A stretch of 56,310 nt of DNA from a virus. Lineage: Duplodnaviria; Caudoviricetes. Under the pieces are notes generated by a model. The model had not been told where the DNA came from. It made no database searches and saw only the letters and a program-made list of their open reading frames with translations. Shown in pieces: positions 1 through 56,310 of this stretch. The stretch is taken from positions 1 through 56,310 of IMG/VR virus record IMGVR_UViG_3300044617_001003; one strand, given 5' to 3'. The position numbers were made by a program, and so were the translations under genes. The number at the start of each line of letters is the position of its first letter. Within the stretch, counting starts at the first letter, position 1.

Positions 1-92
1 GGCGATCCCGGCGGCGGCCCGGCCGGCGGCCCGGCCGGCGGGCCGGCCCGCCGCCCGCCCGGCGGCGGCCCAAGCGCTAGCGCTAGCGCTAT

Positions 93-147
93 AGACCCCG
101 GTGTAGCAAAGACCCCGGTGTAGCAAAGACCCCGGTGTAGCAAAGAC
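93..147. repeat. 17-bp tandem repeat AGACCCCGGTGTAGCAA x3.2
   Basis: Exact copies at 93, 110 and 127, plus a partial copy; preceded by an almost pure G/C tract (1-70) and (AGCGCT)x3 at 73-90. Confidence 0.95.
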
Positions 148-221
148 GCGAAGCGATTGGCACGACTCTTGCACTGTGTCCATTCAGCACAGAACGAACC
201 ACGAATAACGGAGACCCCGGG

Positions 222-620
222 ATGACAAAGCGAACCATCGAGATCGACGACGTTCTGCCGGATTGCGTGGAGACAGCCAAAGAGCAGATGAACGACCTGC
301 TCCGCGACTACATCAAGGACAACGAGCCCGACAAAACCCCGTGTATGTCAAACGACTTGGACTACAGCGGCGAGGTTCACTCAATCGTGGACGACGCCGT
401 CCCGCACGGAACTTCCGACATCGAGGCCGCGTGGTTTCTGCACGGCAAAGACTTGGAGGAAGCCTACGAAAACGCCGGCGTCGGTGAGAACCCGCGCGAG
501 AACGGCGGCATGGCGGCCATCTACTGCTACATCTACGAGAAGGTGGCCGAGTGGTACGCGGCGAACGCCGAGCGGATCTTCGACGAACTGCGGCACGGCG
601 ATTGCACTGACAGTGAATAG
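222..620 (+). CDS. Ocr-like (T7 gp0.3-like) acidic DNA-mimic anti-restriction protein
   Basis: Very acidic 132 aa. VHSIVDDAVPHGTSDI and YIYEKV resemble T7 Ocr IHMAADNAVPHYYADI and RIYEQL (recalled from memory). First gene of the early block. Confidence 0.6.
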   Translation: MTKRTIEIDDVLPDCVETAKEQMNDLLRDYIKDNEPDKTPCMSNDLDYSGEVHSIVDDAVPHGTSDIEAAWFLHGKDLEEAYENAGVGENPRENGGMAAIYCYIYEKVAEWYAANAERIFDELRHGDCTDSE

Positions 621-663
621 CCCCGTCTGACTCAAACACACTCAAACACAAGGAGGCCAGCGC

Positions 664-921
664 ATGATGCCAAACACAGATAGTTTCACGGGCGACGTAA
701 TGACACTCCTGAATCTCCGTGGCAAAGACGAAGTTATTCGCGTCACTTCGGGCGTGGACGACGAAGCGCTGGCTGACTTTCTCCGCGACAACTTGTTCGT
801 AAGCCTGTACCCGCACGTTGACAAGATGCCGAACTTCGTCAAGCAGATTGTGGCACGGGCTTTGCTGGATCATGTCGATTGGAAGCACGTTGCCCACTGG
901 ATTCGAGCGGAGAACAACTGA
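664..921 (+). CDS. hypothetical protein
   Basis: Strong AAGGAGG RBS; stop abuts the next ATG. Confidence 0.8.
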   Translation: MMPNTDSFTGDVMTLLNLRGKDEVIRVTSGVDDEALADFLRDNLFVSLYPHVDKMPNFVKQIVARALLDHVDWKHVAHWIRAENN

Positions 922-922
922 A

Positions 923-1381
923 ATGCAAACCTTCCTTCCGTACTCAAACTTCGTCGACTCGGCCCGCTGCCTGGACTATCGACGACTCGGCAAGCAAAGA
1001 GTCGAGTGCAAGCAGATCCTACAGGCGCTCGGCGTTCCGGTCGGTGGACCCCTGAGTGGCAAGCCGAGCAGTTGGCGAAGCCATCCTGCAACCCGAATGT
1101 GGCAAGGGCACGAGTATTCGCTCTGCGTGTACGCGATTGCCGTGTGCCGAGAGTGGCGCGGTCGAGGCTACAAGGACACGCTTCTGCCGCAGTTCATGTA
1201 TGCGGCGTCGTGCTGTCTTGAGAGCGGCGATCCGTCTAGTCCGCCGTGGCTGGGCGACGACGACTTTCATTCGTCGCACCGGAGCAACTTGCTCCGCAAA
1301 CTTCCCGGCCATTACTCGCAGTTCGGATGGAGCGAGCCCGACGACCTGCCATACGTCTGGCCGGCCGAGTTGGTCGCATGA
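923..1381 (+). CDS. pyrimidine dimer DNA glycosylase / endonuclease V-like (MSMEG_6728-type)
   Basis: MQTFLPY...LD.RRLGKQRVE..QIL, HPA..MW, PPWLG...FH.SHRSNLLRK motifs. Confidence 0.85.
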   Translation: MQTFLPYSNFVDSARCLDYRRLGKQRVECKQILQALGVPVGGPLSGKPSSWRSHPATRMWQGHEYSLCVYAIAVCREWRGRGYKDTLLPQFMYAASCCLESGDPSSPPWLGDDDFHSSHRSNLLRKLPGHYSQFGWSEPDDLPYVWPAELVA

Positions 1382-1392
1382 AGGAGGTGCCC

Positions 1393-1590
1393 ATGAGCAT
1401 GGAGGTTGTCGAGAAAGTCTACGCGGATCGGATCGCACGGCGGGCGCCAGAACTGATGGCGTTCGCCGAGGACTTCGCGATCGACCCGAGCAGGCGGAAT
1501 ATCTTCCGCCTCAAGATTGCTGTCGAGGAAGTTGAGCGAGATATCGCAGTTCGGGATGCCCTACGAAGCCAAATGGAGGTTCTGTCATGA
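1393..1590 (+). CDS. hypothetical protein
   Basis: AGGAGG RBS; ATGA overlap with the next gene. Confidence 0.7.
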   Translation: MSMEVVEKVYADRIARRAPELMAFAEDFAIDPSRRNIFRLKIAVEEVERDIAVRDALRSQMEVLS

Positions 1591-1796
1591 AGATGACCAC
1601 GAAGAAGCAGATCACGATGACCCGAAAGGAAGCCGAAGTCTTGATGTTCGGCATGGACTTTGCAGTAGGTGAGATTGGAGAGCCCGAGTGTCCCAAATGC
1701 CGCAAGGCTCTCCACTCGATCGTCAAGAAACTCGACAAGGCGTTTGATTTTCTTCGCGGTGAGGCGGACGACTTTCAGGAGTGCTGCAATGACTGA
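1587..1796 (+). CDS. hypothetical protein (CxxC)
   Basis: Translationally coupled ORF in the early operon. Confidence 0.7.
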   Translation: MKMTTKKQITMTRKEAEVLMFGMDFAVGEIGEPECPKCRKALHSIVKKLDKAFDFLRGEADDFQECCND

Positions 1797-1917
1797 CCTA
1801 GAACTCAAGAGAAACGAAGTCGAGGGCACGCTGGCCGAACTCGACCGGCTTCTGGCGAAGGCCGAGGAAGCCTACGAACTGATGGCATGGGCGGAAGAAG
1901 ATGAAAACGACGAGTGA
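1789..1917 (+). CDS. small acidic coiled-coil hypothetical protein
   Basis: MTDLELK..., AGGAG upstream, overlaps both neighbours. Confidence 0.55.
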   Translation: MTDLELKRNEVEGTLAELDRLLAKAEEAYELMAWAEEDENDE

Positions 1918-2206
1918 CGAATACCGCGTTTCCCCGAAAGTCGTCCTACGGCCAGGAGATCGGTTCCGCATATCCGGCGGGCCGTACTGGAAGATGGGCG
2001 ACGGCAGGAAGATACCGCTCGCGGCCCGTGGCGTCTGCACGTTCGTGCGGGCCACTCGGGTCGGCCAGCGGGTCTACATCGAGGCCAGGAACAAGGACGG
2101 TTCCGTCCTGCTCCATGTCGAGGGCAGGCGAAAGAACAAGGCAGCCCCGGAAATCGTGTGCCGTCCGTACAAGATCCGGAGCAAAATCAGGAGCAAGAAG
2201 CGATGA
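1901..2206 (+). CDS. basic hypothetical protein
   Basis: Coupled ORF, beta-rich and basic. Confidence 0.7.
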   Translation: MKTTSDEYRVSPKVVLRPGDRFRISGGPYWKMGDGRKIPLAARGVCTFVRATRVGQRVYIEARNKDGSVLLHVEGRRKNKAAPEIVCRPYKIRSKIRSKKR

Positions 2207-2448
2207 AATGCTTGAGGCAGGGAGAGAAGCCGTACTCGACGTTCGTGCGGCAATACATGGCGGGGTACTACGCTGGCGAGTCGGCCGCAGAGATCGCGAA
2301 GCGGCTCGACACGACAGAAGGCGCGCTGCTGGTCTACGCCTGCGACCTTCGCAAGAAGGGCGTCCGAATCCCCAAACTCAATGACCGGCTGGACGTTGAC
2401 CATCTCAACGGCATCATTCGGAGGGCCGCAAAATCATGGGCGCGATGA
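2203..2448 (+). CDS. helix-turn-helix DNA-binding protein
   Basis: SAAEIAKRLDTTEGAL...LRKKGV HTH pattern. Confidence 0.7.
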   Translation: MKCLRQGEKPYSTFVRQYMAGYYAGESAAEIAKRLDTTEGALLVYACDLRKKGVRIPKLNDRLDVDHLNGIIRRAAKSWAR

Positions 2449-2708
2449 AGGAAGTTATGATCGACTGCCTCGACTCCGGCGTGGTCCCGGTCGAGGCAAA
2501 GCGAATCGGAGAATGGGCCGACCAACTCGGCGACAACGCCAAGATCCTCAACGGGATGCCCATGAAGCATCGCTACGAGGGTCGCTACGGCGAGATCGAC
2601 GTTGACGTTCTGCCGGTGTCGGTGGCGTTTCGCGTTGGCGAACTCCTGCCCGACACCTACGATGAACTGGGGTGGATGATCGACTCTTTTCTGGAGACCC
2701 GGCTGTGA
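2445..2708 (+). CDS. hypothetical protein
   Basis: ATGA-coupled ORF. Confidence 0.7.
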   Translation: MKEVMIDCLDSGVVPVEAKRIGEWADQLGDNAKILNGMPMKHRYEGRYGEIDVDVLPVSVAFRVGELLPDTYDELGWMIDSFLETRL

Positions 2709-2920
2709 GAAAGAAACTTACGTCTGCGTATGACAGCCAAATCGACGCCGGCTCGGTCGTGCTGACCGGCGAGCAGGCCCGGGCGCTCGTGGTCGCCGTG
2801 GCGGACTCGATCCGCCACGGCCGCGCCGGGGGCGACGAGATCCTGACGGCCAGGATGCTGGCGGCCGTCGAGGCGCTGAACTATGTGTTTCAGATTGGCA
2901 TTGAGGAGGTGGACGCATGA
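2705..2920 (+). CDS. hypothetical protein
   Basis: GTGA-coupled ORF. Confidence 0.65.
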   Translation: MRKKLTSAYDSQIDAGSVVLTGEQARALVVAVADSIRHGRAGGDEILTARMLAAVEALNYVFQIGIEEVDA

Positions 2921-3297
2921 AAGTCGTCGATGCCGACGAGTTGGCCAAGATGCTTGGCGTGTGCCGGAGGACAGTGCTGTCGGCGGCCGGCGGGAACGTC
3001 GAGTACCTGGGCAACAAGGCTTTCATCCGGTCCAAAACCTCGGGAGTACCCGTTCGCGGCAAACACAAGACGCTGCAGCAGGTGGCCGATCAACTCGGTT
3101 GCTCGCGGTCCACGGTTCTGCGTGTGGTCAAGCGGACGGGCCTCGGCATCCAGATCGGCGGCCGTCGCTACATACCGGAGTCGCAGATCGGGCGGATCAA
3201 AAAGAGCATCCTCGCCCCCGGCGTCACGCAGATCCACGGCGACCGCAAAGCCATGAGCGAGCGCGGCCGGATGATGGCTCAGGCCCGATGGGGGTGA
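2917..3297 (+). CDS. tandem HTH (excisionase/MerR-like) DNA-binding protein
   Basis: Two HTH units, ELAKMLGVCRRTV and QVADQLGCSRSTV..GGRRYI; GAGGAGG RBS. Confidence 0.75.
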   Translation: MKVVDADELAKMLGVCRRTVLSAAGGNVEYLGNKAFIRSKTSGVPVRGKHKTLQQVADQLGCSRSTVLRVVKRTGLGIQIGGRRYIPESQIGRIKKSILAPGVTQIHGDRKAMSERGRMMAQARWG

Positions 3298-3581
3298 CCG
3301 ATCGAGTCCTCGGCGTGCCGCTTGCTGTGGCAACTGCTGCACAGAAGTCGCAGGTTGTGGATTGCGTCGGTTCCAAGGGGTTTCTCGATGATATGGTCGA
3401 CGTGCGCTTGCTTGCCGGAAACCAAGAACCCGCAGAGTTGGCACTTGCCTTCGTCGCGGGCGATCACGGCGAGCCGCGTTCGTCGCCATGCCGCAGAGCA
3501 GTACCCCCGCTCGGCCGCCGTCGGGCGGGGGGCTTTTGGTCGAGGACGGAAGGCCGGGATTCGTTTAGGCACAGACTTCAT
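3279..3581 (-). CDS. HNH endonuclease (HK97 gp74-like)
   Basis: RGY..AW...R..V..RD..CQLC, HVDHI, NLRLLCSSCH. Confidence 0.9.
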   Translation of the reverse strand: MKSVPKRIPAFRPRPKAPRPTAAERGYCSAAWRRTRLAVIARDEGKCQLCGFLVSGKQAHVDHIIEKPLGTDAIHNLRLLCSSCHSKRHAEDSIGHPHRA

Positions 3582-4116
3582 TCCCCCAGGCGGCCCAGCC
3601 GTCGCGGCGCCTTCTGGCAAAGAGTTCGATTCGTGATGCGTCCGGGTACAAGCGCTCGATGCGGGCCTGGATCTCGCCGGGCTTTGCACTGTGGGCTCCG
3701 AGCGGCGAGAGGACGACCTGGGCCACAGACTCGTCGGCGATGGGCAGCGGTCGCCCTGACTTTTTCATGGACCCGGCTAGAACAAACTCGGTGGTCGGCT
3801 TGACGATGCTGGGCCGAACGCCGCGAGCGCCGAACGGCACGCCGGCCTTGGTTGCCTTCACCCACACGAACGCCACGCCACGGTAATAGCACCCCCACGA
3901 CGCAAGTGTGCGGATGGCCAGATCCAGCCGAGGCCCGGTGGCCCAAAGAAACACGACGGACGACGGCTTGAGCAGAGACTTGACATCGAGGGCGAGGATC
4001 TCGTCGTCGCTCATCGTGTCGTAGAACTTGGCGGCAGCGCCCCACTTGTCCTTGGCGCCGTAGTACGACCAAGGCGGGTCGGCAAGCACTACGTCATACT
4101 TCTCGCCCGGAAGCAT
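3565..4116 (-). CDS. MT-A70 family N6-adenine methyltransferase
   Basis: ADPPW, FLWAT, HSAKP, RIELFAR...GW..WGNE. Confidence 0.9.
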   Translation of the reverse strand: MLPGEKYDVVLADPPWSYYGAKDKWGAAAKFYDTMSDDEILALDVKSLLKPSSVVFLWATGPRLDLAIRTLASWGCYYRGVAFVWVKATKAGVPFGARGVRPSIVKPTTEFVLAGSMKKSGRPLPIADESVAQVVLSPLGAHSAKPGEIQARIERLYPDASRIELFARRRRDGWAAWGNEVCA

Positions 4117-4417
4117 TGCGATGCCACCCCATCATGAGAACTCGATGCGAGTCGCGGGAGAACCACCACTCGACCACGATCTTGGCAATGGCGTTGACAA
4201 GCACGCTGATGATGAACATTGCCAGCACGCTGCCGTACTCCCTGCGGACCCGTATTCTCATTCGGGCCTTGAGAACGTCCACGAGCATGGCGGGGTCGCA
4301 GGTCTCGGGCCACTCGTCGACGGCCATTTCGATCAGCCGGTCGCGGAGTTTGCCGTGGGCGGCCAGCCTGAATCCGCCGCGCTTGGCGACGTAGGTCTTG
4401 AGCGGGGCGTAGATCAT
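4094..4417 (-). CDS. hypothetical membrane-associated protein
   Basis: One hydrophobic helix; coupled ORF. Confidence 0.7.
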   Translation of the reverse strand: MIYAPLKTYVAKRGGFRLAAHGKLRDRLIEMAVDEWPETCDPAMLVDVLKARMRIRVRREYGSVLAMFIISVLVNAIAKIVVEWWFSRDSHRVLMMGWHRNASGREV

Positions 4418-4647
4418 CAGTTTTTTCCGGTGCCCTTACAGACGGGGCAGACCACGAACACGCGACCGTCGCCGATTTTTCCGGCGCCGCGGCAATTGTC
4501 GCACTGCCCCGACGGGGCCGGCTCTGGCTTTTGCATCATGCTGTATTGGCCGGCCACGGCGACGATCGGCTGAAGGTCTCGGCGCAACTGGCCGACGCAC
4601 CCCGCAACGAGGAAAGCAGCACAGATCAGCGGCAGTGTTTTAGACAT
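4417..4647 (-). CDS. putative lipoprotein with DnaJ-type CxxCxGxG zinc-finger motifs
   Basis: Lipobox-like LVAG-C; CDNCRGAG and CPVCKGTG. Confidence 0.7.
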   Translation of the reverse strand: MSKTLPLICAAFLVAGCVGQLRRDLQPIVAVAGQYSMMQKPEPAPSGQCDNCRGAGKIGDGRVFVVCPVCKGTGKN

Positions 4648-5641
4648 ACCCCATCGCCCCGTAAGTAGTGTGCTGACGGCGAGGCCAGCCGGCCACGCTG
4701 GACAAGGCGATGCACTGTGCCTTGTCGATAGTCGAAGCCAGCGCCCAGAACGAGCCCGGCGGAATGTCGATTGGCGTGCCGCGAACCCTTCGAGGCCCGG
4801 AGTTCCACGCCGCCCAGGTGTTGTTCCAGAGAACTAGCGCCTGGCCGTACTTCTGGTGCGTCTCGGGCCGGTCGTCGTATCCGATAAAACTCTGCGCATG
4901 GTGCCAAATGCCGGTCTGGCGAGAGAATCCGTCCTCGTTGCGCGTCCTCTCGAACGCCATCGAACTACAGTTGAAGATCCCGTAGCCCTGAAACAGAAAG
5001 TCGCGAACTTGGTCGCGGCCGCTCAGAATCGTGGATGTCCTGGCGACATACTTCGATGACTCGTCGAGCCACTTCTGGCCGGGAGCCCGGGAACCACCGA
5101 GCGAGATGGTCTTTTCGGTGTATTGCGTCAGATCAATGCCGAGTTCGGGATAGGGCTTCCTGACCAAAAAGCCCTTCGCCGTCGCAACATGGGCGGCGCG
5201 AGAGCAGATCCAGCCGTCGGAGTCGTACCCCCGCCACGCCCAAAGAGACTCCGACGCAATCACGGAGTCTCGAACGCCACGCTCCGAAATCTGCGGCGCG
5301 CCTTCGAGTTTTCCAGTGACTTCGTCGGGGACGTTGCTCGCAATCTCCATCCCGAGCGAGGTAAGCAGGCAGTTGGCGGCCGCACGGGCGACGCAGTCGC
5401 CCGTCAACTGGGTCGGCCCAGGCCAGCACCCTGGAAAGACGCCCTGCACCGTCGGGAACAGCAGAATCAGTTTGCCTTTTCCGGCGTCCGCAAACTCCCA
5501 ACTGTGGGCCACGCTGCCGCCGTCGGGGTTGCCGCCGTGCCGAATAATCGAGTCGACCAACTCCTCGTCGGCGCGAGGGTCGCGCCGGCAGCCCATCAGG
5601 CCACGCGAGTAGGCGGCGGCTGGGTCGAACAAATCACTCAT
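4640..5641 (-). CDS. papain-like (C1 family) cysteine peptidase
   Basis: QLTGDC catalytic Cys motif, WHHAQSFIGYDD (His), NNTW...W (Asn). Confidence 0.75.
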   Translation of the reverse strand: MSDLFDPAAAYSRGLMGCRRDPRADEELVDSIIRHGGNPDGGSVAHSWEFADAGKGKLILLFPTVQGVFPGCWPGPTQLTGDCVARAAANCLLTSLGMEIASNVPDEVTGKLEGAPQISERGVRDSVIASESLWAWRGYDSDGWICSRAAHVATAKGFLVRKPYPELGIDLTQYTEKTISLGGSRAPGQKWLDESSKYVARTSTILSGRDQVRDFLFQGYGIFNCSSMAFERTRNEDGFSRQTGIWHHAQSFIGYDDRPETHQKYGQALVLWNNTWAAWNSGPRRVRGTPIDIPPGSFWALASTIDKAQCIALSSVAGWPRRQHTTYGAMGYV

Positions 5642-6113
5642 CGCCGTGGATGTCCATGACCCATGCCAGTGCGCCGCACGCGGCAACGAGCCGCTCCTGG
5701 CCCTGGGCGTCCAGTGCTTTTTGGTCCGGGCCGAGCGCGGCCATGAACGTGCGGTCGATAGCCTCGGCGAGCCCGGGATACTTCCCTACGCTCTCCTTGT
5801 CGATCGCCAGCCGCAGTGAGCCAGAGTGAAACGTGATGAAGTCGTCCGTCGTGGCGACGATCGGCTTTTCCCGCCCGAAGTCACGCAGCAGGATGAACGC
5901 CATGGCTTCGTAGAAACTCGACAGGTACAGGCGGTCCTTGGGCAGCATCCTGGCTGCAACCGGCGACACGGGCTTCGCCCAATCGAGATATTCCTGGCCC
6001 GGCCGTGGTGTCGAGACGCTGGACTCCTCGGGCGGCCACGACAGGTCGAGCGTCACGCCTTTCCACGAAAAGAACAGCAGGATCACCACGAGCGCATACC
6101 TCGCGTATTTCAT
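5634..6113 (-). CDS. hypothetical protein with N-terminal signal/anchor
   Basis: MKYARYALVVILLFFSW hydrophobic N-terminus. Confidence 0.75.
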   Translation of the reverse strand: MKYARYALVVILLFFSWKGVTLDLSWPPEESSVSTPRPGQEYLDWAKPVSPVAARMLPKDRLYLSSFYEAMAFILLRDFGREKPIVATTDDFITFHSGSLRLAIDKESVGKYPGLAEAIDRTFMAALGPDQKALDAQGQERLVAACGALAWVMDIHGDE

Positions 6114-6382
6114 TGGTCGCTCCCATCAACCAGTGCGAGCGTCAGAACGTCGATGGCCTTCTTCTGGTCGTCGCCCAGGCACTCGGTCCTGAGAAGCCGC
6201 AGGCGGACGGCCGCCAGATTGGCGATTGCCGTCTGGTAGTTCGGCGCAACAGCCACCGAAAGCGGCTTCGGCGCCGGCACGTTTTTGTCGTCCGACATGG
6301 CCCACGCCAGCATCTTGCTGGCCTCTGGCCAGACAGCGACCGCGACGGCTGCCACCCCACAGGCGACCTGAAATACGCTCAT
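6110..6382 (-). CDS. small membrane protein
   Basis: N-terminal hydrophobic helix; coupled ORF. Confidence 0.7.
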   Translation of the reverse strand: MSVFQVACGVAAVAVAVWPEASKMLAWAMSDDKNVPAPKPLSVAVAPNYQTAIANLAAVRLRLLRTECLGDDQKKAIDVLTLALVDGSDQ

Positions 6383-6657
6383 CACAGCACCTTCCCGGCC
6401 GCCCACTCGAAGAAGGCCTTGCCCTCTGGCGAGCGGAGGACCGCCTCAAGATGGAACAGAGCCTCGTCGTCGACCTCTGTGCTGGACTTCCCGGCCGCCC
6501 ACTGGACCGCCGACACGATGGCAAGCGCCTGGGCGTGCGGAGTCGGAGCCGAGGTAATCGCCTGCAGGCGGCCGAGCATCGGCGCCCACTCGGCGAGCAA
6601 CTTGAGTTTCTCGAAAATCGGAAGATTCGCGCCATAGATATCAACCGGCTCGTCCAT
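6382..6657 (-). CDS. hypothetical protein
   Basis: GGAGG RBS; coupled ORF. Confidence 0.75.
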   Translation of the reverse strand: MDEPVDIYGANLPIFEKLKLLAEWAPMLGRLQAITSAPTPHAQALAIVSAVQWAAGKSSTEVDDEALFHLEAVLRSPEGKAFFEWAAGKVL

Positions 6658-6832
6658 CTTTCTTGGCCTCCTTGCCCTTGTTGAGAAACTTGATGTATGC
6701 CGCAGACAGCGTCCTTGCCGTGCTGGTCAACTTGCCCCAATGACTCGGCGGCGCCTCGGGGACGAGCGACACAAGCGGTGTCGAGTCGTCGCCATACCGG
6801 GCCGCCGTGTAATCAAATCGTTCACCGCTCAT
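6641..6832 (-). CDS. hypothetical protein
   Basis: Overlapping small ORF in the operon. Confidence 0.6.
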   Translation of the reverse strand: MSGERFDYTAARYGDDSTPLVSLVPEAPPSHWGKLTSTARTLSAAYIKFLNKGKEAKKDGRAG

Positions 6833-7013
6833 GCGTTGCGTACTGGAGGACTTGGTAGGCGTCCTGAAAAACGCACCGCGCGATCTCCTCGACCTCCGCT
6901 TTCGTCGGCCGGCGATCCAACTTCCACGCCTCGGACTCAGTCTCCCTGTCGTCCAATTTCAGGACGAGAGTCGCCTCTTTGCCCGCGAGTATCAGTCGTA
7001 CCTCGGCCGTCAT
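6822..7013 (-). CDS. hypothetical protein
   Basis: Small ORF with GGAG upstream. Confidence 0.6.
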   Translation of the reverse strand: MTAEVRLILAGKEATLVLKLDDRETESEAWKLDRRPTKAEVEEIARCVFQDAYQVLQYATHER

Positions 7014-7344
7014 TCATGTGTGGCTCCGTAGCATTATTCATTCTACAGAATGCGCCCGCGCCGAGCCGGGACTCGCGGTCTGCCTCCGACCATCCGGCGC
7101 GGATCTCGGCGGCGGCCACCCGAATCTGCTCAGGAGACGGGATAAACACGTTCGGCTCCACTCGCTCGCGTAGCCCCAGCGAAGCCGCGTAGGCCAGAAG
7201 TTCGTGCGCCGACATCTCCATCTCGTCGCAGACCTCGTCGAAGGACAAGTCGCTGTACGACCAGAGTTTTCTCAGTTTTCGCTTCTTGTTCGCGCTGACT
7301 TTATTCGCGCGAATCTCTTCTTCAGTCCTGCGCGGCGACGCCAT
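6937..7344 (-). CDS. HTH-like protein with PSPEQI...EIR..W motif
   Basis: LSFDEVCDEMEMS HTH-like segment; C-terminal motif shared with 9112-9438. Confidence 0.65.
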   Translation of the reverse strand: MASPRRTEEEIRANKVSANKKRKLRKLWSYSDLSFDEVCDEMEMSAHELLAYAASLGLRERVEPNVFIPSPEQIRVAAAEIRAGWSEADRESRLGAGAFCRMNNATEPHMNDGRGTTDTRGQRGDSRPEIGRQGD

Positions 7345-8197
7345 GCGGTATGACGGCTGCATATCGGCAGCCGGGATTGAGGTACATTTGATATCCGGCC
7401 TGCCGCATGGTTTTGTGCAGGGCAACGTGTTCGCAGTCGCCGCCGACGTATTCGACCCCGTCCGCGAAAAAAGCCTGAGACCGGTAGACCGCCAGACCGC
7501 CGAATGCGGAGTTCATCGGGATCGGCTCGCTGCCGACCGGCGGCAGGAGTTCGTGAAACCAGCCGTGTTGCCGGCGGTCCTCCCACCAGTTCAGACGCGC
7601 GGCCCAGGCGTCGTACTGCATGACCCTAATCGCGCCCTCTTGCTCGGCGTGCGTGGAGGCCCAGAGCGAAACACTCGCCATGCCGCCCGGCCGAAGCGAT
7701 CGGCACTGCTCGGTGCCGTAGGCGTCAAGCCAGCCGATGCTGTTCAGGACGCCTTCCGGCGAGAACCCGCCCGTGGGATCCATGTCGATCACGACCACGA
7801 AGTCGCAGTCAGGGGCGTTTTGAACAGCCCAGCGGCGGCACCGGTTTCGGTACTCCGCCAGGGCGATCGTTCTGTCCTCCTCGAACCCCCGATAATCCGG
7901 CCTGTGCAGCGTGGCGTGTTCGTGGGTAGCCCACGGCCGGGACTCGGCGAACGAGGTGAGCATCTGGGTGGTGCCGTCGGTCGAGTCGTTTTCGTAGACG
8001 TAGAGCGACGCACTCTTGAAGAACCCGGCCGTCTCTTCGAGGAGAACCAGCGTGTTTTCGAGAAACGGCATGGCGTCCCTGGCGATGGCCAGGAAGCACA
8101 CCGACGACCTCGCGGCTGACTCTCGCCCAATGGCGACGTATTTGTCGTAATGCTCTTGATACGGCGGCTCGATTCGCCAGAAATCTTCAGGCTTCAT
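7322..8197 (-). CDS. GT-A fold glycosyltransferase (CAP59/Anp1-like)
   Basis: YENDSTDGT, LAEYRN, DMD (DxD), SAFGGLAVY, DCEHV. Confidence 0.8.
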   Translation of the reverse strand: MKPEDFWRIEPPYQEHYDKYVAIGRESAARSSVCFLAIARDAMPFLENTLVLLEETAGFFKSASLYVYENDSTDGTTQMLTSFAESRPWATHEHATLHRPDYRGFEEDRTIALAEYRNRCRRWAVQNAPDCDFVVVIDMDPTGGFSPEGVLNSIGWLDAYGTEQCRSLRPGGMASVSLWASTHAEQEGAIRVMQYDAWAARLNWWEDRRQHGWFHELLPPVGSEPIPMNSAFGGLAVYRSQAFFADGVEYVGGDCEHVALHKTMRQAGYQMYLNPGCRYAAVIPHGVAAQD

Positions 8198-8798
8198 TGA
8201 GGAATATCCAGAAGTGGTTCGGGTGGGCGCCTGGGTACGGGTGCGGAATGGCCATAAACTTCTCGTGGCCGAGCCGTTGAATCGCGTGGCTGACATCTCG
8301 CCTGTTGTCATGCACCTCGATCAGCCACCGCGTCCCCCTGAACTTCTCCGGCGTCGCGCCGTTCAGAACCAGATGCTCTGCGCCCTCAACGTCGATTTTC
8401 ACAAAATCGACGACACCGCCAGCGCAGGCGTCAAGGACGTAGTCCAGGGTTACTGCGGGGACACTCTCGACATCTATGACAGATGTTTTTTCTTGTCCAC
8501 CGCCGCCAATAGGGTGTGTCGGCAGGATCGACGATTGGTCAGGCTTGTCTCGGAGGTAAAAGTCCCTCTGACCGAAGGCGTCGGCGCACGCAAACTCGTG
8601 GAGCGTGGCGTTCCTGGGGATATGACGCCGGATTCGCTCTGCAGCCCGGCGGTCGGGCTCGACGGCAACGACGCTGTCGAAATACTGCGACAGCCAGTGC
8701 GTCCATTCGCCCTTGTTGGCCCCGATATCCAGGGCTACACGACGATGGCCTCGAAGAAAAAACTCGGCGTAATCCTGCAGCAAAAAGACTTCTTCCAT
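8187..8798 (-). CDS. FkbM family methyltransferase
   Basis: LDIGANKG, VEPD, FVKIDVEGAE..VL.G. Confidence 0.9.
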   Translation of the reverse strand: MEEVFLLQDYAEFFLRGHRRVALDIGANKGEWTHWLSQYFDSVVAVEPDRRAAERIRRHIPRNATLHEFACADAFGQRDFYLRDKPDQSSILPTHPIGGGGQEKTSVIDVESVPAVTLDYVLDACAGGVVDFVKIDVEGAEHLVLNGATPEKFRGTRWLIEVHDNRRDVSHAIQRLGHEKFMAIPHPYPGAHPNHFWIFLNEA

Positions 8799-8799
8799 G

Positions 8800-9078
8800 C
8801 TACACGCACCTCTGCAGAAAAGTCCTCGCGTCCTTGGCCGAATAGACGACTGCGCACGGGCACCCAGCGGCAGCCAGTTCGGCCATTCGTTTTTCCTGAA
8901 TCTTGCTGGGGGAGTTCCCAGGCACTTTGGCCTCCATCCAGACCGCGCGGCCGCCCTTGATGGCAAGAACGTCGGGAAGCCCGGCCATCTGGTAGGCGCT
9001 GCCATGAATCTTGACAGCGAACCAGCCCAGAGACCGTGCCTCTGCGACGACTTTCGTGACGATCGTTCGCTCCAGCAT
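8800..9078 (-). CDS. VRR-NUC domain nuclease / Holliday junction resolvase
   Basis: G.PD.L....G...WMEAK..G..PS..Q. Confidence 0.9.
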   Translation of the reverse strand: MLERTIVTKVVAEARSLGWFAVKIHGSAYQMAGLPDVLAIKGGRAVWMEAKVPGNSPSKIQEKRMAELAAAGCPCAVVYSAKDARTFLQRCV

Positions 9079-9086
9079 GGAGCGTT

Positions 9087-9115
9087 AGTGTGGCAACCTG
9101 TAGCCTACCGGTCAA
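9087..9115 (-). promoter_or_regulatory. putative sigma70 promoter
   Basis: TTGACC-N17-CACACT in the intergenic gap; TAGGCTAC in the spacer. Confidence 0.55.
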
Positions 9116-9438
9116 GCCCGAAATGACATCGTCTCGCGATCGAACGACGAGTAGGACGGGGGGCGCCACTGCTTCCTGCCGCCGCCGACAAGCCGCTGCG
9201 CCTCCTCCTGCGGAGTCCATCGGCTCCGGATCTCGGCGCACTTGGCCTCGATCTCCGCAGGCGTCGGGTCGTCGTCCACAGAAGCCCGACTCACGAATCG
9301 CTTCGGGAGACCGTAGCGATCCTTGAGCAAATACATCAGTGTCCGCCTGATGCCGAGTTCCTTGCAGAGCATCTGATTGCTCATGTCGGTGTGCCAGAGT
9401 TCAAACAAACGCTTGACATCGACCCTCTGTCCTCTCAT
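9112..9438 (-). CDS. HTH-like protein with PTPAEI...EIR..W motif
   Basis: LCKELGI...LKDRYGLP; paralogous motif with 6937-7344. Confidence 0.75.
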   Translation of the reverse strand: MRGQRVDVKRLFELWHTDMSNQMLCKELGIRRTLMYLLKDRYGLPKRFVSRASVDDDPTPAEIEAKCAEIRSRWTPQEEAQRLVGGGRKQWRPPSYSSFDRETMSFRA

Positions 9439-9758
9439 TGCCCGGCCTCCTTGCAAATAGCCTTGTGTCCCTCGATCGCCTGCTCAACGCTTGAATATCT
9501 CTCGCAGATGTCGCACCCCGGAAACGTCATCGTCTCCCAGAGCAGCGGCGGCCCGCCGTCGTAGGCGTGGTTCAGCCCCAGAAAGACGGTCGAGACCCTG
9601 ATGCCGTTCTCCAGAACGTCGCTGGCGATGCTGAACCCGCAGCCTGTTTTGCTTGCGTACCAACTGGACGACTCCGGCATGGCGGCGTGCCACTCGAAGT
9701 ATTCGAGGACTCCGCACGGGCGTGTCGAGCCGCTCTCGTCGACTGTGTACCAGTTCAT
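9435..9758 (-). CDS. conserved phage hypothetical protein
   Basis: VSTVFLGLNH....PPLLWETMTF..RYS...A..GH motif, recurrent in phage proteins. Confidence 0.75.
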   Translation of the reverse strand: MNWYTVDESGSTRPCGVLEYFEWHAAMPESSSWYASKTGCGFSIASDVLENGIRVSTVFLGLNHAYDGGPPLLWETMTFPGCDICERYSSVEQAIEGHKAICKEAGQ

Positions 9759-10042
9759 TGCGCGGCCTCTGCTGGCTTTTGGCATGGGCAGTCGGGATGG
9801 TGCATCCCCCACTTGTCGCCAACGACGAACCAGTGGCCGCTGTGCTTCACGGTGCAGAGCGTCCACGACTCCGGCGGCTCGCTGTCCTCGGCGGCCGACG
9901 GCACCGTCATGTGGTCGGCGTTCTTGCGGGCGGCCAGGATCGCCGGCACGAGCAGGCCGACCAGCGTGGCGAGGATCGCCAGGACGGTGAGAGCCTCGAC
10001 GAGCGTGAAGCCGCGCCGGCCTGCGTTGTATCGCTGCGTCAT
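9755..10042 (-). CDS. prepilin-type N-terminal cleavage/methylation domain protein
   Basis: RRG-FTLVE followed by hydrophobic ALTVLAILATLVGLLVPAILAAR. Confidence 0.85.
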   Translation of the reverse strand: MTQRYNAGRRGFTLVEALTVLAILATLVGLLVPAILAARKNADHMTVPSAAEDSEPPESWTLCTVKHSGHWFVVGDKWGMHHPDCPCQKPAEAAQ

Positions 10043-10290
10043 TCTTCGCCCTCAAGTTCCTCATCGAACAGTGCGTCGGCGAACTCCTGGGCGGCATCGC
10101 CCAGGTGTTCGTAACGCTCCCTCAGTGAAGTTTGCAGCCACCTCGTCCTTGAGTTGCACTTCTCCTGCAACCTCTCAATCTCCTTCACCGCCTCCTCAAT
10201 CCACGACTCCAGCACGAACTCATAGGTGCCGATGTCTTCTGTCCGGTGCTTGAGAAGATCGCGAAGGACTTGGAGCAGCGGTTTCTTCAT
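10039..10290 (-). CDS. hypothetical protein
   Basis: ATGA-coupled; AAGGA RBS. Confidence 0.7.
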   Translation of the reverse strand: MKKPLLQVLRDLLKHRTEDIGTYEFVLESWIEEAVKEIERLQEKCNSRTRWLQTSLRERYEHLGDAAQEFADALFDEELEGEE

Positions 10291-10365
10291 CTGTCTCTTT
10301 TCCTTGATTTATGCGACACGTTGAACCGTCGTGTCGCCGCTTGCGACAGGTTTATATGCAGCACT

Positions 10366-10425
10366 CGGTAACGCCGTGCCTCGCGTCTCGCGGCCGTGCG
10401 GTGAAGATGCGGCGGGGTGTTATGC
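10366..10425 (+). mobile_element. degenerate attC-like site
   Basis: TAAC...CGCGTCT...AGATGCG...GTTATGC imperfect fold-back. Confidence 0.35.
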
Positions 10426-10470
10426 GGCACGGGGGGCGGCTATCGAGAACCGCATACTCACTGGTTCTGC

Positions 10471-10809
10471 CTACCCGTTCTCTGCCCGTGAAACAATCTC
10501 GCGAGCCACTTCGATCAGTTTCCACACCGCATCGTCGTAACCCTCGTCAGTCGCTCGGATTATCCGCTTGAGCATCGACAGCAAATCCGGTGAGGCGGCG
10601 AGTAGTCTGGCGTTGGCAAGATTCTCTGCGTTCTGGCAGCCAGGAAGCACAGCGAGGCACAAATACTTGCCAACGCCGTCGGGGGCAGTGGCGACGGCAA
10701 ACGACTCGCTTATCGTTGCGATCATCCACGGTGCTGGCGTGTGCGATGCAGAACCAGCGGATGCAGGAGGCATCGCTGCCGAGTCCTGCTGTGTAGTCGA
10801 ATCACTCAT
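10471..10809 (-). CDS. cassette A gene: phage protein with HTPAPW / NARLLAASPDLL motifs
   Basis: Common phage accessory motif; start codon and RBS lie inside attC1. Confidence 0.8.
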   Translation of the reverse strand: MSDSTTQQDSAAMPPASAGSASHTPAPWMIATISESFAVATAPDGVGKYLCLAVLPGCQNAENLANARLLAASPDLLSMLKRIIRATDEGYDDAVWKLIEVAREIVSRAENG

Positions 10810-10837
10810 GCGATGCTCCTGATCCTGCGTGTTATGC
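10748..10837 (+). mobile_element. attC site 1 (integron cassette recombination site)
   Basis: GCAGAAC-N5-GAT(G)CAGGAG(G)CATCGC...GCGATG-CTCCTG-ATC-N6-GTTATGC: R''/L''/L'/R' architecture with two extrahelical bases. Confidence 0.85.
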
Positions 10838-10996
10838 CTTCAAGTCAGCGCGAGTCATTCCGTCGTAGAAGTTCCACATCGCGTAAGGAAACAGTGCAAA
10901 CGGAATCCACCATTTTTCCGTGAGAACGAGGAGCGTGAATGTAAACGCAAATGTCACCGCAATGTCGATCAGCCGCCTTTTTGTTCTCTCGCTCAC
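10832..10996 (-). CDS. cassette B gene: 54-aa membrane protein (not in ORF track)
   Basis: GTG start with GGAGG RBS; MSERTKRRLIDIAVTFAFTFTLLVLTEKWWIPFALFPYAMWNFYDGMTRADLKA; TAA stop lies in the attC1 R' box. Confidence 0.7.
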   Translation of the reverse strand: MSERTKRRLIDIAVTFAFTFTLLVLTEKWWIPFALFPYAMWNFYDGMTRADLKA

Positions 10997-11024
10997 GGCA
11001 AATCCTCCGTTTCAATGATGCTTG

Positions 11025-11081
11025 GCATAACCAGCGGATGAAAGCGGACGGCAGAGCCGCCGCTTATCCTGCGTGTTCTCA
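11025..11081 (+). mobile_element. attC site 2
   Basis: GCATAAC-CAGCG-GAT(GA)AAGCGG(A)CGGC-AGA-GCCG-CCGCTT-ATC-CTGCGT-GTTCTCA; outer arms identical to attC1. Confidence 0.85.
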
Positions 11082-11234
11082 ATCAAAACAATGCAGGCGA
11101 ACGAACGCCTCCGCAAGAGCCAATGCGGCCCATTTCCTGAACTGCACAATCACTCGCCCGTCAATAACGACAGTCCACCCGGAACGCCGGTCGCATCCGT
11201 AGTCCCTGTCGTAGTGGAGGGCGAATGATTTCAT
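11079..11234 (-). CDS. cassette C gene: 51-aa hypothetical protein (not in ORF track)
   Basis: MKSFALHYDRDYGCDRRSGWTVVIDGRVIVQFRKWAALALAEAFVRLHCFD; TGA stop lies in the attC2 R' box. Confidence 0.65.
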   Translation of the reverse strand: MKSFALHYDRDYGCDRRSGWTVVIDGRVIVQFRKWAALALAEAFVRLHCFD

Positions 11235-11245
11235 ATCTGATTCGT

Positions 11246-11293
11246 TGAGAACCACGCGATGCTGCGGACGAGCCGCAGATCGCAGCGTTCTCA
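11246..11293 (+). mobile_element. attC site 3 (short)
   Basis: TGAGAAC-CACGC-GAT(G)CTGCGG-ACGAG-CCGCAG-ATC-GCAGC-GTTCTCA. Confidence 0.75.
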
Positions 11294-11710
11294 GCCTAAC
11301 CGCTCAATCACGCCGCGAAGCGTAGCCGCGACCCTCGCACAGTCCTCGTCATCGTCGTTGTCCGCATACGACTCCGCAGCACACGCAATCGCCTCCCGCT
11401 CCTCGTCGGTGAGCGTGGGCGAGCGGTAGAGCGGGACGACATCGGCCATGCCGACCACAGCACCTTCGGCGTCTTGTTGGCTGTACGACAGCCACATCGG
11501 CTGGCCGTTCTTGCCAACCGCTGCCCACGCCACCGGCTCCCGTGCATTGCCAGTGACCTCACCGTGTGCCGCCTCAAGCCGCAGCCTTGCGATCTCGGCA
11601 TCCCCTCGCAGGCGAGTGATCTCGTCTGCCGCCTCGTCAAACAACTCGCCGAGCCTCGCAAGGTGCAGGCCGCGCCAGCCGCGAAGTCGCGCCACAATGT
11701 CGTCACTCAT
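11291..11710 (-). CDS. phage hypothetical protein (DIVARLR / EAADEI.RLR / EPVAW / LTDEEREAI modules)
   Basis: Typical mosaic phage accessory motifs; stop lies in the attC3 R' box. Confidence 0.8.
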   Translation of the reverse strand: MSDDIVARLRGWRGLHLARLGELFDEAADEITRLRGDAEIARLRLEAAHGEVTGNAREPVAWAAVGKNGQPMWLSYSQQDAEGAVVGMADVVPLYRSPTLTDEEREAIACAAESYADNDDDEDCARVAATLRGVIERLG

Positions 11711-11960
11711 GCGAGCAGCATCCGTCGCAGCCGTGGATATTCTTGTGCCCCATGCCAACGCGATCCAAGTACGCCGCATCGTCTGGGTCTGGATGCCCTA
11801 CGCCGTGCTGGCAGATTCTCTCCATTTTCCCGGCGTCGTCTCGCCAGCGCATCGGCCACGACCTCATATGATGCTCCGAAGGGTTATGAATGCAGCAGAA
11901 CTCGCCAGCGCATTTCGCAGCGTCGTGAGTGACGAGGCTTTTCACTCTATTCCCCCGCAT
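11703..11960 (-). CDS. Cys/His-rich conserved phage protein
   Basis: C....CCIHNPS.HHM, ERIC.HGVGHPDPD, HGCDGCC. Confidence 0.75.
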   Translation of the reverse strand: MRGNRVKSLVTHDAAKCAGEFCCIHNPSEHHMRSWPMRWRDDAGKMERICQHGVGHPDPDDAAYLDRVGMGHKNIHGCDGCCSHE

Positions 11961-12168
11961 CAGCGGCCGCGTCAATCAGCGCTTTGCCGAGCAGCCTCGC
12001 CACTTGCGCCGAAACAGTGAAGTCAATGTCCCCAAAATGCGCCTTGCTTGCCCCGTATGGTGCGCGAACCTCGACGCACCCCAAGCCGTCGCAGCCCGGC
12101 CCGACCTGAATGCACGCCCCGCTCTCGTCGTGGTAAATGCGGCGGACGAGTTCTACGCTGTATGCCAT
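11947..12168 (-). CDS. hypothetical protein
   Basis: GGAG RBS before MAYSVELV. Confidence 0.65.
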   Translation of the reverse strand: MAYSVELVRRIYHDESGACIQVGPGCDGLGCVEVRAPYGASKAHFGDIDFTVSAQVARLLGKALIDAAADAGE

Positions 12169-12191
12169 CGCTTTCTCCGTAGCGCTTGAGG

Positions 12192-12404
12192 TCACTCGCT
12201 CACCCTTACGCCGCTGTCTTGAATCATCAGAAGAACCTCGTTCGCGAGGCGGCGCTCGTCGTCGTCCGGGTCGCAATGATCCATGATGGATCGGCAGTGG
12301 CTTTCGATCTGCCACAGCGCAGCGATGGCGTCGTTGCCCTGGAGGGCGGCATCGAACTCGTCGGAATCGTCCGGAAGGGTGAACGAGAGCGTGGCTCGCA
12401 TCAT
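12192..12404 (-). CDS. hypothetical protein
   Basis: MRATLSFTLPDD..EF..A motif; AAGGAG RBS. Confidence 0.75.
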   Translation of the reverse strand: MMRATLSFTLPDDSDEFDAALQGNDAIAALWQIESHCRSIMDHCDPDDDERRLANEVLLMIQDSGVRVSE

Positions 12405-12601
12405 TGCGGGATCTCCTTGTTCAAGAACTTGACCAACTCGGTTTCGTAGACATCGAACGATTGTTCGAGCATATGGCAGGCAAACAGCAGGCCGGTTGCA
12501 TCAACGCTTTCTGCAAACTCGGTGACTCTGCCGAACGCCTGCCGGAGAGACGAGAACTGCTCCTGCATTGCGACGAGGGCTCTCTCTACGCTCTTTTCCA
12601 T
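12401..12601 (-). CDS. hypothetical protein
   Basis: Coupled helical ORF MEKSVER... Confidence 0.6.
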   Translation of the reverse strand: MEKSVERALVAMQEQFSSLRQAFGRVTEFAESVDATGLLFACHMLEQSFDVYETELVKFLNKEIPQ

Positions 12602-12993
12602 TGGTCTCGACTGTCTTTCTCGAAAAGAGTTGGGAACAGCCCGGCCGACTTCGCGACCATGAGCATTCGCGGGTGAAACACCGCGACAGACCCGAGTTCC
12701 GCGACTCCGGCGGCCTTCAGGCCAGCGGCGGCGAAGGTCGCGACGCCACGGCCACGAAAACCGCCGTGAACAAAGGCTTCGAGCGTGTCCCAGTAGCCGG
12801 CCCGCTCCTCTTGCCAAGGCTCCGAGCGAACCCAGCCGACCATCCGGCCGCCGCTGAACACCAGGGCGATATGGCCACGGTAGACGCCTTCGCGGAGCGA
12901 CTTCTGAAAGTCGCTGCCTTCTTTGGTCAACGCTTCGACTGCAGCGAGTTCCTGCCGAGAGCAGTCATCAAGCGGTTTGACTGTGCATTCCAC
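12586..12993 (-). CDS. GNAT-family acetyltransferase
   Basis: AFVHGGFRGRGVAT acetyl-CoA binding motif A. Confidence 0.75.
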   Translation of the reverse strand: MECTVKPLDDCSRQELAAVEALTKEGSDFQKSLREGVYRGHIALVFSGGRMVGWVRSEPWQEERAGYWDTLEAFVHGGFRGRGVATFAAAGLKAAGVAELGSVAVFHPRMLMVAKSAGLFPTLFEKDSRDQWKRA

Positions 12994-13717
12994 GAGAAGC
13001 CTCCATGATTCTCTGGGCCGCGATCAGCCCGTACTCGGGATTGAGTTCAATTCCCGTTGCGTCCCTGTCCATTTGGACTGCTACTGCACAAACCGTGCCA
13101 GATCCCGCAAACGGATCGAGAACAGAGTCGCCAGGATTGCTCGACACGCCGACGATCCGGCGGACGAGTTCCTCTGGAAGTTGCGTCGGCACGCCCTTGA
13201 TTCGCTCGCGAAACGTGCCGCAGACCCGGCTCACCTGCCAGACATCGCCCATGATTTTTTTGCCGTCGGACGCAGCCCGCCGGTCGCCGTATTTTGCGTA
13301 CCTCGCTGACGGCACGAGGACCGCGTCGCGGTTGAAGGTGAACCGCCGGCTGTCCTTCGTCGCGTAGAAGATCGGCCTGGAGCATCGGCCGAACTTGCTG
13401 TGGCAGTAGACGCCGAACGTCTCGTGCCATGTAATCCTGTTTCGCATCGTCATGCCGGCGCGCCGGATGGCGATGTCGATGTCGGCGCCATGCTCCTGGC
13501 CGCTGATGACCCAGAGCGAGCCGTGCGGCTTGAGTACCCTGCAGCACAGGCCTACCCACTGCTCGCACCAGATGTCGTAGTCACCCCTCCTATCCGCCTT
13601 TGCGCCGGCCCCGTAGTCGATGCCGATGTTGTACGGAGGGTCCGCAATGACGAGGTCGACGCTCTCGCTGGGCATGGCCCTCATCGCGTCAGCGCAGTCG
13701 CCGATGATGATGCTCAT
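12968..13717 (-). CDS. N4/N6 DNA methyltransferase (beta class)
   Basis: DPPYN near the N-terminus, VLDPFAGSGT near the C-terminus, GIELNPEY. Confidence 0.92.
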   Translation of the reverse strand: MSIIIGDCADAMRAMPSESVDLVIADPPYNIGIDYGAGAKADRRGDYDIWCEQWVGLCCRVLKPHGSLWVISGQEHGADIDIAIRRAGMTMRNRITWHETFGVYCHSKFGRCSRPIFYATKDSRRFTFNRDAVLVPSARYAKYGDRRAASDGKKIMGDVWQVSRVCGTFRERIKGVPTQLPEELVRRIVGVSSNPGDSVLDPFAGSGTVCAVAVQMDRDATGIELNPEYGLIAAQRIMEASRGMHSQTA

Positions 13718-13965
13718 GGTTGCAACTCCTTTGCCCGCATCAACAGCCGCACGACCTCGGCGTGAGGCAGGCGCCCCCAGCCGACTGCACGGGCCGCGCT
13801 CTTGACCACCGCGTCGTCGCCACGCCCGTTGGCGTCGGCGACAACAATGAGGTTGCGAACGTGAGCCTCAAGCAGCGATATGCGTTCCTTCAGCGGCTCG
13901 ATCCGACCATGTAGCCTCGCGTTGCCGCGTATCGCACCGGTCAGTTCCTTTCGATAGTCCTTCAT
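13714..13965 (-). CDS. hypothetical coiled-coil protein
   Basis: Coupled to the methylase; start uncertain. Confidence 0.6.
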   Translation of the reverse strand: MKDYRKELTGAIRGNARLHGRIEPLKERISLLEAHVRNLIVVADANGRGDDAVVKSAARAVGWGRLPHAEVVRLLMRAKELQP

Positions 13966-14171
13966 CAGTGCCCCCGGCGGGAGTTGAACCCGCGTCTCGC
14001 CTGCAGCGCGTTTTATCCGTTGGCAGCGTGCGCACTCTGCGTCCAAACTACGGGGAACCCGTCAGTCGTCACCGAACCATGTCGTGCTGGGGAGGATCGT
14101 GAAGAACACGACGACCCCTACGAGACACAGGACAGTTGCGACGTTCAGCCAGATGTTTAGGGCGTCGTGTA

Positions 14172-14471
14172 TCACGACGCATCCTCCCGAAGCAGCGAGA
14201 CGCCGATCTCGCCAGGAGCAGCCGGCGGAATCGTGTCGGTTGCGACGAACTCGCGGAGGGCCGGCTGACTGCGGTTGCCGGCATCGTCGATGTCGACGAG
14301 AGCGACCGAGACGTTCGAGTCCTGGGCGACCTTGATCTCGCCGAAGTCCGTCGTTTCCTTGGGGAACGAGACCCGGGAAATCTGCTCACCGTTGACGGCA
14401 ACCGTCAACTCGCGGGAGACGACATCAGCATCTACAGCAGGACCGGCAGAAACAGAGTAGACAAGCGCCAT
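14172..14471 (-). CDS. single Ig/FN3-like domain protein
   Basis: Beta-rich; V.LVDIDDAGNRS and DTIPPAAPG motifs; CAGGAG RBS. Confidence 0.7.
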   Translation of the reverse strand: MALVYSVSAGPAVDADVVSRELTVAVNGEQISRVSFPKETTDFGEIKVAQDSNVSVALVDIDDAGNRSQPALREFVATDTIPPAAPGEIGVSLLREDAS

Positions 14472-14472
14472 G

Positions 14473-14736
14473 CTATTTGGCTCCTGTATTGTTAGACGAA
14501 CCCACAGAACAGGCCCGCGACACGCTATCGCAAGGCTTTGTATTGACTTCCGGAGTCGCGCAAGTTCCGCAACGAGACCGAACATCCAGCAACTCCTCCC
14601 TGTAGACCCCGACCCCGTCAGGGGCTTTGATTCCGAGCCTGACGGATCCGTTTCGCTGGACCCTGACGACGCAGACCTCGATGCCGCTCGAAGGGATCAA
14701 GACGCTCTGGCCAGACTTCCTTGTCACGACGAGCAT
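14473..14736 (-). CDS. csrA: carbon storage regulator CsrA/RsmA
   Basis: MLVVTRKSGQSV.I...I...V.....VRLGIKAP..V.VYREEL. Confidence 0.9.
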   Translation of the reverse strand: MLVVTRKSGQSVLIPSSGIEVCVVRVQRNGSVRLGIKAPDGVGVYREELLDVRSRCGTCATPEVNTKPCDSVSRACSVGSSNNTGAK

Positions 14737-15200
14737 GGCTCACTCCTGTGTGTCGCGGGGTAGCCTATCGACGAAATCCATTTCTGGCAAGCCTCGCGGA
14801 CGGCGTCGCTCTTGTGCTTGGAGGCACACCAGCGAATATACGCCTCTCCGTTCTCTGTTCTGGATGCCTGTGCAAGTGTCATGCCGGAGCAGATGCCCTC
14901 GAAAAAAACGAAGTCGTCGCTTGGCGCAAGAACTCCCTCGACCGCAGGAACGTGCTGCTGCCAGCCGCAAAACGCGCAGGCGATCAGCCACTGGCTCCGG
15001 TAGTCGTCGAGAATGTCAAAATAGGTAGCCTGACACTTTGGATTGTGGCAGGTGAAGTGCCCGTCTGACTGCCCGAGAATCGTCTCTGGCTCGTAGGAAA
15101 CAGACTGCGCCGGCGCCGGTGGTGGCTCCTGCTTTTTTGCGCGACGGGGCTTCTTGGACTTCTCTGGCTCCTCCGGCGAGATGTCGAACAGCAGGCTCAT
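14724..15200 (-). CDS. zinc-ribbon hypothetical protein
   Basis: CHNPKC...CAFC. Confidence 0.7.
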   Translation of the reverse strand: MSLLFDISPEEPEKSKKPRRAKKQEPPPAPAQSVSYEPETILGQSDGHFTCHNPKCQATYFDILDDYRSQWLIACAFCGWQQHVPAVEGVLAPSDDFVFFEGICSGMTLAQASRTENGEAYIRWCASKHKSDAVREACQKWISSIGYPATHRSEPCSS

Positions 15201-17737
15201 ATCCGCACCCCCATCCGGAAGTCGACCGGGTCGTCGGAGATAATCAGTTCTCGCCTCGCCCTCGTCACGCCGACATACTCGACGCGACGCTCCTCGTCGT
15301 GCTGTGCCCTGTCGGACGACCGAGCCTCGTGGATCTTGCGGGTCAGGGTCGTCGACAGGACGACAACGTCGGCCTCCATGCCTTTCGCCGAGTGGACGCT
15401 CCCGAGGCGAATCTGTGGCCGTGCGGCCAAATCGGCGCCCCACTTCAGGGCCGCCGCCCGAAACTTCTCGCCGCCGTCGACCAGATCGGCCCAGGTTCCA
15501 CCAAGCACCCTGTCCACCATGGCCTGCGTCATGCCGGTGTCGCCGAGCGCCGACGGAAAGACAGCGTCCCAGCGGCGCTGCGTCTCCTCGCGGCGCCAGT
15601 TGGTCTTGGTGCCCCGCTCCAGCAGCGGGCCGTCCTTTCCTCGCGACGGAATCTCCTCGATGGCGCAGGCGAAGTCTTCGCCAGAAACAGCCTCGCCGTG
15701 TTCGAGATCCCAGAGCGCCCGGATCCCACGAAGGACCGCCGTGTCACTCTTTGCCTTGAGTTTCGCGAACGGCAGCCGCTTCTTGCGAAGCACTGCGGCC
15801 CACTCGTCCAGCATGAAGTTGCATCGGGCGAGGATCAGCGTGGGCTTCGTCGGATCGAGGCCGGGCACCACGCTGTCGGCACCCTGGCCGCGAGAAATCC
15901 TGCCGTCGTGGTCGGCCGGGGACACCTCCCTGTCGAAGTACCCCTCGTGCATTTGCCGCAGGCACTTCTCGCCGAGCGACAAGATCGGCGCGGGGCACCG
16001 GTATGACTTCGGCATGATCCGCTTCTTGTCGGCAGGCCACGACATGAAGTGCTTGGAGTCAGAGCCGCAGAATCCGTAGATCGAGTTCCCGGTGACATAG
16101 CCGTTTTCGACGACGTAGGTGTGGTATTTCTCGACTTCGAGGCTGTAGACCCTCGCCGTACTTCCAGGGGCGAGCCTGCGAATCGACTTGACGGCGACCC
16201 ACTCGCAGTGCGACCCGACCGTCCTGCTGCCTCGCGGCCCAGTTCCTCGCTTCTTCCTCTCCAGAACGCCGTCGATGAGCCGTGGCGCCAAGTGAATACC
16301 GGGCAACACATTGACAGCCTGAAGAAACCGGCCGGCGCGGCAGCCGTTCTTGCTCCTGTCTGCTTTTTGACAGAACGGAAACAGGATGTCTCGGTCGTGG
16401 TCGTCGAGGCATCGGCGACCGGAATCAGTCATGTCGCCCATTGCGGAGAACACGCCGTCGATGAACTCTCGGCTCAGGTTCGTCTTCCCGTGCGGCGGCC
16501 GAAACGTCACCTGCGGGATGCCGTACCGGCACGACACGATCTGCTCGTGCATTCTGGCATCGCGGTCGGTGTCGAACACTTTGAGAACCCAGACAGAGTC
16601 AGCGTCTTCTTGATTCATTCGCATCTTGAGCCTGAACTCGCCGTTCTTCTCGGATCGCTTTTTCGAGAACATCTGCACCGTACCTACCCGCCACCGGTTG
16701 CCTTTTCGCATCAGGTAGGTCGCGTATGCCTCGCGCTTTTTCGTTCGGACGTACCACTTGTGGTTCGTCGTACAGACTGACTTGGTGCCGTCCTCGAACG
16801 TGACCTCGATCAAGTCTCGCGAATCAACATCTCGCCACGCCTTTCTGAACGGGATCTGCTTGCTCGTTCCGTAGAACCTACCCTCGTTCTTCGAGAACGC
16901 GATCAGTTTGTCGGTCCTGGGGTCGAGATCCTCGATCGGCTTGTAGCCAGACGCGGTCAGGACGGGTGTCCCTTCAAGGGAGCATTGAAAGGGGTCTCCC
17001 GCGACGTAAACCCACGCCACCTCCGGCCCGCTGGCGAGCCGGCGGCAGACCTTGTCCACCAAGGCCGAGGCATCCTGTGCCTCGTCGAAGATCCACGCCC
17101 TCACGCCGGCCGGCAGTTCGCCTTCCGGGTCAGTGAAGTAGAAGCCGTCGGCCTCGAAGTGGATGCCGGCGTACCGGGCAAGCAGGTCCGTAAAGTCAGA
17201 CCTGTTCTCCAGACGCTTGGCCTGCTCGTACCGGTCAACCAACTGCTTGCAGCGGGCGAACGGCGGCACCTCTCGGCCGGCGCGCACCATCCTCTCAACC
17301 GTTTTCTTGAGCGGCTCAATACGCGCCCGGCTGACATCCCAGCATTCCAGTGCTGCGGCCGCCGTCTTGTCTCCAGCATACCTGACCCGGCCGTCGTCCT
17401 CGTCCAGTAGCGTCCGGATGTCGACCTTCAGGGCTCCGGCAAGCCAAATCTGGCTCTCCTTCTTGTCGTCGATCATCTGGCCCTTCACGATCCCCAACTG
17501 CTTGTGGCAGATGCCGTGGGCCGTCTTGAACCAGCCGTCTCGGGACAGAACCTCCACCGGAACGCCCCAGGCGAGGCTCGCCCGCTCGACGGCCTCCTGC
17601 CGGGCGGCCTTCGTCATGCTTGCGAAACCGACAGCAAACGGGCTGCCGCCGAGGGCCGACTTGGCCCCCTCCATGACCCGGAGAAGTTCCGTAGTCTTCC
17701 CAGACCCCGCAGATCCAATGAGCATTGCTGTTTTCAT
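15197..17737 (-). CDS. UvrD/REP-like SF1 helicase containing an intein
   Basis: GSAGSGKT, DEAQD, GDPFQ|SIYGF, SYRCP, SVHSAKGMEAD, EERRVEYVGVTRAR. Confidence 0.92.
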   Translation of the reverse strand: MKTAMLIGSAGSGKTTELLRVMEGAKSALGGSPFAVGFASMTKAARQEAVERASLAWGVPVEVLSRDGWFKTAHGICHKQLGIVKGQMIDDKKESQIWLAGALKVDIRTLLDEDDGRVRYAGDKTAAAALECWDVSRARIEPLKKTVERMVRAGREVPPFARCKQLVDRYEQAKRLENRSDFTDLLARYAGIHFEADGFYFTDPEGELPAGVRAWIFDEAQDASALVDKVCRRLASGPEVAWVYVAGDPFQCSLEGTPVLTASGYKPIEDLDPRTDKLIAFSKNEGRFYGTSKQIPFRKAWRDVDSRDLIEVTFEDGTKSVCTTNHKWYVRTKKREAYATYLMRKGNRWRVGTVQMFSKKRSEKNGEFRLKMRMNQEDADSVWVLKVFDTDRDARMHEQIVSCRYGIPQVTFRPPHGKTNLSREFIDGVFSAMGDMTDSGRRCLDDHDRDILFPFCQKADRSKNGCRAGRFLQAVNVLPGIHLAPRLIDGVLERKKRGTGPRGSRTVGSHCEWVAVKSIRRLAPGSTARVYSLEVEKYHTYVVENGYVTGNSIYGFCGSDSKHFMSWPADKKRIMPKSYRCPAPILSLGEKCLRQMHEGYFDREVSPADHDGRISRGQGADSVVPGLDPTKPTLILARCNFMLDEWAAVLRKKRLPFAKLKAKSDTAVLRGIRALWDLEHGEAVSGEDFACAIEEIPSRGKDGPLLERGTKTNWRREETQRRWDAVFPSALGDTGMTQAMVDRVLGGTWADLVDGGEKFRAAALKWGADLAARPQIRLGSVHSAKGMEADVVVLSTTLTRKIHEARSSDRAQHDEERRVEYVGVTRARRELIISDDPVDFRMGVRI
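16085..16984 (-). mobile_element. 300-aa intein in helicase motif III
   Basis: Begins CSLEGTPVLT, block B CTTNHKW, ends VYSLEVEKYHTYVVENGYVTGN before Ser; excision restores GDPFQSIYGF. Confidence 0.92.
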
Positions 17738-17874
17738 GACCACAAAACCAAAAACCGTTTTATTCCCAGGATTTGTGGTACGTCGTAAACCCTTGCAAAC
17801 AGGGCACTTACGACTCGAAAACCACAAAACCAGAAAACCAACGCAAAATGAGGATGCGAAACGTCGTTTTTTTT
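17738..17874. other. putative replication origin
   Basis: AT-rich gap after Prim-Pol; ACCACAAAACCA x2, an inverted TTTGTGGT, and a GTCGTAA...TTACGAC hairpin. Confidence 0.6.
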
Positions 17875-19590
17875 CTAATTACTAGCCGGAACTTCCACGG
17901 TCGCCCGGAAGCCGTCGGGCACCTCGCCGGCAGCGATCCGCTCCAGGGCACGGATATGCCGCCCGGTGAACCGGATGTACCGCCGGGATGACCCGCCGTC
18001 GCTCAGGTGCCGGCCGGTCAGGAAACTGGCCTCCCCGGTCGAGGCGAGGATCAGCCGCTTCATCTTGAGTTTGTCGCCCTCCTCAAGACGCCGCTGGGGC
18101 CGCCCGATGTCCTCCCAGAGCCTCGACCAGCCGAACCAGAGTTCCCACACGCCGTCCTTGGATCGGACCCACACGGGCCTGCCAGACGGGTCTGGCTCGC
18201 CGTCGTCCTCCTCCTCCTCGCCCGGCTCGGGGACAATGCACAGGGAGTCGAGGATCCAGCCCGCCACGGCGGCGTACCGGAGGTTCTCGGCCGTCGCCTC
18301 CTCCTGCAGAGCCTCGTCCATCAGTTTGGCCTTCAGCCCCCGGGCCGCCGGCTGGCCGGCTCGCGGGCCACGGGTGCGGGCCGCCGTGCCGCACCAGATG
18401 ACGCCCCACTCCTCCGGCACGGCGTCGAGGATGACCGTGTGGGTGGCCTCCAGAACGGCACAGGCCACCTTGGCCGCCGACCGGTAGGTCTCAGCGTCCA
18501 TGGTTACGTCTACCGTCTTGGTCTCGCCCTTCGAGAACACCGGGATCGAGAGGACGAACGTGACCGGGTCGGAATGGACGACCTTGAGCCGCCACTGGCC
18601 CGGGAACCACTCGCCGTCCCGGTACTCCAGGCCGTTCAGGGTGAATGGGCAGTCCACGCGATCTTCTTCAGCCGGCCCGTCGTCCTCGCCGCCTGACTCG
18701 ATCCGCTCGGCGAGTTTCTGCTTCAAGAACTCCGGCCCGCCGCCCTCCGACCGCACCTTGATGGCCCACCGCAGTTGGCCACGCCAGATGTTCTCGACTT
18801 CATGCTCGGGGAGCGGCGGAACGCACTGGGTCGCGTTGATCGCCTTGGACTCGATCAGGGTGTCCTGCTGTTCCTGCGGGTCGTGTGGGTCCAGCATCTT
18901 CACGCACTTCGAGGCGATGTAGCGGACCATCGTCAGGTGCCTCGACCCGGCGTCGGCCTTCTTGTGGAGGATCTCGCTGGCCGGCGCCTTGCCGATCTCG
19001 CTGCCACGCCCCCCCGTCGCCGCGACGATCGCCTGCATGAGTTGCGGCGGGATCTCGGCAACGTCGACCTCGTCGGGGCCGAATCCATACTTCCACCGGT
19101 ATCTGACCCCCGAGGCGTGAATGCTGGGCGGAAACACCGACTGCGCCCCCTTGCCGCCGCCGCCGATTCGCACTTCGAGGCCGCCGATCTTGATGACGGC
19201 CTGCTCCGGCAGGCGATCGTCGAACCGAAAGATCCGATGCTCGCTGCGGTGCGAAATGTAGGTCGGCGTCTCGACCAGATGCAGGCCGAACTTCTCGGCT
19301 GTCTCTTTGCCTGCTTCGTCGTCCCACTCGATGTCGACGATGCCTGACTCTTTGCCGAGGGCCACGCCGATGTTCGCGTTCGTCACGCCGTCGAACCAAT
19401 CAGCCAGCGTGTCCTCGTCGGTGGTGGCGATCCGCTGCCACTTCGGATGCACCGGATGCTTGCCGGGCGTCCCGCACGCTGTCCCGTAGTGGCAGGTGCA
19501 GGTCTTGCCGTCCTCGCGAAGCCCGTTGATCGGGAGCGCCCGCCAGCCCTTCGCCGCGTAGAGCGCAGCGGCTTTGAACATATCTTCCAT
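17875..19590 (-). CDS. bifunctional primase/polymerase (Prim-Pol + PriCT-like)
   Basis: A..YA.KGW...P, CTC...CGTPGKHP, NIGVALG, DIEWD, PPSIH.SG..Y.W, PPLPE.EV..I. Confidence 0.88.
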   Translation of the reverse strand: MEDMFKAAALYAAKGWRALPINGLREDGKTCTCHYGTACGTPGKHPVHPKWQRIATTDEDTLADWFDGVTNANIGVALGKESGIVDIEWDDEAGKETAEKFGLHLVETPTYISHRSEHRIFRFDDRLPEQAVIKIGGLEVRIGGGGKGAQSVFPPSIHASGVRYRWKYGFGPDEVDVAEIPPQLMQAIVAATGGRGSEIGKAPASEILHKKADAGSRHLTMVRYIASKCVKMLDPHDPQEQQDTLIESKAINATQCVPPLPEHEVENIWRGQLRWAIKVRSEGGGPEFLKQKLAERIESGGEDDGPAEEDRVDCPFTLNGLEYRDGEWFPGQWRLKVVHSDPVTFVLSIPVFSKGETKTVDVTMDAETYRSAAKVACAVLEATHTVILDAVPEEWGVIWCGTAARTRGPRAGQPAARGLKAKLMDEALQEEATAENLRYAAVAGWILDSLCIVPEPGEEEEDDGEPDPSGRPVWVRSKDGVWELWFGWSRLWEDIGRPQRRLEEGDKLKMKRLILASTGEASFLTGRHLSDGGSSRRYIRFTGRHIRALERIAAGEVPDGFRATVEVPASN

Positions 19591-19606
19591 GAATCACCTC
19601 CATGCG

Positions 19607-19650
19607 AAAAAATGGCGCCGCCGGGGAGGGGGACCAGCCCCGGCGGCGCC
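19607..19650 (-). terminator. Rho-independent terminator/attenuator upstream of primase
   Basis: 13-bp GC stem GGCGCCGCCGGGG/CCCCGGCGGCGCC followed by ATTTTTT on the minus strand. Confidence 0.7.
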
Positions 19651-19782
19651 TTGCGGCTGTCTGGTGCGGCTGTGGGAGAAGGCACCCCGCAGTCAGACAA
19701 CTTCCAGCGTTACGACGCCACTACTGGCTAGGCGACCGGCCCACGATTCTGTGGGTTTCAGGCCGCCGGCCCAGCCGTTGAA

Positions 19783-20559
19783 CTACTCCTCGCCGAGATC
19801 GTCCGACGCGACCGCCGAGGCAATCGGCGGCGCGGTGAACATGGCGCGGATCGGGTCGGCGTAGACTCGCTTCGCAACGTCGCCCTGCGTCTGCGTGATG
19901 GTGCCGACGAGGCGAGGGACGATCTGGCTGTAGGGCTGGCCGCCCTTGCCCTTCGCCTTCACCAACTTCAGCCCGATGACCGCCTCGTGCGGGAACACCG
20001 GCAGCCGCTTCAGGAACGGGATGATGTTCCTCAGTGATCCCGGGCCGACGGTGACGAGGATGGGCCACGTTTCGCCCTGGCGAAGAATCGCCAGAACACG
20101 GGCTTCCTTGCACCGCTTCCCGTTGCCGTTCCGGCCCGACCCGTAGCCAAACTCAGGGCCGGTCGAGAGCGACACCCAATCGTACTTTCGCTCGCCGATC
20201 CGGTACCGCTCCAGCGACTCCGGGTTGATGGACCCGAGTTCGTCCGACACGCGGTACGCGACCTGCAGGTCGTTCGTGACGAGGACCGGCCGCATTTCAG
20301 ACGGATCTTCCTCTGGCCACAAGACACCTCGCTTTCCGATGCCGACCAGCAGGCCGACGATCTCGTCGCTGGTCGTGACGTTGCCGTCAACGTCGATCGA
20401 CCACTGCGTCGCCCCGCCGAGCGGCGTCTTGACGCGAACGAGGTCCGTCTCCTGCATCCCCTCGCCTTCGAGGTTCGAGGCGATGATCTGCATTTGCCTC
20501 GAATCCGGAGCGAGGGCCGGGTAATCAACCGCCTTCACCGCCAACTCTGCCGTGGCCAT
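19783..20559 (-). CDS. replication-module protein, probable ssDNA-binding protein
   Basis: Position, FG.G..G.GK.CKE.R motif, acidic C-terminal tail. Confidence 0.55.
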   Translation of the reverse strand: MATAELAVKAVDYPALAPDSRQMQIIASNLEGEGMQETDLVRVKTPLGGATQWSIDVDGNVTTSDEIVGLLVGIGKRGVLWPEEDPSEMRPVLVTNDLQVAYRVSDELGSINPESLERYRIGERKYDWVSLSTGPEFGYGSGRNGNGKRCKEARVLAILRQGETWPILVTVGPGSLRNIIPFLKRLPVFPHEAVIGLKLVKAKGKGGQPYSQIVPRLVGTITQTQGDVAKRVYADPIRAMFTAPPIASAVASDDLGEE

Positions 20560-20598
20560 TTGTGGCCTCCTGTAGTTATGTGGAACCGACCAAGTACG

Positions 20599-21051
20599 TC
20601 AGCCAACCGTGACATGACGCAGTTTCATCTCCGTGTATTCACCGACGAGGCCGTCGAACGGCGTCCCGGCGGCGAACGGAGAGCCGGCCTCCCTGCCGGC
20701 TTCCTTTGCCCGCTCGACGAGCCATGCCTTGAGCGTGGTCGTCGCAACCGTCGTGATCGCATCCTCGATCCCGGCGGCACGCGCTGCCTCCAGCACCGCG
20801 TCTCGCCGATCCTTCGGCACCGACAGGTGAAGGCTCTCCTCCACCCGCCAACTCCTCCCTGCGACCCGAACTCCGTCGAGCCGTTGTGTCGTCATCTCCT
20901 CGACGGCGAGCGTCTCTAAATTCGCCCTCCGCTTCTTCATGTCGTCGACCTGTGCAGAAAGCGTGCCAATCTGCTTGTCGAGCGACGAGATTTCTTCAAG
21001 AAGCCCCGACAGCCCGTCGTGTGATTCTGTAGCCAATAATGAGTGCATCAA
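20599..21051 (-). CDS. coiled-coil phage replication-module protein (start uncertain)
   Basis: Coiled-coil N-terminus; TTLKAWL.E motif. Confidence 0.7.
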   Translation of the reverse strand: MMHSLLATESHDGLSGLLEEISSLDKQIGTLSAQVDDMKKRRANLETLAVEEMTTQRLDGVRVAGRSWRVEESLHLSVPKDRRDAVLEAARAAGIEDAITTVATTTLKAWLVERAKEAGREAGSPFAAGTPFDGLVGEYTEMKLRHVTVG

Positions 21052-22372
21052 TGACCTCCTGCCTGCTTTCGAGCGCCTTGTAGACTGAACCGTCGACAGT
21101 CATGCCGCCGTCTACCGTAGCGACAAGGCTGTAGAAGTGCGTTTTCTTGGTCTGGCCTGGGCGGTGCAGCCTTGCGATCGCCTGCAGGTACTCGCTCAGG
21201 CTGTGGCCCAGCGAGTAGAACACGCCGTAGGCCGCCCTGGTCAGGTCGATGCCGATGCCACCGCTGGCTGTGTTGGCCACAAGCACCGTTGTCTTTCCGG
21301 CCTGCCAATCGGCCAGTTCGTTCTGCCGGCCGTTCAAGACACTGACCTCGCGGCCGGCATTCTTGCACGCAGCCACGGCAGCCTCGCCGTCGGCCTTGAA
21401 GCGGTGAAACACGACGAGCGGCTCGCTGGGGTCCAAACAGTCGAGGATATCAGCCAGCGCCGCCCCCTTGCTGGGAGTGTCGTCGATTTTCTTGGCGTCC
21501 CGATCTCCGTCGGCGTGGACATTCCCGCCGCAGATTTCGAGTAGCCGCGTCAACTGCACCAGCACGTTGGCGGGCGTCACCTCGGCGTCACCGATCGTGG
21601 CGCAGAAATCCTGCTCCAGCGCCTTGTAGAGCCGGGCTTCTGCCGGCGAGAGTTCTACGTCCACTTGCTCGTGCATGATGTCTGGCAGATCCAAAACGTC
21701 CTCTGACCGTCGATGAAACGTCGTTTCTGCAACCTTCGTGCCAAACTCATCTGTGTTTCTGTAGCCAACTACCCACCCTGGGTAGCCTGGGCGGGATATG
21801 GCGTATCGTGACCGAAAGGCCGTATAGGAAGTTCCGAACGTCTTGCACTCCGGGGATTCGACAGCCCGGTAGACGCCGTAGGCGTCGAGCGGCGAGTGAG
21901 CGAGCATGGTGCCCGACAGGCCGACTCGCTTGGCGGTCGGGTTCTTTTTGCCCATTCGTGCGGCCCACCGAGAGGCGGTGCCGGATGGACTCTTGAGTTT
22001 GTGGATCTCGTCGTAGACGAGGCAGTCCCACGGCGTCTTTTCGAGCGACGGGATACGCCACGCCGACTCGTAGTTCGTGACGACGATGACCGGCCTGGAG
22101 TCTGAAAGGGCCGCCCGCAAGGCCTCGTCCTTCTGCTTGGACGACCCCTTATCCAGCAGCACGACGCGCCACTCGGGCAGCCAGAGGCCGGCCTGCTTTT
22201 TCCAGGCTGGGATCACAGCCTTCGGGCAGCACACCAGAACCCTTGCGAGATTTTCAGCCCGCAGGATCTCAAGAAGGGCGCGCGACTTGCCTGTGCCCAT
22301 CCCCATATGCAGGAGAACGCAGAGCCGGCCGAGCGCCCACTGAACTGCCTCTTGCTGGTGTTTCCAGAGCAT
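20996..22372 (-). CDS. SNF2-like SF2 helicase
   Basis: MGMGTGKS, DEIH, LSGT, GGIGIDLT, QAIARLHRPGQ. Confidence 0.92.
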   Translation of the reverse strand: MLWKHQQEAVQWALGRLCVLLHMGMGTGKSRALLEILRAENLARVLVCCPKAVIPAWKKQAGLWLPEWRVVLLDKGSSKQKDEALRAALSDSRPVIVVTNYESAWRIPSLEKTPWDCLVYDEIHKLKSPSGTASRWAARMGKKNPTAKRVGLSGTMLAHSPLDAYGVYRAVESPECKTFGTSYTAFRSRYAISRPGYPGWVVGYRNTDEFGTKVAETTFHRRSEDVLDLPDIMHEQVDVELSPAEARLYKALEQDFCATIGDAEVTPANVLVQLTRLLEICGGNVHADGDRDAKKIDDTPSKGAALADILDCLDPSEPLVVFHRFKADGEAAVAACKNAGREVSVLNGRQNELADWQAGKTTVLVANTASGGIGIDLTRAAYGVFYSLGHSLSEYLQAIARLHRPGQTKKTHFYSLVATVDGGMTVDGSVYKALESRQEVIDALIIGYRITRRAVGAS

Positions 22373-22394
22373 CTGCCCCTCCTTGGCGGAAGGG

Positions 22395-22422
22395 AAGATA
22401 GCAGTCACTGGCTACCGGTCAA
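22395..22422 (-). promoter_or_regulatory. putative promoter of replication operon
   Basis: TTGACC-N16-TATCTT. Confidence 0.5.
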
Positions 22423-22930
22423 CAGTTTTTCGCTTGCGGCCGCGCTTTTTGCCGGCCTGCTCCAGTTTGGACACCTCCGCCGCGTGTCGCTGGCACGACT
22501 CGCGGGAGACGATCCAGATTCGAGCGCCGCCGGCCCGCCCGGAGGTCAGGACACGGCCCACGATCTTCCCGCTTTCGACGAGCCGTGGCACGAGCGTCCA
22601 GTAGACGCCCATGGCTTTGGCGGCCTCCTCTACGCTGATGGCGTCGCCGAAGGCGATTCGGGGCCGCTTCTTGGAGGCCAGCGCCTTCACCATCCCGGGC
22701 CGCAGATCCAGGGCCGTCCTGGGCCGTCGCGTGACGACCCGCTTTTCGATGTAGTCCTGATAGTTCTGCTCGCAGTCCTCTCTGGAGTAGACGGCGAACT
22801 CCCGCCCGTCCTGGCCGGAGACCGCCCGGGAGACGATGTCCCCCTTGGCGGCCATCTTGGCTGGCCGAGACCAGTGAACCCCCATGAGGCAGGCTGCCTC
22901 CCACGGCCCGATTGCTTCGTCGTTGCTCAT
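22412..22930 (-). CDS. duplicated HTH DNA-binding protein (repressor/excisionase candidate)
   Basis: Two repeats, EAACLMGVHW and EAAKAMGVYW; divergent from the integrase. Confidence 0.75.
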   Translation of the reverse strand: MSNDEAIGPWEAACLMGVHWSRPAKMAAKGDIVSRAVSGQDGREFAVYSREDCEQNYQDYIEKRVVTRRPRTALDLRPGMVKALASKKRPRIAFGDAISVEEAAKAMGVYWTLVPRLVESGKIVGRVLTSGRAGGARIWIVSRESCQRHAAEVSKLEQAGKKRGRKRKTVDR

Positions 22931-22958
22931 GCCGGTATTCTCGGCACAGACCCCCTGC

Positions 22959-22987
22959 TTGACAATGCTACTGGAGGCGAGAACAAT
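22959..22987 (+). promoter_or_regulatory. putative sigma70 promoter for integrase operon
   Basis: TTGACA-N17-AACAAT. Confidence 0.55.
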
Positions 22988-23015
22988 CTACTGCGTCACA
23001 AGGAGGAGACGCAAG

Positions 23016-23213
23016 ATGAAGCGATGGATCGTAGTGATTGATTGGATTGACGGTGACGTTGAGGACTCCGACGAGTTGACCGTTCTCGCGAGAAGCGAGG
23101 CCGAGGCTGTGACTGCGGCGGTTGAGTCGTGGGTGGAATCAAACGAATGGCCGTCCTGTGCGTTGCAGGGCGTCTCGGTTTTCTCTCCGAAACGACTTCG
23201 GGGACTTGCCTGA
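23016..23213 (+). CDS. small acidic hypothetical protein
   Basis: AAGGAGGAG RBS. Confidence 0.7.
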   Translation: MKRWIVVIDWIDGDVEDSDELTVLARSEAEAVTAAVESWVESNEWPSCALQGVSVFSPKRLRGLA

Positions 23214-23261
23214 CCGCAGGGAGGTGGTAGATCACCGCTACGGCGGGTCGGAGAACCACCC

Positions 23262-24128
23262 ATGTTGCTGGAAGACTTCTTGAGGGACATCTACGTCCCT
23301 CTCAAGGGCATCTGTGCCCAGACCGAGTTGCTCTACAAGATGACGATTGCGGAGTTCGGCAAATCGTTGGGCAAAGACCCGGAACTTGCCGACCTCGAAG
23401 AACTCAAAGTCGCCAAGTTTCTGGCCAAGCGAGTCCGCGAGCGCAAGCCGGCCACGGCGGCCAAGGACCGCAGCCAAATCCGCGCTTTGTGGGAGTTGGC
23501 GGCCCGCAGGCGCATGGTCAACGAGTGGCCGACGATTTCTAGGATCCGGGTGCCAGAGCGCGTCCCGGAGGCGTGGCTGACGGGCGAGATGGAGTCGCTG
23601 CTCGTCTCGGCGTCCCTGGAGACTTCTAGGTACGTCGGCATTCCGGCGGCGCTCTGGTGGCGAGCCATCCTGCTGGTCTGCTACGACACCGGGGAGCGCA
23701 TCGGCTCTGTGGTGTCGGCTCGGTGGCGAGACGTTCGCGGCGGCAGCATTTTGTTCGTCGCCGAAAACAGGAAGGGGAAGCGTCGGGACATTCTTCGTGC
23801 CCTCAAGCCGGAGACGCTCGCCGCCCTGCAGGTGATCCGCTTTGACCGCGAACCCGGCGACCTCGTGTTCCCATGGCCCAGGTCTCGCGGCTACCTGTGG
23901 AGGCGGCTTGAAATCATTCTGAAGCGGGCCGGGCTGCCGCACGACCGGTCGTGCAAGTTCCACAAGATCAGGCGCACGACGGCCAGTTATTCGGCCGCTG
24001 CCGGCCTGTCGGCCCAGGAGATCCTCGATCACTCAGACCCGAAGGTCACTCGCCGCTACATCGACCCGAGGATCGTCACTCAGCCGACGGCGGCCGATGT
24101 CATTCCGCCGCTTCGGGAGCCGGCGTGA
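23262..24128 (+). CDS. tyrosine recombinase/integrase
   Basis: TGERIG (R), RKGK (K), FHKIRR (HxxR), LDHS (H), TRRY (Y). Confidence 0.9.
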   Translation: MLLEDFLRDIYVPLKGICAQTELLYKMTIAEFGKSLGKDPELADLEELKVAKFLAKRVRERKPATAAKDRSQIRALWELAARRRMVNEWPTISRIRVPERVPEAWLTGEMESLLVSASLETSRYVGIPAALWWRAILLVCYDTGERIGSVVSARWRDVRGGSILFVAENRKGKRRDILRALKPETLAALQVIRFDREPGDLVFPWPRSRGYLWRRLEIILKRAGLPHDRSCKFHKIRRTTASYSAAAGLSAQEILDHSDPKVTRRYIDPRIVTQPTAADVIPPLREPA

Positions 24129-24420
24129 CCACCAACCCCGCCACCTCGCTCATCGGCACCACCTCCACCTGCGCCATGATCTCTGGCGTCAGTTGTTCAA
24201 CGGCCCAGCCGAGTATGCCGCCGGGATAGAGTTCGCTCAGGAGATGCCCGCCCAGCATCCAGCGTCCATCGGTCAGTTGCGTGGCCGTCGCAACGTGTCG
24301 CGGATCGCCATGCTCCTGCTGAGTTGTGTACCAGACGACAGCGACCTCGTATGGGTAGACCATCGCAAGGTCTTTGCACTCGTCGTATGGCATCGGGAGC
24401 GTGAGGTCGGAGAGCCACAT
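24100..24420 (-). CDS. hypothetical protein (tail-fibre associated)
   Basis: TGATG-coupled to the tail fibre gene. Confidence 0.7.
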   Translation of the reverse strand: MWLSDLTLPMPYDECKDLAMVYPYEVAVVWYTTQQEHGDPRHVATATQLTDGRWMLGGHLLSELYPGGILGWAVEQLTPEIMAQVEVVPMSEVAGLVVTPAPEAAE

Positions 24421-27398
24421 CAGACGTTCCTACTAAGGGCGGTCTGGAACGCCTGCATGGCGTTGTAGTAGGCGGCGGCTTGCGAAGCAGTCATAGCACT
24501 ACCGATGGAATATGCGCCAAGCCTCCCACCGTAATGAGAGGTCGCGGAGTCGCTTCGATTCAGGGCATACACATAGAAGTTTCTTGATGAAAGAGTCTGC
24601 GCGGTCTGCGTGTTTGACGCCTCAAGAGTTCCGTTTCTGTAGAGTTGACCAGCGGTGTCGGGCGAGTTGACGCCAATCCAGTGGGCGCCCGTAGACACGG
24701 ACGTAACGGTTATATTTGCACTGAAAGCGCCGTAGCCGAACTGTATGGTGCTGCCGATTCCACCGTACTCTAGGGTAAACCTCTGCGAACCGGCCTCATC
24801 TGTGCCTAAAAAGGTCTGAAACGTACCGCCGCTGCGAACAGTCTCATAGGCAGACAGATGCCTGTCTCCAGCGCTCAACACATTCGACGCCAGCCCCGTG
24901 TTGAGGTATCGCGCGCCGCCTCCCGCAAGGCCTCCATTGGGGCCGAGTTCGCTGTAGTCCCCGCTGACGAACAGCACGCCAACATTGCTGTCGGTGGCGT
25001 TGCCATACTGCGCCCCGCTACGCGACTGCCCGCGATACAGCGGGACGAGGCAGGCATTGAGCCCGCCGCCGCAGAAAAGATTCAGCCGATAGAAGCGGTC
25101 GCGGATGCTGACTCCGCTTACGCCAAAGTCAATGGCATCGCAGAACGTATTCACCGCGCTCGCCGTGCTGGCACTCACCGTGCCGCCGTTGGCGTAGACG
25201 CGGTTGATCCAATCCTGTGCGTCTGCGTTGGAGACGATAGGGGCCAGAGTGATGCCCCACTTGGAGGCGAGGTAGCGTTCGACGCGAGCAATCTGCGCAT
25301 CCGTTAGGTCGGATTGGTAGACGAGCAACTCCGCTATCTGGCCGTTCCAAAACTGGTCGTTCGCGCTATTCCTAAACCTACAGCCAACTCTATTGGCACC
25401 ACCCGCGTCCTGCACGGCCACAGTGAACGGCAGGCCGCTGCCGTTGACTCGGCCTACGAGCCCGCCGCCGCCAGAAGACTGCGATGACGTAAGCAGGAAG
25501 GATGCGCCAAGTACGTCGATTTTGTCTGCGGTGAACGACGAGCGTGAGGAGTTGTGTGTCAGCCCAATCATCTGCGACGCGCCGGACTGTATGAACTGCG
25601 CGTGAATGTATGATGCACCGTCGCTGAAGGCGTATGGAGTTCTCGCTGCGGTCGTCGTTCCAGAGTTGTGCCGCACAACGCTGAAAACAGTGGCCGGTGT
25701 GGTGTCAAGTGCCGCTATGTCAAGACGGTCGTCAGAACCGTCGAAGCCCAGTGTTCGCCGCCCGTTCAGCGTAGTGGTGCTGACGGTCGGCCTATTCGCC
25801 CCCGTCGCCTGAGCGTGCCTCGCGTTCCCGCTCTTGTCGCCCCAGTACCCCACCGGAGGCGTGGGGTCAGGGACGTTGGCGATGCCCCATTTGTTCGCGA
25901 GGTACTTCTCCACGCGGGCGCGGTCAGTCGCGGAGAGGGCGGTGTTGTAGACGACGATCTCGGCGATGTCGCCGTTGTAGGAGTTGACAGTCGAAGCCTC
26001 AGACCCAACTGAAGCAAGCCCGGAGCCAGCGTTGGCTGGGTCGCCAGAACTACCGGCCGCCCCATTGCCGAACAAGGCAATGGATACATCGCTTGCGATA
26101 ACCCCTGCGGCGACGTTGAAAGACGTTGAGGATGCTCCTGTGGAGAAGTTTCCACTCCACCAACGCACCTCAGATGTGCCCGCGAACGCGCTTCTGTCCG
26201 CGCCGTAACTAAAGATGCGTTGCCCGCCAGTTGGCGATACAGCGCGAGACACAATGAAGAAGGTCTGCTGCGACGAGTCTGCCAGCGTTGTCGCGAGGTG
26301 GTCGCCTGATCCATCAAACCGCACAACGCTTCTGCCGTTCTGCACTTCTACCTGAAGCGACGGTCTGTTGCCGGAAGTTGATTGAACGCCGTGTCGCCCG
26401 TTTCCGCTCTTGTCCTGCCACCTAGCCACCGCACCGCCCGCTGCGACCTGCGAGCCGCCGCTTGTTGCGTCGAACATTGAAGTCGCGTCGTCGCCATCCA
26501 GCCACAGCGCACACCCGGCCAGTTCTGTGGGGCTACTGACAGGAGCGATCTCGTCGCGAGCGGCGCGGTGGACGCCGCTGATGCCCCACTTGGCGGCGAG
26601 GTAGGCTTCGACGCGGGCGCGGTCGGCGGTGGAGAGGGCGGTTGGGTAGAGGATTATTTCGGCAATGTCGCAAGTGTTGAATCCCGTTCCACCCTGTGCG
26701 GCAACACCAACACCGAGACGAGTGACTGCCGTAGAGAGCGTGGCGGCGGCCGATGCGACTGACATCCCGCCTGCCGAGTTTGTAACGAGATTCGACGACA
26801 GCACCCCTGCGAACACGCCGTATGACGCGAAGCCAGTGACGCCACTTGCGTTCGTTCCTTGCGTTCCAGCAAACGCGGACAGGGCTCCGGCGTTGGATAC
26901 GCACGGAATGACGCTACCAGACGCGAAATCGTTGCCTGCGCCAGCCGTGCTAAACACTCGTCCATTTGTAGACGCGCCAGAGATTCGGCACACCACAAAC
27001 ACGCTGTATGCGTTGGTGCTGATGCTGGCTGTCAGGTTCCCGGTTAGCCCCTGCGACCCGCCAAACGTCAATACGCTCCGGCTATTCAAAGCGTTGCCTG
27101 TCAGCGTTGGGCGAAGCCCCCCGCTCGCCGTCACGTTGTTTCCGTTTCCGCTCTTATCCCTCCACGTTTCGACAAGCGAACCCGAGAGCGTCATGCTCGC
27201 CGCCGACGAGTCTGCGCCATCCAGCCACAGCACACACCCACTAATATCCAGCGGCGAACTCACCGCCGTCACCGGCCCGGCATCGGTGGTGTAGAGCGAC
27301 GAGGCATCCGCGCCGTCCAGCCACAGGGCGAGGCCGCTGATCTGGCGGGGGTTGAAGCCGCTGCTCGCCGGACGGAGGGTGCGTGGGGAGAGGGGCAT
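24420..27398 (-). CDS. tail fibre / receptor-binding protein with repeated LamG/ConA-like domains
   Basis: Three LWLDG.D ... W.DKSGN ... IAE ... VE.YLA.KWGI units plus a C-terminal beta domain. Confidence 0.8.
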   Translation of the reverse strand: MPLSPRTLRPASSGFNPRQISGLALWLDGADASSLYTTDAGPVTAVSSPLDISGCVLWLDGADSSAASMTLSGSLVETWRDKSGNGNNVTASGGLRPTLTGNALNSRSVLTFGGSQGLTGNLTASISTNAYSVFVVCRISGASTNGRVFSTAGAGNDFASGSVIPCVSNAGALSAFAGTQGTNASGVTGFASYGVFAGVLSSNLVTNSAGGMSVASAAATLSTAVTRLGVGVAAQGGTGFNTCDIAEIILYPTALSTADRARVEAYLAAKWGISGVHRAARDEIAPVSSPTELAGCALWLDGDDATSMFDATSGGSQVAAGGAVARWQDKSGNGRHGVQSTSGNRPSLQVEVQNGRSVVRFDGSGDHLATTLADSSQQTFFIVSRAVSPTGGQRIFSYGADRSAFAGTSEVRWWSGNFSTGASSTSFNVAAGVIASDVSIALFGNGAAGSSGDPANAGSGLASVGSEASTVNSYNGDIAEIVVYNTALSATDRARVEKYLANKWGIANVPDPTPPVGYWGDKSGNARHAQATGANRPTVSTTTLNGRRTLGFDGSDDRLDIAALDTTPATVFSVVRHNSGTTTAARTPYAFSDGASYIHAQFIQSGASQMIGLTHNSSRSSFTADKIDVLGASFLLTSSQSSGGGGLVGRVNGSGLPFTVAVQDAGGANRVGCRFRNSANDQFWNGQIAELLVYQSDLTDAQIARVERYLASKWGITLAPIVSNADAQDWINRVYANGGTVSASTASAVNTFCDAIDFGVSGVSIRDRFYRLNLFCGGGLNACLVPLYRGQSRSGAQYGNATDSNVGVLFVSGDYSELGPNGGLAGGGARYLNTGLASNVLSAGDRHLSAYETVRSGGTFQTFLGTDEAGSQRFTLEYGGIGSTIQFGYGAFSANITVTSVSTGAHWIGVNSPDTAGQLYRNGTLEASNTQTAQTLSSRNFYVYALNRSDSATSHYGGRLGAYSIGSAMTASQAAAYYNAMQAFQTALSRNV

Positions 27399-27406
27399 GG
27401 TTCGGC

Positions 27407-27652
27407 CTAGTTCTCCGGCTTTGCGTGGCTCTTGGGCTGAAGGGCGTACAGGAGCCTCGTCTGCTCGCTGACCGCCTCGGCGATCTCTTTCTGACTGTCG
27501 GCGATCGTCTTCAGGAACGTCGCGTGCTGGTCGACAAGAGGCACCAAAACGTCCTGACGCAAAACGTAAAATGCCGCCAGCGCCACGAGGGTCGGAAAAC
27601 CCCACCTCTCGATGATCGTCTTGAGCGTCTCGCTCACCTCTGCGCCACTCAT
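27407..27652 (-). CDS. holin-like single-TM protein
   Basis: IERWGFPTLVALAAFYVL TM segment followed by a coiled coil. Confidence 0.55.
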   Translation of the reverse strand: MSGAEVSETLKTIIERWGFPTLVALAAFYVLRQDVLVPLVDQHATFLKTIADSQKEIAEAVSEQTRLLYALQPKSHAKPEN

Positions 27653-27655
27653 CGG

Positions 27656-28012
27656 TCAGGTCTTCATCGTCACGATGCACACCGCCGCCGTCGCGGCAGC
27701 CTGACCGGCGACAAGCCGGATCGCCCCCGCGCCGTAGCAGGCATCCGGCAGGGCGTAGACCCTCGCCTCCGTCGCGGACGGGGCCAGGGTGATGTCGGCC
27801 GCCGACCCGCTGGCGTCGTACAACCGGCCGAACGTGCCGACCGTGGCGTCGGAGGCCCAGACCTGAATGCTGGTGGCGGCCGTCGAGACGGTGCCCATCT
27901 CCAGCGTCCCGCCGGCAACGTCGTCCCAGCGGAGGGTAGTGGCGGCGGCTACGGCCGTCGAGAGCGTGACGCCGATCGCCTTGAACTTACGTCGAATCTT
28001 CGGCTCAGACAT
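27656..28012 (-). CDS. hypothetical virion-associated beta protein
   Basis: AAGGAGG RBS; Ala/Thr-rich. Confidence 0.7.
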   Translation of the reverse strand: MSEPKIRRKFKAIGVTLSTAVAAATTLRWDDVAGGTLEMGTVSTAATSIQVWASDATVGTFGRLYDASGSAADITLAPSATEARVYALPDACYGAGAIRLVAGQAAATAAVCIVTMKT

Positions 28013-28060
28013 ATCGCACCTCCTTGTGCGTTGCGGGCCTCGCGGGCCACTCGTGGCGTG

Positions 28061-28606
28061 TCACCCTCTCATTGTAGCACTGAGTAGCCTATCGTAAGCG
28101 GCATCCACGGCAGCCGCGAGGTCGCCCATGCTCCCGGAGTTCACGATCTCTGCAGAGACATACTTGCCGGCCACGCCGGCCTCGCTGGCGTGCCGAGACG
28201 CGTCGCCAATCTCGGCCGCCCGGCCCGTGATCCGCCATACTTCGCCCCCGCGAGCCAGGATCGCCTCGGCCTCGTTGTTGAATCGAACGTCTGTAACCAC
28301 GGCATCGGCCGCGCCCTCGATCCGCCGCAGCGTCGCCATGATCCAGATTTCCGGATGAATCATGTCCCGGCCCCACTCTGTCCCCAGGGACTGCAGCAGG
28401 CGCCGGGGGGAGTAACTGATCCAGCCGAGCGTGTTTTCTTTCCGGCTCCGGTCTTTCAACTCGTCGATCGTCAGGCCCGTAATGGCCGAGACGGCCTCGT
28501 ACAGCGGATCGGCGAAGGCGAACTTCGCAAAGCCGTGCCTCGTGGCCAGGATTTCCGCCGCACTGTCTTTTCCGGCCCCGGCGGCCCCGCACAGACCAAT
28601 CAGCAT
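28061..28606 (-). CDS. deoxynucleoside monophosphate kinase
   Basis: IGLCGAAGAGKD, FADPL, PRRLLQSLGTEWGR, DVRF.NE, HASE. Confidence 0.92.
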   Translation of the reverse strand: MLIGLCGAAGAGKDSAAEILATRHGFAKFAFADPLYEAVSAITGLTIDELKDRSRKENTLGWISYSPRRLLQSLGTEWGRDMIHPEIWIMATLRRIEGAADAVVTDVRFNNEAEAILARGGEVWRITGRAAEIGDASRHASEAGVAGKYVSAEIVNSGSMGDLAAAVDAAYDRLLSATMRG

Positions 28607-28608
28607 GA

Positions 28609-29085
28609 CTACAACTCCAGAACCCTGCCGTCGAACAGAATGGGCACGCCCAGGCGGCCGGCGAGCCAGCGAATGCTGACGCCGCCGTCCCGCAGGATTG
28701 CCTCGCCGTCTCTAATCAGTGGCCGCCACCGCTCCGGCGTCGCGTCGACCGTGACCACGCTGCCGACGACTTCCCGGATCCCGCAGGCTACGATCGCCCG
28801 AGCGCAGTCCGGGCAGGCGAACCACGGGCAGTAGAGCCTCGCGCCCAGCGTCCTGTGGCCGTCGCGAGCGGCGGCGTAGATCGCGCCCCTTTCGGCGTGT
28901 TCGATGACCTTGTATTTCTCGGGCCTGTCGTGCCTGATCGGAGAGCCGGGCGAAAACCTGTTCGCCGCCATGACCAGAACATCGCCATTACGGACGAGGA
29001 CTGCCCCGTTCTGCGTACTCTTGTCCTGGGAGTACGAGACGCCGTAGACCGCCGCGAGCCGCAGGAACTCAAGGTCGCTGATCAT
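28609..29085 (-). CDS. dCMP deaminase
   Basis: S.D..TQNGAV, HAE..AI, CPDCARAI...GI. Confidence 0.9.
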   Translation of the reverse strand: MISDLEFLRLAAVYGVSYSQDKSTQNGAVLVRNGDVLVMAANRFSPGSPIRHDRPEKYKVIEHAERGAIYAAARDGHRTLGARLYCPWFACPDCARAIVACGIREVVGSVVTVDATPERWRPLIRDGEAILRDGGVSIRWLAGRLGVPILFDGRVLEL

Positions 29086-30089
29086 GACACGAACACCGGG
29101 AGGACTTTTGTGACCCTGTCGTGGTCGTGATCGACGATGATCAACGACTGCGATGGCGGCTGGTATTCCGCCTTGATTCTGTCGGCGAACGCGTTGTGGC
29201 CGATCAGGCTCCCGTTGGCCACGAAGCGATACGGGAGCCACGAAAAGCAGTGCCAGTGGCCGAATACGTCGAGTGACACTCGCCTGGAGATATTCCAGTT
29301 CGCGATGGCTTTGTTGGCCGGAATGGTCAGCCCGCCGACGCCGCCGCCAAACCGGATCGCGTGACCGTGGTGAAACCTGACCAGAAAGCCGTCGAGATCG
29401 ACGACATTGAGATACCCCTTGCCGACCTGCCACTGAACGTGCTTGCGTTTCTCGGACGCCGCCATCGTCAGGTAGAGGTGCTGCTCGAACGAATGCTCGT
29501 TCTCGGTGGCGATGCGGGGCTTGTGTGTCGTTCTGCCGTGATTTCCGCTGGCCGTCGGCACCAACACCGGCGCGATTTCGGCCATGGCGTCGATGACGCC
29601 GCCCAGCCGCTCGCCGGCCCACCGCGTTGCAGCCAGCGGCGCCAGTTGCGTCGTCTCGACGAGGTCGTCGTGGATGTGGCCAGTGATGAAGTCCCCGAGG
29701 GCGGCGACTACGATCCGTCGGATGTTGGTCAGAGACTTCTCGTGCTCAATGAGCATCGACGCCCGCTGCACGAGTTGCTGGATCCGGCGCTCGGCGATTT
29801 CGAGGGAGTAGTCGTTCCCCGGGACGTTCGTCGCCGGGTCGACTCGTTCCTCAACGTGCCAATCGGAGCAGACGAGAATGGCCGTGGCGTCGGGCCGGCC
29901 GCCTCCGGACTTGGCCCTGCCGATTTTCTTGGGCCGCACGCCAGCCAGCGCCGTCAGGCTTTCGTGGGCCTGCTTCTCGCGTTCGAGTTGCCCGAGGGCC
30001 GCCTCGTATTTCTTGCGGAGGGCCGACAGTTCGCCGCGCAGTCGCGAGGCTTCTGCGTCCGCCGCAACCGCGATGACTCGATCTTTCAT
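29082..30089 (-). CDS. calcineurin-like metallophosphoesterase
   Basis: SDWH, GDFI, GNHG, HHGH, GHWH. Confidence 0.88.
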   Translation of the reverse strand: MKDRVIAVAADAEASRLRGELSALRKKYEAALGQLEREKQAHESLTALAGVRPKKIGRAKSGGGRPDATAILVCSDWHVEERVDPATNVPGNDYSLEIAERRIQQLVQRASMLIEHEKSLTNIRRIVVAALGDFITGHIHDDLVETTQLAPLAATRWAGERLGGVIDAMAEIAPVLVPTASGNHGRTTHKPRIATENEHSFEQHLYLTMAASEKRKHVQWQVGKGYLNVVDLDGFLVRFHHGHAIRFGGGVGGLTIPANKAIANWNISRRVSLDVFGHWHCFSWLPYRFVANGSLIGHNAFADRIKAEYQPPSQSLIIVDHDHDRVTKVLPVFVS

Positions 30090-30334
30090 TTTCCGGATAT
30101 CCACAGGCGAAGGGTGTCCAGGCCGCATGGCTTGATGCCCCGGCTGGACTGCAGGTCGGCGAGGATGGCGCGAGACAGCGACATCGCGGTCACGCCCGTT
30201 CCGCCGGCCTGAAACTCTGCCCGGATCTCGACGAGGTCATTTCGGACCTCTTCCGGCAGGGTGTCAAACCATGTCTGCCTGCGCTGCCCCGCCCTTGCCG
30301 CATCGAAGACGCGATCACGAAGGCGGCTTGCGAT
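30086..30334 (-). CDS. hypothetical protein (start codon unclear)
   Basis: Plausible protein ASRLRDRVF...WFDTLPEE...LRLWI with no in-frame ATG near the expected start. Confidence 0.5.
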   Translation of the reverse strand: MASRLRDRVFDAARAGQRRQTWFDTLPEEVRNDLVEIRAEFQAGGTGVTAMSLSRAILADLQSSRGIKPCGLDTLRLWISGK

Positions 30335-30605
30335 AGCCGAGCGACCAGAGGACGCGGGCGATGTCCCTGGCGGCCTCGGTGATGGTTTCTTCCGACATCT
30401 GGGGGAAGCAGGCGTGGAGGCACTCATGAATAATGGTCTCCAGAAGAGCGCGGCCCTTGAGCCGCTCGTCGACAAGAATCTTCCGCTCAGTCAGCGGATT
30501 CTTGGGGTCGGGCCAGTTCGCCCAGCCGGCCGCAGCGCCACGCAGCCGCGTGAACCGCAGGAGCCACTTGACTCCGGCCAACGTGAAGTGGTGGTCGGTC
30601 GGCAT
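30315..30605 (-). CDS. HExxH metallopeptidase-like protein
   Basis: LETIIHECLHA. Confidence 0.75.
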   Translation of the reverse strand: MPTDHHFTLAGVKWLLRFTRLRGAAAGWANWPDPKNPLTERKILVDERLKGRALLETIIHECLHACFPQMSEETITEAARDIARVLWSLGYRKPPS

Positions 30606-30611
30606 CTGTAT

Positions 30612-30640
30612 AGTGTCGCTGCGTAGCGTCTGTGGGTCAA
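30612..30640 (-). promoter_or_regulatory. putative sigma70 promoter
   Basis: TTGACC-N17-GACACT in the intergenic gap. Confidence 0.55.
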
Positions 30641-31875
30641 GGCAGTTTGCGCGTCCACCAAGTTTGATCTACGCCAAGTTCGACGCGGCCTCCGAACGCC
30701 TCATCGACAGCCCGCTTGACCCCCCACTTGCCGCGCCGCTCCATCGGGTGATCGTAGTCGTGGCCCCCGATCCAGCCCCCCGGCCGAACCTTCGGCAGCC
30801 ACGCCGCGATGTCTGCGGCAACGGCCTCGTAGGTGTGTTCGGCGTCGATGTAGCAGAGGTCAAGGGAGCCATCTTGGACAGCGCTGGCGCCAGCAATGCT
30901 GTCACAGTCCAAGATTCTGGGAGAGTACGGCGCCGTGAGCCCAGCCGCCCTGCCCTTGACGACCGCCCACTGGGCCTCCGTCAGCGAGGCGGCCAAGTCG
31001 CCGCTGTCCCGGTATCGGTCGCCCGCGACAGACCACTGATCGACGAGCGTGGCCTTCGACTGCGGGCGGCGTGACAGCACGCCGAGGGCGTTGTACCCGT
31101 CAGCGACGCCGACCTCGGCCCACGATGACCCGTCTGCGAGCCGCTGCGCGATTTCGTCGCACGGCGACTTCTGCCACCGCGTTCGCTGAATCCGCGCCCG
31201 GCGCCTGGTCGGCCCGGTGAAGTGGTAGATGAAACCGTTCATCACTCCCGTGTTGTGTTCCGGCCGGTGGGCCTGTGCGGCTGCGACCACGTTCCATTCG
31301 TGGGGGAGCCAAGTCACTTTTGCGTCGGTGTTGTCGATGAGGACAGATAGGGACGCCTGCTCCGGCAGTCTCCATTTCGTCCACCCCGCAGACTCGCCGA
31401 CTCCCCGGAGGTGCCGAAACAGTTGCTCGTGATGCCGGGGCGAGTAGAGAAACAGCCCGCCGTTGAGATGCTTGCTGTCGTGGCAGGGCTCCATTCCCAT
31501 CCGCGCCGCCCAGACGCGGACGCACTTGTCTCGGTGCCTGCTGATGATCGACGCGGCGCTCTCTGCGCGGTCAAACTCCGGTGGGTCGAACTGCCGTGCG
31601 GAAACGACGCCGATGTGGTCTTCTGGCACGAGGTCAAACGGGCTGGGCGCATCCCACCGGATCAGCATATCGGCGTCCAGTTGGATCACGCGGTCGTAGT
31701 CGGCCAGCCTGAGAGGCGCGAACGCCTTCTGCCAGAAGTGATGGATGTCGCGGAGCGGCTCGGTGAACTCGACGAAGTCGCACCCCCACCTGTCGCACGC
31801 CGCCAGAAACGACTCGCGGCTTTTCTGGTGGATGCAGCCGCCTCCGACATTCAAGACAGCCAAGGCCAGTTTCAT
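30637..31875 (-). CDS. GT8-like glycosyltransferase fused to class I SAM methyltransferase
   Basis: QLDADM, NGG, EQ..L, WN, HFTG; C-terminal AEVGV..G, YIDAEHTYE, KVRPGGWIGGHDY. Confidence 0.85.
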   Translation of the reverse strand: MKLALAVLNVGGGCIHQKSRESFLAACDRWGCDFVEFTEPLRDIHHFWQKAFAPLRLADYDRVIQLDADMLIRWDAPSPFDLVPEDHIGVVSARQFDPPEFDRAESAASIISRHRDKCVRVWAARMGMEPCHDSKHLNGGLFLYSPRHHEQLFRHLRGVGESAGWTKWRLPEQASLSVLIDNTDAKVTWLPHEWNVVAAAQAHRPEHNTGVMNGFIYHFTGPTRRRARIQRTRWQKSPCDEIAQRLADGSSWAEVGVADGYNALGVLSRRPQSKATLVDQWSVAGDRYRDSGDLAASLTEAQWAVVKGRAAGLTAPYSPRILDCDSIAGASAVQDGSLDLCYIDAEHTYEAVAADIAAWLPKVRPGGWIGGHDYDHPMERRGKWGVKRAVDEAFGGRVELGVDQTWWTRKLP

Positions 31876-33146
31876 GCCCCACCTCTGACAACGTGAGAAA
31901 TCGCCGCAGCCTTCTGATCGTCGCTGGGCGATATGCCGAGGAAGTCGACCATGCTCTCGACCGCCTGCGCCGGGTCGGCCAGAAGTGCGTCGTGGCGAAC
32001 GTCAAGAACCGCTTCGGCCGGGAGCGACGCAAGGAACTTCTCCTTCTCCTCCCAGAGCCACCGCTGGACGGCCTCGCACTGCTCGTCCGTCGCGGCCAGC
32101 CACCCGCGAGACTTGGCGCTGCGTCGCTTCAGCGAATCAATGGAATCTGCCAGCGGCCTGTCGCAGTGAATCACCTTCAGGCCGTCGCCGCAGATCGAAA
32201 CCAAGTGGTCGCCCGCCGCGCACAGGTGCGGATACTTTCCGCCCACCAGCCCGCTGCCTCCTCGGCTGGCGATCCACCGAGAGAGCCGCTGGCCGAACTC
32301 GCCCTGGTCTGCGACGCCCACGGTCGGGAACCTCGCCGCTCGCTCGCATAGCCGCGCCAGACCGACGGCCTCGCCGCCGCCGCCGTTGCGGGCCTCGTAT
32401 CCGCCTAGTTTGTCGCCCATGTTGACGCCGAGTTTGTGCAGCATCATTGCAATGCAACTCGACCCGCTTCGGTGCAGCCCAACGACCGCCACGAACGGCC
32501 GCGAACTGGACTTTCGGTGCCACCACCGCTCAGGCACCTCCTTCCACGAAACGTCGCTCTTGCCGTCAGCGGCCTGACCGCAGAGCCACTCCTCCGGTGC
32601 GTAGCACGGGATGAGTTTCGCCTTGTGCATTCGGCCGTAGTGATGGTCGATATGGTTTCGGTCTACCCAGTGATCGCAGGCGTTGAGCCACTGGTAGGCC
32701 TCTCGCATCGCTGCGGCCCCACGCAACGCATAGGCGTGCGTGCGGTTGATGTTCTTTGCCTGCACCACGCCCGCCGCGATCCGCTCTGCTCGCTTCAGAT
32801 GCTGGCCGCCGAGATACGCCTGCCCCCAATCCTGCGGAACCGCGCGGAAGAATCCGTCGGCCTTGTCCGAGAAGCCATCGCAGAAAGTGGCGTCGTCCTC
32901 GAAGATCAAGACGGACTCGACGCCGTCGTTGAGGCACTGCTCGATGATGCTCAGGTGGCTTCTGTAGCACCCCCAGGCGCCGCCGCCCTGCTTCCACCAC
33001 GCCGGGTGCGGGGCGAGTTTTCCGTCCACGGCCGGGAAGACCTCGATCTCGCCCAGGCGGAAGTCGACAGGGACTCGCGACAAGAATGCTTCGAGCCTTT
33101 CGGGCCGCCGCTTGAGCGACACGACGCAGACGCGGCCGAACTTCAT
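31872..33146 (-). CDS. GT25-like glycosyltransferase fused to sulfotransferase domain
   Basis: VSLKRRPER, AVDG, GC..SH, IFEDDA, THAY; C-terminal VVGLHRSGSS PAPS-binding loop and LLADP......DFLG. Confidence 0.85.
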   Translation of the reverse strand: MKFGRVCVVSLKRRPERLEAFLSRVPVDFRLGEIEVFPAVDGKLAPHPAWWKQGGGAWGCYRSHLSIIEQCLNDGVESVLIFEDDATFCDGFSDKADGFFRAVPQDWGQAYLGGQHLKRAERIAAGVVQAKNINRTHAYALRGAAAMREAYQWLNACDHWVDRNHIDHHYGRMHKAKLIPCYAPEEWLCGQAADGKSDVSWKEVPERWWHRKSSSRPFVAVVGLHRSGSSCIAMMLHKLGVNMGDKLGGYEARNGGGGEAVGLARLCERAARFPTVGVADQGEFGQRLSRWIASRGGSGLVGGKYPHLCAAGDHLVSICGDGLKVIHCDRPLADSIDSLKRRSAKSRGWLAATDEQCEAVQRWLWEEKEKFLASLPAEAVLDVRHDALLADPAQAVESMVDFLGISPSDDQKAAAISHVVRGGA

Positions 33147-33535
33147 TGTGCGCCCCACTTTCCGACCGGGCACGACTGATCGGCCCACGACAGTTTGCTC
33201 AGGAACTTCTTCTCTCGGACGATCGGGCAGCCGCACTTCTTGCAGGCACTGCCGTCGAAGAACTCGCACCCTCGGCAGATGGCGTACCGCCGCTCCACCT
33301 CAGACTCGGTCGCCATCGGGGCTCCGGCGGCAACGTGCTTCGAGGCCGCCGAAACGAAGTTGATAGCCTTGCGAAGCAGCGTCGGCCCTGGCTTCGGGCG
33401 CGGGTAGTCCTTGTGCGACTCGTCCACCGTGATTGTGTCGCCGTCCTCGCTGACGATGCACGCGCGCACCTCGTCAAGCGTGTATCCGCGCTCGCTGCAT
33501 CGCTTCTCAAACGATGATCGGCGGCCTGTGATCAC
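33143..33535 (-). CDS. Cys-rich (probable metal-binding) protein
   Basis: R..IC..CE......C..CGC.....K......CP..KW. Confidence 0.75.
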   Translation of the reverse strand: MITGRRSSFEKRCSERGYTLDEVRACIVSEDGDTITVDESHKDYPRPKPGPTLLRKAINFVSAASKHVAAGAPMATESEVERRYAICRGCEFFDGSACKKCGCPIVREKKFLSKLSWADQSCPVGKWGAQ

Positions 33536-34059
33536 GGGAACTCGTTGCAGTCGACTGTTGGGACGAGGTAGTCTTGATCGGGGTCGTTGGGGCATGGAAT
33601 CCCGCCACACGCAGCGGACTCACCGCCCACTGGGTCGCCGCCAAAGATTTGGTATTGCTCGAATGGTCCGTTTGTCGTCGCCGTGTCTGTGATGTCAGTC
33701 AGTTCGCCGTCCTCGCATTTGTAAAGTATGAACTTTTCCCATTGCGACGAGACGTAACTGTAGAAGCCGGGAAATCCAAGCGACGCAGACGCTACAAGGC
33801 AGGAGTTTGTGGCGCGCCACCAGAACCAATCGCAGTTGCCGAGTGCCTCTGGGTAACCTTCGGCGTACTGGACGCCGGTAGGGCCACCGCTTCCGGCAAC
33901 GAGCGCGGTCTTCGCATACCCTTGGTAGATGACGACTGCGGTTCCTTCTGGCGTACACGGCTCTTTGGAGTCTTCGATCAGAGACTGCGATATCTCGCAG
34001 TTCGCGCAGGAGCATCCTCCGCAGCATTCGCACGCGCCGATATTCGATGTCTGCGGCAT
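33532..34059 (-). CDS. Cys-rich tail-associated hypothetical protein
   Basis: CECCGGCSCANC N-terminus; coupled to neighbouring genes. Confidence 0.7.
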   Translation of the reverse strand: MPQTSNIGACECCGGCSCANCEISQSLIEDSKEPCTPEGTAVVIYQGYAKTALVAGSGGPTGVQYAEGYPEALGNCDWFWWRATNSCLVASASLGFPGFYSYVSSQWEKFILYKCEDGELTDITDTATTNGPFEQYQIFGGDPVGGESAACGGIPCPNDPDQDYLVPTVDCNEFP

Positions 34060-34829
34060 CAGTCAACCACCACTGCGCATATCGTTGTCTTTGTGACTTG
34101 TATCTGGCCGCCGACGCACTGAACGTCGGTGACGACTTCGATGTTTTCGCACGGCGGCGGGGGTGGCGGCGGCGAGCCGCTGCTAGACGAGCCACTGCTG
34201 CCGGGCGATCCGCTGCTCGACGGCTCGCTGCTGCCGGACGAGCCGCTGCCCGAAGACCCGCTGCCCGAAGACCCGCTGCCTGAAGACGATGAGTAACTGC
34301 TGCCCGACGACGAGTAACTGCTATCAGAAGGCTCGCTACCGCTGCTGGACGACGACGACGGCGGCGGCCCGCAGTCGCACGACATGATTTGCAGAATCTT
34401 CCAGAAGAACTCGACTTCGTCGCCCCCGCTGCCGCCTCCGTACCTACTGTCACGAATCGCCTCGACGACCGTGCCCGTCGGGGCCGGCGCGTTGATGTTC
34501 AACTGCTTGACGAGATTGTAGACCCTTACGGAGTTCGATACGTCAAACAGTTCTTCGTCGGCGAGGCCGTTCTCAACGTCCTCGAACGCAAGGCAGTCGA
34601 CATCGGTGATGCGAACCTCGACGCCGAAGGCGCTCAGGCACGGCGCGAGGCTGCCGGTGAGCCTGAAGTATTTGCTGCCCTTCGGCCTCTGAGGCACGCT
34701 TTGCAATCGCACCGGCACGTTCGCGGATCCGCCGGCCCCGAGCGGCGTGCCGCTGGTGCGCGCGATGACATCGCGAAGTTTGTCGCGAAGCCCGGGGCCG
34801 ATCAAGTATCGCTCTGGCCTCTGAGCCAT
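34059..34829 (-). CDS. tail protein with long Ser/Gly-rich tract
   Basis: About 60-aa S/G/P low-complexity tract between Cys residues. Confidence 0.75.
   Translation of the reverse strand: MAQRPERYLIGPGLRDKLRDVIARTSGTPLGAGGSANVPVRLQSVPQRPKGSKYFRLTGSLAPCLSAFGVEVRITDVDCLAFEDVENGLADEELFDVSNSVRVYNLVKQLNINAPAPTGTVVEAIRDSRYGGGSGGDEVEFFWKILQIMSCDCGPPPSSSSSSGSEPSDSSYSSSGSSYSSSSGSGSSGSGSSGSGSSGSSEPSSSGSPGSSGSSSSGSPPPPPPPCENIEVVTDVQCVGGQIQVTKTTICAVVVD
34243..34287. repeat. 15-bp coding tandem repeat (SSGSG)
   Basis: CCGCTGCCCGAAGAC x3, one mismatch. Confidence 0.85.
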
Positions 34830-35923
34830 CAGAACAGCCTCAGTCCGAGCGTGTTGAAGTCGTATTCCCTGTAGATCCGATACCGCCAGACGAGAACCTT
34901 TGGGTTGGCGCTCTCGGACAGCGGGTATCCGTCTGATGTGAGCGGGACAGGCTGCGCAGAAGGAACCTGCGAGGCGCCGCCATTTTCGTACTCGAACACC
35001 CTGACCATGGCTCTAACTTTTTCGTTGGGGTCGATCCCCTCCGGGAGTGCGAGCGGGGTCTTGATTTTTCCATTCTCGTGACGGAGCGGCTGGCCAAAGC
35101 GGTCGATGAACGCAGCGGCGGCGTTGGGATTGAAAGACTTGACGTTGAAACCCGTGACAGGGATGGCAACATCCCAGCCGATGTCCACTTCCCGCATTAC
35201 GCCGCTTTCGCCAGTAATGAATGCTGGGTTCTCTTTGTAGAGAAACTCGTAGGTCGCCGACCAGCCGCGAAAGATCCCACTGCCCCACGCCTCGACGACA
35301 GGCGACGACTGAATGGACCGCAGCAAGACGGTGGCCCTTGGGAATGTCCGGCCGCCGATCCTCATTTCATTGCTATTGATTCGCCCCACGGCGTAGGTTT
35401 TCGCCAGCGGATCGAGTGTTTGCGGCTGCACGACAGAAATGGTGACAATCGGCTCAAGCCGCACGACGCCGTCGTACATATCTCCGACGGGGTTCGCCGC
35501 AGCCGTTGCGCCATTTAGCGTCTCATCGTCGTTCACGAACCGCCACGTTCGGACGGGCGACTCGTAGGTGGCGACGCTCGTCGTCCAGTTGGCGGGCCTG
35601 ATCTCCGGCGCGCCTCCTCCACCCCCCCCGCCGCTGCCACCCCCACCCCCGCTCGAAGCCCTGGTCGCGTAGTTGAACGTGGCCAGCAGAACCATGCGGC
35701 TCTCGCCGTCAAATCTGCCCTCGAACGATTGGCAGAAGATCCCGGGATTCGACGGGTGCTGGTCGCCGACATAGACACCACAGACGCCCTGGAAATCGAC
35801 GTACTCGCCCGGCTCATCGAGAACGATCCGAAAAACCCTGGTCAGGGAGTCGGCAATCGCCCCCTCGTTCGACGAGCGGGTAAACTGTGCCCCTGTGGCG
35901 ATTTCAGATACTGCCTGCGGCAT
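34829..35923 (-). CDS. putative tail tip / minor tail protein
   Basis: Position after the tape measure; G..HP..P..FC motif. Confidence 0.65.
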   Translation of the reverse strand: MPQAVSEIATGAQFTRSSNEGAIADSLTRVFRIVLDEPGEYVDFQGVCGVYVGDQHPSNPGIFCQSFEGRFDGESRMVLLATFNYATRASSGGGGGSGGGGGGGAPEIRPANWTTSVATYESPVRTWRFVNDDETLNGATAAANPVGDMYDGVVRLEPIVTISVVQPQTLDPLAKTYAVGRINSNEMRIGGRTFPRATVLLRSIQSSPVVEAWGSGIFRGWSATYEFLYKENPAFITGESGVMREVDIGWDVAIPVTGFNVKSFNPNAAAAFIDRFGQPLRHENGKIKTPLALPEGIDPNEKVRAMVRVFEYENGGASQVPSAQPVPLTSDGYPLSESANPKVLVWRYRIYREYDFNTLGLRLF

Positions 35924-35925
35924 GA

Positions 35926-36294
35926 TCAGCCCTCTGTGATGTCGACGCGAAGCCTGGCGCCTGTCGTTCCCTTGGCTTCGTACTCAGTGCCGCTGGCGAG
36001 CCTGAGCAGCGCGGCCTCGCCGGCGCGCAGCGTTGCGAAACTCAGAAACGATCCGCCAGCATCGACGCCTATGGCGCAGGTCGACGCGGTGTGCGTCGAT
36101 AAGTTTCTCATGTACGCCAGACCTACGGCCCCGAGATTTGCCGTGCTTAGGCCAACGGCGGTGGACGAGAGCGTGTAGGTCTCGCTGCGGAGACCCGTCA
36201 GGTTCATGTTCGCGGTAACGCCGCTGACGCTCACCGTGTTGTCGAGGTTGTCCTTCGAGACGCGAAGTGATACTGAATAAGTGATGTCTGCCAT
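35926..36294 (-). CDS. hypothetical virion protein
   Basis: AAGGA RBS; beta-rich, with Y.RNL motif. Confidence 0.7.
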   Translation of the reverse strand: MADITYSVSLRVSKDNLDNTVSVSGVTANMNLTGLRSETYTLSSTAVGLSTANLGAVGLAYMRNLSTHTASTCAIGVDAGGSFLSFATLRAGEAALLRLASGTEYEAKGTTGARLRVDITEG

Positions 36295-36303
36295 GCTGCT
36301 TCC

Positions 36304-39300
36304 TTACAGGTTCAGGACACCGGGCGGTGCGCCGTTTTCTCGTGCGATCCGAACAAGTTCTTCGAGGCTGGACGACTGCTTCTGCAGTTCGACGAGGTCT
36401 TGGTTCCTGGCCGAGTCGTCGCCGCGCAGGAGCCGGTTGAGTTCGGCGGCCCCCTGAGCCGTCGTTACGTCGCTGGCCTGGAGCGCCGCTCGCGACGGCC
36501 CTTGCAGGACGGCGTTCTGGACTTGGTCGGCGAGGCCGAAGATGGCTGGGGCTGCGGATCGAAACGATTCACCTATCAACCGCTGCTGGTCTGCGGCGAG
36601 GTCTTGCGGGTTGCCGATCTGGCCGGCATCGAAAGCGGCCTGAAGATCGCGGAGGTTCCGGCCAAGTTCTCGGCCAGCCCTCTCGGCTGGACTGAGGGCG
36701 AGTTCGCGGCCACGGGCCTCGGCATTTTGCCGCTCCGCAATCGCGTTGGCTTCGTCTCTCGCCGCGATCGCCGAAGGGTCGGCCTGCGCGGCGGCGTCAA
36801 CCTGATCCTGCAGACGGCGTCGCTCCGCAATCAGCGCGTCGCTGTTTGCGGCATTGCCTGCCAAGAGCGACTCGTTGATCTCTCTGATTCGGCGCAGAGA
36901 CTCCGAGTTCGGGTCGACATCCCGCTCGATCCGCGTCCTGGCTGCGGTAACGGCATCCTGAACGCGAGCATCGGCAGCCCTCTGCTCGTCAAGGTCTCGG
37001 CGTGCCCTGTCAGCGTCAATCCGGTCGGCGTTGGCAGCCCCAGGCGCGGCGACCGCACGACGGGCCTCTTCCTCTCGCTGGGCGGCGGCCTGCACGTTTG
37101 CAGCCGACTCCTGAGCGGCCTTGTCGAGAGCCTCGGCAAAACGAGACAGCGCAACTGTGGCGGCCTCGACGGCAGCGGCCTGCTCGGCCAGACTCTGCAG
37201 TTGGGCCTGGGCCGCCTCCCTGACGACAGCATCCCTCGGGGACGCCTTCAGCGATTCTTCGACAGTCGTCCTCTCGGCCTCGATCTCCCGGAGCCGTCTG
37301 GCGAAGGCGCCGGAGCCGAAACCGCTTGACTGAAGCGCTGCCGCAGCACGTTCGGCGATAGCGGCTGGAGTGCCCTGCGGATCGACCGTTGACCTGATGC
37401 GGAGAGCCCTGGCGGCCTGTGTCGCTGCGTCCCGCTCGGCACGGCTTGCGTCAATCTTTGCCGTCTCTTCGGCGACGATGCGATTCCTCTCCGAGTCGTC
37501 GATCCTGCCCCTCGACAGGTCTTCGTTTGCCCTGGAGATTCGCTTCTCGGAGGCCTGAATGCCTTCGGCGAGGGCGTCGAGAGACCCCTGAATGGCGACC
37601 GCCTCGGGGATTCCGCGCTGAAGTGCGGCTGCGGCGTTCTCCTGCGCGGTGGCCAAGGACTGCGACGCGCTCTTGAGCGACTTGAAGAAGTCCGCAAGAT
37701 CGCCTTCGCCTTGCAGCCTGAGCCGAAGTTGCTCAAGTTCGAGAATCGCCTGATTGGCCGCCTGCGCGGCGGCCGTTTCAAAGCCAAATGCCGTCTGGTT
37801 GCCAATTGGCGACAGTTGGTCGATGAGATCCTGAATGCCGCTGGACTGCGCGGCGCGGTCGGCTGGCGAGTCCCCGAGCGGAAGCCCACGGGCGATGATC
37901 TGCGCCCGGCCGGCTGCCGCCCGAAGCAGCGGGCTCGCGTCGTATCCGAAGGCGGCGCCGGCCGACTCGCCGAGCCTGCCGGTCGCAATGGCGTCGACGG
38001 TCCCGGTGATGCCCTGAATGTTCCTTCTCGCCCGATCAAGGGCAGTGCCGACTCCGGCTACTGCGCCGGAAACGTCAGCGCCTGATGGCTGCCCGAGCGA
38101 GAGAAGCCTTTCTTCGTCTTGCGAAATGCGCCTCGCGAGTAGCGCCCGTTGGCGCCGGATGGCGATGGCCCTGCCCGGCGAGGAGGCCTCTTCCTGCTGC
38201 TGCGCAAGCCGCTCGTCCTGCGACAGTCGGCGGACGCCAGCAATGTCCGTCGTCAGGAGGGACGCGCCCTGGAGTTCTCGCTGCTGACGAACGATCTTCT
38301 CAAGCGAATCCGCGAACTCGCTGGCCGATCGCGCTGCCTCAGAGAAAGCCGCCGACCCGAGGTTGCCAAAAGACTCTACGCTCTGCGCGACTTGCGATGC
38401 GAGGTTCTTCTGACGCTCAAAAGCCTTGCCAAGCGCCTTGCTCGTCTCCTCCGCTTCCTTCGCCGCCGTGACGTACCGGAGCAGCGCGCTGACAACCTGA
38501 CCGCCAATGACAACGCCAAGGCCGATTGCAAGGCCGGTGGTTGCCGAGAGTCCGGGGATGATTCCGGACTGCCCGAGAAGCAGGCCGAGTTGCGTGATGT
38601 TGTTGCCGATCGCACGAAGGCGGTACTCAAGCCCGCCCGTCGCCGAAATCAGATCGTCGATGGCGAAAAGCCCCTGCTGCGCCGCCAGTTGCGCCACGGC
38701 GGCGCTGCCGACTCCAAAAGAACCCCTGTTCTTTAGCCCTCTTTCGGCTATGGCCCTGGCGCGGTCACGGCTAATGCCAATCGCGCCGCCCTCTCGGGAC
38801 GCATCAGATACCGTGTCAATAAATGCATCACTTCGCTGCCTTGCCGCGAACTCGACAGCGCGCCTGGCGCGGTTCCTGCTTTCCTCGCTCTTGAACTTTC
38901 CGTCGGCGATCTTCTGCTGCTTGGCGGCGAGTTTCTCAAAGAACTTCAGGTCTCGGTCGATTGCCTGCTCGACTGTTCTGCGGCCAGAAATGTTTCCTGC
39001 CTCGAAGTTTCCGGCCAACTGTCGCCCGGTAGAGATGAAACTTGCCGCGCGCTCAAGGTCGGCGCCGAGTTTGTCGCTGCGGCTGCCGGAGATGGAGAGA
39101 AACTGGTCGAACCGCTTTCTGGCAGTCTCCGCTGACTTGAGTTTTGACTCAAATGCGTCGAGTTCTGGAAGCAGCGCTGCCAGTTTTGCTCTGTAGTTGT
39201 CTAACCCCTGCGCGCCTGCGGCCGTCGTCTTTGCATCGAATGCTGAACGGAGTGTCGAGTTTGCGTCGGCGGCCAGTTTCCTGATTTTGTCGAACTCTCC

Positions 39301-40659
39301 GGCTACGCCGGCGCTCTTGAGGTCTTTGACCCTCGAAGAAAGATCATCGAAACGCCCCGCGACGCTTCTGTTGAACTCCTCTCGCGACAGGGCGATGTCT
39401 TCCCGAAGGTTCACTGCGGCAACGGACGCCTGTCGCCTTCTGCCGAGGATCGGGCTAGCGCCGATGATGTTGTTTCGCTGAGTTTGGGCGTCGCGCCTGA
39501 TCTTGTCGATCGTCCTTTCTGATTCAGTTCTGATCAGCGCGTCAGCCTTGTCGAAACCGCTTCTCCCGAAAGCCTTCGTCGCGTCTGCGGCTGCCAGCGC
39601 CTCGATGGCCTGCTTCGCCCGCTTCGCCGAGACCTCGCTGCGGTTGAGTTGCTCGATGACCCGGCCGACAGATGAGATCAGCCCGTCAAACCTCTGATCG
39701 TCGCCGTCTCGAAGTTTTGCCGACAGCGAGGACAACTTTTCGGTGAGTTTGTCGACCTGAGACGCGGCCTGCGGGGAGACAATCTGGCGGATGCTCGCGC
39801 TGCGGAGTTCTCGGTCAAAAAGGCTATTGATCGTCTCCTGGCGAGAGACCTCGCTGTCGAGCCTCTGCTGGGCGATGCCGCGAAACTGCAACTGTCGCGG
39901 CGTGACAGCGCGTCCGTTTCGCTCGGTGTTCGCGATAATCAGTTGCGCCCGGGCCACCCGGGCCGCAGCCCTGGCCACTCGCTCGGCGCTCTCCTCGGCC
40001 TGCACGGCGATGTCGGCGAATACATCCGACCGGAAGGCCGCCGGCACGGCCTGGGCGCGGTTTCGCAGGTCAAGCGACCGCTGGAGCGAGTCTCTTGCCC
40101 TGGCCTGGAAGAACGACCCACCCGTATTGTTGGCATTGAGGGCGTCGGCCAGCCGGCCAAAGTCGCCTGCGGCTGCCGTCGCCCGGCCGAGAGCCACGAT
40201 TCTGGCACGCAGGTTGTCGATCCGCTGCTCGGCGGCCGAGATCGTCGTCGTGCCAGAGCCGATTTCACGATACAGCCGCTGAAACCCTCCCTGAATCCGG
40301 TTGAGTTCCGGCGTCAGTTGGGACTGCAGGGCGTTCGACAGCCGCTCGACCTGATTTTTGACATCGGTCAGCGGCCTGCCGACATCCTCGAACGCTCGCA
40401 ACTGCTGCCGCAGCCGGCCCGGATCTGGAAGGCCAGCGCCGAGCCCCTGCCGCTGGAGGTTCTGAATCTCCCGCAGCGTCCGCTGGAACCGCTGGAGTTG
40501 CGTCAGCGTGCCGTTTAGGGCACGGTTGTCGAGATTGAACTGCAGCCCACGAGCCTGCTGGGCGAACTGATTCAGTTCACGGCGTGCTGTGCCGATCTGG
40601 CGACTGAAGTCCTGCGTGTTCGCAGTCAGGACAGCCGAGATTTTGCCGAGCAGTGCCAT
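36304..40659 (-). CDS. tail tape measure protein
   Basis: 1451 aa, Ala/Arg-rich and helical, with a central TM-like segment; follows the chaperone pair. Confidence 0.88.
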   Translation of the reverse strand: MALLGKISAVLTANTQDFSRQIGTARRELNQFAQQARGLQFNLDNRALNGTLTQLQRFQRTLREIQNLQRQGLGAGLPDPGRLRQQLRAFEDVGRPLTDVKNQVERLSNALQSQLTPELNRIQGGFQRLYREIGSGTTTISAAEQRIDNLRARIVALGRATAAAGDFGRLADALNANNTGGSFFQARARDSLQRSLDLRNRAQAVPAAFRSDVFADIAVQAEESAERVARAAARVARAQLIIANTERNGRAVTPRQLQFRGIAQQRLDSEVSRQETINSLFDRELRSASIRQIVSPQAASQVDKLTEKLSSLSAKLRDGDDQRFDGLISSVGRVIEQLNRSEVSAKRAKQAIEALAAADATKAFGRSGFDKADALIRTESERTIDKIRRDAQTQRNNIIGASPILGRRRQASVAAVNLREDIALSREEFNRSVAGRFDDLSSRVKDLKSAGVAGEFDKIRKLAADANSTLRSAFDAKTTAAGAQGLDNYRAKLAALLPELDAFESKLKSAETARKRFDQFLSISGSRSDKLGADLERAASFISTGRQLAGNFEAGNISGRRTVEQAIDRDLKFFEKLAAKQQKIADGKFKSEESRNRARRAVEFAARQRSDAFIDTVSDASREGGAIGISRDRARAIAERGLKNRGSFGVGSAAVAQLAAQQGLFAIDDLISATGGLEYRLRAIGNNITQLGLLLGQSGIIPGLSATTGLAIGLGVVIGGQVVSALLRYVTAAKEAEETSKALGKAFERQKNLASQVAQSVESFGNLGSAAFSEAARSASEFADSLEKIVRQQRELQGASLLTTDIAGVRRLSQDERLAQQQEEASSPGRAIAIRRQRALLARRISQDEERLLSLGQPSGADVSGAVAGVGTALDRARRNIQGITGTVDAIATGRLGESAGAAFGYDASPLLRAAAGRAQIIARGLPLGDSPADRAAQSSGIQDLIDQLSPIGNQTAFGFETAAAQAANQAILELEQLRLRLQGEGDLADFFKSLKSASQSLATAQENAAAALQRGIPEAVAIQGSLDALAEGIQASEKRISRANEDLSRGRIDDSERNRIVAEETAKIDASRAERDAATQAARALRIRSTVDPQGTPAAIAERAAAALQSSGFGSGAFARRLREIEAERTTVEESLKASPRDAVVREAAQAQLQSLAEQAAAVEAATVALSRFAEALDKAAQESAANVQAAAQREEEARRAVAAPGAANADRIDADRARRDLDEQRAADARVQDAVTAARTRIERDVDPNSESLRRIREINESLLAGNAANSDALIAERRRLQDQVDAAAQADPSAIAARDEANAIAERQNAEARGRELALSPAERAGRELGRNLRDLQAAFDAGQIGNPQDLAADQQRLIGESFRSAAPAIFGLADQVQNAVLQGPSRAALQASDVTTAQGAAELNRLLRGDDSARNQDLVELQKQSSSLEELVRIARENGAPPGVLNL

Positions 40660-40663
40660 TTTG

Positions 40664-40966
40664 TTACTTCAGTTTCGCCAGTTCAGCCCACATCTCTTCC
40701 TGAGTCTGGTGCGGCCGTACCACTGACGGGACGAAGATTTTCTCTTCAGGCACCCGCTTGTAGTTGCCGCTCGCCGCCATGATGGTTCGGCAGATTCGTG
40801 CCGTTTGCCACCAATGGTCAGGGAGCGGCCACCTCTGGTCGTAGGCGAACCACTCGCTCAGTTCTTCGGAGTCAATCTCACTCAACAGCCTCTTGACGGT
40901 CATGCCAAGCGCGAGCGCTAGGCGGAAATAGAATCTCCGCTCAGGTCGCTCGGTGAATCTTTTCCC
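40664..40966 (-). CDS. tail assembly chaperone, frameshifted (gpGT-like) C-terminal part
   Basis: The -1 frame after G GGA AAA reads GKRFTERPERRFYFRLALALGMTV...ELSEWFAY. Confidence 0.8.
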   Translation of the reverse strand, partial: GKRFTERPERRFYFRLALALGMTVKRLLSEIDSEELSEWFAYDQRWPLPDHWWQTARICRTIMAASGNYKRVPEEKIFVPSVVRPHQTQEEMWAELAKLK

Positions 40967-41292
40967 AGGCCTTCCACAGCCTCCTGCGTAAAGGCGTTGT
41001 GTGCCCAGGCCTTCTCGAACAGCCGGTTGATGACGACGCTCGACTTCTTGCCGAGCGCATCGGTGTCGTCGTCCGAGAACAGGCGTTCGCCGGAGTCGTC
41101 GCACAGCGTCAGGACGAGGAACCGGACGCGGAACGACTTCATCTTCTGCTCGGCGTAGGACTCCTCGAACGCGTCTCGCTCAAGGCCGGAGAGCGTCTTG
41201 ACGAACACATCGCCCTTCCATTCCGGCACCGGAATGGCATCACTGAGTCGAACGTCCTTCGCCGCGAGGATTGCAGTCTTGCTGAGAGCCAT
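40918..41292 (-). CDS. tail assembly chaperone (gpG-like)
   Basis: VPEW.G.V.V..LSG.ERD, LCD..G.RLF motifs. Confidence 0.85.
   Translation of the reverse strand: MALSKTAILAAKDVRLSDAIPVPEWKGDVFVKTLSGLERDAFEESYAEQKMKSFRVRFLVLTLCDDSGERLFSDDDTDALGKKSSVVINRLFEKAWAHNAFTQEAVEGLGKDSPSDLSGDSISA
40960..40966 (-). other. programmed -1 ribosomal frameshift site GGGAAAA
   Basis: XXXYYYZ heptamer in the correct phase at the G/T overlap. Confidence 0.8.
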
Positions 41293-41308
41293 GGGATTCC
41301 TTTGTCGT

Positions 41309-41671
41309 TTATGTGAGGTTGATCAAAAAAGACGCCTGCCCGCGAATAACGTCACCAACAGCCATCTCGTGCGTGAGGGACTCCACGGCGGCCAACTTGG
41401 TGATGTTGATACTCGGAGACGCTATTGAGAGAGTCCCGGTGGCCCCCTGCATGAACAGCGGGGCAGGCGTGGTCGCAGTCCGGATGAACTCGATCGACAC
41501 CTTGGGCGCCGTGAGAATGGCGCCGGTGGCAACCAGCCGCCGGTAGCCCACGGGGTCGGCGATGGCCGTCATGTCGACGACCTCGCTCTGCGCCTCCTCT
41601 ATCGAGATAGAGGTGACGTTCGCGGAAAAACCGCTGAACGAAAAAGTCGTGCCATGCGACGAGATCGCCAC
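41309..41671 (-). CDS. tail tube-like protein 2
   Basis: Paralog of 41695-42027 (SS.G.TF.F, VGD..RG.A.F). Confidence 0.65.
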   Translation of the reverse strand: MAISSHGTTFSFSGFSANVTSISIEEAQSEVVDMTAIADPVGYRRLVATGAILTAPKVSIEFIRTATTPAPLFMQGATGTLSIASPSINITKLAAVESLTHEMAVGDVIRGQASFLINLT

Positions 41672-41694
41672 TGCCGCCTCCCGTCACGCATTGG

Positions 41695-42027
41695 TCAGGC
41701 GAGCCGGAAGGTGGCAGAGCCTCGCACGAAGTCGCCCACCGAGCCGCCGATGCTGGCCGTCGAGCAGGTCGCGGTGCCGCTGATCGAAAACGGCCCCGAG
41801 ATGCTGAGTTGCCCAGACACGCCGGCAGTGAGGATCGTGGTCGAGATGTAGTCGATCTGCACCTCGCGCTCGGTGGCGAAGCCGCCGATAAACACACGCC
41901 GCGCGTTCGGGGCGATGCCAAGGTGGGTCGCGTCGAGGAGGTCTTGCGAGTCATTGACCTGCACAGAAGTCACGGTGATGGTGCTGCCACCGAACGTGAA
42001 CGTCATTCCCTGTGACGAAACGGACAT
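41695..42027 (-). CDS. tail tube-like protein 1 (major tail protein candidate)
   Basis: Follows the terminator gene; strong AAGGAGG RBS; D.THL motif. Confidence 0.7.
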   Translation of the reverse strand: MSVSSQGMTFTFGGSTITVTSVQVNDSQDLLDATHLGIAPNARRVFIGGFATEREVQIDYISTTILTAGVSGQLSISGPFSISGTATCSTASIGGSVGDFVRGSATFRLA

Positions 42028-42056
42028 TTGCGTGCGCCTCCTTGCGCGAGAGAGTG

Positions 42057-42485
42057 TTAGCCGGTAGCCTCAGTCCAACGAATCTGAAACAGTTGCCGCA
42101 CTTCGTAGGCTGGGGGCAGTTGCGCCCCGACCGCCGTGGGATCGAGGAAGTCGTCGACCTCGGAAACCAGCCTCATATCGTGTATTGTAACCCCAGAGAG
42201 TGTGCCGGTGTGGCCATCCAAGGCCAGCCGAACCTCGTCTGCCAACTCCTTCGCGCCGTCGTAGGACAGAGACCACGAGGCCACCTGCATCGAGACCTCG
42301 GGCATGAAAAGCGGGGTGTTCGAGAGCGTGCCCTCGCGACGGACGTTCGCCCGCTTGTAGATGATGAACGGCATGGCGGCCCCCTTGGGCACGGCGATCG
42401 GGTAAATCTGGAACCCGACCAGCCGGGCCACGCCCGGGGCCGAAGTCAGCCGCGTGTAGATATGCCGTTCCGGCAGCAGAAGCAT
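42057..42485 (-). CDS. tail terminator/completion protein (DUF3168-like)
   Basis: V..LVG..IYP..P.....PFI.Y, A..LA..VR.ALDG. Confidence 0.85.
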   Translation of the reverse strand: MLLLPERHIYTRLTSAPGVARLVGFQIYPIAVPKGAAMPFIIYKRANVRREGTLSNTPLFMPEVSMQVASWSLSYDGAKELADEVRLALDGHTGTLSGVTIHDMRLVSEVDDFLDPTAVGAQLPPAYEVRQLFQIRWTEATG

Positions 42486-43207
42486 CAGAGAGCCCCCGAG
42501 ACTGCGGCGTTGATCGCGTCGATCAGCCCGTTGCGGATGATGCCCTGAACCTGGGTCCGCCGGGCGTTGATGGTGTTTTCCATGAGGTGATAGGCCGGCA
42601 TGGCACCGTAGTCCTCGCCCGGGTGCAGGGTGAACGGCCGGGGGCCGTCTCCGGCGTCCGGAAGGAAGTCGTGGGTGTACCCACGGCCGGCACGGGCCTG
42701 CCTCGTCGGCTCCCGCCACGAGGACATCAGGAAGTAGTACCCACGGCCGCGCCTCGAAAAATCGTCGCTGTCTTCGAGTTTGGCCACCTTGGTCATGCGG
42801 CGGTTGATGATCTGGTGGACGTTGACGTAGGTCTTGCGGGTTCCGCGAGACTGCGGTCGGCGGCGGCCGTTTGACCCAAATTCCACCAGCCAACTGTGAT
42901 TCCCGCTTGCAACCTCGCCGGTGGCCCCCTGGTTGCCGGTGTGCCTTGGGCCGGCGATGGCGACAGTGACGCCGGGGCGGTAGGTCCGCACCTTGCTCGT
43001 GGTGCTGCGGGCGAGGTTCCCGGTGGCGTCGTGCCTCGCCGCTGCCGCCCGGTAGGTGTTGACGATCGGCCGAGCCGCCCGCCTCATGATGGCTTCGAGT
43101 GTCGTGCCGGCGGCCAGGATGCCGGCGACGTTCTCCAGTGTGTCGATGACGGGCTCGACCCCTCGAACGTCGATCCGAACGAAAGCGCGTGCGGCTGCGA
43201 GAGACAT
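42485..43207 (-). CDS. HK97 gp10-like neck protein
   Basis: TGNL.RS, HSWLVEFG, G.MPA..LM. Confidence 0.8.
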   Translation of the reverse strand: MSLAAARAFVRIDVRGVEPVIDTLENVAGILAAGTTLEAIMRRAARPIVNTYRAAAARHDATGNLARSTTSKVRTYRPGVTVAIAGPRHTGNQGATGEVASGNHSWLVEFGSNGRRRPQSRGTRKTYVNVHQIINRRMTKVAKLEDSDDFSRRGRGYYFLMSSWREPTRQARAGRGYTHDFLPDAGDGPRPFTLHPGEDYGAMPAYHLMENTINARRTQVQGIIRNGLIDAINAAVSGAL

Positions 43208-43521
43208 TACTGCACCTCTTTGGCGAGGATTTCCAGCGCGGTGCTGTTGTCCCTGGACACGACGCTGGCAATCTCCATCGTCTTGCCGTCGCAGATGAGC
43301 CTGTCGGTGTGGACAACGTCACTGCGGTAGCGAATGCGGATCTTGTGCGTGGCCACGACGTTTGCCTGCTGGGCCTGGAGGATGTCCCTTGAAGACAGCC
43401 CGTCAACGCTGCCCCAGACAGTCGCGACCGTGACCCACGACAGCGTGGTCTCGCCTGACGGGCTGCGAGACTCCGACGGCCGCTGAATGGTCACTCTGTC
43501 GCGGAGTTTGCCGATGTTCAC
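43207..43521 (-). CDS. head closure protein (SPP1 gp16-like)
   Basis: G.LR.RVTIQ, W.TVATVW.SV, THKIRIRYR. Confidence 0.9.
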   Translation of the reverse strand: MNIGKLRDRVTIQRPSESRSPSGETTLSWVTVATVWGSVDGLSSRDILQAQQANVVATHKIRIRYRSDVVHTDRLICDGKTMEIASVVSRDNSTALEILAKEVQ

Positions 43522-44006
43522 GAGATCGTGCCCTCGCCAATGAGGACGATTTCGTATGAGCCGGCAGTTTCAGTTGCGTTGAAGACGGCAATCCCGGCGG
43601 TGGCGCCTGCGGTCGACCATCCTGCGGCCCCCGGGGCGACCAGCGCGACCGCGCCTCCAGGGGGCACGAGGACGCCTCTTTCGGCGGCGAATGGGCCGGA
43701 AAACCAATCGCCGGCTCTGCCGAGTTCAAGTTCGACGGTGCCGGTGTTCTTGAAATAGACAGCCTTGAGGGCTGTCATCGCGATCGTCCCGCGATCGTCA
43801 GCGAAGCCGGAGAACGCATACGCCTCGTCGCCGTTATCCTGAACAGTCGCGGACGCGCTGAACGCGACCTGCGCCTGGTTCGCTCCAGTGCCGTCCGAGA
43901 ACGCGACGGCGTAGGTGGCGGGAGTTACTCGCATCTGCCTGGACAAGTCCCCACTCGACGACTCGTGGGCGACCATGGATAGGAGGACTTGGGCTGAAAG
44001 CGGCAT
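43518..44006 (-). CDS. hypothetical virion protein
   Basis: GTGANQA, YEIVLIG; paralog-like to 44010-44495. Confidence 0.75.
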   Translation of the reverse strand: MPLSAQVLLSMVAHESSSGDLSRQMRVTPATYAVAFSDGTGANQAQVAFSASATVQDNGDEAYAFSGFADDRGTIAMTALKAVYFKNTGTVELELGRAGDWFSGPFAAERGVLVPPGGAVALVAPGAAGWSTAGATAGIAVFNATETAGSYEIVLIGEGTIS

Positions 44007-44009
44007 CGG

Positions 44010-44495
44010 TCAGTTCCCCATAACGAAGATTTCGTAGGACGAGCCGCTCGCGCCGCCGATGCGCAGGCGGCTGCCGCCCGAGGTGGTGGCAAATCCGCTG
44101 GAGTTCGGGCACGACAGCAAGTATGAGCCGCCAGCCCGGATGGGCATTCCCCGCAGCGTCAGGCTGCCGAGGTTGATCATCGGGGCGAAGTTCCACGCCA
44201 GCGTGTCAACAATGAAGTTCCGAAAATCCACGCCGTTGTAGCCAGCCGAAAGCGCCATGTCCGACGACGACAAGTTCTTGACGCACAGGAGTTTGACGGC
44301 CGAGACGCCGAGCGTGGAGAAGTCGATGTCGTCGAAACCAAAGGCACCGACGGTCCTGCGGTCGCTCCAGACCTTCGAGCAGTCGCCGACGGAGACGGAA
44401 ATACTGAGCGGGTGCTGATCGACAGACGACGTAAGCCCAGACTGAGCCGTCTTCGTCGCCTTGATGTCGACAGCAACCTGCGCGGCCAGCGTCAT
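44010..44495 (-). CDS. hypothetical virion protein
   Basis: VKLLCVKN, YEIFVMG. Confidence 0.75.
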   Translation of the reverse strand: MTLAAQVAVDIKATKTAQSGLTSSVDQHPLSISVSVGDCSKVWSDRRTVGAFGFDDIDFSTLGVSAVKLLCVKNLSSSDMALSAGYNGVDFRNFIVDTLAWNFAPMINLGSLTLRGMPIRAGGSYLLSCPNSSGFATTSGGSRLRIGGASGSSYEIFVMGN

Positions 44496-45142
44496 CGGTA
44501 TCCGCCCCACCCTGACGCGGCCATCAGGGTGTCGAACGTCGTCGGGATCGGGAGGATCTGCGAGTAGCCGGCGACCACAGGCTGCCGGGTCTCGTACCAG
44601 TGCGCCACGAGAAGCAGGATGGCGTGCTTGAGCGTGTTTGGCGCGCTGGCGCCGGATGCCCCGTACCCGGCCGACCAGCGGACGGTGACGCTGTTCTCGT
44701 CGCCTCGAACCGCCGGCCAAGTCTCCTGATAGTTGGGATAGATCCTGCCAGGGGTCGCGTAGTGGTCGATCTGGAAGGCCGACGCCGCGCTGGTGATCGT
44801 CCGATTCGTCCCGGCCTCGTCGCGATAGATGACCGTAACGGTACCGCTCTGCATCGGCGGCCTGGGCAGGACAATCTCCCACAGCGGGAAGCAGTCGTAG
44901 CGCGCCTCCCAGACGGTCGTGATGATCGAAATGTCGAGGATCTCCTCGACATACTGCCTCGCCGTCGAGATCAGCGTCGTCAGGTACGAATCCTCGTCGC
45001 TGGAGTCGACGCGGCACTGAACCTTCGCCTCCGCAAGCGTAACGGGCTCGACGGCCGGCGCAGTGTGGCGAACGAGGCTGCGGTACGGCGTGACGCTCGA
45101 CGACGGCTCGCCGGGGATGCCGTAGCGGATAGTGATGGTCAC
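44492..45142 (-). CDS. head-tail connector (gp6/phiE125 gp8-like)
   Basis: EPVTLAEAK.QCRVD, AILLLVAHWYE.R. Confidence 0.92.
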   Translation of the reverse strand: MTITIRYGIPGEPSSSVTPYRSLVRHTAPAVEPVTLAEAKVQCRVDSSDEDSYLTTLISTARQYVEEILDISIITTVWEARYDCFPLWEIVLPRPPMQSGTVTVIYRDEAGTNRTITSAASAFQIDHYATPGRIYPNYQETWPAVRGDENSVTVRWSAGYGASGASAPNTLKHAILLLVAHWYETRQPVVAGYSQILPIPTTFDTLMAASGWGGYR

Positions 45143-45333
45143 TTGAACCTCTTCTTTCCTTGCGGCTGGACAGCCCGTTCCGCCTGCCGCTCAACGGCCG
45201 CCACCTCGACCGCGCGGTCCTCGACCTGGGCGACGAGGCCTCTCGCGACCAGCACGCGGGCCATTCCGTCGCCCCACTCGAACTCGCTGCCGACCTTGTA
45301 GCCGCCAAACGGCTTGACGATGCGAACTCTCAT
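45139..45333 (-). CDS. small head-associated protein
   Basis: A..LV.RG.V and E.A motifs, typical of small genes after the capsid. Confidence 0.7.
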   Translation of the reverse strand: MRVRIVKPFGGYKVGSEFEWGDGMARVLVARGLVAQVEDRAVEVAAVERQAERAVQPQGKKRFK

Positions 45334-46058
45334 TTCATGAACCCCCAGGCGTCTTCGGGCGGGGTCTTGTCCAGATTCCAGAACTCGGTGCAGTGCTGCT
45401 GAACCTTGCCGTCCGGGACCGACCGCGACGGCCAAGTGATCATCAGTTCGGCGTGACCAACGCTGATGTTGGTTGCGATGCCCAACTTGTTGCCTGAGGA
45501 GCAGAACTTCTTCCAGAAGTAGATGTCCTCGTCGATATGCCCACCGCGATAGTCGCCGCTGTCGCTGGCCTGGGCCAGAAAGAACGGCTTGCCCATCTTC
45601 TTGATGGCTGACGTTCGGATGAACGTGCAGCCGAAGTGGGCCGTCTCGACAGGCTGCACCGGCTTCGAGAACCAATCCGCCTCGACGGTCGCCTTGTCCT
45701 CCGGGCTGACGCCCGGCAGGGCGAACATGACCGTGTTGGCCTCGCGCTTGGTCTGCAGCGGGGCGATTGCGTCGTACCCCGAATACATCATCAGCGTGAG
45801 GAGCGCCTCGACGGTCCTCGACGTAAAGATCGTGTCGTAGTCGATCGTCAGAATGACATCGTGCGACTCGATCGTGTCTTCCATGCACCGCTGCAGGCAC
45901 TGCCCCCAGAACGCGCCGGTGTATTTGATCGGCGAGATCCGGTGGGGTGCCAGCGCTGCGGTGACGCAGAAGAAATTATCAGTGAAGCCGAGGCGGGGGC
46001 AACTCATCAGAGCGGCCACCTTGACCTCGGCTTCACACTGACCTACACGAACCAGCAT
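45330..46058 (-). CDS. GT-A (GT2-like) glycosyltransferase in head module
   Basis: TIDYD (DxD), HFGCTFI, KPFF, DEDIYF, VGH. Confidence 0.8.
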   Translation of the reverse strand: MLVRVGQCEAEVKVAALMSCPRLGFTDNFFCVTAALAPHRISPIKYTGAFWGQCLQRCMEDTIESHDVILTIDYDTIFTSRTVEALLTLMMYSGYDAIAPLQTKREANTVMFALPGVSPEDKATVEADWFSKPVQPVETAHFGCTFIRTSAIKKMGKPFFLAQASDSGDYRGGHIDEDIYFWKKFCSSGNKLGIATNISVGHAELMITWPSRSVPDGKVQQHCTEFWNLDKTPPEDAWGFMK

Positions 46059-46062
46059 CTTT

Positions 46063-46097
46063 CGCTCCTTGTAAGGAGCGGGCGCGCATCCTTGCGC
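46063..46097 (-). promoter_or_regulatory. CsrA-type hairpin plus SD-sequestering hairpin
   Basis: mRNA GCGCA-AGGA-UGCGC, then CGCUCCUU-AC-AAGGAGCG just before the ATG. Confidence 0.55.
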
Positions 46098-46135
46098 CTT
46101 GACCGGCCGTCACTGGCCGTCCCGCTTGTACGGGA

Positions 46136-46582
46136 TCAGCCCTTGACCAGACCGATGACGTTGGTTTCCGCAGCCGTCACGGGTGCTTCTTCGGCGCGGC
46201 CGAGCCGCGCGACGATGCCAACCGTGGCGGTCGCACCGGGCGAGTAGGACACCTTGAGGTATCGCTTCTTCGCCTTGGTGTCGACATCCATCTTCAGCAC
46301 AGCCGCCGAGGCGGTTCCGGCCACCGAGATGGCCGGAATGCTGAAGCCACCGGTGCCGCCGCCGACGAGGGCGGTGACGTTCGAGAAGCCGGAGCCGCTC
46401 TCGTCCGACTCCTCGACCTTGACGGCGGTGGCGAACACGGTCGACGCGTTCGAGGCACGCACAACCGTGATGCTGGCGTGGTCGTAGCCAAGGGTGTCAA
46501 TCGTCATCGTGGCCGTGGCCGTGGCGCCCACCGCAGCGGTGGGCAGTTCGGCGACGATCCGTTCGTTCTGGGAGTGAATCAT
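46136..46582 (-). CDS. capsid decoration/stabilisation protein
   Basis: Directly after the capsid gene; IDT.GYD, V.ESD, KRYL.V. Confidence 0.75.
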   Translation of the reverse strand: MIHSQNERIVAELPTAAVGATATATMTIDTLGYDHASITVVRASNASTVFATAVKVEESDESGSGFSNVTALVGGGTGGFSIPAISVAGTASAAVLKMDVDTKAKKRYLKVSYSPGATATVGIVARLGRAEEAPVTAAETNVIGLVKG

Positions 46583-46600
46583 GCTGTCATGGCTCCTTTA

Positions 46601-47938
46601 TCACGAGGCGGCCGAACGGAGGGCAACCACGGGGCCGACCTCGCTGTTCGTGCCAAGGGAGTGGTGGTTCACATCGAATCGCATCGTGCCCTGGAGGAGC
46701 AGTTGGTCGGTGGTCGCGTAGACCTGATCGAACAGCCGCACCGAGAAGTCCCGACGACGGGCGTAGATGCTGGACAGGCCCATGTTGCCGAACAGAACCT
46801 TCACCTTGCTGGTGTCGGCGCCGAGCGTGCTGTTGAGGACATGCACCATTCGCACTGGGTATCCCAGGAACGTCTCGCCAGCGTCACGACCGAGGTTGTC
46901 GACCGTGTTGCCGCCAGCCGCGTACTTCAGGCGGCTGATGCTGGCCGCGTAGCCGGCCGGAGAGACGTACCACGCGGCGCCCTGGCGGGCGTACAGCGGC
47001 AACTTGCCCATGGCACCGAGGAAGTCCTCGATGTCGAGGGTCTCGAACGAGGTGTTGCCCGACGCGGCGGAATGCACCGACGCCGTATGCGTGCCGTCGT
47101 TGATCTTGTTCACGACGCCGTTGATGCCGCCGAACTGGCTGGTGCCGTCACCGAGCCAGCCGCAGGTGTCGATCTTGTACGCCAGCGAGGTGGCGAACTC
47201 GGCAGCCACGGCGTCGGCCAGCGACACCAGGGCATCCTCGACAACCTCGCTCGACATCCGGCAGGACACCGCGAGTTTCTTGGCCGTCAGCGAGACGTTC
47301 GCATAGGTCGGCTCGCTCTCGGTCACGCTCGACCCCTCGCCCACAAAGTAGGCGGTGGTGCCCGAAATCCGCTTGGGCACCACGAGGGTGTCACGGTTCA
47401 TCGACACGTTCTCGGCGGCGCCGGGGAAGGTGCCGAAGGTCTCGACCAGCCGGATGACCCGGTTGGCGAACTCCTCGGGAACCAGCGCACCGCCGGCCGA
47501 GTTGCTGCCCTCGTTCAAGGCGCGGCTCTCGACGCCGTGGTCGCGGCACCACCGGAGATCGTCCTCGTTGCGGAACACCGTGGCCCGGAGCCAGCGGCCG
47601 CAGCGATAGGCCGACTCAACCGCGTCGGCCGAGTCGTTGAAGGCCCGAAGGGTCGTGTGATGCGGGTGGATCGCCCGGATCTCGACCTTCTTCGGCGCCT
47701 CGGCCGGGGCCGGCGTGGGGGCCGGGGCGGCCCGCTCGACCACCGAGCGAAGTTCCGCCTCCTTGGCGGCCAGCCTCTGCTCGAACTCCAGATCGGACTT
47801 GACCTTGTCCGCCTCGTCCGTCAGCCGACGGAGTTCTGCGGTCTGCTCCTCCGACCGCTCCTCGATGTCGGCGAGTTCGTTGAGGCGAGCGGCGATGGCC
47901 GCGGCACGATCCTGAAGACGCTTGAGGTTGGAAGCCAT
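46601..47938 (-). CDS. major capsid protein, HK97 fold
   Basis: Coiled-coil delta domain, GG.LVPEEF, A.FVGEG, S.E..EDA, GDGT, LGYPV. Confidence 0.95.
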   Translation of the reverse strand: MASNLKRLQDRAAAIAARLNELADIEERSEEQTAELRRLTDEADKVKSDLEFEQRLAAKEAELRSVVERAAPAPTPAPAEAPKKVEIRAIHPHHTTLRAFNDSADAVESAYRCGRWLRATVFRNEDDLRWCRDHGVESRALNEGSNSAGGALVPEEFANRVIRLVETFGTFPGAAENVSMNRDTLVVPKRISGTTAYFVGEGSSVTESEPTYANVSLTAKKLAVSCRMSSEVVEDALVSLADAVAAEFATSLAYKIDTCGWLGDGTSQFGGINGVVNKINDGTHTASVHSAASGNTSFETLDIEDFLGAMGKLPLYARQGAAWYVSPAGYAASISRLKYAAGGNTVDNLGRDAGETFLGYPVRMVHVLNSTLGADTSKVKVLFGNMGLSSIYARRRDFSVRLFDQVYATTDQLLLQGTMRFDVNHHSLGTNSEVGPVVALRSAAS

Positions 47939-48130
47939 TTGGCTGTTGCTCCTTGTCTGAGCCAGCCAAACGCAAAAAAGCGGCGGCTGGCGGGGTGTTT
48001 CCCGCAAGCACGCCGCGACAAGAATCCTCAAGTCGCTCGCACTGCTCTCCGCGAAATCCATCGCGGAGCAATATGTCTACCTGTAGCCTACAGAGCCGCC
48101 GCAGCGCGGTGCAAGTCAGTCGGCGGGCGG

Positions 48131-48520
48131 CTACGAGACGATCGTCGCCTTGACGCCCCACTTGGCAAGAAACGCCACGGCGTCTTCGTACAGTTCAGCG
48201 CGAGTCTTGTCGGAGTCGATGTATTCCTTGATGCGGCTCTCGCCGAACTCCTCGCGGAGCATCCCCAGCGGCGCCGACTCGTCGTCGGCCTCCCACCCCA
48301 TCGTGTCGTAGTCGAACCACGCGTACCAGCCGCTGCCTTGGATGAACTGGGTCGACGGCGGAAGCGCTGCCACGGCGGCGTCGAGGTCCGCCTGCGTGTC
48401 CGGTGTCTGCTTCGGCCAATCGGCGTTGTCGAGGTCGTCATCCGGCGAAGCGTCGCCGTAGTCCCACCCCTCCTCGTCGCTCCCTGTTGGGTTCAGTGCG
48501 TACTCGTCATCGGCTGTCAT
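48131..48520 (-). CDS. highly acidic protein, candidate ART inhibitor/immunity
   Basis: D/E-rich 129 aa, 7 bp downstream of the ART gene. Confidence 0.65.
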   Translation of the reverse strand: MTADDEYALNPTGSDEEGWDYGDASPDDDLDNADWPKQTPDTQADLDAAVAALPPSTQFIQGSGWYAWFDYDTMGWEADDESAPLGMLREEFGESRIKEYIDSDKTRAELYEDAVAFLAKWGVKATIVS

Positions 48521-48527
48521 TTTGCAC

Positions 48528-50132
48528 CTACCACTTTGACCTATTGTCAACCAGACGGCCGCGAACCACACCTCCGAGTATAACGATCTCCTGCTCGTGC
48601 ATACATCCGAAGCCGGTCGTACACATAGACAGGACTCTGCTGGCCGGTATGGTTGTCGTCAGGTATCTGGCCGTCTTTCCTGTGCCGGCAAATTTCTCCG
48701 CGACCGGCTTGCTCATCGAAAAACTCGACGCGGGCTGAAGCGCGACATCTTGATCTCCGGTCTGGTTCACTCTGGCGCTGCTTTTGTAGCCCCGCACAAG
48801 CGTCAGTTCTGTTATCCCCTTGCTCTTGAGGTCTGCCTGCGTTGCCTCATGATGCGCCTTCAGGACGGCATGGACGACCTTATGCTTTCTGATTTTCTCG
48901 ACCGTTTCTTTCCAGGCCGGAAAGTTCTTCAACTGGTCTGTGAGTTTGCGCGTGTGTGCGCGCTTGACTTTGAATACGTCCGACGCGGCGTATTGAACTC
49001 CAATGGCGGGAGAGCCCTTGCTTGATGTGCTTGCCCATCCGCTGACCATGGCGGCCGAAATGGCATACCTCCTGTGCAGGCTTTCGGGGATGCCTGCTTT
49101 GATAAGTTGCTCGGCATTTGTAGGGCCAAGGAAATCGCCGGCCCTGAACAGCCTAAATATCTCGTCGTCTACGTCGGACTCTTTCACCCCCATCTTGTCG
49201 AGCCGCATCGCAGCCTGATGGGAGATGATCCGCTTCTGCTCGCTGCGGATTTTCGCGCCGTCCGACACCGCACCGGAACCGTAGTACCAGCCGGCCTTGA
49301 GGTGTTCGCCGAACACCAGCGACCGTTCTTTGCTGAGGGCGTCTTCCTGTGTGATGGTCGTGCTGTTTTGCTTGAGCATGAGCGTTTTGCCCACGCTGAC
49401 GGCTGGCTTTTCAGGCTCGGGCGCGCTCTCGGCCTTCTTGACGGCCGCGACAGCCTTCTTTTGGGCCGCCAACTTTGCCTTGAGTGCGTCGAGTTCCTTC
49501 CTGATGCTCGGCGCAGACGCCACCTTCAGGGATTCGCTGGCTTTCCTCAGTTTGAGTTCTTCGATCTCCTGCTTGATGCTTTTGGGAGTCCCCGCAACAG
49601 TCAGTCGTGCTGTCGCCTTCTTGATGCGGATTTTCTGCAGCATCGCGGCGCGCTTCTTGTCGGCAGCCTGCTTTGCCGCCTTCTTTTCCGCCGCGTCCCG
49701 CTGGTCTTTTTGGGCCTTTCGTTCCGCCGCCTTGCGGCGCAGGTACTGGATCTTCTTGGCCTTTGCCTTCGCCTCTCGCTGCGGCTTCGCGGCCTCGGAC
49801 TTCTTCCGATCGAGCGCCTCCTTGCGGGCCTTCCTGGCGGCCGCTTTCTCGCTGAGTTTCTTCGCCAGCGCGAGGTCGGCCTTGGCGTCGGCTTTCTTCA
49901 GGCCGCCGCCTTGACCAAGGGGGCGCTGCGGGATGCCGTCCTCCTTGGCGCACTGGTTGCCGGCCTTGAAGCCCCCCTTCCCGGTGCCGCAGCCAGCCGA
50001 CGGCCCGCCCTTGCCGGCGACGCGGGCGACCGCCTTGACCTTCTTGTTCTTGCCAGGGGCACGCCGGCCGCCGCCGCCCATCCTCGCGCGGGCCTCGGCG
50101 ATCGCCGCAATCAGTCTTGCGATGGCGTCCAT
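48528..50132 (-). CDS. Lys/Ala-rich head protein with C-terminal R-S-E ADP-ribosyltransferase domain
   Basis: LTLVRG, SSFS....A..FA, IP...VL, EQEIVIL; N-terminal CGTG.GGFK.GN.CA motif. Confidence 0.7.
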   Translation of the reverse strand: MDAIARLIAAIAEARARMGGGGRRAPGKNKKVKAVARVAGKGGPSAGCGTGKGGFKAGNQCAKEDGIPQRPLGQGGGLKKADAKADLALAKKLSEKAAARKARKEALDRKKSEAAKPQREAKAKAKKIQYLRRKAAERKAQKDQRDAAEKKAAKQAADKKRAAMLQKIRIKKATARLTVAGTPKSIKQEIEELKLRKASESLKVASAPSIRKELDALKAKLAAQKKAVAAVKKAESAPEPEKPAVSVGKTLMLKQNSTTITQEDALSKERSLVFGEHLKAGWYYGSGAVSDGAKIRSEQKRIISHQAAMRLDKMGVKESDVDDEIFRLFRAGDFLGPTNAEQLIKAGIPESLHRRYAISAAMVSGWASTSSKGSPAIGVQYAASDVFKVKRAHTRKLTDQLKNFPAWKETVEKIRKHKVVHAVLKAHHEATQADLKSKGITELTLVRGYKSSARVNQTGDQDVALQPASSFSMSKPVAEKFAGTGKTARYLTTTIPASRVLSMCTTGFGCMHEQEIVILGGVVRGRLVDNRSKW

Positions 50133-50878
50133 GCCAAGTCGCCTCCGGTGGTTACAGCCTCAATCCAATCGAGGTACTCGGAGACGTTCGTGTGCCCGCT
50201 CTCCTGCCCGTTCGTGCTTTTGACGGCGCCGCGGCCCTCTCGCATGACGATCGAGTGAATCCCCGCCAACCGCCCCCGAACGAGCAGCGGCCCGCCGGAG
50301 TCCCCCGGAGCCGTGAGCATCTCCCTCGGAGACGTTCCGGCCGCGCCGTGGCACACCCACAGGCTCCGCTCGCGGCGGCAGATCGTGTTCGTCCCGGCCC
50401 GCAGCCGGCCGTCGAACGCCTTCCATCCGGCGTCGAGCGTCCCCTCCGCGCCGTAGCCCACCACGACCGCGTCGTCGCCGACCGCCTCGGTGCCGTCAGC
50501 CAGTGGCGGGTAGGCATCGAGGCCAAGAGGCTCGCTGACTTCGAGGAGGGCGATGTCGTGCTGCCCCATCATCGCGTGCTGGAATCCGCTGTGGCAGACG
50601 ATGCGACGGATCTTCCACGACCGCTGGCCGTTCCGGACGGTGGCTTCTTTGGCCTCGTGGACGATATGCGCAGCGGTGATCGCCCACGAGTCGGAGATGG
50701 CGACCGCCGTGCCGACCCCCAGGTCGCCGCCCTCACGGGTGGCTTCGATGGTCAGCGTGTATTCGGCGTGCGGCTCGGCGGCGTCGAGGTACTCAGAGTC
50801 CTCGACGTTCGGGTCGCGAGTGCCGGCGAGAGACATCAAGGCGGCGACTAGAACAAGAAACCTAGCGACGGATCCCAT
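50111..50878 (-). CDS. trypsin-like (S1) serine protease with signal peptide
   Basis: TAAH, DIALL, GDSGGPL catalytic triad. Confidence 0.92.
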   Translation of the reverse strand: MGSVARFLVLVAALMSLAGTRDPNVEDSEYLDAAEPHAEYTLTIEATREGGDLGVGTAVAISDSWAITAAHIVHEAKEATVRNGQRSWKIRRIVCHSGFQHAMMGQHDIALLEVSEPLGLDAYPPLADGTEAVGDDAVVVGYGAEGTLDAGWKAFDGRLRAGTNTICRRERSLWVCHGAAGTSPREMLTAPGDSGGPLLVRGRLAGIHSIVMREGRGAVKSTNGQESGHTNVSEYLDWIEAVTTGGDLAWTPSQD

Positions 50879-52385
50879 GAGCGGCAGTCTCCAGTGACTT
50901 GGCCTTCAATCGAGCCGCCTCGGCCGCCGGATCGACGGCCCGCTGGCTCTCGGTGGCCGGCTCCGACAGCCGCTCCTCCGGAATCACCCACAACTTGCAG
51001 ACCGCGTTGGGGTCGATCTCGCCGGAAACAACGTCGCAGGAGCCGCCTTCGTTCCAGAACACGCAGTTCTCACACCGAATACCCCGCTCGGCGAACGGGC
51101 TTTCGTTCATGTAGTGGGCGCCGTCCGGGCCACCCTGCGGCCACTGGCCGTTCTCGACAGCGACCTGGGCGATCGCCTCGTAGAGCGCGAAGTTCGCCGG
51201 GGACAGCGACTCGGCGTCCTCCTGATCCTCCGGCTCGGGGTCGACGGCGCGGCCCTCCATGGCCTTTGCCTTGCGGGCGGACCAGTTCTTCGCCGGCGTG
51301 CCGCCCCACAGGAGCCACGCAACGAAGCCGGGCTTTTCCTCGCCCGGCTTGTCCCAGCCCTCGGACTTGCTGGCCGACTCGTGCCTCGCAAACCACGCGT
51401 TCATTTCGCGAACGTGATCCTCGGTCAGTTCCTCTCGGCGGGCGATCTTGTTCGCCCTGGCCACTGTCTCGGGCTTGAGCCCGTCGCCGGACTTGCCCTC
51501 CTCGTGCAGCCGCAGCCCACGCTTGGCCGCAGCCGCCATGCCGGCCGTCGGCTTGAGGCTCCCGGCTGCACGCTCGTCGGCCGGCTCGTCAGTCATGACG
51601 CCGGCGGCGACGAGGTCGGACATCGGCTTGCCGATGAACTTGTCGGTCTCTTCCCAGACGCCCTCTTCGGACTCCCAGATCCGAACGAGCGCCGCCGGAG
51701 ACTCCGGCGTAGCCTCGATCGAATACTCGGAGCCATCCATGCCAAGGCGGCCCTCGGTCATGACATACTCGACGCGACCCACCCCGCCGTCCCACGCTAC
51801 GAAGTCACCGACATCAAGCATGGCTCGCGTCTCGCCGCGAGCGATCTCCATTGCTCGCCGGCTGACGAACGTCTCGGTGGCTGGGTACGCGGGCCGAAGC
51901 ACGGGGCCGACATCAAAGAGACCGTCGAAGTCGACGATTTCCCTCAGTTGCCGGCCGTCCTGCATCTTGCTCCAGCGCTCGCCCTGCCCCTTCACCTTGA
52001 AGGCGAACGAACTTCCGCGAACATCCCCGCGCTCGATCGCCTCAACAACGTCAGCGCGGCTCTCCGGGGCGTCGATTTCGTACCGCAGGCCGCGCTCGTC
52101 GACCGACAGCCGCAGCGTGCCGGCCGACTCGCGGCCGAGCAGGAACATTGGCTCGTGGTTGTAGAGGCCGACGACATCGGTGCCGCGACTGATGACGTTG
52201 TCGAAGGCGCCGGGGAGAATCCGCTCCACGAACCCACCCAAGTCCTGCGAGTCAGACTGAAACAAGGCCGCGTAGCCACGAATTGTGACCTTCTTCTTGC
52301 CGGTCTTGTCGCACAGGCAGCGTTCGACGGCCGTGTCGGACTCGATCAGCCGGCGTTCAATGTCTTCTCGACCCTGTCCGTCCAT
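50862..52385 (-). CDS. HK97-family prohead protease with C-terminal accessory domains
   Basis: GYAALF, DLGGFVE.I.PGAF, YNHE, RGDV.GSSFAF, PAY..T. Confidence 0.92.
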   Translation of the reverse strand: MDGQGREDIERRLIESDTAVERCLCDKTGKKKVTIRGYAALFQSDSQDLGGFVERILPGAFDNVISRGTDVVGLYNHEPMFLLGRESAGTLRLSVDERGLRYEIDAPESRADVVEAIERGDVRGSSFAFKVKGQGERWSKMQDGRQLREIVDFDGLFDVGPVLRPAYPATETFVSRRAMEIARGETRAMLDVGDFVAWDGGVGRVEYVMTEGRLGMDGSEYSIEATPESPAALVRIWESEEGVWEETDKFIGKPMSDLVAAGVMTDEPADERAAGSLKPTAGMAAAAKRGLRLHEEGKSGDGLKPETVARANKIARREELTEDHVREMNAWFARHESASKSEGWDKPGEEKPGFVAWLLWGGTPAKNWSARKAKAMEGRAVDPEPEDQEDAESLSPANFALYEAIAQVAVENGQWPQGGPDGAHYMNESPFAERGIRCENCVFWNEGGSCDVVSGEIDPNAVCKLWVIPEERLSEPATESQRAVDPAAEAARLKAKSLETAAHGIRR

Positions 52386-53965
52386 GTCTCAAGCACCTCT
52401 TCGTAGGGGCGGCCGCTGCGGTGGCACGAAAGCAGGAGATCCCGCGTTTCGTTCATCCAGCCGGCCGTCAGTTCCTCAATCTGTCGCCCTGCCGCCTGTG
52501 CGGCGTCACAAAGTTCCGTCCGCATCCGCTTCTCGTGCGCCTCCAGCCACGCCGCCAACTTGGCTGGCTTCGTTCGCCGTTCGCGAATCCCGTCCGCTTC
52601 GACGGCGGCCAGTTTCCGCAACGTCTGCTTGAGGAGAACCTCGGCCGCCGAGCGGGCGGCGTCCGCCGGCATCTCTTCCTCTGGCGCTGGCGCTGGCTCC
52701 GCTTCCTCCTCGGGAGCGGCGGGCTCCTCTTCGGGGTCGGTGGGCGGAACCTCGGGCTCAGGCGGCTGCACCACAAAGGATTCGAGCAGGGCCATGTTGA
52801 CCTGCACGAACCGCTTGTCGCCGCCCTCGATCGGGTTCATGCCTTCGGCGGCCCGGATTTCGTTTATAGAAAGAACGCCAAGGTTCCAAAGTTCCCGGAA
52901 ATACTGGGCGCGACCAGCGTTGTCCCCACGGAGCAGCCCGCGAACGTCGAACTCGGCAAAGTAGTTGTCGTCGTCGGCGATCAAGTCCCGGCGAACGGCG
53001 CTTTCCCAGCGACGCAGCCACGGCACAAGCGTGAACGTGACGAAGTCCAGCCCCTGCTGCTCGACCGACGAATACGACGACTTCGTCAGGTCGCCGATCA
53101 TGTAGGCCGGCACTCGGTAGGCGCGAGCGATTTCCTCGACTTGATAGCGCCTGGTCTCAATCAGTTGAGCGGACTCGTTCGACCCGGAGAGTTCCCGAAC
53201 CTTGATGCCATGCGGGAGGACGGCTGTCTTGGACGAGTTGTGCGGGCCTCGGCCGTGGATGTCGTCCCACGACTGCCGTAGCCGCTGGGCCGTCTCGGGC
53301 TTCAGAGGCTGGTCCGATTCGAGGACGATCCCCGGCCTCGCGCCGTTGCCAAAAAATGCCCCAGAGTGTAGTTCTGTAGCCCGCGCTAGCGCGATTGCCT
53401 CGCGGGAGATGGTGGTGGGGACGTAGCAGTTCACGCCGTCTTTCGTCATCCACGGGATGCGAAAAATCTGATCCTGGCTGTACGGCGTCGGGGTGGCCTT
53501 GTCGGGTTCCTGATACAGAAACCGCAGGCGGCCGTTCTTGATTCGCTCGACCGTCATGCGGCTGGGGTGCAGAGGCCAGAGTTCTGTCACGGCCCCGAAC
53601 TTGCCCGGCCGAATCTCGGCGTAGGCGGCGCCCCAGAGCATCGCCCACGACTGCATGAGTTCCCGGAACTCGAAACTCGTCATCCACGAGTTCGGCTGTT
53701 GAGACAGGACGCGGTTCAGGGGCATCCCGCCGGCGATTTCCTTGCCGCCGGCCGTCAGCGCCCGGTAGAGCGAGAAGGGCAGGGACGCGACCGACTCGGA
53801 GACCACCCGGACGCAGGCCAGGACGGCGCTGCACTGGAGGGCTGTTTCAGGTGAGACATAGACGCCGGAGACAGTTTTGTTGCTGTCGGTGATTTCCTCG
53901 AACACGCGGGACAGCCCGCTGCGGACTTCGAGGATGTCGTCGATCGCGGCGTTCTGTGATTCCAC
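52346..53965 (-). CDS. portal protein, HK97 family
   Basis: AV.ACV..., PN.WMTSFEF, FFGNGARP, IARAYRVP, NEIRA.E...PI.GGD. Confidence 0.95.
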   Translation of the reverse strand: MESQNAAIDDILEVRSGLSRVFEEITDSNKTVSGVYVSPETALQCSAVLACVRVVSESVASLPFSLYRALTAGGKEIAGGMPLNRVLSQQPNSWMTSFEFRELMQSWAMLWGAAYAEIRPGKFGAVTELWPLHPSRMTVERIKNGRLRFLYQEPDKATPTPYSQDQIFRIPWMTKDGVNCYVPTTISREAIALARATELHSGAFFGNGARPGIVLESDQPLKPETAQRLRQSWDDIHGRGPHNSSKTAVLPHGIKVRELSGSNESAQLIETRRYQVEEIARAYRVPAYMIGDLTKSSYSSVEQQGLDFVTFTLVPWLRRWESAVRRDLIADDDNYFAEFDVRGLLRGDNAGRAQYFRELWNLGVLSINEIRAAEGMNPIEGGDKRFVQVNMALLESFVVQPPEPEVPPTDPEEEPAAPEEEAEPAPAPEEEMPADAARSAAEVLLKQTLRKLAAVEADGIRERRTKPAKLAAWLEAHEKRMRTELCDAAQAAGRQIEELTAGWMNETRDLLLSCHRSGRPYEEVLETWTDRVEKTLNAG

Positions 53966-55470
53966 TACAGCACCAGAATTTCGGGTTCTACTTGCTTGCC
54001 GTAGACCTCGCCGCTGGCGAGCGAGAGCGCCATGCAGCAGGAGACGATGCCGTCGATGCGGCCGATGTCGTGAGTTGACTTTTTGACAGGCTTGATGAGT
54101 CCTTCGTCGTTGGTTTTCACTTGGACGTTACTCGCCTGCCATGTCAGGACCGGATTTCCGGCGTGTCGAAGTTTGCCCGAAGTCACAAGGTTTTCGAGCA
54201 ACTTCGTCGGCCCGTTCATCGGGCCAAAACCCTGCCCGAACGGGTGAACTGTCACCCCTTCGGCCGAGAGTTGGGTCATGAGATGGACCGCATTCCAGCG
54301 GTCAATCGCCACGCCCTTCACCCAGTTCTTCTCGCAAAACGCGAGAATGTAGTCCCGAATCTCGTCGTAATCAGTGATGTCGCCATCAGTAAGTCTAACA
54401 AAACCGTCCTTGGCCCATTGGGTATACGGCACCCGATCCGCCTTGTCGCGCTTGTCAGCGTTCTCTTCGGGGATCCAGAACATCGCCTCGATGTCGACGC
54501 TGCCGTCCTCGTCAGGCCACACGGCCACGAACGCGGTCGTGTCGTAGGTACTGGCGAGGTCGAGGCCGCAGTAGCACGGGCGGCCGGCGCGATTGCGGAG
54601 CGGGCCGTCGCAGGACTCGAAAATGCCGTGCCGGAAGAACTTTTCCTCCGAGTTCGTCCACTGATTCAAATGGAGGCGACGAAAGGTCATTTCGTCGCTG
54701 GTCGACGTTCGGGCCTTGGCGGCCATCTCCCGGAAGTAGTCGTCCTTGATGGTCACGCCGTAGTTCGGATTAGCCATCCGCCAAGTAGTTTCATCGAACG
54801 GGTCTGCGTCACTTGGGGCCGCAAATATGCAGGGCAGGAACGTCGGGTCGTCGATGATGCCGTCTCGCACTTTCTCGGCGTACTGCCAAATCTGATAGCA
54901 GATGCTCTGGCGGTCGAAACCCGCAGTCGTGATCAGAATGGTCAGCGGCTGGCGCCTGGCGCCGGTACTCGTGGTCAAAACGTCGTAGAGTTCCCTGTCC
55001 CGCTGAACATGGAACTCGTCGAACAGGATCATCGAGCATCCGTAGCCGTGCTTGCTCGCAGCCTCGCTGGAAATGACCTTCAGGACGCTGTTGGTCGACG
55101 GAACGGCGAGGGCTTTGCGGTAGGGCTTGATGATGCCCGAGAGAGTCTCGTTGCTCTCGACCATCTGCTTCGCGGCGTCGAAAAGAATGGACGCCTGCTC
55201 TCGGTCGCCGGCCACGCAGACGATCTCGGCCCCGGGCTCGCCGTCGGCAACGAGGCCGTACAGCCCGATGCCGGCCGACATCTGGGTCTTTCCGTTCTTG
55301 CGCCCAATGGCCAGGAGGGACTGCCGGTACTGCCTCGCCCCGTCGGGGCGCTTGGTGTTGAACAGCCGGTGCAGGTAGTCGCCCTGCCACGGGAACAGTT
55401 CAAACGGTTTGCCGGCGAACTCGCCCCGCGAGTGCCGCAGGCAGGAGATGAAATCGCGTATGTCAGCCAC
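53965..55470 (-). CDS. terL: terminase large subunit
   Basis: RKNGKT, FDEFH, ITTAG, GLDLAST.D, RIDG. Confidence 0.95.
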   Translation of the reverse strand: MADIRDFISCLRHSRGEFAGKPFELFPWQGDYLHRLFNTKRPDGARQYRQSLLAIGRKNGKTQMSAGIGLYGLVADGEPGAEIVCVAGDREQASILFDAAKQMVESNETLSGIIKPYRKALAVPSTNSVLKVISSEAASKHGYGCSMILFDEFHVQRDRELYDVLTTSTGARRQPLTILITTAGFDRQSICYQIWQYAEKVRDGIIDDPTFLPCIFAAPSDADPFDETTWRMANPNYGVTIKDDYFREMAAKARTSTSDEMTFRRLHLNQWTNSEEKFFRHGIFESCDGPLRNRAGRPCYCGLDLASTYDTTAFVAVWPDEDGSVDIEAMFWIPEENADKRDKADRVPYTQWAKDGFVRLTDGDITDYDEIRDYILAFCEKNWVKGVAIDRWNAVHLMTQLSAEGVTVHPFGQGFGPMNGPTKLLENLVTSGKLRHAGNPVLTWQASNVQVKTNDEGLIKPVKKSTHDIGRIDGIVSCCMALSLASGEVYGKQVEPEILVL

Positions 55471-55951
55471 CGGCCAGCAGCGCCTTCATCGGGTCTGCCG
55501 ACTTGGCCTGACGGTCGACGACGGCCATTCCTAGGCGCGTCCGGTCGGCGGGCGTGAACCCAAGAACCGACTCCAGTTGCCGCAACTGCTCATGGCAGGC
55601 GGCTGACTGTGCGAAAAACGGCGACGGCTTTGCAGCCTTTTCCTCGCCCTGCCGCCCCACCATGGAGTGAAAGTGGATGGCCGACTTGGCCAGTTCTTCC
55701 TCGGCCGAATACCAGCGATCCAGCGTCACGGCGTACCGCAGAACCGAGTGCTTGTCGGTCTTGGCCAGGACGCCCATGTTGTCGAGGTGGCGGCAGGCCT
55801 CTCGAAACAGTTCGGCGGCCCGCTCCCGAACGAAGTCAGGCGGCTCGGGCAGAGTTTCGTAAAACTCGCCGAGTTCCTCGCGGTGGTCAGCGCGCCACGA
55901 ACCACTCATGGCGAGAACGTGCTTCGGCTTCGGGGGCGGGCCTGGACGCAT
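55463..55951 (-). CDS. terS: terminase small subunit, P27 family
   Basis: GPPPKP, PP..., LGFTPADRTRL; overlaps the terL start. Confidence 0.9.
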   Translation of the reverse strand: MRPGPPPKPKHVLAMSGSWRADHREELGEFYETLPEPPDFVRERAAELFREACRHLDNMGVLAKTDKHSVLRYAVTLDRWYSAEEELAKSAIHFHSMVGRQGEEKAAKPSPFFAQSAACHEQLRQLESVLGFTPADRTRLGMAVVDRQAKSADPMKALLAGG

Positions 55952-56217
55952 TGACAATGCTCCTACTATTCATAGGATACCCAGTACCACTTGGTCGGCG
56001 CAGGGAGTCGCCGGAACCGGGGGAGTTAGCCGTGCGCGACAGAAACCCACGAGAACCCTACATGAATCCCGCGAGGGTCGCGTGCGCGCGCGTTGGCGTC
56101 CCGTGCGCACGAGGTCTTTTTCTGCTGATCCCGTGAACGCGCACGGGGCGTTGGCGTGCGGTCTGCCGGGGGGGCCGAAAAACTCCCGCCGCCCCCCCTC
56201 CCCGGCCGGGGAATTTT

Positions 56218-56310
56218 CCGGGGCTTCGAGCAGGCCGGGGCTTCGAGCAGGCCGGGGCTTCGAGCAGGCCGGGGCTTCGAGCAGGCCGGGGCTTCGAGCA
56301 GGCCGGGGCT
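56218..56310. repeat. 17-bp tandem repeat CCGGGGCTTCGAGCAGG x5.5 (runs off the window)
   Basis: Exact head-to-tail copies. Confidence 0.97.

What the first reader, a model, noticed from the sequence alone, without database searches (positions are those of the whole stretch)
10445..11293. Integron-type attC gene-cassette array inside a phage genome, with no IntI
Seen: three fold-back sites (10748-10837, 11025-11081, 11246-11293) have AAC-N5-L''...L'-N5/6-GTT architecture with bulged bases on one arm. attC1 and attC2 share AACCAGCGGATG and ATCCTGCGTGTT. Each cassette's two ends are mutually complementary, as expected of a circular cassette opened at G|TT: GTTCTGC(10464)/GCAGAAC(10748), GTTATGCC(10831)/GGCATAAC(11024), GTTCTCAA(11075)/TTGAGAAC(11245). 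Cassettes are 367, 244 and 212 bp, carry one small ORF each, and B and C look AT-richer than the genome. Established: this is the IntI/attC signature. Inference: the phage borrows the host integron integrase to gain and shuffle its accessory genes. At least cassette A carries a phage-type gene, which suggests a phage-specific cassette pool.
Basis: partly seen in the sequence, partly recalled or inferred. Interest (0 to 1): 0.9.

Follow-up and report, generated by a model that had tools for sequence, protein, structure and literature searches.

The report
Integrase-less integron inside a phage
A freshwater phage carries a true integron insertion site and three small gene cassettes but no integron integrase, so it most likely relies on its planctomycete host's enzyme to swap accessory genes.

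Summary

**Sites in the window.** A covariance model built only from other viral contigs finds exactly three sites: 10752-10833, 11029-11077 and 11250-11289, all on the + strand. They bound cassettes of 367, 244 and 212 bp, and each cassette's two ends are complementary.

**Other viral loci.** The same site family forms same-strand arrays in 55 other viral loci. In 72 of 103 distinct cassettes the start pairs with the end over 5 or more bases, against about 10% for random pairs.

**Host link.** Sites of this family also lie beside bona fide integron integrase genes in Planctomycetaceae genomes. One such integron holds phage-type cassettes next to its attI.

**New: an attI-like element.** Window 10353-10466, left of cassette A, is a conserved attI-like element.
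- Its homology to relatives stops at the GTT.
- 53 different sequences follow it in other loci.
- It resembles the attI of four host integrons.

**Integrase.** The phage has only a Xer-like tyrosine integrase, not an IntI.

**Differences from classical cassettes.** The ORFs lie on the attC bottom strand, and long attC loops hold the start codon.

Catalysis by host IntI is inferred, not shown. Phage attC clusters are already published (Qi 2023), so this is a new variant of a known kind.

The parts
10353..10466 (+). attI-like element. It is a conserved non-coding stretch that ends in GTT, and the crossover point is inferred at G|TT, 10464|10465.
   Evidence: - A profile built from 12 other loci (window left out) hits here once, at E 2.6e-28, and ends exactly at 10466.
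- blastn homology to at least 18 loci stops at 10468-10470.
- The profile matches host attI just downstream of intI in 4 genomes.
10465..10831 (+). Cassette A, 367 bp. It runs from the TT of the attI junction to the G of attC1's GTT.
   Evidence: - The start GTTCTGC is complementary to the end GCAGAAC.
10471..10809 (-). ORF A, 112 aa, of a phage protein family. Its ATG lies in the loop of attC1.
   Evidence: - ORF list.
- phrog_1273 at E 9.1e-10; no Pfam match.
- The start-in-loop pattern is general for long sites.
10752..10833 (+). attC1, long class, 82 nt.
   Evidence: - R2 gives 53.8 bits, E 5.2e-10.
- Fold z -2.6.
10832..11075 (+). Cassette B, 244 bp.
   Evidence: - The start GTTATGCC is complementary to the end GGCATAAC, 8 of 8. 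Its own current R' matches only 4 of 8.
- The body is 49.2% G+C.
10832..10996 (-). ORF B, 54 aa, a small hydrophobic protein. Its stop codon overlaps the G|TT point.
   Evidence: - ORF list.
- No family match.
- Homologues of 68% identity sit after a site in L026, L031 and L055.
11029..11077 (+). attC2, medium class, 49 nt.
   Evidence: - R2 gives 64.1 bits, E 2.2e-12.
- Fold z -3.4.
- A near-identical core occurs in 55 viral contigs.
11076..11287 (+). Cassette C, 212 bp.
   Evidence: - The start GTTCTCAA is complementary to the end TTGAGAAC.
11079..11255 (-). ORF C, 58 aa from GTG, or shorter from an internal ATG.
   Evidence: - ORF list.
- No family match.
11250..11289 (+). attC3, short class, 40 nt.
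   Evidence: - R2 gives 41.4 bits, E 3.5e-7.
- Fold z -4.2.
11291..11779 (-). ORF D, whose stop codon abuts attC3. No attC was found to its right, so it is either a decayed cassette or the backbone gene at the far end of the array.
   Evidence: - tblastn finds homologues in 47 of 175 loci. In the 13 loci that also hold attI, all 15 attI/ORF D pairs lie on the bottom strand, 5 to 2170 nt from attI.
- R2 finds no site to its right.
23262..24128 (+). The phage's own tyrosine recombinase, 288 aa, Xer-like and not IntI. It is the rival candidate enzyme.
   Evidence: - PF00589 at E 1.1e-11, plus the SAM-like N-terminal domain.
- The best NCBIfam matches are Xer families at about 1e-11; TIGR02249 is not listed at E up to 1.

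Best explanation
Window 10353-11289 is an integron platform without its integrase. An attI-like site is followed by three gene cassettes, each closed by an attC site.

The sites belong to the attC and attI types of chromosomal integrons of a freshwater Planctomycetaceae family, the likely hosts.

**Proposed mechanism (inferred).** During infection or lysogeny the host integron integrase would:
- bind the folded bottom strand of the attC sites, which is the window's minus strand;
- cut between A and C of its AAC, which is G|TT on the + strand, at 10464|5, 10831|2, 11075|6 and 11287|8;
- excise cassettes as circles and insert incoming ones at the phage attI or at resident attC sites.

The phage thereby gains, loses and reorders small accessory genes that lie in its minus-strand early operon.

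**Shown:**
- site anatomy, covariation and arrays;
- the circular-cassette signature;
- the crossover edge;
- kinship with sites beside bona fide intI;
- the conserved attI with variable neighbours;
- absence of intI in the phage.

**Inferred:** that host IntI is the catalyst, and that exchange still goes on.
For: 1. **Sites in the window.** Three sites are found by a model that never saw the window, and nothing else in 56 kb.
2. **Structure.** 96% of cells are paired, 12 of 19 pairs carry compensatory changes, and 0 of 500 shuffles reach this.
3. **Arrays.** There are 165 sites in 55 viral loci, 1-7 per locus, on one strand within each locus except L040.
4. **Cassette signature.** Start and end are complementary over 5 or more nt in 72 of 103 distinct cassettes. 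The figure is 21 of 167 for the two flanks of one site, and 10.3% for random pairs.
5. **Crossover edge.** The signature holds between sites of different size classes, and long sites contain the start codon of the ORF on their left (30 of 41). The crossover is therefore at the right-hand GTT, as in integrons.
6. **Strand geometry.** The bulges lie on the arm opposite AAC on the minus strand. This is the bottom-strand geometry described in Nivina 2016.
7. **Host integrase.** IntI passes the TIGR02249 cut-off in 76 of 176 genomes of one Planctomycetaceae family.
   - Family sites lie beside intI in 7 of 30 loci.
   - They form arrays in 3 of 3 extended loci.
8. **A host integron with phage-type cassettes.** L059 reads EttA-intI-attI, then a phage-type cassette, a medium-class attC matching the phage consensus (R2 69.3 bits), a second cassette and a long attC.
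9. **attI.**
   - The profile hits 68 of 175 phage-type loci and is followed by 53 distinct flanks.
   - It lies left of all 75 attC sites in 26 loci.
   - It matches host attI in 4 genomes at E 7.7e-5 to 0.013, and the match ends at the cassette junction that was found independently.
10. **No IntI in the phages.** None in the window and none in 49 related records.
Against: - No recombination event was observed. The public runs are kept only as contigs, which cannot show circles or empty junctions.
- The host is inferred, not known.
  - TerL is 56-58% identical to genes in two genomes of that family, against 44% in deposited phages.
  - The genomes are MAGs, so binning errors are possible.
- Phage-type cassettes beside intI were seen once. 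That is L059, out of 3 genome loci, 55 viral loci and 80 metagenome loci examined. A chimeric contig cannot be fully excluded.
- The similarity between phage attI and host attI is short (about 57 nt) and its E-values are modest.
- The ORFs lie on the bottom strand. [quoted passage not shown]
- The bulged bases on the bottom strand are C and T. I recall that the classical sites have G and T there.
- The published attC models (IntegronFinder, HattCI) could not be run.
- The alignment used for covariation was fitted to the model.
Confidence: 0.8

Rival explanations
1. The same sites are used, but by a different enzyme. The phage's own Xer-like tyrosine recombinase (23262-24128), rather than host IntI, recombines the attI-like and attC-like sites, making this a self-contained phage cassette system.
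For: - A full-length homologue (35-59% identity) is present in 22 of 49 related records, and some match in 27 of 49. It is present in 8 of 8 records that are at least 90% complete.
- It has the SAM-like N-terminal domain shared with Xer and IntI enzymes.
Against: - It gives no match to the integron-integrase model. It matches Xer models only, at about 1e-11.
- The site sequences are near-identical across phages whose recombinases are only 35-59% identical.
- The same attC type, and a similar attI, flank bona fide intI in bacterial genomes.
- It is most simply the lysogeny integrase of a temperate phage.
- Co-occurrence within one phage lineage is expected from descent alone.
Confidence: 0.1
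2. The array is a passive relic. A piece of a host chromosomal integron (attI plus cassettes) was picked up once by illegitimate recombination and is now inert cargo.
For: - Qi 2023 reports fragments of chromosomal integrons in Vibrio phages and proposes such routes.
- No intI is present in the phage.
Against: - The conserved attI is followed by 53 different flanks in 68 loci.
- 103 distinct cassettes were found.
- The sites carry phage-specific features that the host arrays examined lack.
  - Start codons in loops: 61 of 74 phage sites against 6 of 20 host sites.
  - Shine-Dalgarno plus start: 34 of 74 against 0 of 20.
  - Bottom-strand ORFs.
- A single capture does not produce this diversity.
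Confidence: 0.06
3. The hairpins are RNA-level elements of the early operon (terminators, processing sites or translation regulators). They are shuffled by homologous recombination between repeats, as proposed for promoter/stem-loop cassettes of T4-type phages (recalled from memory, not from a call).
For: - The sites lie between small genes of one operon.
- Long sites hold the Shine-Dalgarno sequence and the ATG, so they must also matter on the mRNA.
Against: - The cassette-end signature holds across site classes that share only a few bases at the exchange point.
- Homology to relatives ends exactly at GTT next to a non-hairpin attI.
- The same sites flank intI in bacteria.
- Rfam gives no match.
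Confidence: 0.03

Closest known systems
CALIN, a cluster of attC sites lacking an integron integrase (Cury et al. 2016; passages read)
   Same: - At least two attC sites with no intI nearby.
- Cassettes largely of unknown function.
- Mobilisation in trans by an IntI encoded elsewhere was proposed there too.
   Different: - Here an attI-like site heads the array, so it is an integron lacking only intI rather than a bare attC cluster.
- It sits in a phage genome.
- The ORFs are on the bottom strand.
Integron components in phage genomes (Qi et al. 2023, PMC9892861; abstract, sections 2.1 and 3.4 read)
   Same: - attC clusters without IntI occur in phages: 17 CALINs among 10,705 genomes.
- DNA methyltransferases are among the cargo.
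- Five of six phage attC sites were recombined by IntI1.
   Different: - Those are scattered cases in cultured phages of other hosts.
- Here at least 55 viral contigs share one attC family and a conserved attI.
- The sites match the host family's chromosomal integrons.
- The cassettes are phage-adapted.
- No deposited phage matches the array DNA.
Sedentary chromosomal integrons of Planctomycetaceae (found here)
   Same: - The same attC box sequences and long-loop architecture.
- A similar attI core.
- G|TT junctions with complementary cassette ends.
   Different: - Host arrays have intI, top-strand ORFs and R' flanks of the classical type.
- Phage arrays have no intI, bottom-strand ORFs, start codons in the attC loops, and short 40- and 48-nt site classes.
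Promoter/stem-loop 'mobile regulatory cassettes' of T4-type phages, and phage morons (recalled from memory; no call)
   Same: Small accessory genes bracketed by repeated structured elements in phage early regions.
   Different: - Those are thought to move by homologous or illegitimate recombination.
- Here the junctions are those of a site-specific system, with attI, attC and a G|TT point.

Membership tests
Integron attC recombination site | Conserved AAC (R'') and GTT (R') triplets framing an imperfect palindrome with R and L boxes. | tested here: met
   - All three window sites show this.
- AAC/GTT pair columns: A-U in 92 of 92 rows (two pairs) and C-G in 91 of 92.
Integron attC recombination site | Unpaired central spacer, extrahelical bases on the arm opposite AAC of the recombined (bottom) strand, and a variable terminal structure (Nivina 2016). 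| tested here: met
   - The spacers are 5 and 6 nt.
- Two bulges lie on the + strand 5' arm, which is the 3' arm of the minus strand.
- The loop runs from 3 to about 40 nt across the classes.
- The folds are predictions, not measurements.
Integron attC recombination site | The start of a cassette is complementary to the inverse core at its end (the circular-cassette signature). | tested here: met
   - 3 of 3 cassettes in the window.
- 72 of 103 distinct cassettes in relatives, against 10.3% of random pairs.
Integron attC recombination site | Occurs in arrays next to an integron integrase gene. | tested here: met
   - Met in bacterial genomes: 7 of 30 intI loci and arrays in 3 of 3 extended loci.
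- Not met in the phage itself.
Integron attC recombination site | Scores above threshold with the published attC covariance or HMM models (IntegronFinder, HattCI). | not testable with these tools
   These models are not on hand. Rfam gave no match in the window.
Integron attC recombination site | Recombined by IntI as a folded single strand. | not testable with these tools
   This needs an attC x attI assay.
Complete integron | An intI gene of the integron-integrase clade. | tested here: not met
   - TIGR02249 gives no match.
- The only tyrosine recombinase is Xer-like.
- tblastn with a planctomycete IntI gives a best E of 0.41.
Complete integron | An attI site: conserved on one side, with variable cassettes beginning at G|TT on the other. 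| tested here: met
   Window 10353-10466. Its similarity to host attI is modest, at E 7.7e-5 to 0.013.
Complete integron | A Pc promoter reading into top-strand cassette ORFs. | tested here: not met
   ORFs lie on the bottom strand in 86 cassettes and on the top strand in 17, of 103. The promoter itself was not searched for.
CALIN | At least two attC sites with no intI nearby (Cury 2016). | tested here: met
   Three sites, and no intI in the whole 56-kb record.

The most novel reading that the evidence does not exclude
A whole lineage of temperate phages of freshwater Planctomycetaceae keeps its own attI-plus-cassette platform without an integrase and parasitises the host's IntI.

The cassettes form a phage-specific 'attC-first' pool:
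- the ORF lies on the bottom strand;
- the Shine-Dalgarno sequence and start codon are built into the attC loop or into a fixed 22-nt leader;
- cassettes pass between co-infecting phages and into host integrons.

This would be a phage-side mirror of the defence-gene cassettes recently described in bacterial integrons. The shared attC-plus-leader module, joined to unrelated ORFs, may also show how new cassettes are made.
Probability: 0.5. Interest if true: 0.85.

Novelty: new variant of a known kind. Interest (0 to 1): 0.78.

Why it matters
Integrons are known as bacterial gene-capture devices. Phage-borne attC clusters have been reported only as rare, scattered cases.

Here the device minus its enzyme appears as a conserved part of a phage lineage. 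It has its own attI, dozens of different first cassettes and cassettes reshaped for phage expression.

If host IntI drives it, phages can use a host recombination system to shuffle accessory genes. These are probably host-takeover or counter-defence genes: DNA methyltransferases and DUF551 proteins are among the cargo.

Genes would also flow from phage into bacterial integrons.

The conserved attC-plus-translation-start module joined to unrelated ORFs gives a concrete handle on the open question of how cassettes arise.

Tried and rejected
**Searches and models that led nowhere**
- Rfam gathering search of the window gave no match.
- My rule-based scan for attC-like architecture found 5 places against 1.4 +/- 0.9 in 30 shuffles. 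It missed attC3, so I replaced it with covariance models.
I therefore built R2 from 150 sites.

**Same cassette in different contexts**
- Clustering cassettes by nucleotide identity gave 80 clusters from 88 cassettes. Sharing was seen only between near-identical contigs, so the 'same cassette in different contexts' test could not be done at DNA level.
- The cassette B homologue (68% protein identity) in L026, L031 and L055 follows a medium-class site. On its right is only a weak R1 hit (25.4 bits). This neither supports nor refutes site-cassette linkage.

**Chance matches**
- AACCAGCGTGTT at 8045-8056 looked like a collapsed site, but it lies inside a 329-aa ORF. I treat it as chance.
- 10370-10421, from my crude scan, is part of the attI-like element and not an attC.

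**Reads**
- All 24 runs are kept as contigs.
- Laying X1-X4 showed that the assembly graph breaks at the attC sites, and it gave joints at 10469>10749 and 11079>11248.
- Those joints have 21-24-nt sides and 'between: not known', so they probably come from other genomes and are not counted as evidence.
- Circles or empty junctions cannot be seen in contigs.

**Considered but not tested**
- REP elements with RAYT transposases were considered only. No dedicated search for a Y1 transposase was run.
I searched only 80 of the 120 for recombinases.
- Supplementary tables of Qi 2023, which list their phage CALINs, could not be seen and might hold related phages.
Full report
**What the window is.** The window is a whole IMG/VR virus record of 56,310 bp, classed linear, with a CheckV completeness of 99%. 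It encodes:
- terminase large subunit, portal, prohead protease and an HK97-type capsid;
- Prim-Pol, a UvrD-like helicase, an SNF2 helicase and an N6/N4 DNA methylase;
- one tyrosine recombinase.

It is therefore a tailed, probably temperate phage. Nearly all genes, including those around the finding, lie on the minus strand.

**The observation.**
- The two 12-nt boxes shared by the first two sites are recovered as repeats.
- The three sites fold better than shuffled sequence as single-stranded DNA, with z-scores of -2.6, -3.4 and -4.2 on the + strand.
- The short left site does not (z -1.7).
- Cassette lengths of 367, 244 and 212 bp are right.
- Cassettes B and C are AT-rich: 49.2% and 54.1% G+C, against 63.1% for the window.

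**A large family.** The two boxes, with a gap of 15-45 nt, occur in 55 other IMG/VR contigs.
- There are 58 matches, nearly all 48 nt long, with 17 distinct cores.
- They occur in only 3 contigs of 185,579 species genomes.
- Immediately outside AAC and GTT the sequence varies.

I built a covariance model from 20 cores (R1). A second model, R2, was built from 150 hits of R1 in other loci, so the window was not part of it.
- With filters off, R2 finds exactly three sites in the window, all on the + strand. The next best match has E 0.2.
- In the 55 viral loci (479,757 bases) it finds 165 sites at E of 1e-5 or less.
- There are 1-7 sites per locus, on one strand within each locus except L040.
- Sites fall into length classes of about 40, 48 and 81 nt.
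- On the 92 distinct rows of the site alignment, 96% of cells are paired and 12 of 19 pairs show changes on both sides. No shuffle of 500 reaches this, and slid controls pair 30-57%.
- That alignment was fitted to the model, which favours the structure.

**Cassette signature and crossover point.** I compared the 6 nt after the GTT of one site with the 6 nt before the AAC of the next.

| Comparison | 5 or more contiguous complementary nt |
|---|---|
| Distinct cassettes (start vs end) | 72 of 103 (83 of 103 with 4 or more) |
| Two flanks of the same site | 21 of 167 |
| Random pairs | 10.3% |

These figures come; an earlier, smaller count is. This is what circular cassettes opened at one fixed point leave behind.

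Three things place that point at the right-hand GTT:
- The signature holds between neighbours of different size classes, which share too little sequence for homologous exchange.
- Long sites contain the start of the ORF that lies to their left (30 of 41), so a site travels with the cassette on its left.
- At the attI junctions only GTT plus the cassette follows the conserved part.

On the minus strand the bulged bases lie on the arm opposite AAC. According to the passages of Nivina 2016 that I read, this distinguishes the recombined bottom strand.

**Link to bacterial integrons.** One of the three genome hits, L059, is a 7.6-kb contig of a MAG titled Planctomycetaceae. In order it carries:
- EttA, a rhodanese and a ROK kinase;
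- a gene that passes the integron-integrase model, at 443 bits against a cut-off of 265;
- about 230 bp downstream, a junction ending in G|TT;
- a cassette whose reverse ORF resembles proteins of at least 12 phage cassettes, at 25-44% identity;
- a medium-class attC matching the phage consensus (R2 69.3 bits);
- a second cassette and a long attC.

In the GTDB family of that genome, IntI passes the cut-off in 76 of 176 genomes.
- R1 finds family sites within 1.5 kb of intI in 7 of 30 loci: 5 co-directional with intI and 2 divergent.
- R2 finds 4-9 same-strand sites downstream of intI in 3 of 3 loci that I extended.
- Those host arrays have top-strand ORFs and classical cassette junctions at their attI.

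The window's terminase is 56-58% identical to genes in two genomes of this family. It matches 12 of 176 genomes at E of 1e-20 or less. The best match among 50,697 deposited phages is 44%.

**An attI in the phage.** The non-coding stretch left of cassette A is conserved in many loci, and blastn homology stops at 10468-10470, that is at the GTT.
- A profile of this element hits 68 of 175 phage-type loci: 26 of 55 viral and 42 of 120 metagenomic.
- It is followed by 53 distinct 20-nt flanks that begin like cassette starts.
- In the 26 viral loci that have it, all 75 attC sites lie to its right. Its orientation agrees with theirs in 25 of 26, and the first attC starts 184-606 nt away in those 25 (L040, with opposed arrays, excepted).
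- A leave-one-out profile hits the window once, at 10353-10466, with E 2.6e-28.
- Against 196 kb of host loci the profile's only matches with E under 0.1 are five loci from four genomes (L107 and L116 are the same genome).
  - E ranges from 7.7e-5 to 0.013.
  - All lie about 220-280 nt downstream of intI.
  - In L116 the match ends at the cassette junction I had located independently.

The element is thus an attI homologue, and the locus is an integron that lacks only intI.

**No integrase of that kind in the phages.**
- The window gives no TIGR02249 match.
- tblastn with the L059 IntI gives nothing better than E 0.41.
- The window's one tyrosine recombinase matches Xer models at about 1e-11.
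- In 49 related viral records, PF00589 hits occur in 26. All of them are at the places matched by the window's recombinase (27 of 49, and 8 of 8 records that are at least 90% complete). The L059 IntI matches none, though the tool notes that an empty answer proves little.
- In 80 of the 120 metagenome loci, IntI was found in 0 and the phage-type recombinase in 5.

**What is unusual.**
- Cassette ORFs lie on the bottom strand.
  - The bottom-strand ORF is the longer one in 86 cassettes, against 17 of 103 for the top strand.
  - The mean GC3-GC2 contrast is 0.20 for the bottom strand and 0.03 for the top.
- Each attC therefore precedes its ORF.
- Long phage sites hold an ATG in the loop in 61 of 74 cases, and a Shine-Dalgarno-like word plus a start in 34. 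The host sites give 6 and 0 of 20.
- Medium sites are often followed by one fixed 22-nt leader with a Shine-Dalgarno sequence, and then by unrelated ORFs: at least six different proteins.
- The cargo is phage-typical.
  - DUF551 occurs in 13 of 103 cassette proteins.
  - C5 and Dam DNA methylases, HNH or T5orf172 nucleases and an HTH protein also occur.
  - Most proteins match no family.

**Mechanism.**
- Shown: anatomy, covariation, arrays, cassette signature, crossover edge, kinship with sites beside intI, attI with variable neighbours, and no intI in the phage.
- Inferred: host IntI folds and cuts the minus strand at AA|C, excises cassettes as circles, and inserts them at the phage attI or at attC sites.

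The abstract of PMC2095811, seen in a search listing only, states that attI sites are recognised only by their cognate integrase. If so, the likeness of phage attI and host attI points to a particular host IntI clade.

**Rivals.** These are the phage's own recombinase, a passive relic of a host integron, and RNA hairpins shuffled by homologous recombination. Each is weighed in its own section. None explains the attI with 53 different neighbours together with the sites beside bacterial intI as simply.

**Known or new.** Clusters of attC sites without IntI are a defined class (Cury 2016, passages).
- Qi 2023 found 17 of them among 10,705 phage genomes and showed IntI1 recombining five of six phage sites (abstract and two sections read).
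- My searches of the held library turned up no report of the following:
  - a phage lineage with a conserved attI;
  - planctomycete-type attC arrays in phages;
  - bottom-strand cassettes with start codons in attC.
- Papers outside the library, and supplementary tables, were not seen.
- No deposited phage matches the array DNA.

**Limits.**
- No recombination event was seen. The public runs (lake and freshwater metagenomes) are held as contigs only.
- Hosts are MAGs.
- The key L059 arrangement is a single contig.
- The published attC models could not be run.

Noticed in passing
L059:1-2180 (genome contig of a Planctomycetaceae MAG): A host chromosomal integron holds two phage-type, reverse-ORF cassettes in the attI-proximal positions, next to a bona fide intI. 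In integrons the newest insertions sit there. This suggests recent capture of phage cassettes by a bacterial integron.
   Followed up: partly
Left flank of medium-class sites, e.g. L012:1133-1156 and L053, L014, L013, L056: An identical 22-nt leader with a Shine-Dalgarno sequence follows the attC on the coding strand and precedes at least six unrelated ORFs. The module attC plus leader plus ATG seems portable and may bear on how cassettes are made.
   Followed up: partly
window 15197-17827 (-): The 876-aa UvrD-like helicase has a weak intein-splicing match (PF14890, E 9.3e-5, residues 327-578) between its N- and C-terminal helicase domains. It probably contains an intein.
   Followed up: no
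window 11291-11779 (-): The ORF D family occurs in 47 of 175 related loci. In the 13 loci that also hold attI, all 15 attI/ORF D pairs lie on the bottom strand, 5 to 2170 nt from attI. In L051 and L054 a short version is the first cassette. In the window no attC follows it.
   Followed up: partly
L040:3-49 (-) and 8545-8592 (+): One 9.7-kb viral contig has two sites in opposite orientation about 8.5 kb apart, with an attI-like element beside the first. It may hold two arrays or an inversion.
   Followed up: no
window 10742-10875 and 11144-11545: In run X4 (lake water metagenome) summed contig depth rises to 366-528 at attC1, at attC3 and over the first part of ORF D, against 4-9 on unique flanks. 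These pieces are shared by many genomes in that sample.
   Followed up: no
window 8045-8056: AACCAGCGTGTT is the two outer halves of the site with nothing between them. It lies inside a 329-aa glycosyltransferase-like ORF and is probably chance.
   Followed up: partly
window 30637-33269 (-): Two large genes combine a methyltransferase domain (PF13578) with glycosyltransferase-25 and sulfotransferase domains. They lie between the replication and tail regions, which is unusual cargo for a phage.
   Followed up: no
window 10313-10337: A perfect 8-bp hairpin with a 9-nt loop lies between the attI-like element and the next minus-strand gene, with no T-run after it. Its role is unknown.
   Followed up: no

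Follow-up and report, generated by a model that had tools for sequence, protein, structure and literature searches.

Integrons are known from bacteria, where a single platform promoter serves a series of genes that lack promoters of their own, and an attC recombination site stands after each gene; the boxes of attC sites have the consensus RYYYAAC/GTTRRRY. To our knowledge, attC clusters in phages have so far been described only as rarities. The survey of Qi 2023 (PMC9892861) describes 17 CALINs in phage genomes, at low frequency and typically with same-direction cassettes. Nivina 2016 (PMC5027507) gives AAC as the sole part conserved among all attC sites, and a bottom-strand geometry with both bulges on the arm that bears GTT, at a distance of 6 bp from each other. 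According to a review (PMC8876359), ORF-11/ORF-18 of attI1 and short ORFs in attC aid translation, and integrons with inverted integrase genes also exist (PMC8352920).

Here we describe an array of three integron-type gene cassettes (10465-11287) that lies inside an accessory-gene block of a tailed phage of ~56 kb from lake water/freshwater. The window, i.e., the whole stretch of DNA analysed, comprises 56,310 nt of IMG/VR record IMGVR_UViG_3300044617_001003, which is estimated to be 99% complete. Three attC-like hairpins were found within 10748-11293 (less than 550 nt), all with + as their top strand, and the small genes between them are on the - strand (Table 1). We consider it probable that this is a CALIN-form array of antisense integron-type cassettes exchanged at G↓TT, most likely by the integron integrase (IntI) of a host, and that the long-class attC serves as a translation-start module.

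Table 1. Coordinates of the cassette array and associated features in the window.
Feature	Position	Strand	Description
attI-like platform	10405-10464	+	Conserved 60 nt; last base is the G of the crossover G↓TT (10464/10465)
Cassette A	10465-10831	+	TTCTGC box remainder, reversed ORF A, own attC1 through the G of GTT
attC1, long class	10748-10837	+	R'' GCAGAAC, R' GTTATGC; bulged G at 10763 and 10770
Cassette B	10832-11075	+	TTATGC, reversed ORF B, attC2 through the G of GTT
attC2, medium class	11025-11081	+	R'' GCATAAC, R' GTTCTCA
Cassette C	11076-11287	+	TTCTCA, reversed ORF C, attC3 through the G of GTT
attC3, short class	11246-11293	+	R'' TGAGAAC, R' GTTCTCA
ORF A	10471-10809	-	112 aa; start inside attC1
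ORF B	10832-10996	-	54 aa; GTG start
ORF C	11079-11255	-	58 aa from GTG 11255 or 51 aa from ATG 11234
Gene D	11291-11710	-	Backbone side of the array
P0001, tyrosine recombinase	23262-24128	+	288 aa; only tyrosine recombinase of the phage; Xer/lambda-Int-like

The hairpin family and the attI-like platform

A covariance model (R1) built from 54 relatives of the window sites matched the 56-kb window at exactly attC1-3, all on the + strand, with E-values of 5.6e-23 for attC2, 1.9e-8 for attC1 and 1.1e-7 for attC3; the next distinct locus had an E-value of 0.019. The DNA folds of the three sites were better than those of shuffled sequences on either strand (z from -2.3 to -4.3), with values on the + and - strands of -2.6 and -2.3 for attC1, -2.9 and -3.0 for attC2, and -4.3 and -3.8 for attC3. 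Across 135 distinct family members, in an alignment that had been fitted to model R1, 97.1% of the cells of the 19 modelled pairs were paired and 11 of the 19 pairs carried compensatory changes. None of 500 shuffles reached these pairing and covariation values, and controls slid along the sequence were 32-53% paired. AAC and GTT stay paired in all three window sites and in 134-135 of the 135 distinct members. By these comparisons, and by the same-strand arrays, box rule and cassette exchange described below, attC1-3 are real recombination sites.

The arms of the family are strongly conserved, down to exact 11-12-mers. The exact core pattern, taken from the core motifs of attC2, was present in 55 IMG/VR contigs, a count that comes from a single exact-pattern search and from contigs that are not independent lineages; among the species genomes scanned, it occurred in only 3 short MAG contigs. 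Same-strand arrays, drawn from a site list made with one regular expression, reach seven sites. Because the window boxes (GTTATGC, GTTCTCA, GTTCTGC) and the commonest box starts of the family (CTGT, CTCA, ATGC) deviate from RYYYAAC/GTTRRRY, the usual consensus is not followed and only AAC/GTT is kept; the sites that adjoin a true IntI in two host contigs (L057 and L094) deviate likewise. In the central spacer CAGC faces TGCGT; the predicted fold pairs two of these positions and leaves a 2x2 loop and one T bulge, an unpaired spacer that falls short of the 5-6 nt usual in attC sites. The terminal loop varies from 3 nt to about 36 nt.

A full attC to the left of cassette A ('attC0') was considered and rejected, as 10395-10475 and 10330-10475 fold like shuffled sequences (z of -0.5 to +0.7 for the latter) and no R1 match is present there. 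A TAAC...GTTA hairpin at 10369-10422 was dropped on the same fold and R1 grounds, and a MAFFT alignment of the four candidate sites was structurally useless. The platform region likewise contains no significant hairpin and no R1 match. It holds GAGAAC (10445-10450), whose complement, GTTCTC, is found where the array ends (11287-11292), and its 60 nt were found in five further IMG/VR contigs. After GTT, the six platform contigs carry five different first cassettes, those of L184 and L185 being alike. On this sequence evidence, the box at 10464-10470 is the junction of an attI-like platform with cassette A.

A group of three sites in 550 nt, in a record from which IntI is absent, corresponds to a CALIN (at least two attC with no intI nearby), where the two-site minimum is that of Qi 2023 and the sites were called with model R1 rather than with IntegronFinder. 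In a complete integron the replicon would also encode an IntI that includes the extra domain specific to this enzyme, and the phage encodes none.

Crossover point, cassette mobility and polarity

Among 122 adjacent pairs of sites, the R' box of the first was complementary over at least 4 nt to the R'' box of the second in 94; shuffled partners gave 18.3 such pairs on average and 32 at most, and the two boxes of a single site matched in 22 of 122. The remaining 28 pairs do not follow this 4-nt rule, and some of them are false sites from the regular expression. In the window, GTTCTGC (10464-10470) and GCAGAAC (10748-10754), the boxes of cassette A, are exact reverse complements, as are GTTATGC and GCATAAC (11025-11031) for cassette B. 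This box rule indicates a site-specific cut. Right-flank homology between related sites begins directly after GTT. The rule, together with the divergence of a sister phage (L115) and of the platform contigs right after GTT, places the crossover at G↓TT, and the remainder of the box therefore belongs to the next cassette.

The sister phage is 98.2% identical to the window over 8000-10010 and 98.9% over 11598-15000. Between these flanks it holds a different cassette set; divergence starts exactly at G↓TT (10464/10465) and homology resumes only at 11598. Cassette A is missing from it, and cassette C has 87% identity to one of its cassettes with the same boundaries (11075-11291). The body of cassette B recurs in three other contigs (L025, L030, L054), where it follows another site and another gene. 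Contigs of four lake-water runs, compared with 9500-12500, break at the sites, with other neighbours at 10748, 11029, 11082 and 11248. Several of their joints connect sites, but the sides are shorter than 31 nt or the source is other phages, and we take the breaks as a weak hint of array heterogeneity. No RNA run is listed among the sequencing runs that contain this DNA.

Some of these data could also be read as the work of homologous recombination between conserved regulatory boundary elements similar to the PeSLs (promoter-stem-loop motifs) of T4-type phages, with no site-specific enzyme involved. The highly conserved arms with their exact 11-12-mers fit such exchange, as does the site core, which differs in 4 of ~14 groups that share a left flank (e.g., L005 and L019). 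These exchanged cores are not predicted by pure IntI chemistry; to account for them, either homologous recombination must have acted within the conserved arms or the cores must have diverged later. Ribosome sites are also enclosed by stems in the predicted mRNA fold, and shuffling of PeSLs is documented (PMC2839356, PMC4122927). Homologous exchange leaves unexplained the box complementarity (94 of 122 versus 18 expected), the breaks exactly at G↓TT and the occurrence of the same sites beside a true intI-attI. In addition, a scan of 9000-14600 found 0 promoter-like sites, a result of little weight as the promoter types of the host may differ from those scanned, and 6 terminator-like sites versus 4.1 expected from shuffles; with the site-specific cut that the box rule indicates, PeSLs, defined by an early promoter with a terminator stem-loop and by homologous shuffling, do not describe these hairpins. 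We regard the reading of the hairpins as boundary elements as highly improbable, and favor cassette exchange at G↓TT.

The polarity of the sites, with + as the attC top strand, had been proposed in the initial annotation, and three independent lines now confirm it at the level of sequence. First, all bulged bases are on the 5' arm of the + strand; read on the - strand, the arm bearing GTT has a C and a T bulge, with the 6-bp stem CCGCTT/AAGCGG between them. The last bulge of the - strand is a T, as in studied sites, and the first is a C where a G is usual. Second, the core is linked to the left-hand gene. Where only the left flank was common to two sites, the median identity of their cores was 0.95 (27 pairs, which fell into ~14 groups assembled by hand, 10 of them with the same core), whereas pairs sharing only the right flank had a core identity of 0.39 (11 pairs in 4 groups, none with the same core). 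Third, in a chromosomal contig of Planctomycetaceae (L057), whose intI scored 443.7 bits against TIGR02249 (cut-off, 265), the order is intI, attI junction, gene body, attC core.

The converse arrangement, with - as the top strand, an attC after each gene and translation of ORF A from ATG 10725 outside the site, would be the ordinary one. A stop at the box right after the gene resembles the stop-in-R'' of ordinary cassettes, and the box rule, being symmetric, is compatible with either polarity. The bulges, however, would be on the wrong arm, the core would have to go with the right-hand gene (0 of 4 groups) rather than the left-hand one (10 of ~14), and in the Planctomycetaceae contig attI adjoins a gene body and not a core. 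ATG 10725 encodes M29 of ORF A, which homologues replace by R, T or L and which is preceded by a conserved motif; it is thus not conserved as a start. Ordinary polarity was already disfavored and appears very unlikely, and in what follows + is taken as the top strand.

Cassette genes, their stops and their starts

Since the genes are reversed relative to attC, each hairpin comes ahead of its own gene and each stop falls in or next to a cut box. On the - strand, the TAA of ORF B (10834-10832) lies in the R' box of attC1 (10831-10837), the TGA of ORF C (11081-11079) in that of attC2 (11075-11081) and the TGA of gene D (11293-11291) in that of attC3 (11287-11293), while TAG 10473-10471 directly abuts GTTCTGC. 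The claim of three stops in R' boxes with a fourth abutting one was therefore accurate in every position, and it extends to the family, in which the stop is no more than 14 nt from the crossover in 89 of 102 cassette genes. As to the fourth box (10464-10470), the abutment of TAG stands and a full attC does not, on the fold and R1 grounds given above.

The start of ORF A, read on the - strand, consists of CAGGAG, a gap of 6 nt and ATG 10809, all inside attC1, and the site's loop and left arm encode residues 1-20 (MSDSTTQQDSAAMPPASAGS). There are ten homologues, 83-121 aa long, and nine of them keep the leader and an HTPxPW motif; no alternative start occurs between attC1 and this motif. The phrog_1273 profile matches residues 21-110. 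The proposal that attC1 supplies the ribosome site, start and about 20 codons of ORF A gains from the variability of M29 and from a profile match that begins only at residue 21, and ATG 10809 is supported as the probable start. Viral contigs searched with ORF A gave no relatives; the relatives came from a protein search. In a Pfam library without the PF27050 model no match was obtained for ORFs A-D; PF27050 is assigned to relatives of ORF A in source tables. The RNA fold of attC1 has a predicted energy of -37.9 kcal/mol, with the ribosome site and AUG in the stem and the upstream stop at the stem foot. Translational coupling through the hairpin, which would keep the operon translationally continuous as the initial annotation suggested, is plausible on this predicted fold.

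Site-borne starts of this kind are a feature of the long class. Among 78 unique long-class sites, 58 have an ATG in a single frame that reads ...ASAGS and is free of stops until it exits the site, giving a leader of 14-20 aa, and a ribosome site is also present in 42. An in-site ATG was found in 0 of 48 medium-class sites. Consistent with this rule for the medium class, the GTG of ORF B is 29 nt beyond attC2, 6 nt after GGAGGA. For ORF C, one candidate start lies inside attC3 (GTG 11255) and one outside (ATG 11234), neither with a clear ribosome site. ORFs B and C had no family match in Pfam or PHROGs. By eye, the composition of ORF B includes a hydrophobic stretch. The 3' two-thirds of gene D (11291-11598) are inside the variable region, and viral contigs contain 77 related loci, for many of which the match is mainly to residues ~48-139.

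In silico tabulation of gene direction against attC, which had been proposed in the initial annotation, showed that the antisense arrangement is general in the phage arrays. In 81 of 104 unique viral intervals an ORF on the - strand takes up at least 85% of the length, and in 24 an ORF on the + strand does; a - strand stop is at the GTT box in 83, and a + strand stop is near the next AAC in 10. In two host arrays adjoining IntI (L094 and L096), by contrast, all four Pfam-matched ORFs are on the attC top strand, from a control of 24 scanned ORFs of which 13 were on + and 11 on -. The usual rule that the coding strand is the attC top strand thus holds in host arrays of the same attC family and not in the window or in most of the viral intervals, and the departure from usual cassettes noted at the outset is confirmed. 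Identity of the coding and top strands is a usual arrangement of cassettes, not a requirement of recombination chemistry. That one attC family has reversed polarity in phages and usual polarity in hosts implies that this chemistry does not dictate gene direction.

A reason for the reversed polarity can be inferred. Control by the direction of phage replication, as first suggested, found no support; cumulative GC skew along the window falls almost steadily, with no reversal near the array. A simpler reading fits equally well, namely that a fixed attI-like platform sets the direction of attC and that only cassettes matching phage transcription survive.

Host integrons, the recombinase and comparison with known systems

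The window has no TIGR02249 match, in a record that is nearly complete by estimate, and no integron integrase was found in any viral locus examined, so that a host enzyme is the catalyst to be inferred. Sites of the same family adjoin a true IntI in three Planctomycetaceae contigs (L057, L094, L096), and an IntI is also beside an array in a fourth contig (L093). In the first three, intI is encoded on the attC top strand and is directed toward the array, and attI follows the 3' end of intI. Two phage-type cassettes are present at the host attI of L057, both antisense and converging on intI. The host link consists of MAG contigs, and mis-assembly of L057 is possible in principle, yet only ~15 nt are shared across its junction. 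By this association of the site family with IntI, the integron integrase of a Planctomycetaceae host is the most likely catalyst.

The phage's own recombinase, P0001, is the other candidate. The cassettes would then be moved not by a host IntI but by an Xer/lambda-Int-like enzyme, a second recombinase lineage acting on folded hairpins. P0001 matches PF00589 (E 1e-11), matches only Xer-type models in NCBIfam, far below their cut-offs, and has no TIGR02249 match; it also does not have the roughly 40-50 residues that precede HxxR in IntI. A PDB sequence search gave only weak lambda-integrase matches (E 4e-4 or weaker) and no IntI structures, and a relative search with P0001 alone returned only the sister contig. 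By its sequence, P0001 is not an integron integrase. It is, on the other hand, the only tyrosine recombinase in this record, homologues of it (32-59% identity) are in 11 other array-bearing loci, and by coordinate arithmetic they are ~0.35-0.75 kb from the array in three contigs (L052, L024, L009). A PF00589 gene occurred in five of five further array-bearing genomes searched, and Xer enzymes are given as the only other tyrosine recombinases known on single-stranded substrates (PMC5027507). Such co-occurrence is expected anyway, as temperate phages carry integrases, and in two of the five genomes the recombinases are just 23-29% identical to P0001. P0001 is also without the extra domain by which IntI holds the bulged bases, and the same attC family stands beside a true host IntI, with phage-type cassettes at the host attI. 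Catalysis by P0001 is thus unlikely, and we favor the host enzyme.

In the model that we prefer, a cassette on the + strand consists of TT with 4-8 nt of box, a reversed gene and its own attC hairpin through the G of GTT. Coding strand and attC bottom strand are one and the same, the - strand, which is expected to fold and to be cleaved at AA↓C. Cassettes are inserted or exchanged at G↓TT, either at the attI-like platform or at resident attCs, with the integrase most likely supplied by a chromosomal integron of a Planctomycetaceae host that has the same attC family. The variable loop of long-class sites would have turned into a translation start, with a ribosome site, an ATG and a polar leader of 14-20 aa in a fixed frame through the conserved arm, and such a cassette would thus bring its own start wherever it is inserted. 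Within this model, the comparisons of contigs and folds establish the sites, polarity, crossover point, cassette mobility, embedded start and host-integron link.

A bolder reading, which we consider possible but doubtful, is that freshwater Planctomycetaceae phages run an integron-like exchange of their own. It would combine a promoter-distal attI-like platform of an accessory operon, a phage-specific pool of antisense cassettes in which attC acts as a 5' translation module, and two-way traffic with host integrons, where the cassettes would be silent and converge on intI. In its boldest form, catalysis would be by the phage Xer-like recombinase without the IntI extra domain, which would then represent a second, independent solution to hairpin recombination.

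What is new here is that one attC family builds arrays in dozens of lake-water phage contigs, with consistently opposite gene polarity. The sites offer natural examples of attC embedded in coding sequence and suggest that evolution can make a recombination site into a module that codes for protein and starts its translation. The pool of cassettes seems to be common to phages and host integrons, a concrete route for the flow of accessory genes in an under-studied phylum. Both the coupling of strand choice and gene expression in integrons and the identity of the enzyme that recombines cassettes in a phage without an integron integrase become testable. In the main texts covered by a literature search, no description of antisense phage cassettes or attC-borne gene starts was found.

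Taken as a whole, the phage sites resemble the attC of sedentary chromosomal integrons (Nivina 2016; PMC5027507) in being imperfect hairpins with AAC/GTT boxes, two bulges 6 bp apart opposite the cut, a variable terminal loop and a G↓TT crossover, and in their high conservation, which in chromosomal integrons is found within one host clade. They differ in that the coding strand is the bottom strand and the site precedes its gene, in their off-consensus boxes, first bulge of C rather than G and short spacer, and in the long class holding the ribosome site, start codon and leader of the gene itself. Host contigs L057, L094 and L096 are like inverted-integrase integrons in that intI is directed toward the array, but their Pfam-supported genes follow the attC top strand. 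The PeSLs of T4-type phages, as described in PMC2839356 and PMC4122927, are likewise repeated stem-loops that bound small accessory genes in hyperplastic regions with gene shuffling; they are promoter-terminator motifs for which homologous recombination is presumed, and a complementary box rule and a link to an integrase are absent from that description. As in the attI1 ORF-11/ORF-18 region, a recombination site carries a ribosome site and start codon, and the short ORFs of attI1 and attC described in the review (PMC8876359) are also similar in taking their stop from the 7-bp core site and, if translation is coupled through the phage hairpin, in termination-reinitiation across a stem-loop. Those ORFs, however, encode helper peptides for a downstream cassette, whereas the start borne by the phage site is that of the cassette protein itself, and the arm is translated into its N-terminus. 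Finally, the phage CALINs of Qi 2023 (PMC9892861) are attC clusters without an integrase as well, there in temperate and virulent phages, and the idea of cassette exchange between phages and bacterial integrons is common to both studies; in the present family, a single conserved site type fills arrays in at least 55 viral contigs, and these arrays have an attI-like platform, genes that are uniformly antisense and attCs that are coding.

Hairpin sites and their strand

All of the attC-like features described in the initial annotation were found in the window: three imperfect hairpins, attC1 to attC3, each of which folded better than shuffled sequences (z -2.3 to -4.3). ORF B, ORF C and gene D each had their stop codon within a right-hand box, that of ORF A directly adjoined GTTCTGC (10464-10470), and CAGGAG on the - strand was followed, after 6 nt, by the ATG at 10809, as had been noted. 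Each right box was the exact reverse complement of the next left box (GTTCTGC/GCAGAAC, GTTATGC/GCATAAC, GTTCTCA/TGAGAAC). A supposed fourth site at 10464-10470 was rejected, since folding against shuffles and the covariance model R1 revealed no hairpin there.

With zero mismatches, the arm motifs of attC2 occurred within the window in attC1 and attC2 only; joined by a gap, they matched 55 IMG/VR contigs and, in a species-genome collection, just 3 short MAG contigs. R1, built from 54 of the pattern-matched family sites, located three sites and no others in the window, each on the + strand, and gave 224 matches over 58 loci, weak reverse-strand echoes included. A regular-expression list, which overlooks two loci with an arm variant, held 183 sites, with as many as seven to an array and each array on one strand. 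Measured from AAC to GTT, the sites fell into three size classes of ~41 (short), 48 (medium) and 81 nt (long). In the stem, 97.1% of cells were paired, with compensatory changes in 11 of 19 pairs; none of 500 shuffles scored as high, and slid controls had 32-53% pairing, although the alignment was itself fitted to the model. In many long-class loops the right-arm motif (..CCTGCGTGTTGTCA..) recurs internally, and the model scores this copy as a short site; partial duplication of the arm may have given rise to the long class.

Coordinates of sites, genes and contigs
Feature	Location	Strand	Description
attC1	window 10748-10837	+	imperfect hairpin, xxxxAAC to GTTxxxx
attC2	window 11025-11081	+	imperfect hairpin, xxxxAAC to GTTxxxx
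attC3	window 11246-11293	+	imperfect hairpin, xxxxAAC to GTTxxxx
Internal right-arm copies	L051 2647-2705; L055 4777-4835; L009 2403-2461		examples; similar others
UvrD-like helicase gene	window 15197-17827	-	876 aa
Prepilin-like gene	window 9755-10042	-	95 aa; N-terminal methylation motif, PF07963, E 5e-6
Glycosyltransferase, sulfotransferase and methyltransferase genes	window 30637-33269, 45330-46058, 7322-9005	-	in or beside structural module
Trypsin-like protease gene	window 50111-50878
Gene D	window 11291-11710
Gene D comparison and array end in sister phage	L115 3472-4002	reverse complement	array ends in long-class site without right arm
Host contig L057	7.6 kb		Planctomycetaceae MAG; ABC-F, rhodanese, SufE, ROK and radical-SAM genes
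attI-proximal cassettes	L057 480-820		phage type; exact medium-class core, antisense genes
Classical layout	L093 7912-11461		intI divergent from related attC sites

Bulge geometry, core linkage and host platform order agreed with the earlier assignment of + as the attC top strand. According to Nivina et al. (2016), a recombining bottom strand carries AAC in the cut box, bulged bases near L'' on the other arm, a conserved T as the last bulge and a 6-bp stem from the first to the last bulge. On the - strand here, the arm bearing GTT has C and T bulges on either side of the 6-bp stem CCGCTT, which is exactly that geometry. Site pairs sharing only the left flank had a median core identity of 0.95 (27 pairs), and 10 of ~14 such groups, assembled by hand, had the same core; pairs sharing only the right flank (11 pairs in 4 groups, 0 alike) reached 0.39, and unrelated pairs 0.43. 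Homology of right flanks started immediately past GTT. The four discordant left-flank groups (e.g., L005 and L019) reveal occasional exchange of cores, probably within the conserved arms. In L057, a chromosomal contig of the host, the order outward from intI was gene body, then core.

Gene polarity and translation starts

The window is an entire IMG/VR virus record of 56,310 bases (completeness estimate, 99%). Pfam searches of 63 ORFs marked it as a tailed phage: genes for the small and large terminase, portal, prohead protease, capsid and tail were identified along with a replication block (primase-polymerase, SNF2 helicase, UvrD-like helicase) and a DNA methylase, all on the - strand. The attC array lies in a block of small genes without assigned function at 9-14.5 kb. 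In the UvrD-like helicase, Pfam gave a weak match to intein splicing (E 9e-5, under the cut-off) located between the N- and C-terminal helicase domains; judged from sequence, the protein may carry an intein. The prepilin-type motif of a 95-aa protein is odd in a phage.

The reversed gene orientation that had been reported for the window held in most of 104 unique viral intervals, with genes antisense to the attC top strand. An ORF filling at least 85% of the interval was found on the - strand in 81 and on the + strand in 24; the - strand ORF stopped at the GTT box in 83, a + strand stop near the next AAC occurred in only 10, and GC3 favored the - strand ORF in 68. Among 102 cassette gene stops, 43 fell within the 7-nt box and another 46 at 7-14 nt from it. 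We infer that the platform, an attI-like sequence at 10405-10464, sets the direction of attC and phage transcription that of the genes. With reversed polarity, incoming cassettes would join the gene block at its promoter-distal end; carrying their own start, they would leave resident genes undisturbed. Taken as a whole, the initial observation was confirmed and its interpretation supported in part. The design may plausibly keep the operon translationally continuous. The suggestion that replication direction sets polarity found no support in the window, where GC skew showed no reversal near the array.

Among long-class sites with an ORF (n = 78), 49 held an in-frame ATG within the site, 42 of these together with a ribosome site, compared with 0 of 48 medium-class sites, in which ribosome site and ATG usually followed 20-30 nt past the site. 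Site-borne starts used a single frame in 54 of 55 cases. Similar N-terminal leaders (e.g., MSDETTPQD.AAMSPASAGS, MTHD...PS.AS.GS) were encoded by 58 of 78 unique long sites, with unrelated protein bodies behind them. Of ten ORF A homologs, 9 kept the leader and an HTPxPW motif. That ORF A starts inside attC1 was borne out by homologs lacking M at position 29 and by the lack of an alternative start between site and motif; the phrog_1273 alignment begins at residue 21. In the predicted mRNA fold, ribosome site and AUG lie inside a -37.9 kcal/mol stem with the ORF B stop codon at its foot, and termination-reinitiation through this stem would be a reasonable candidate mechanism. Related cases, covered in a review (PMC8876359), include ORF-11 of attI1 and short ORFs in attC.

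Cassette exchange and candidate recombinases

In 94 of 122 neighboring site pairs, the box following GTT was complementary over at least 4 nt to the one that precedes the next AAC; shuffled partners gave a mean of 18.3 and a maximum of 32, and the two boxes of one site matched in 22 of 122. This complementarity is the mark of a unit closing into a circle and re-forming a palindromic site, and the family hairpins are recombination sites. The sister phage L115 is 98.2% identical to the window over 8000-10010 and 98.9% over 11598-15000, departing exactly after the G at 10464, where a different cassette set follows; cassette C is present in it at 87% identity with identical ends. The 60-nt platform ending in ...CACTGG|TT also occurs in five further contigs, five different sequences follow it in the six contigs, and it behaves like an attI.

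Gene D looks like a fusion: its first ~37 codons are backbone common to the sister phage, and the remainder lies in the variable region and carries an EPVAW motif like that following attC leaders in other cassettes. The L115 array ends in a truncated long-class site. In lake-water metagenome contigs from several years (X1-X4, window 9500-12500), breaks with other neighbors occur at attC sites, a weak hint that array variants coexist in nature.

No integron integrase was found in the window or in any of the collected viral loci. The sole tyrosine recombinase of the phage, P0001, is Xer/lambda-Int-like and could itself recombine the cassettes: homologs occur in 11 other loci with arrays, and a PF00589 gene was present in each of the 5 further genomes with arrays that were searched. 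Such a gene is, however, expected in temperate phages regardless, and P0001 lacks the IntI insert. We judge a host IntI the likelier enzyme and P0001 a serious alternative.

Host integrons and known systems

R1 matches occurred in 11 of 151 sampled Planctomycetaceae genomes. L057 encodes a true integron integrase (TIGR02249, 443.7 bits vs. a cut-off of 265). Its junction, ...ACAAG|TTCTGTGGCTAC, lies ~230 nt beyond the integrase stop codon and is followed by two cassettes with phage-family sites; their genes run opposite to the attC top strand, in convergence with intI. These results suggest that a host integron captured phage cassettes, or the reverse. The start of the first L057 cassette resembles cassettes of phage loci L027 and L051. 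In host contigs L094 and L096, IntI (69 and 74% identical to that of L057) is encoded upstream of the array in the same direction. The IntI of L093 is 48% identical to the L057 one; its layout is classical and that of L057, L094 and L096 inverted, and thus both occur with one site family.

Phage CALINs (attC clusters without an integron integrase) are already known: Qi (2023; PMC9892861) gives 17 cases, with 5 of 6 tested sites recombined by IntI1. In the literature searched we found no report of a phage attI-like platform, of attCs bearing a gene's own start or of uniformly antisense phage cassettes, although supplementary tables might list orientations. In L094 and L096, all 4 Pfam-matched ORFs (among 24 ORFs scanned, 13 + and 11 -) are encoded by the attC top strand; the usual polarity therefore exists within the phage attC family. 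Reversed polarity is seen in the phage arrays and, in L057, in the two cassettes nearest attI, whereas the Pfam-matched genes of L094 and L096 have the polarity usual for integrons.
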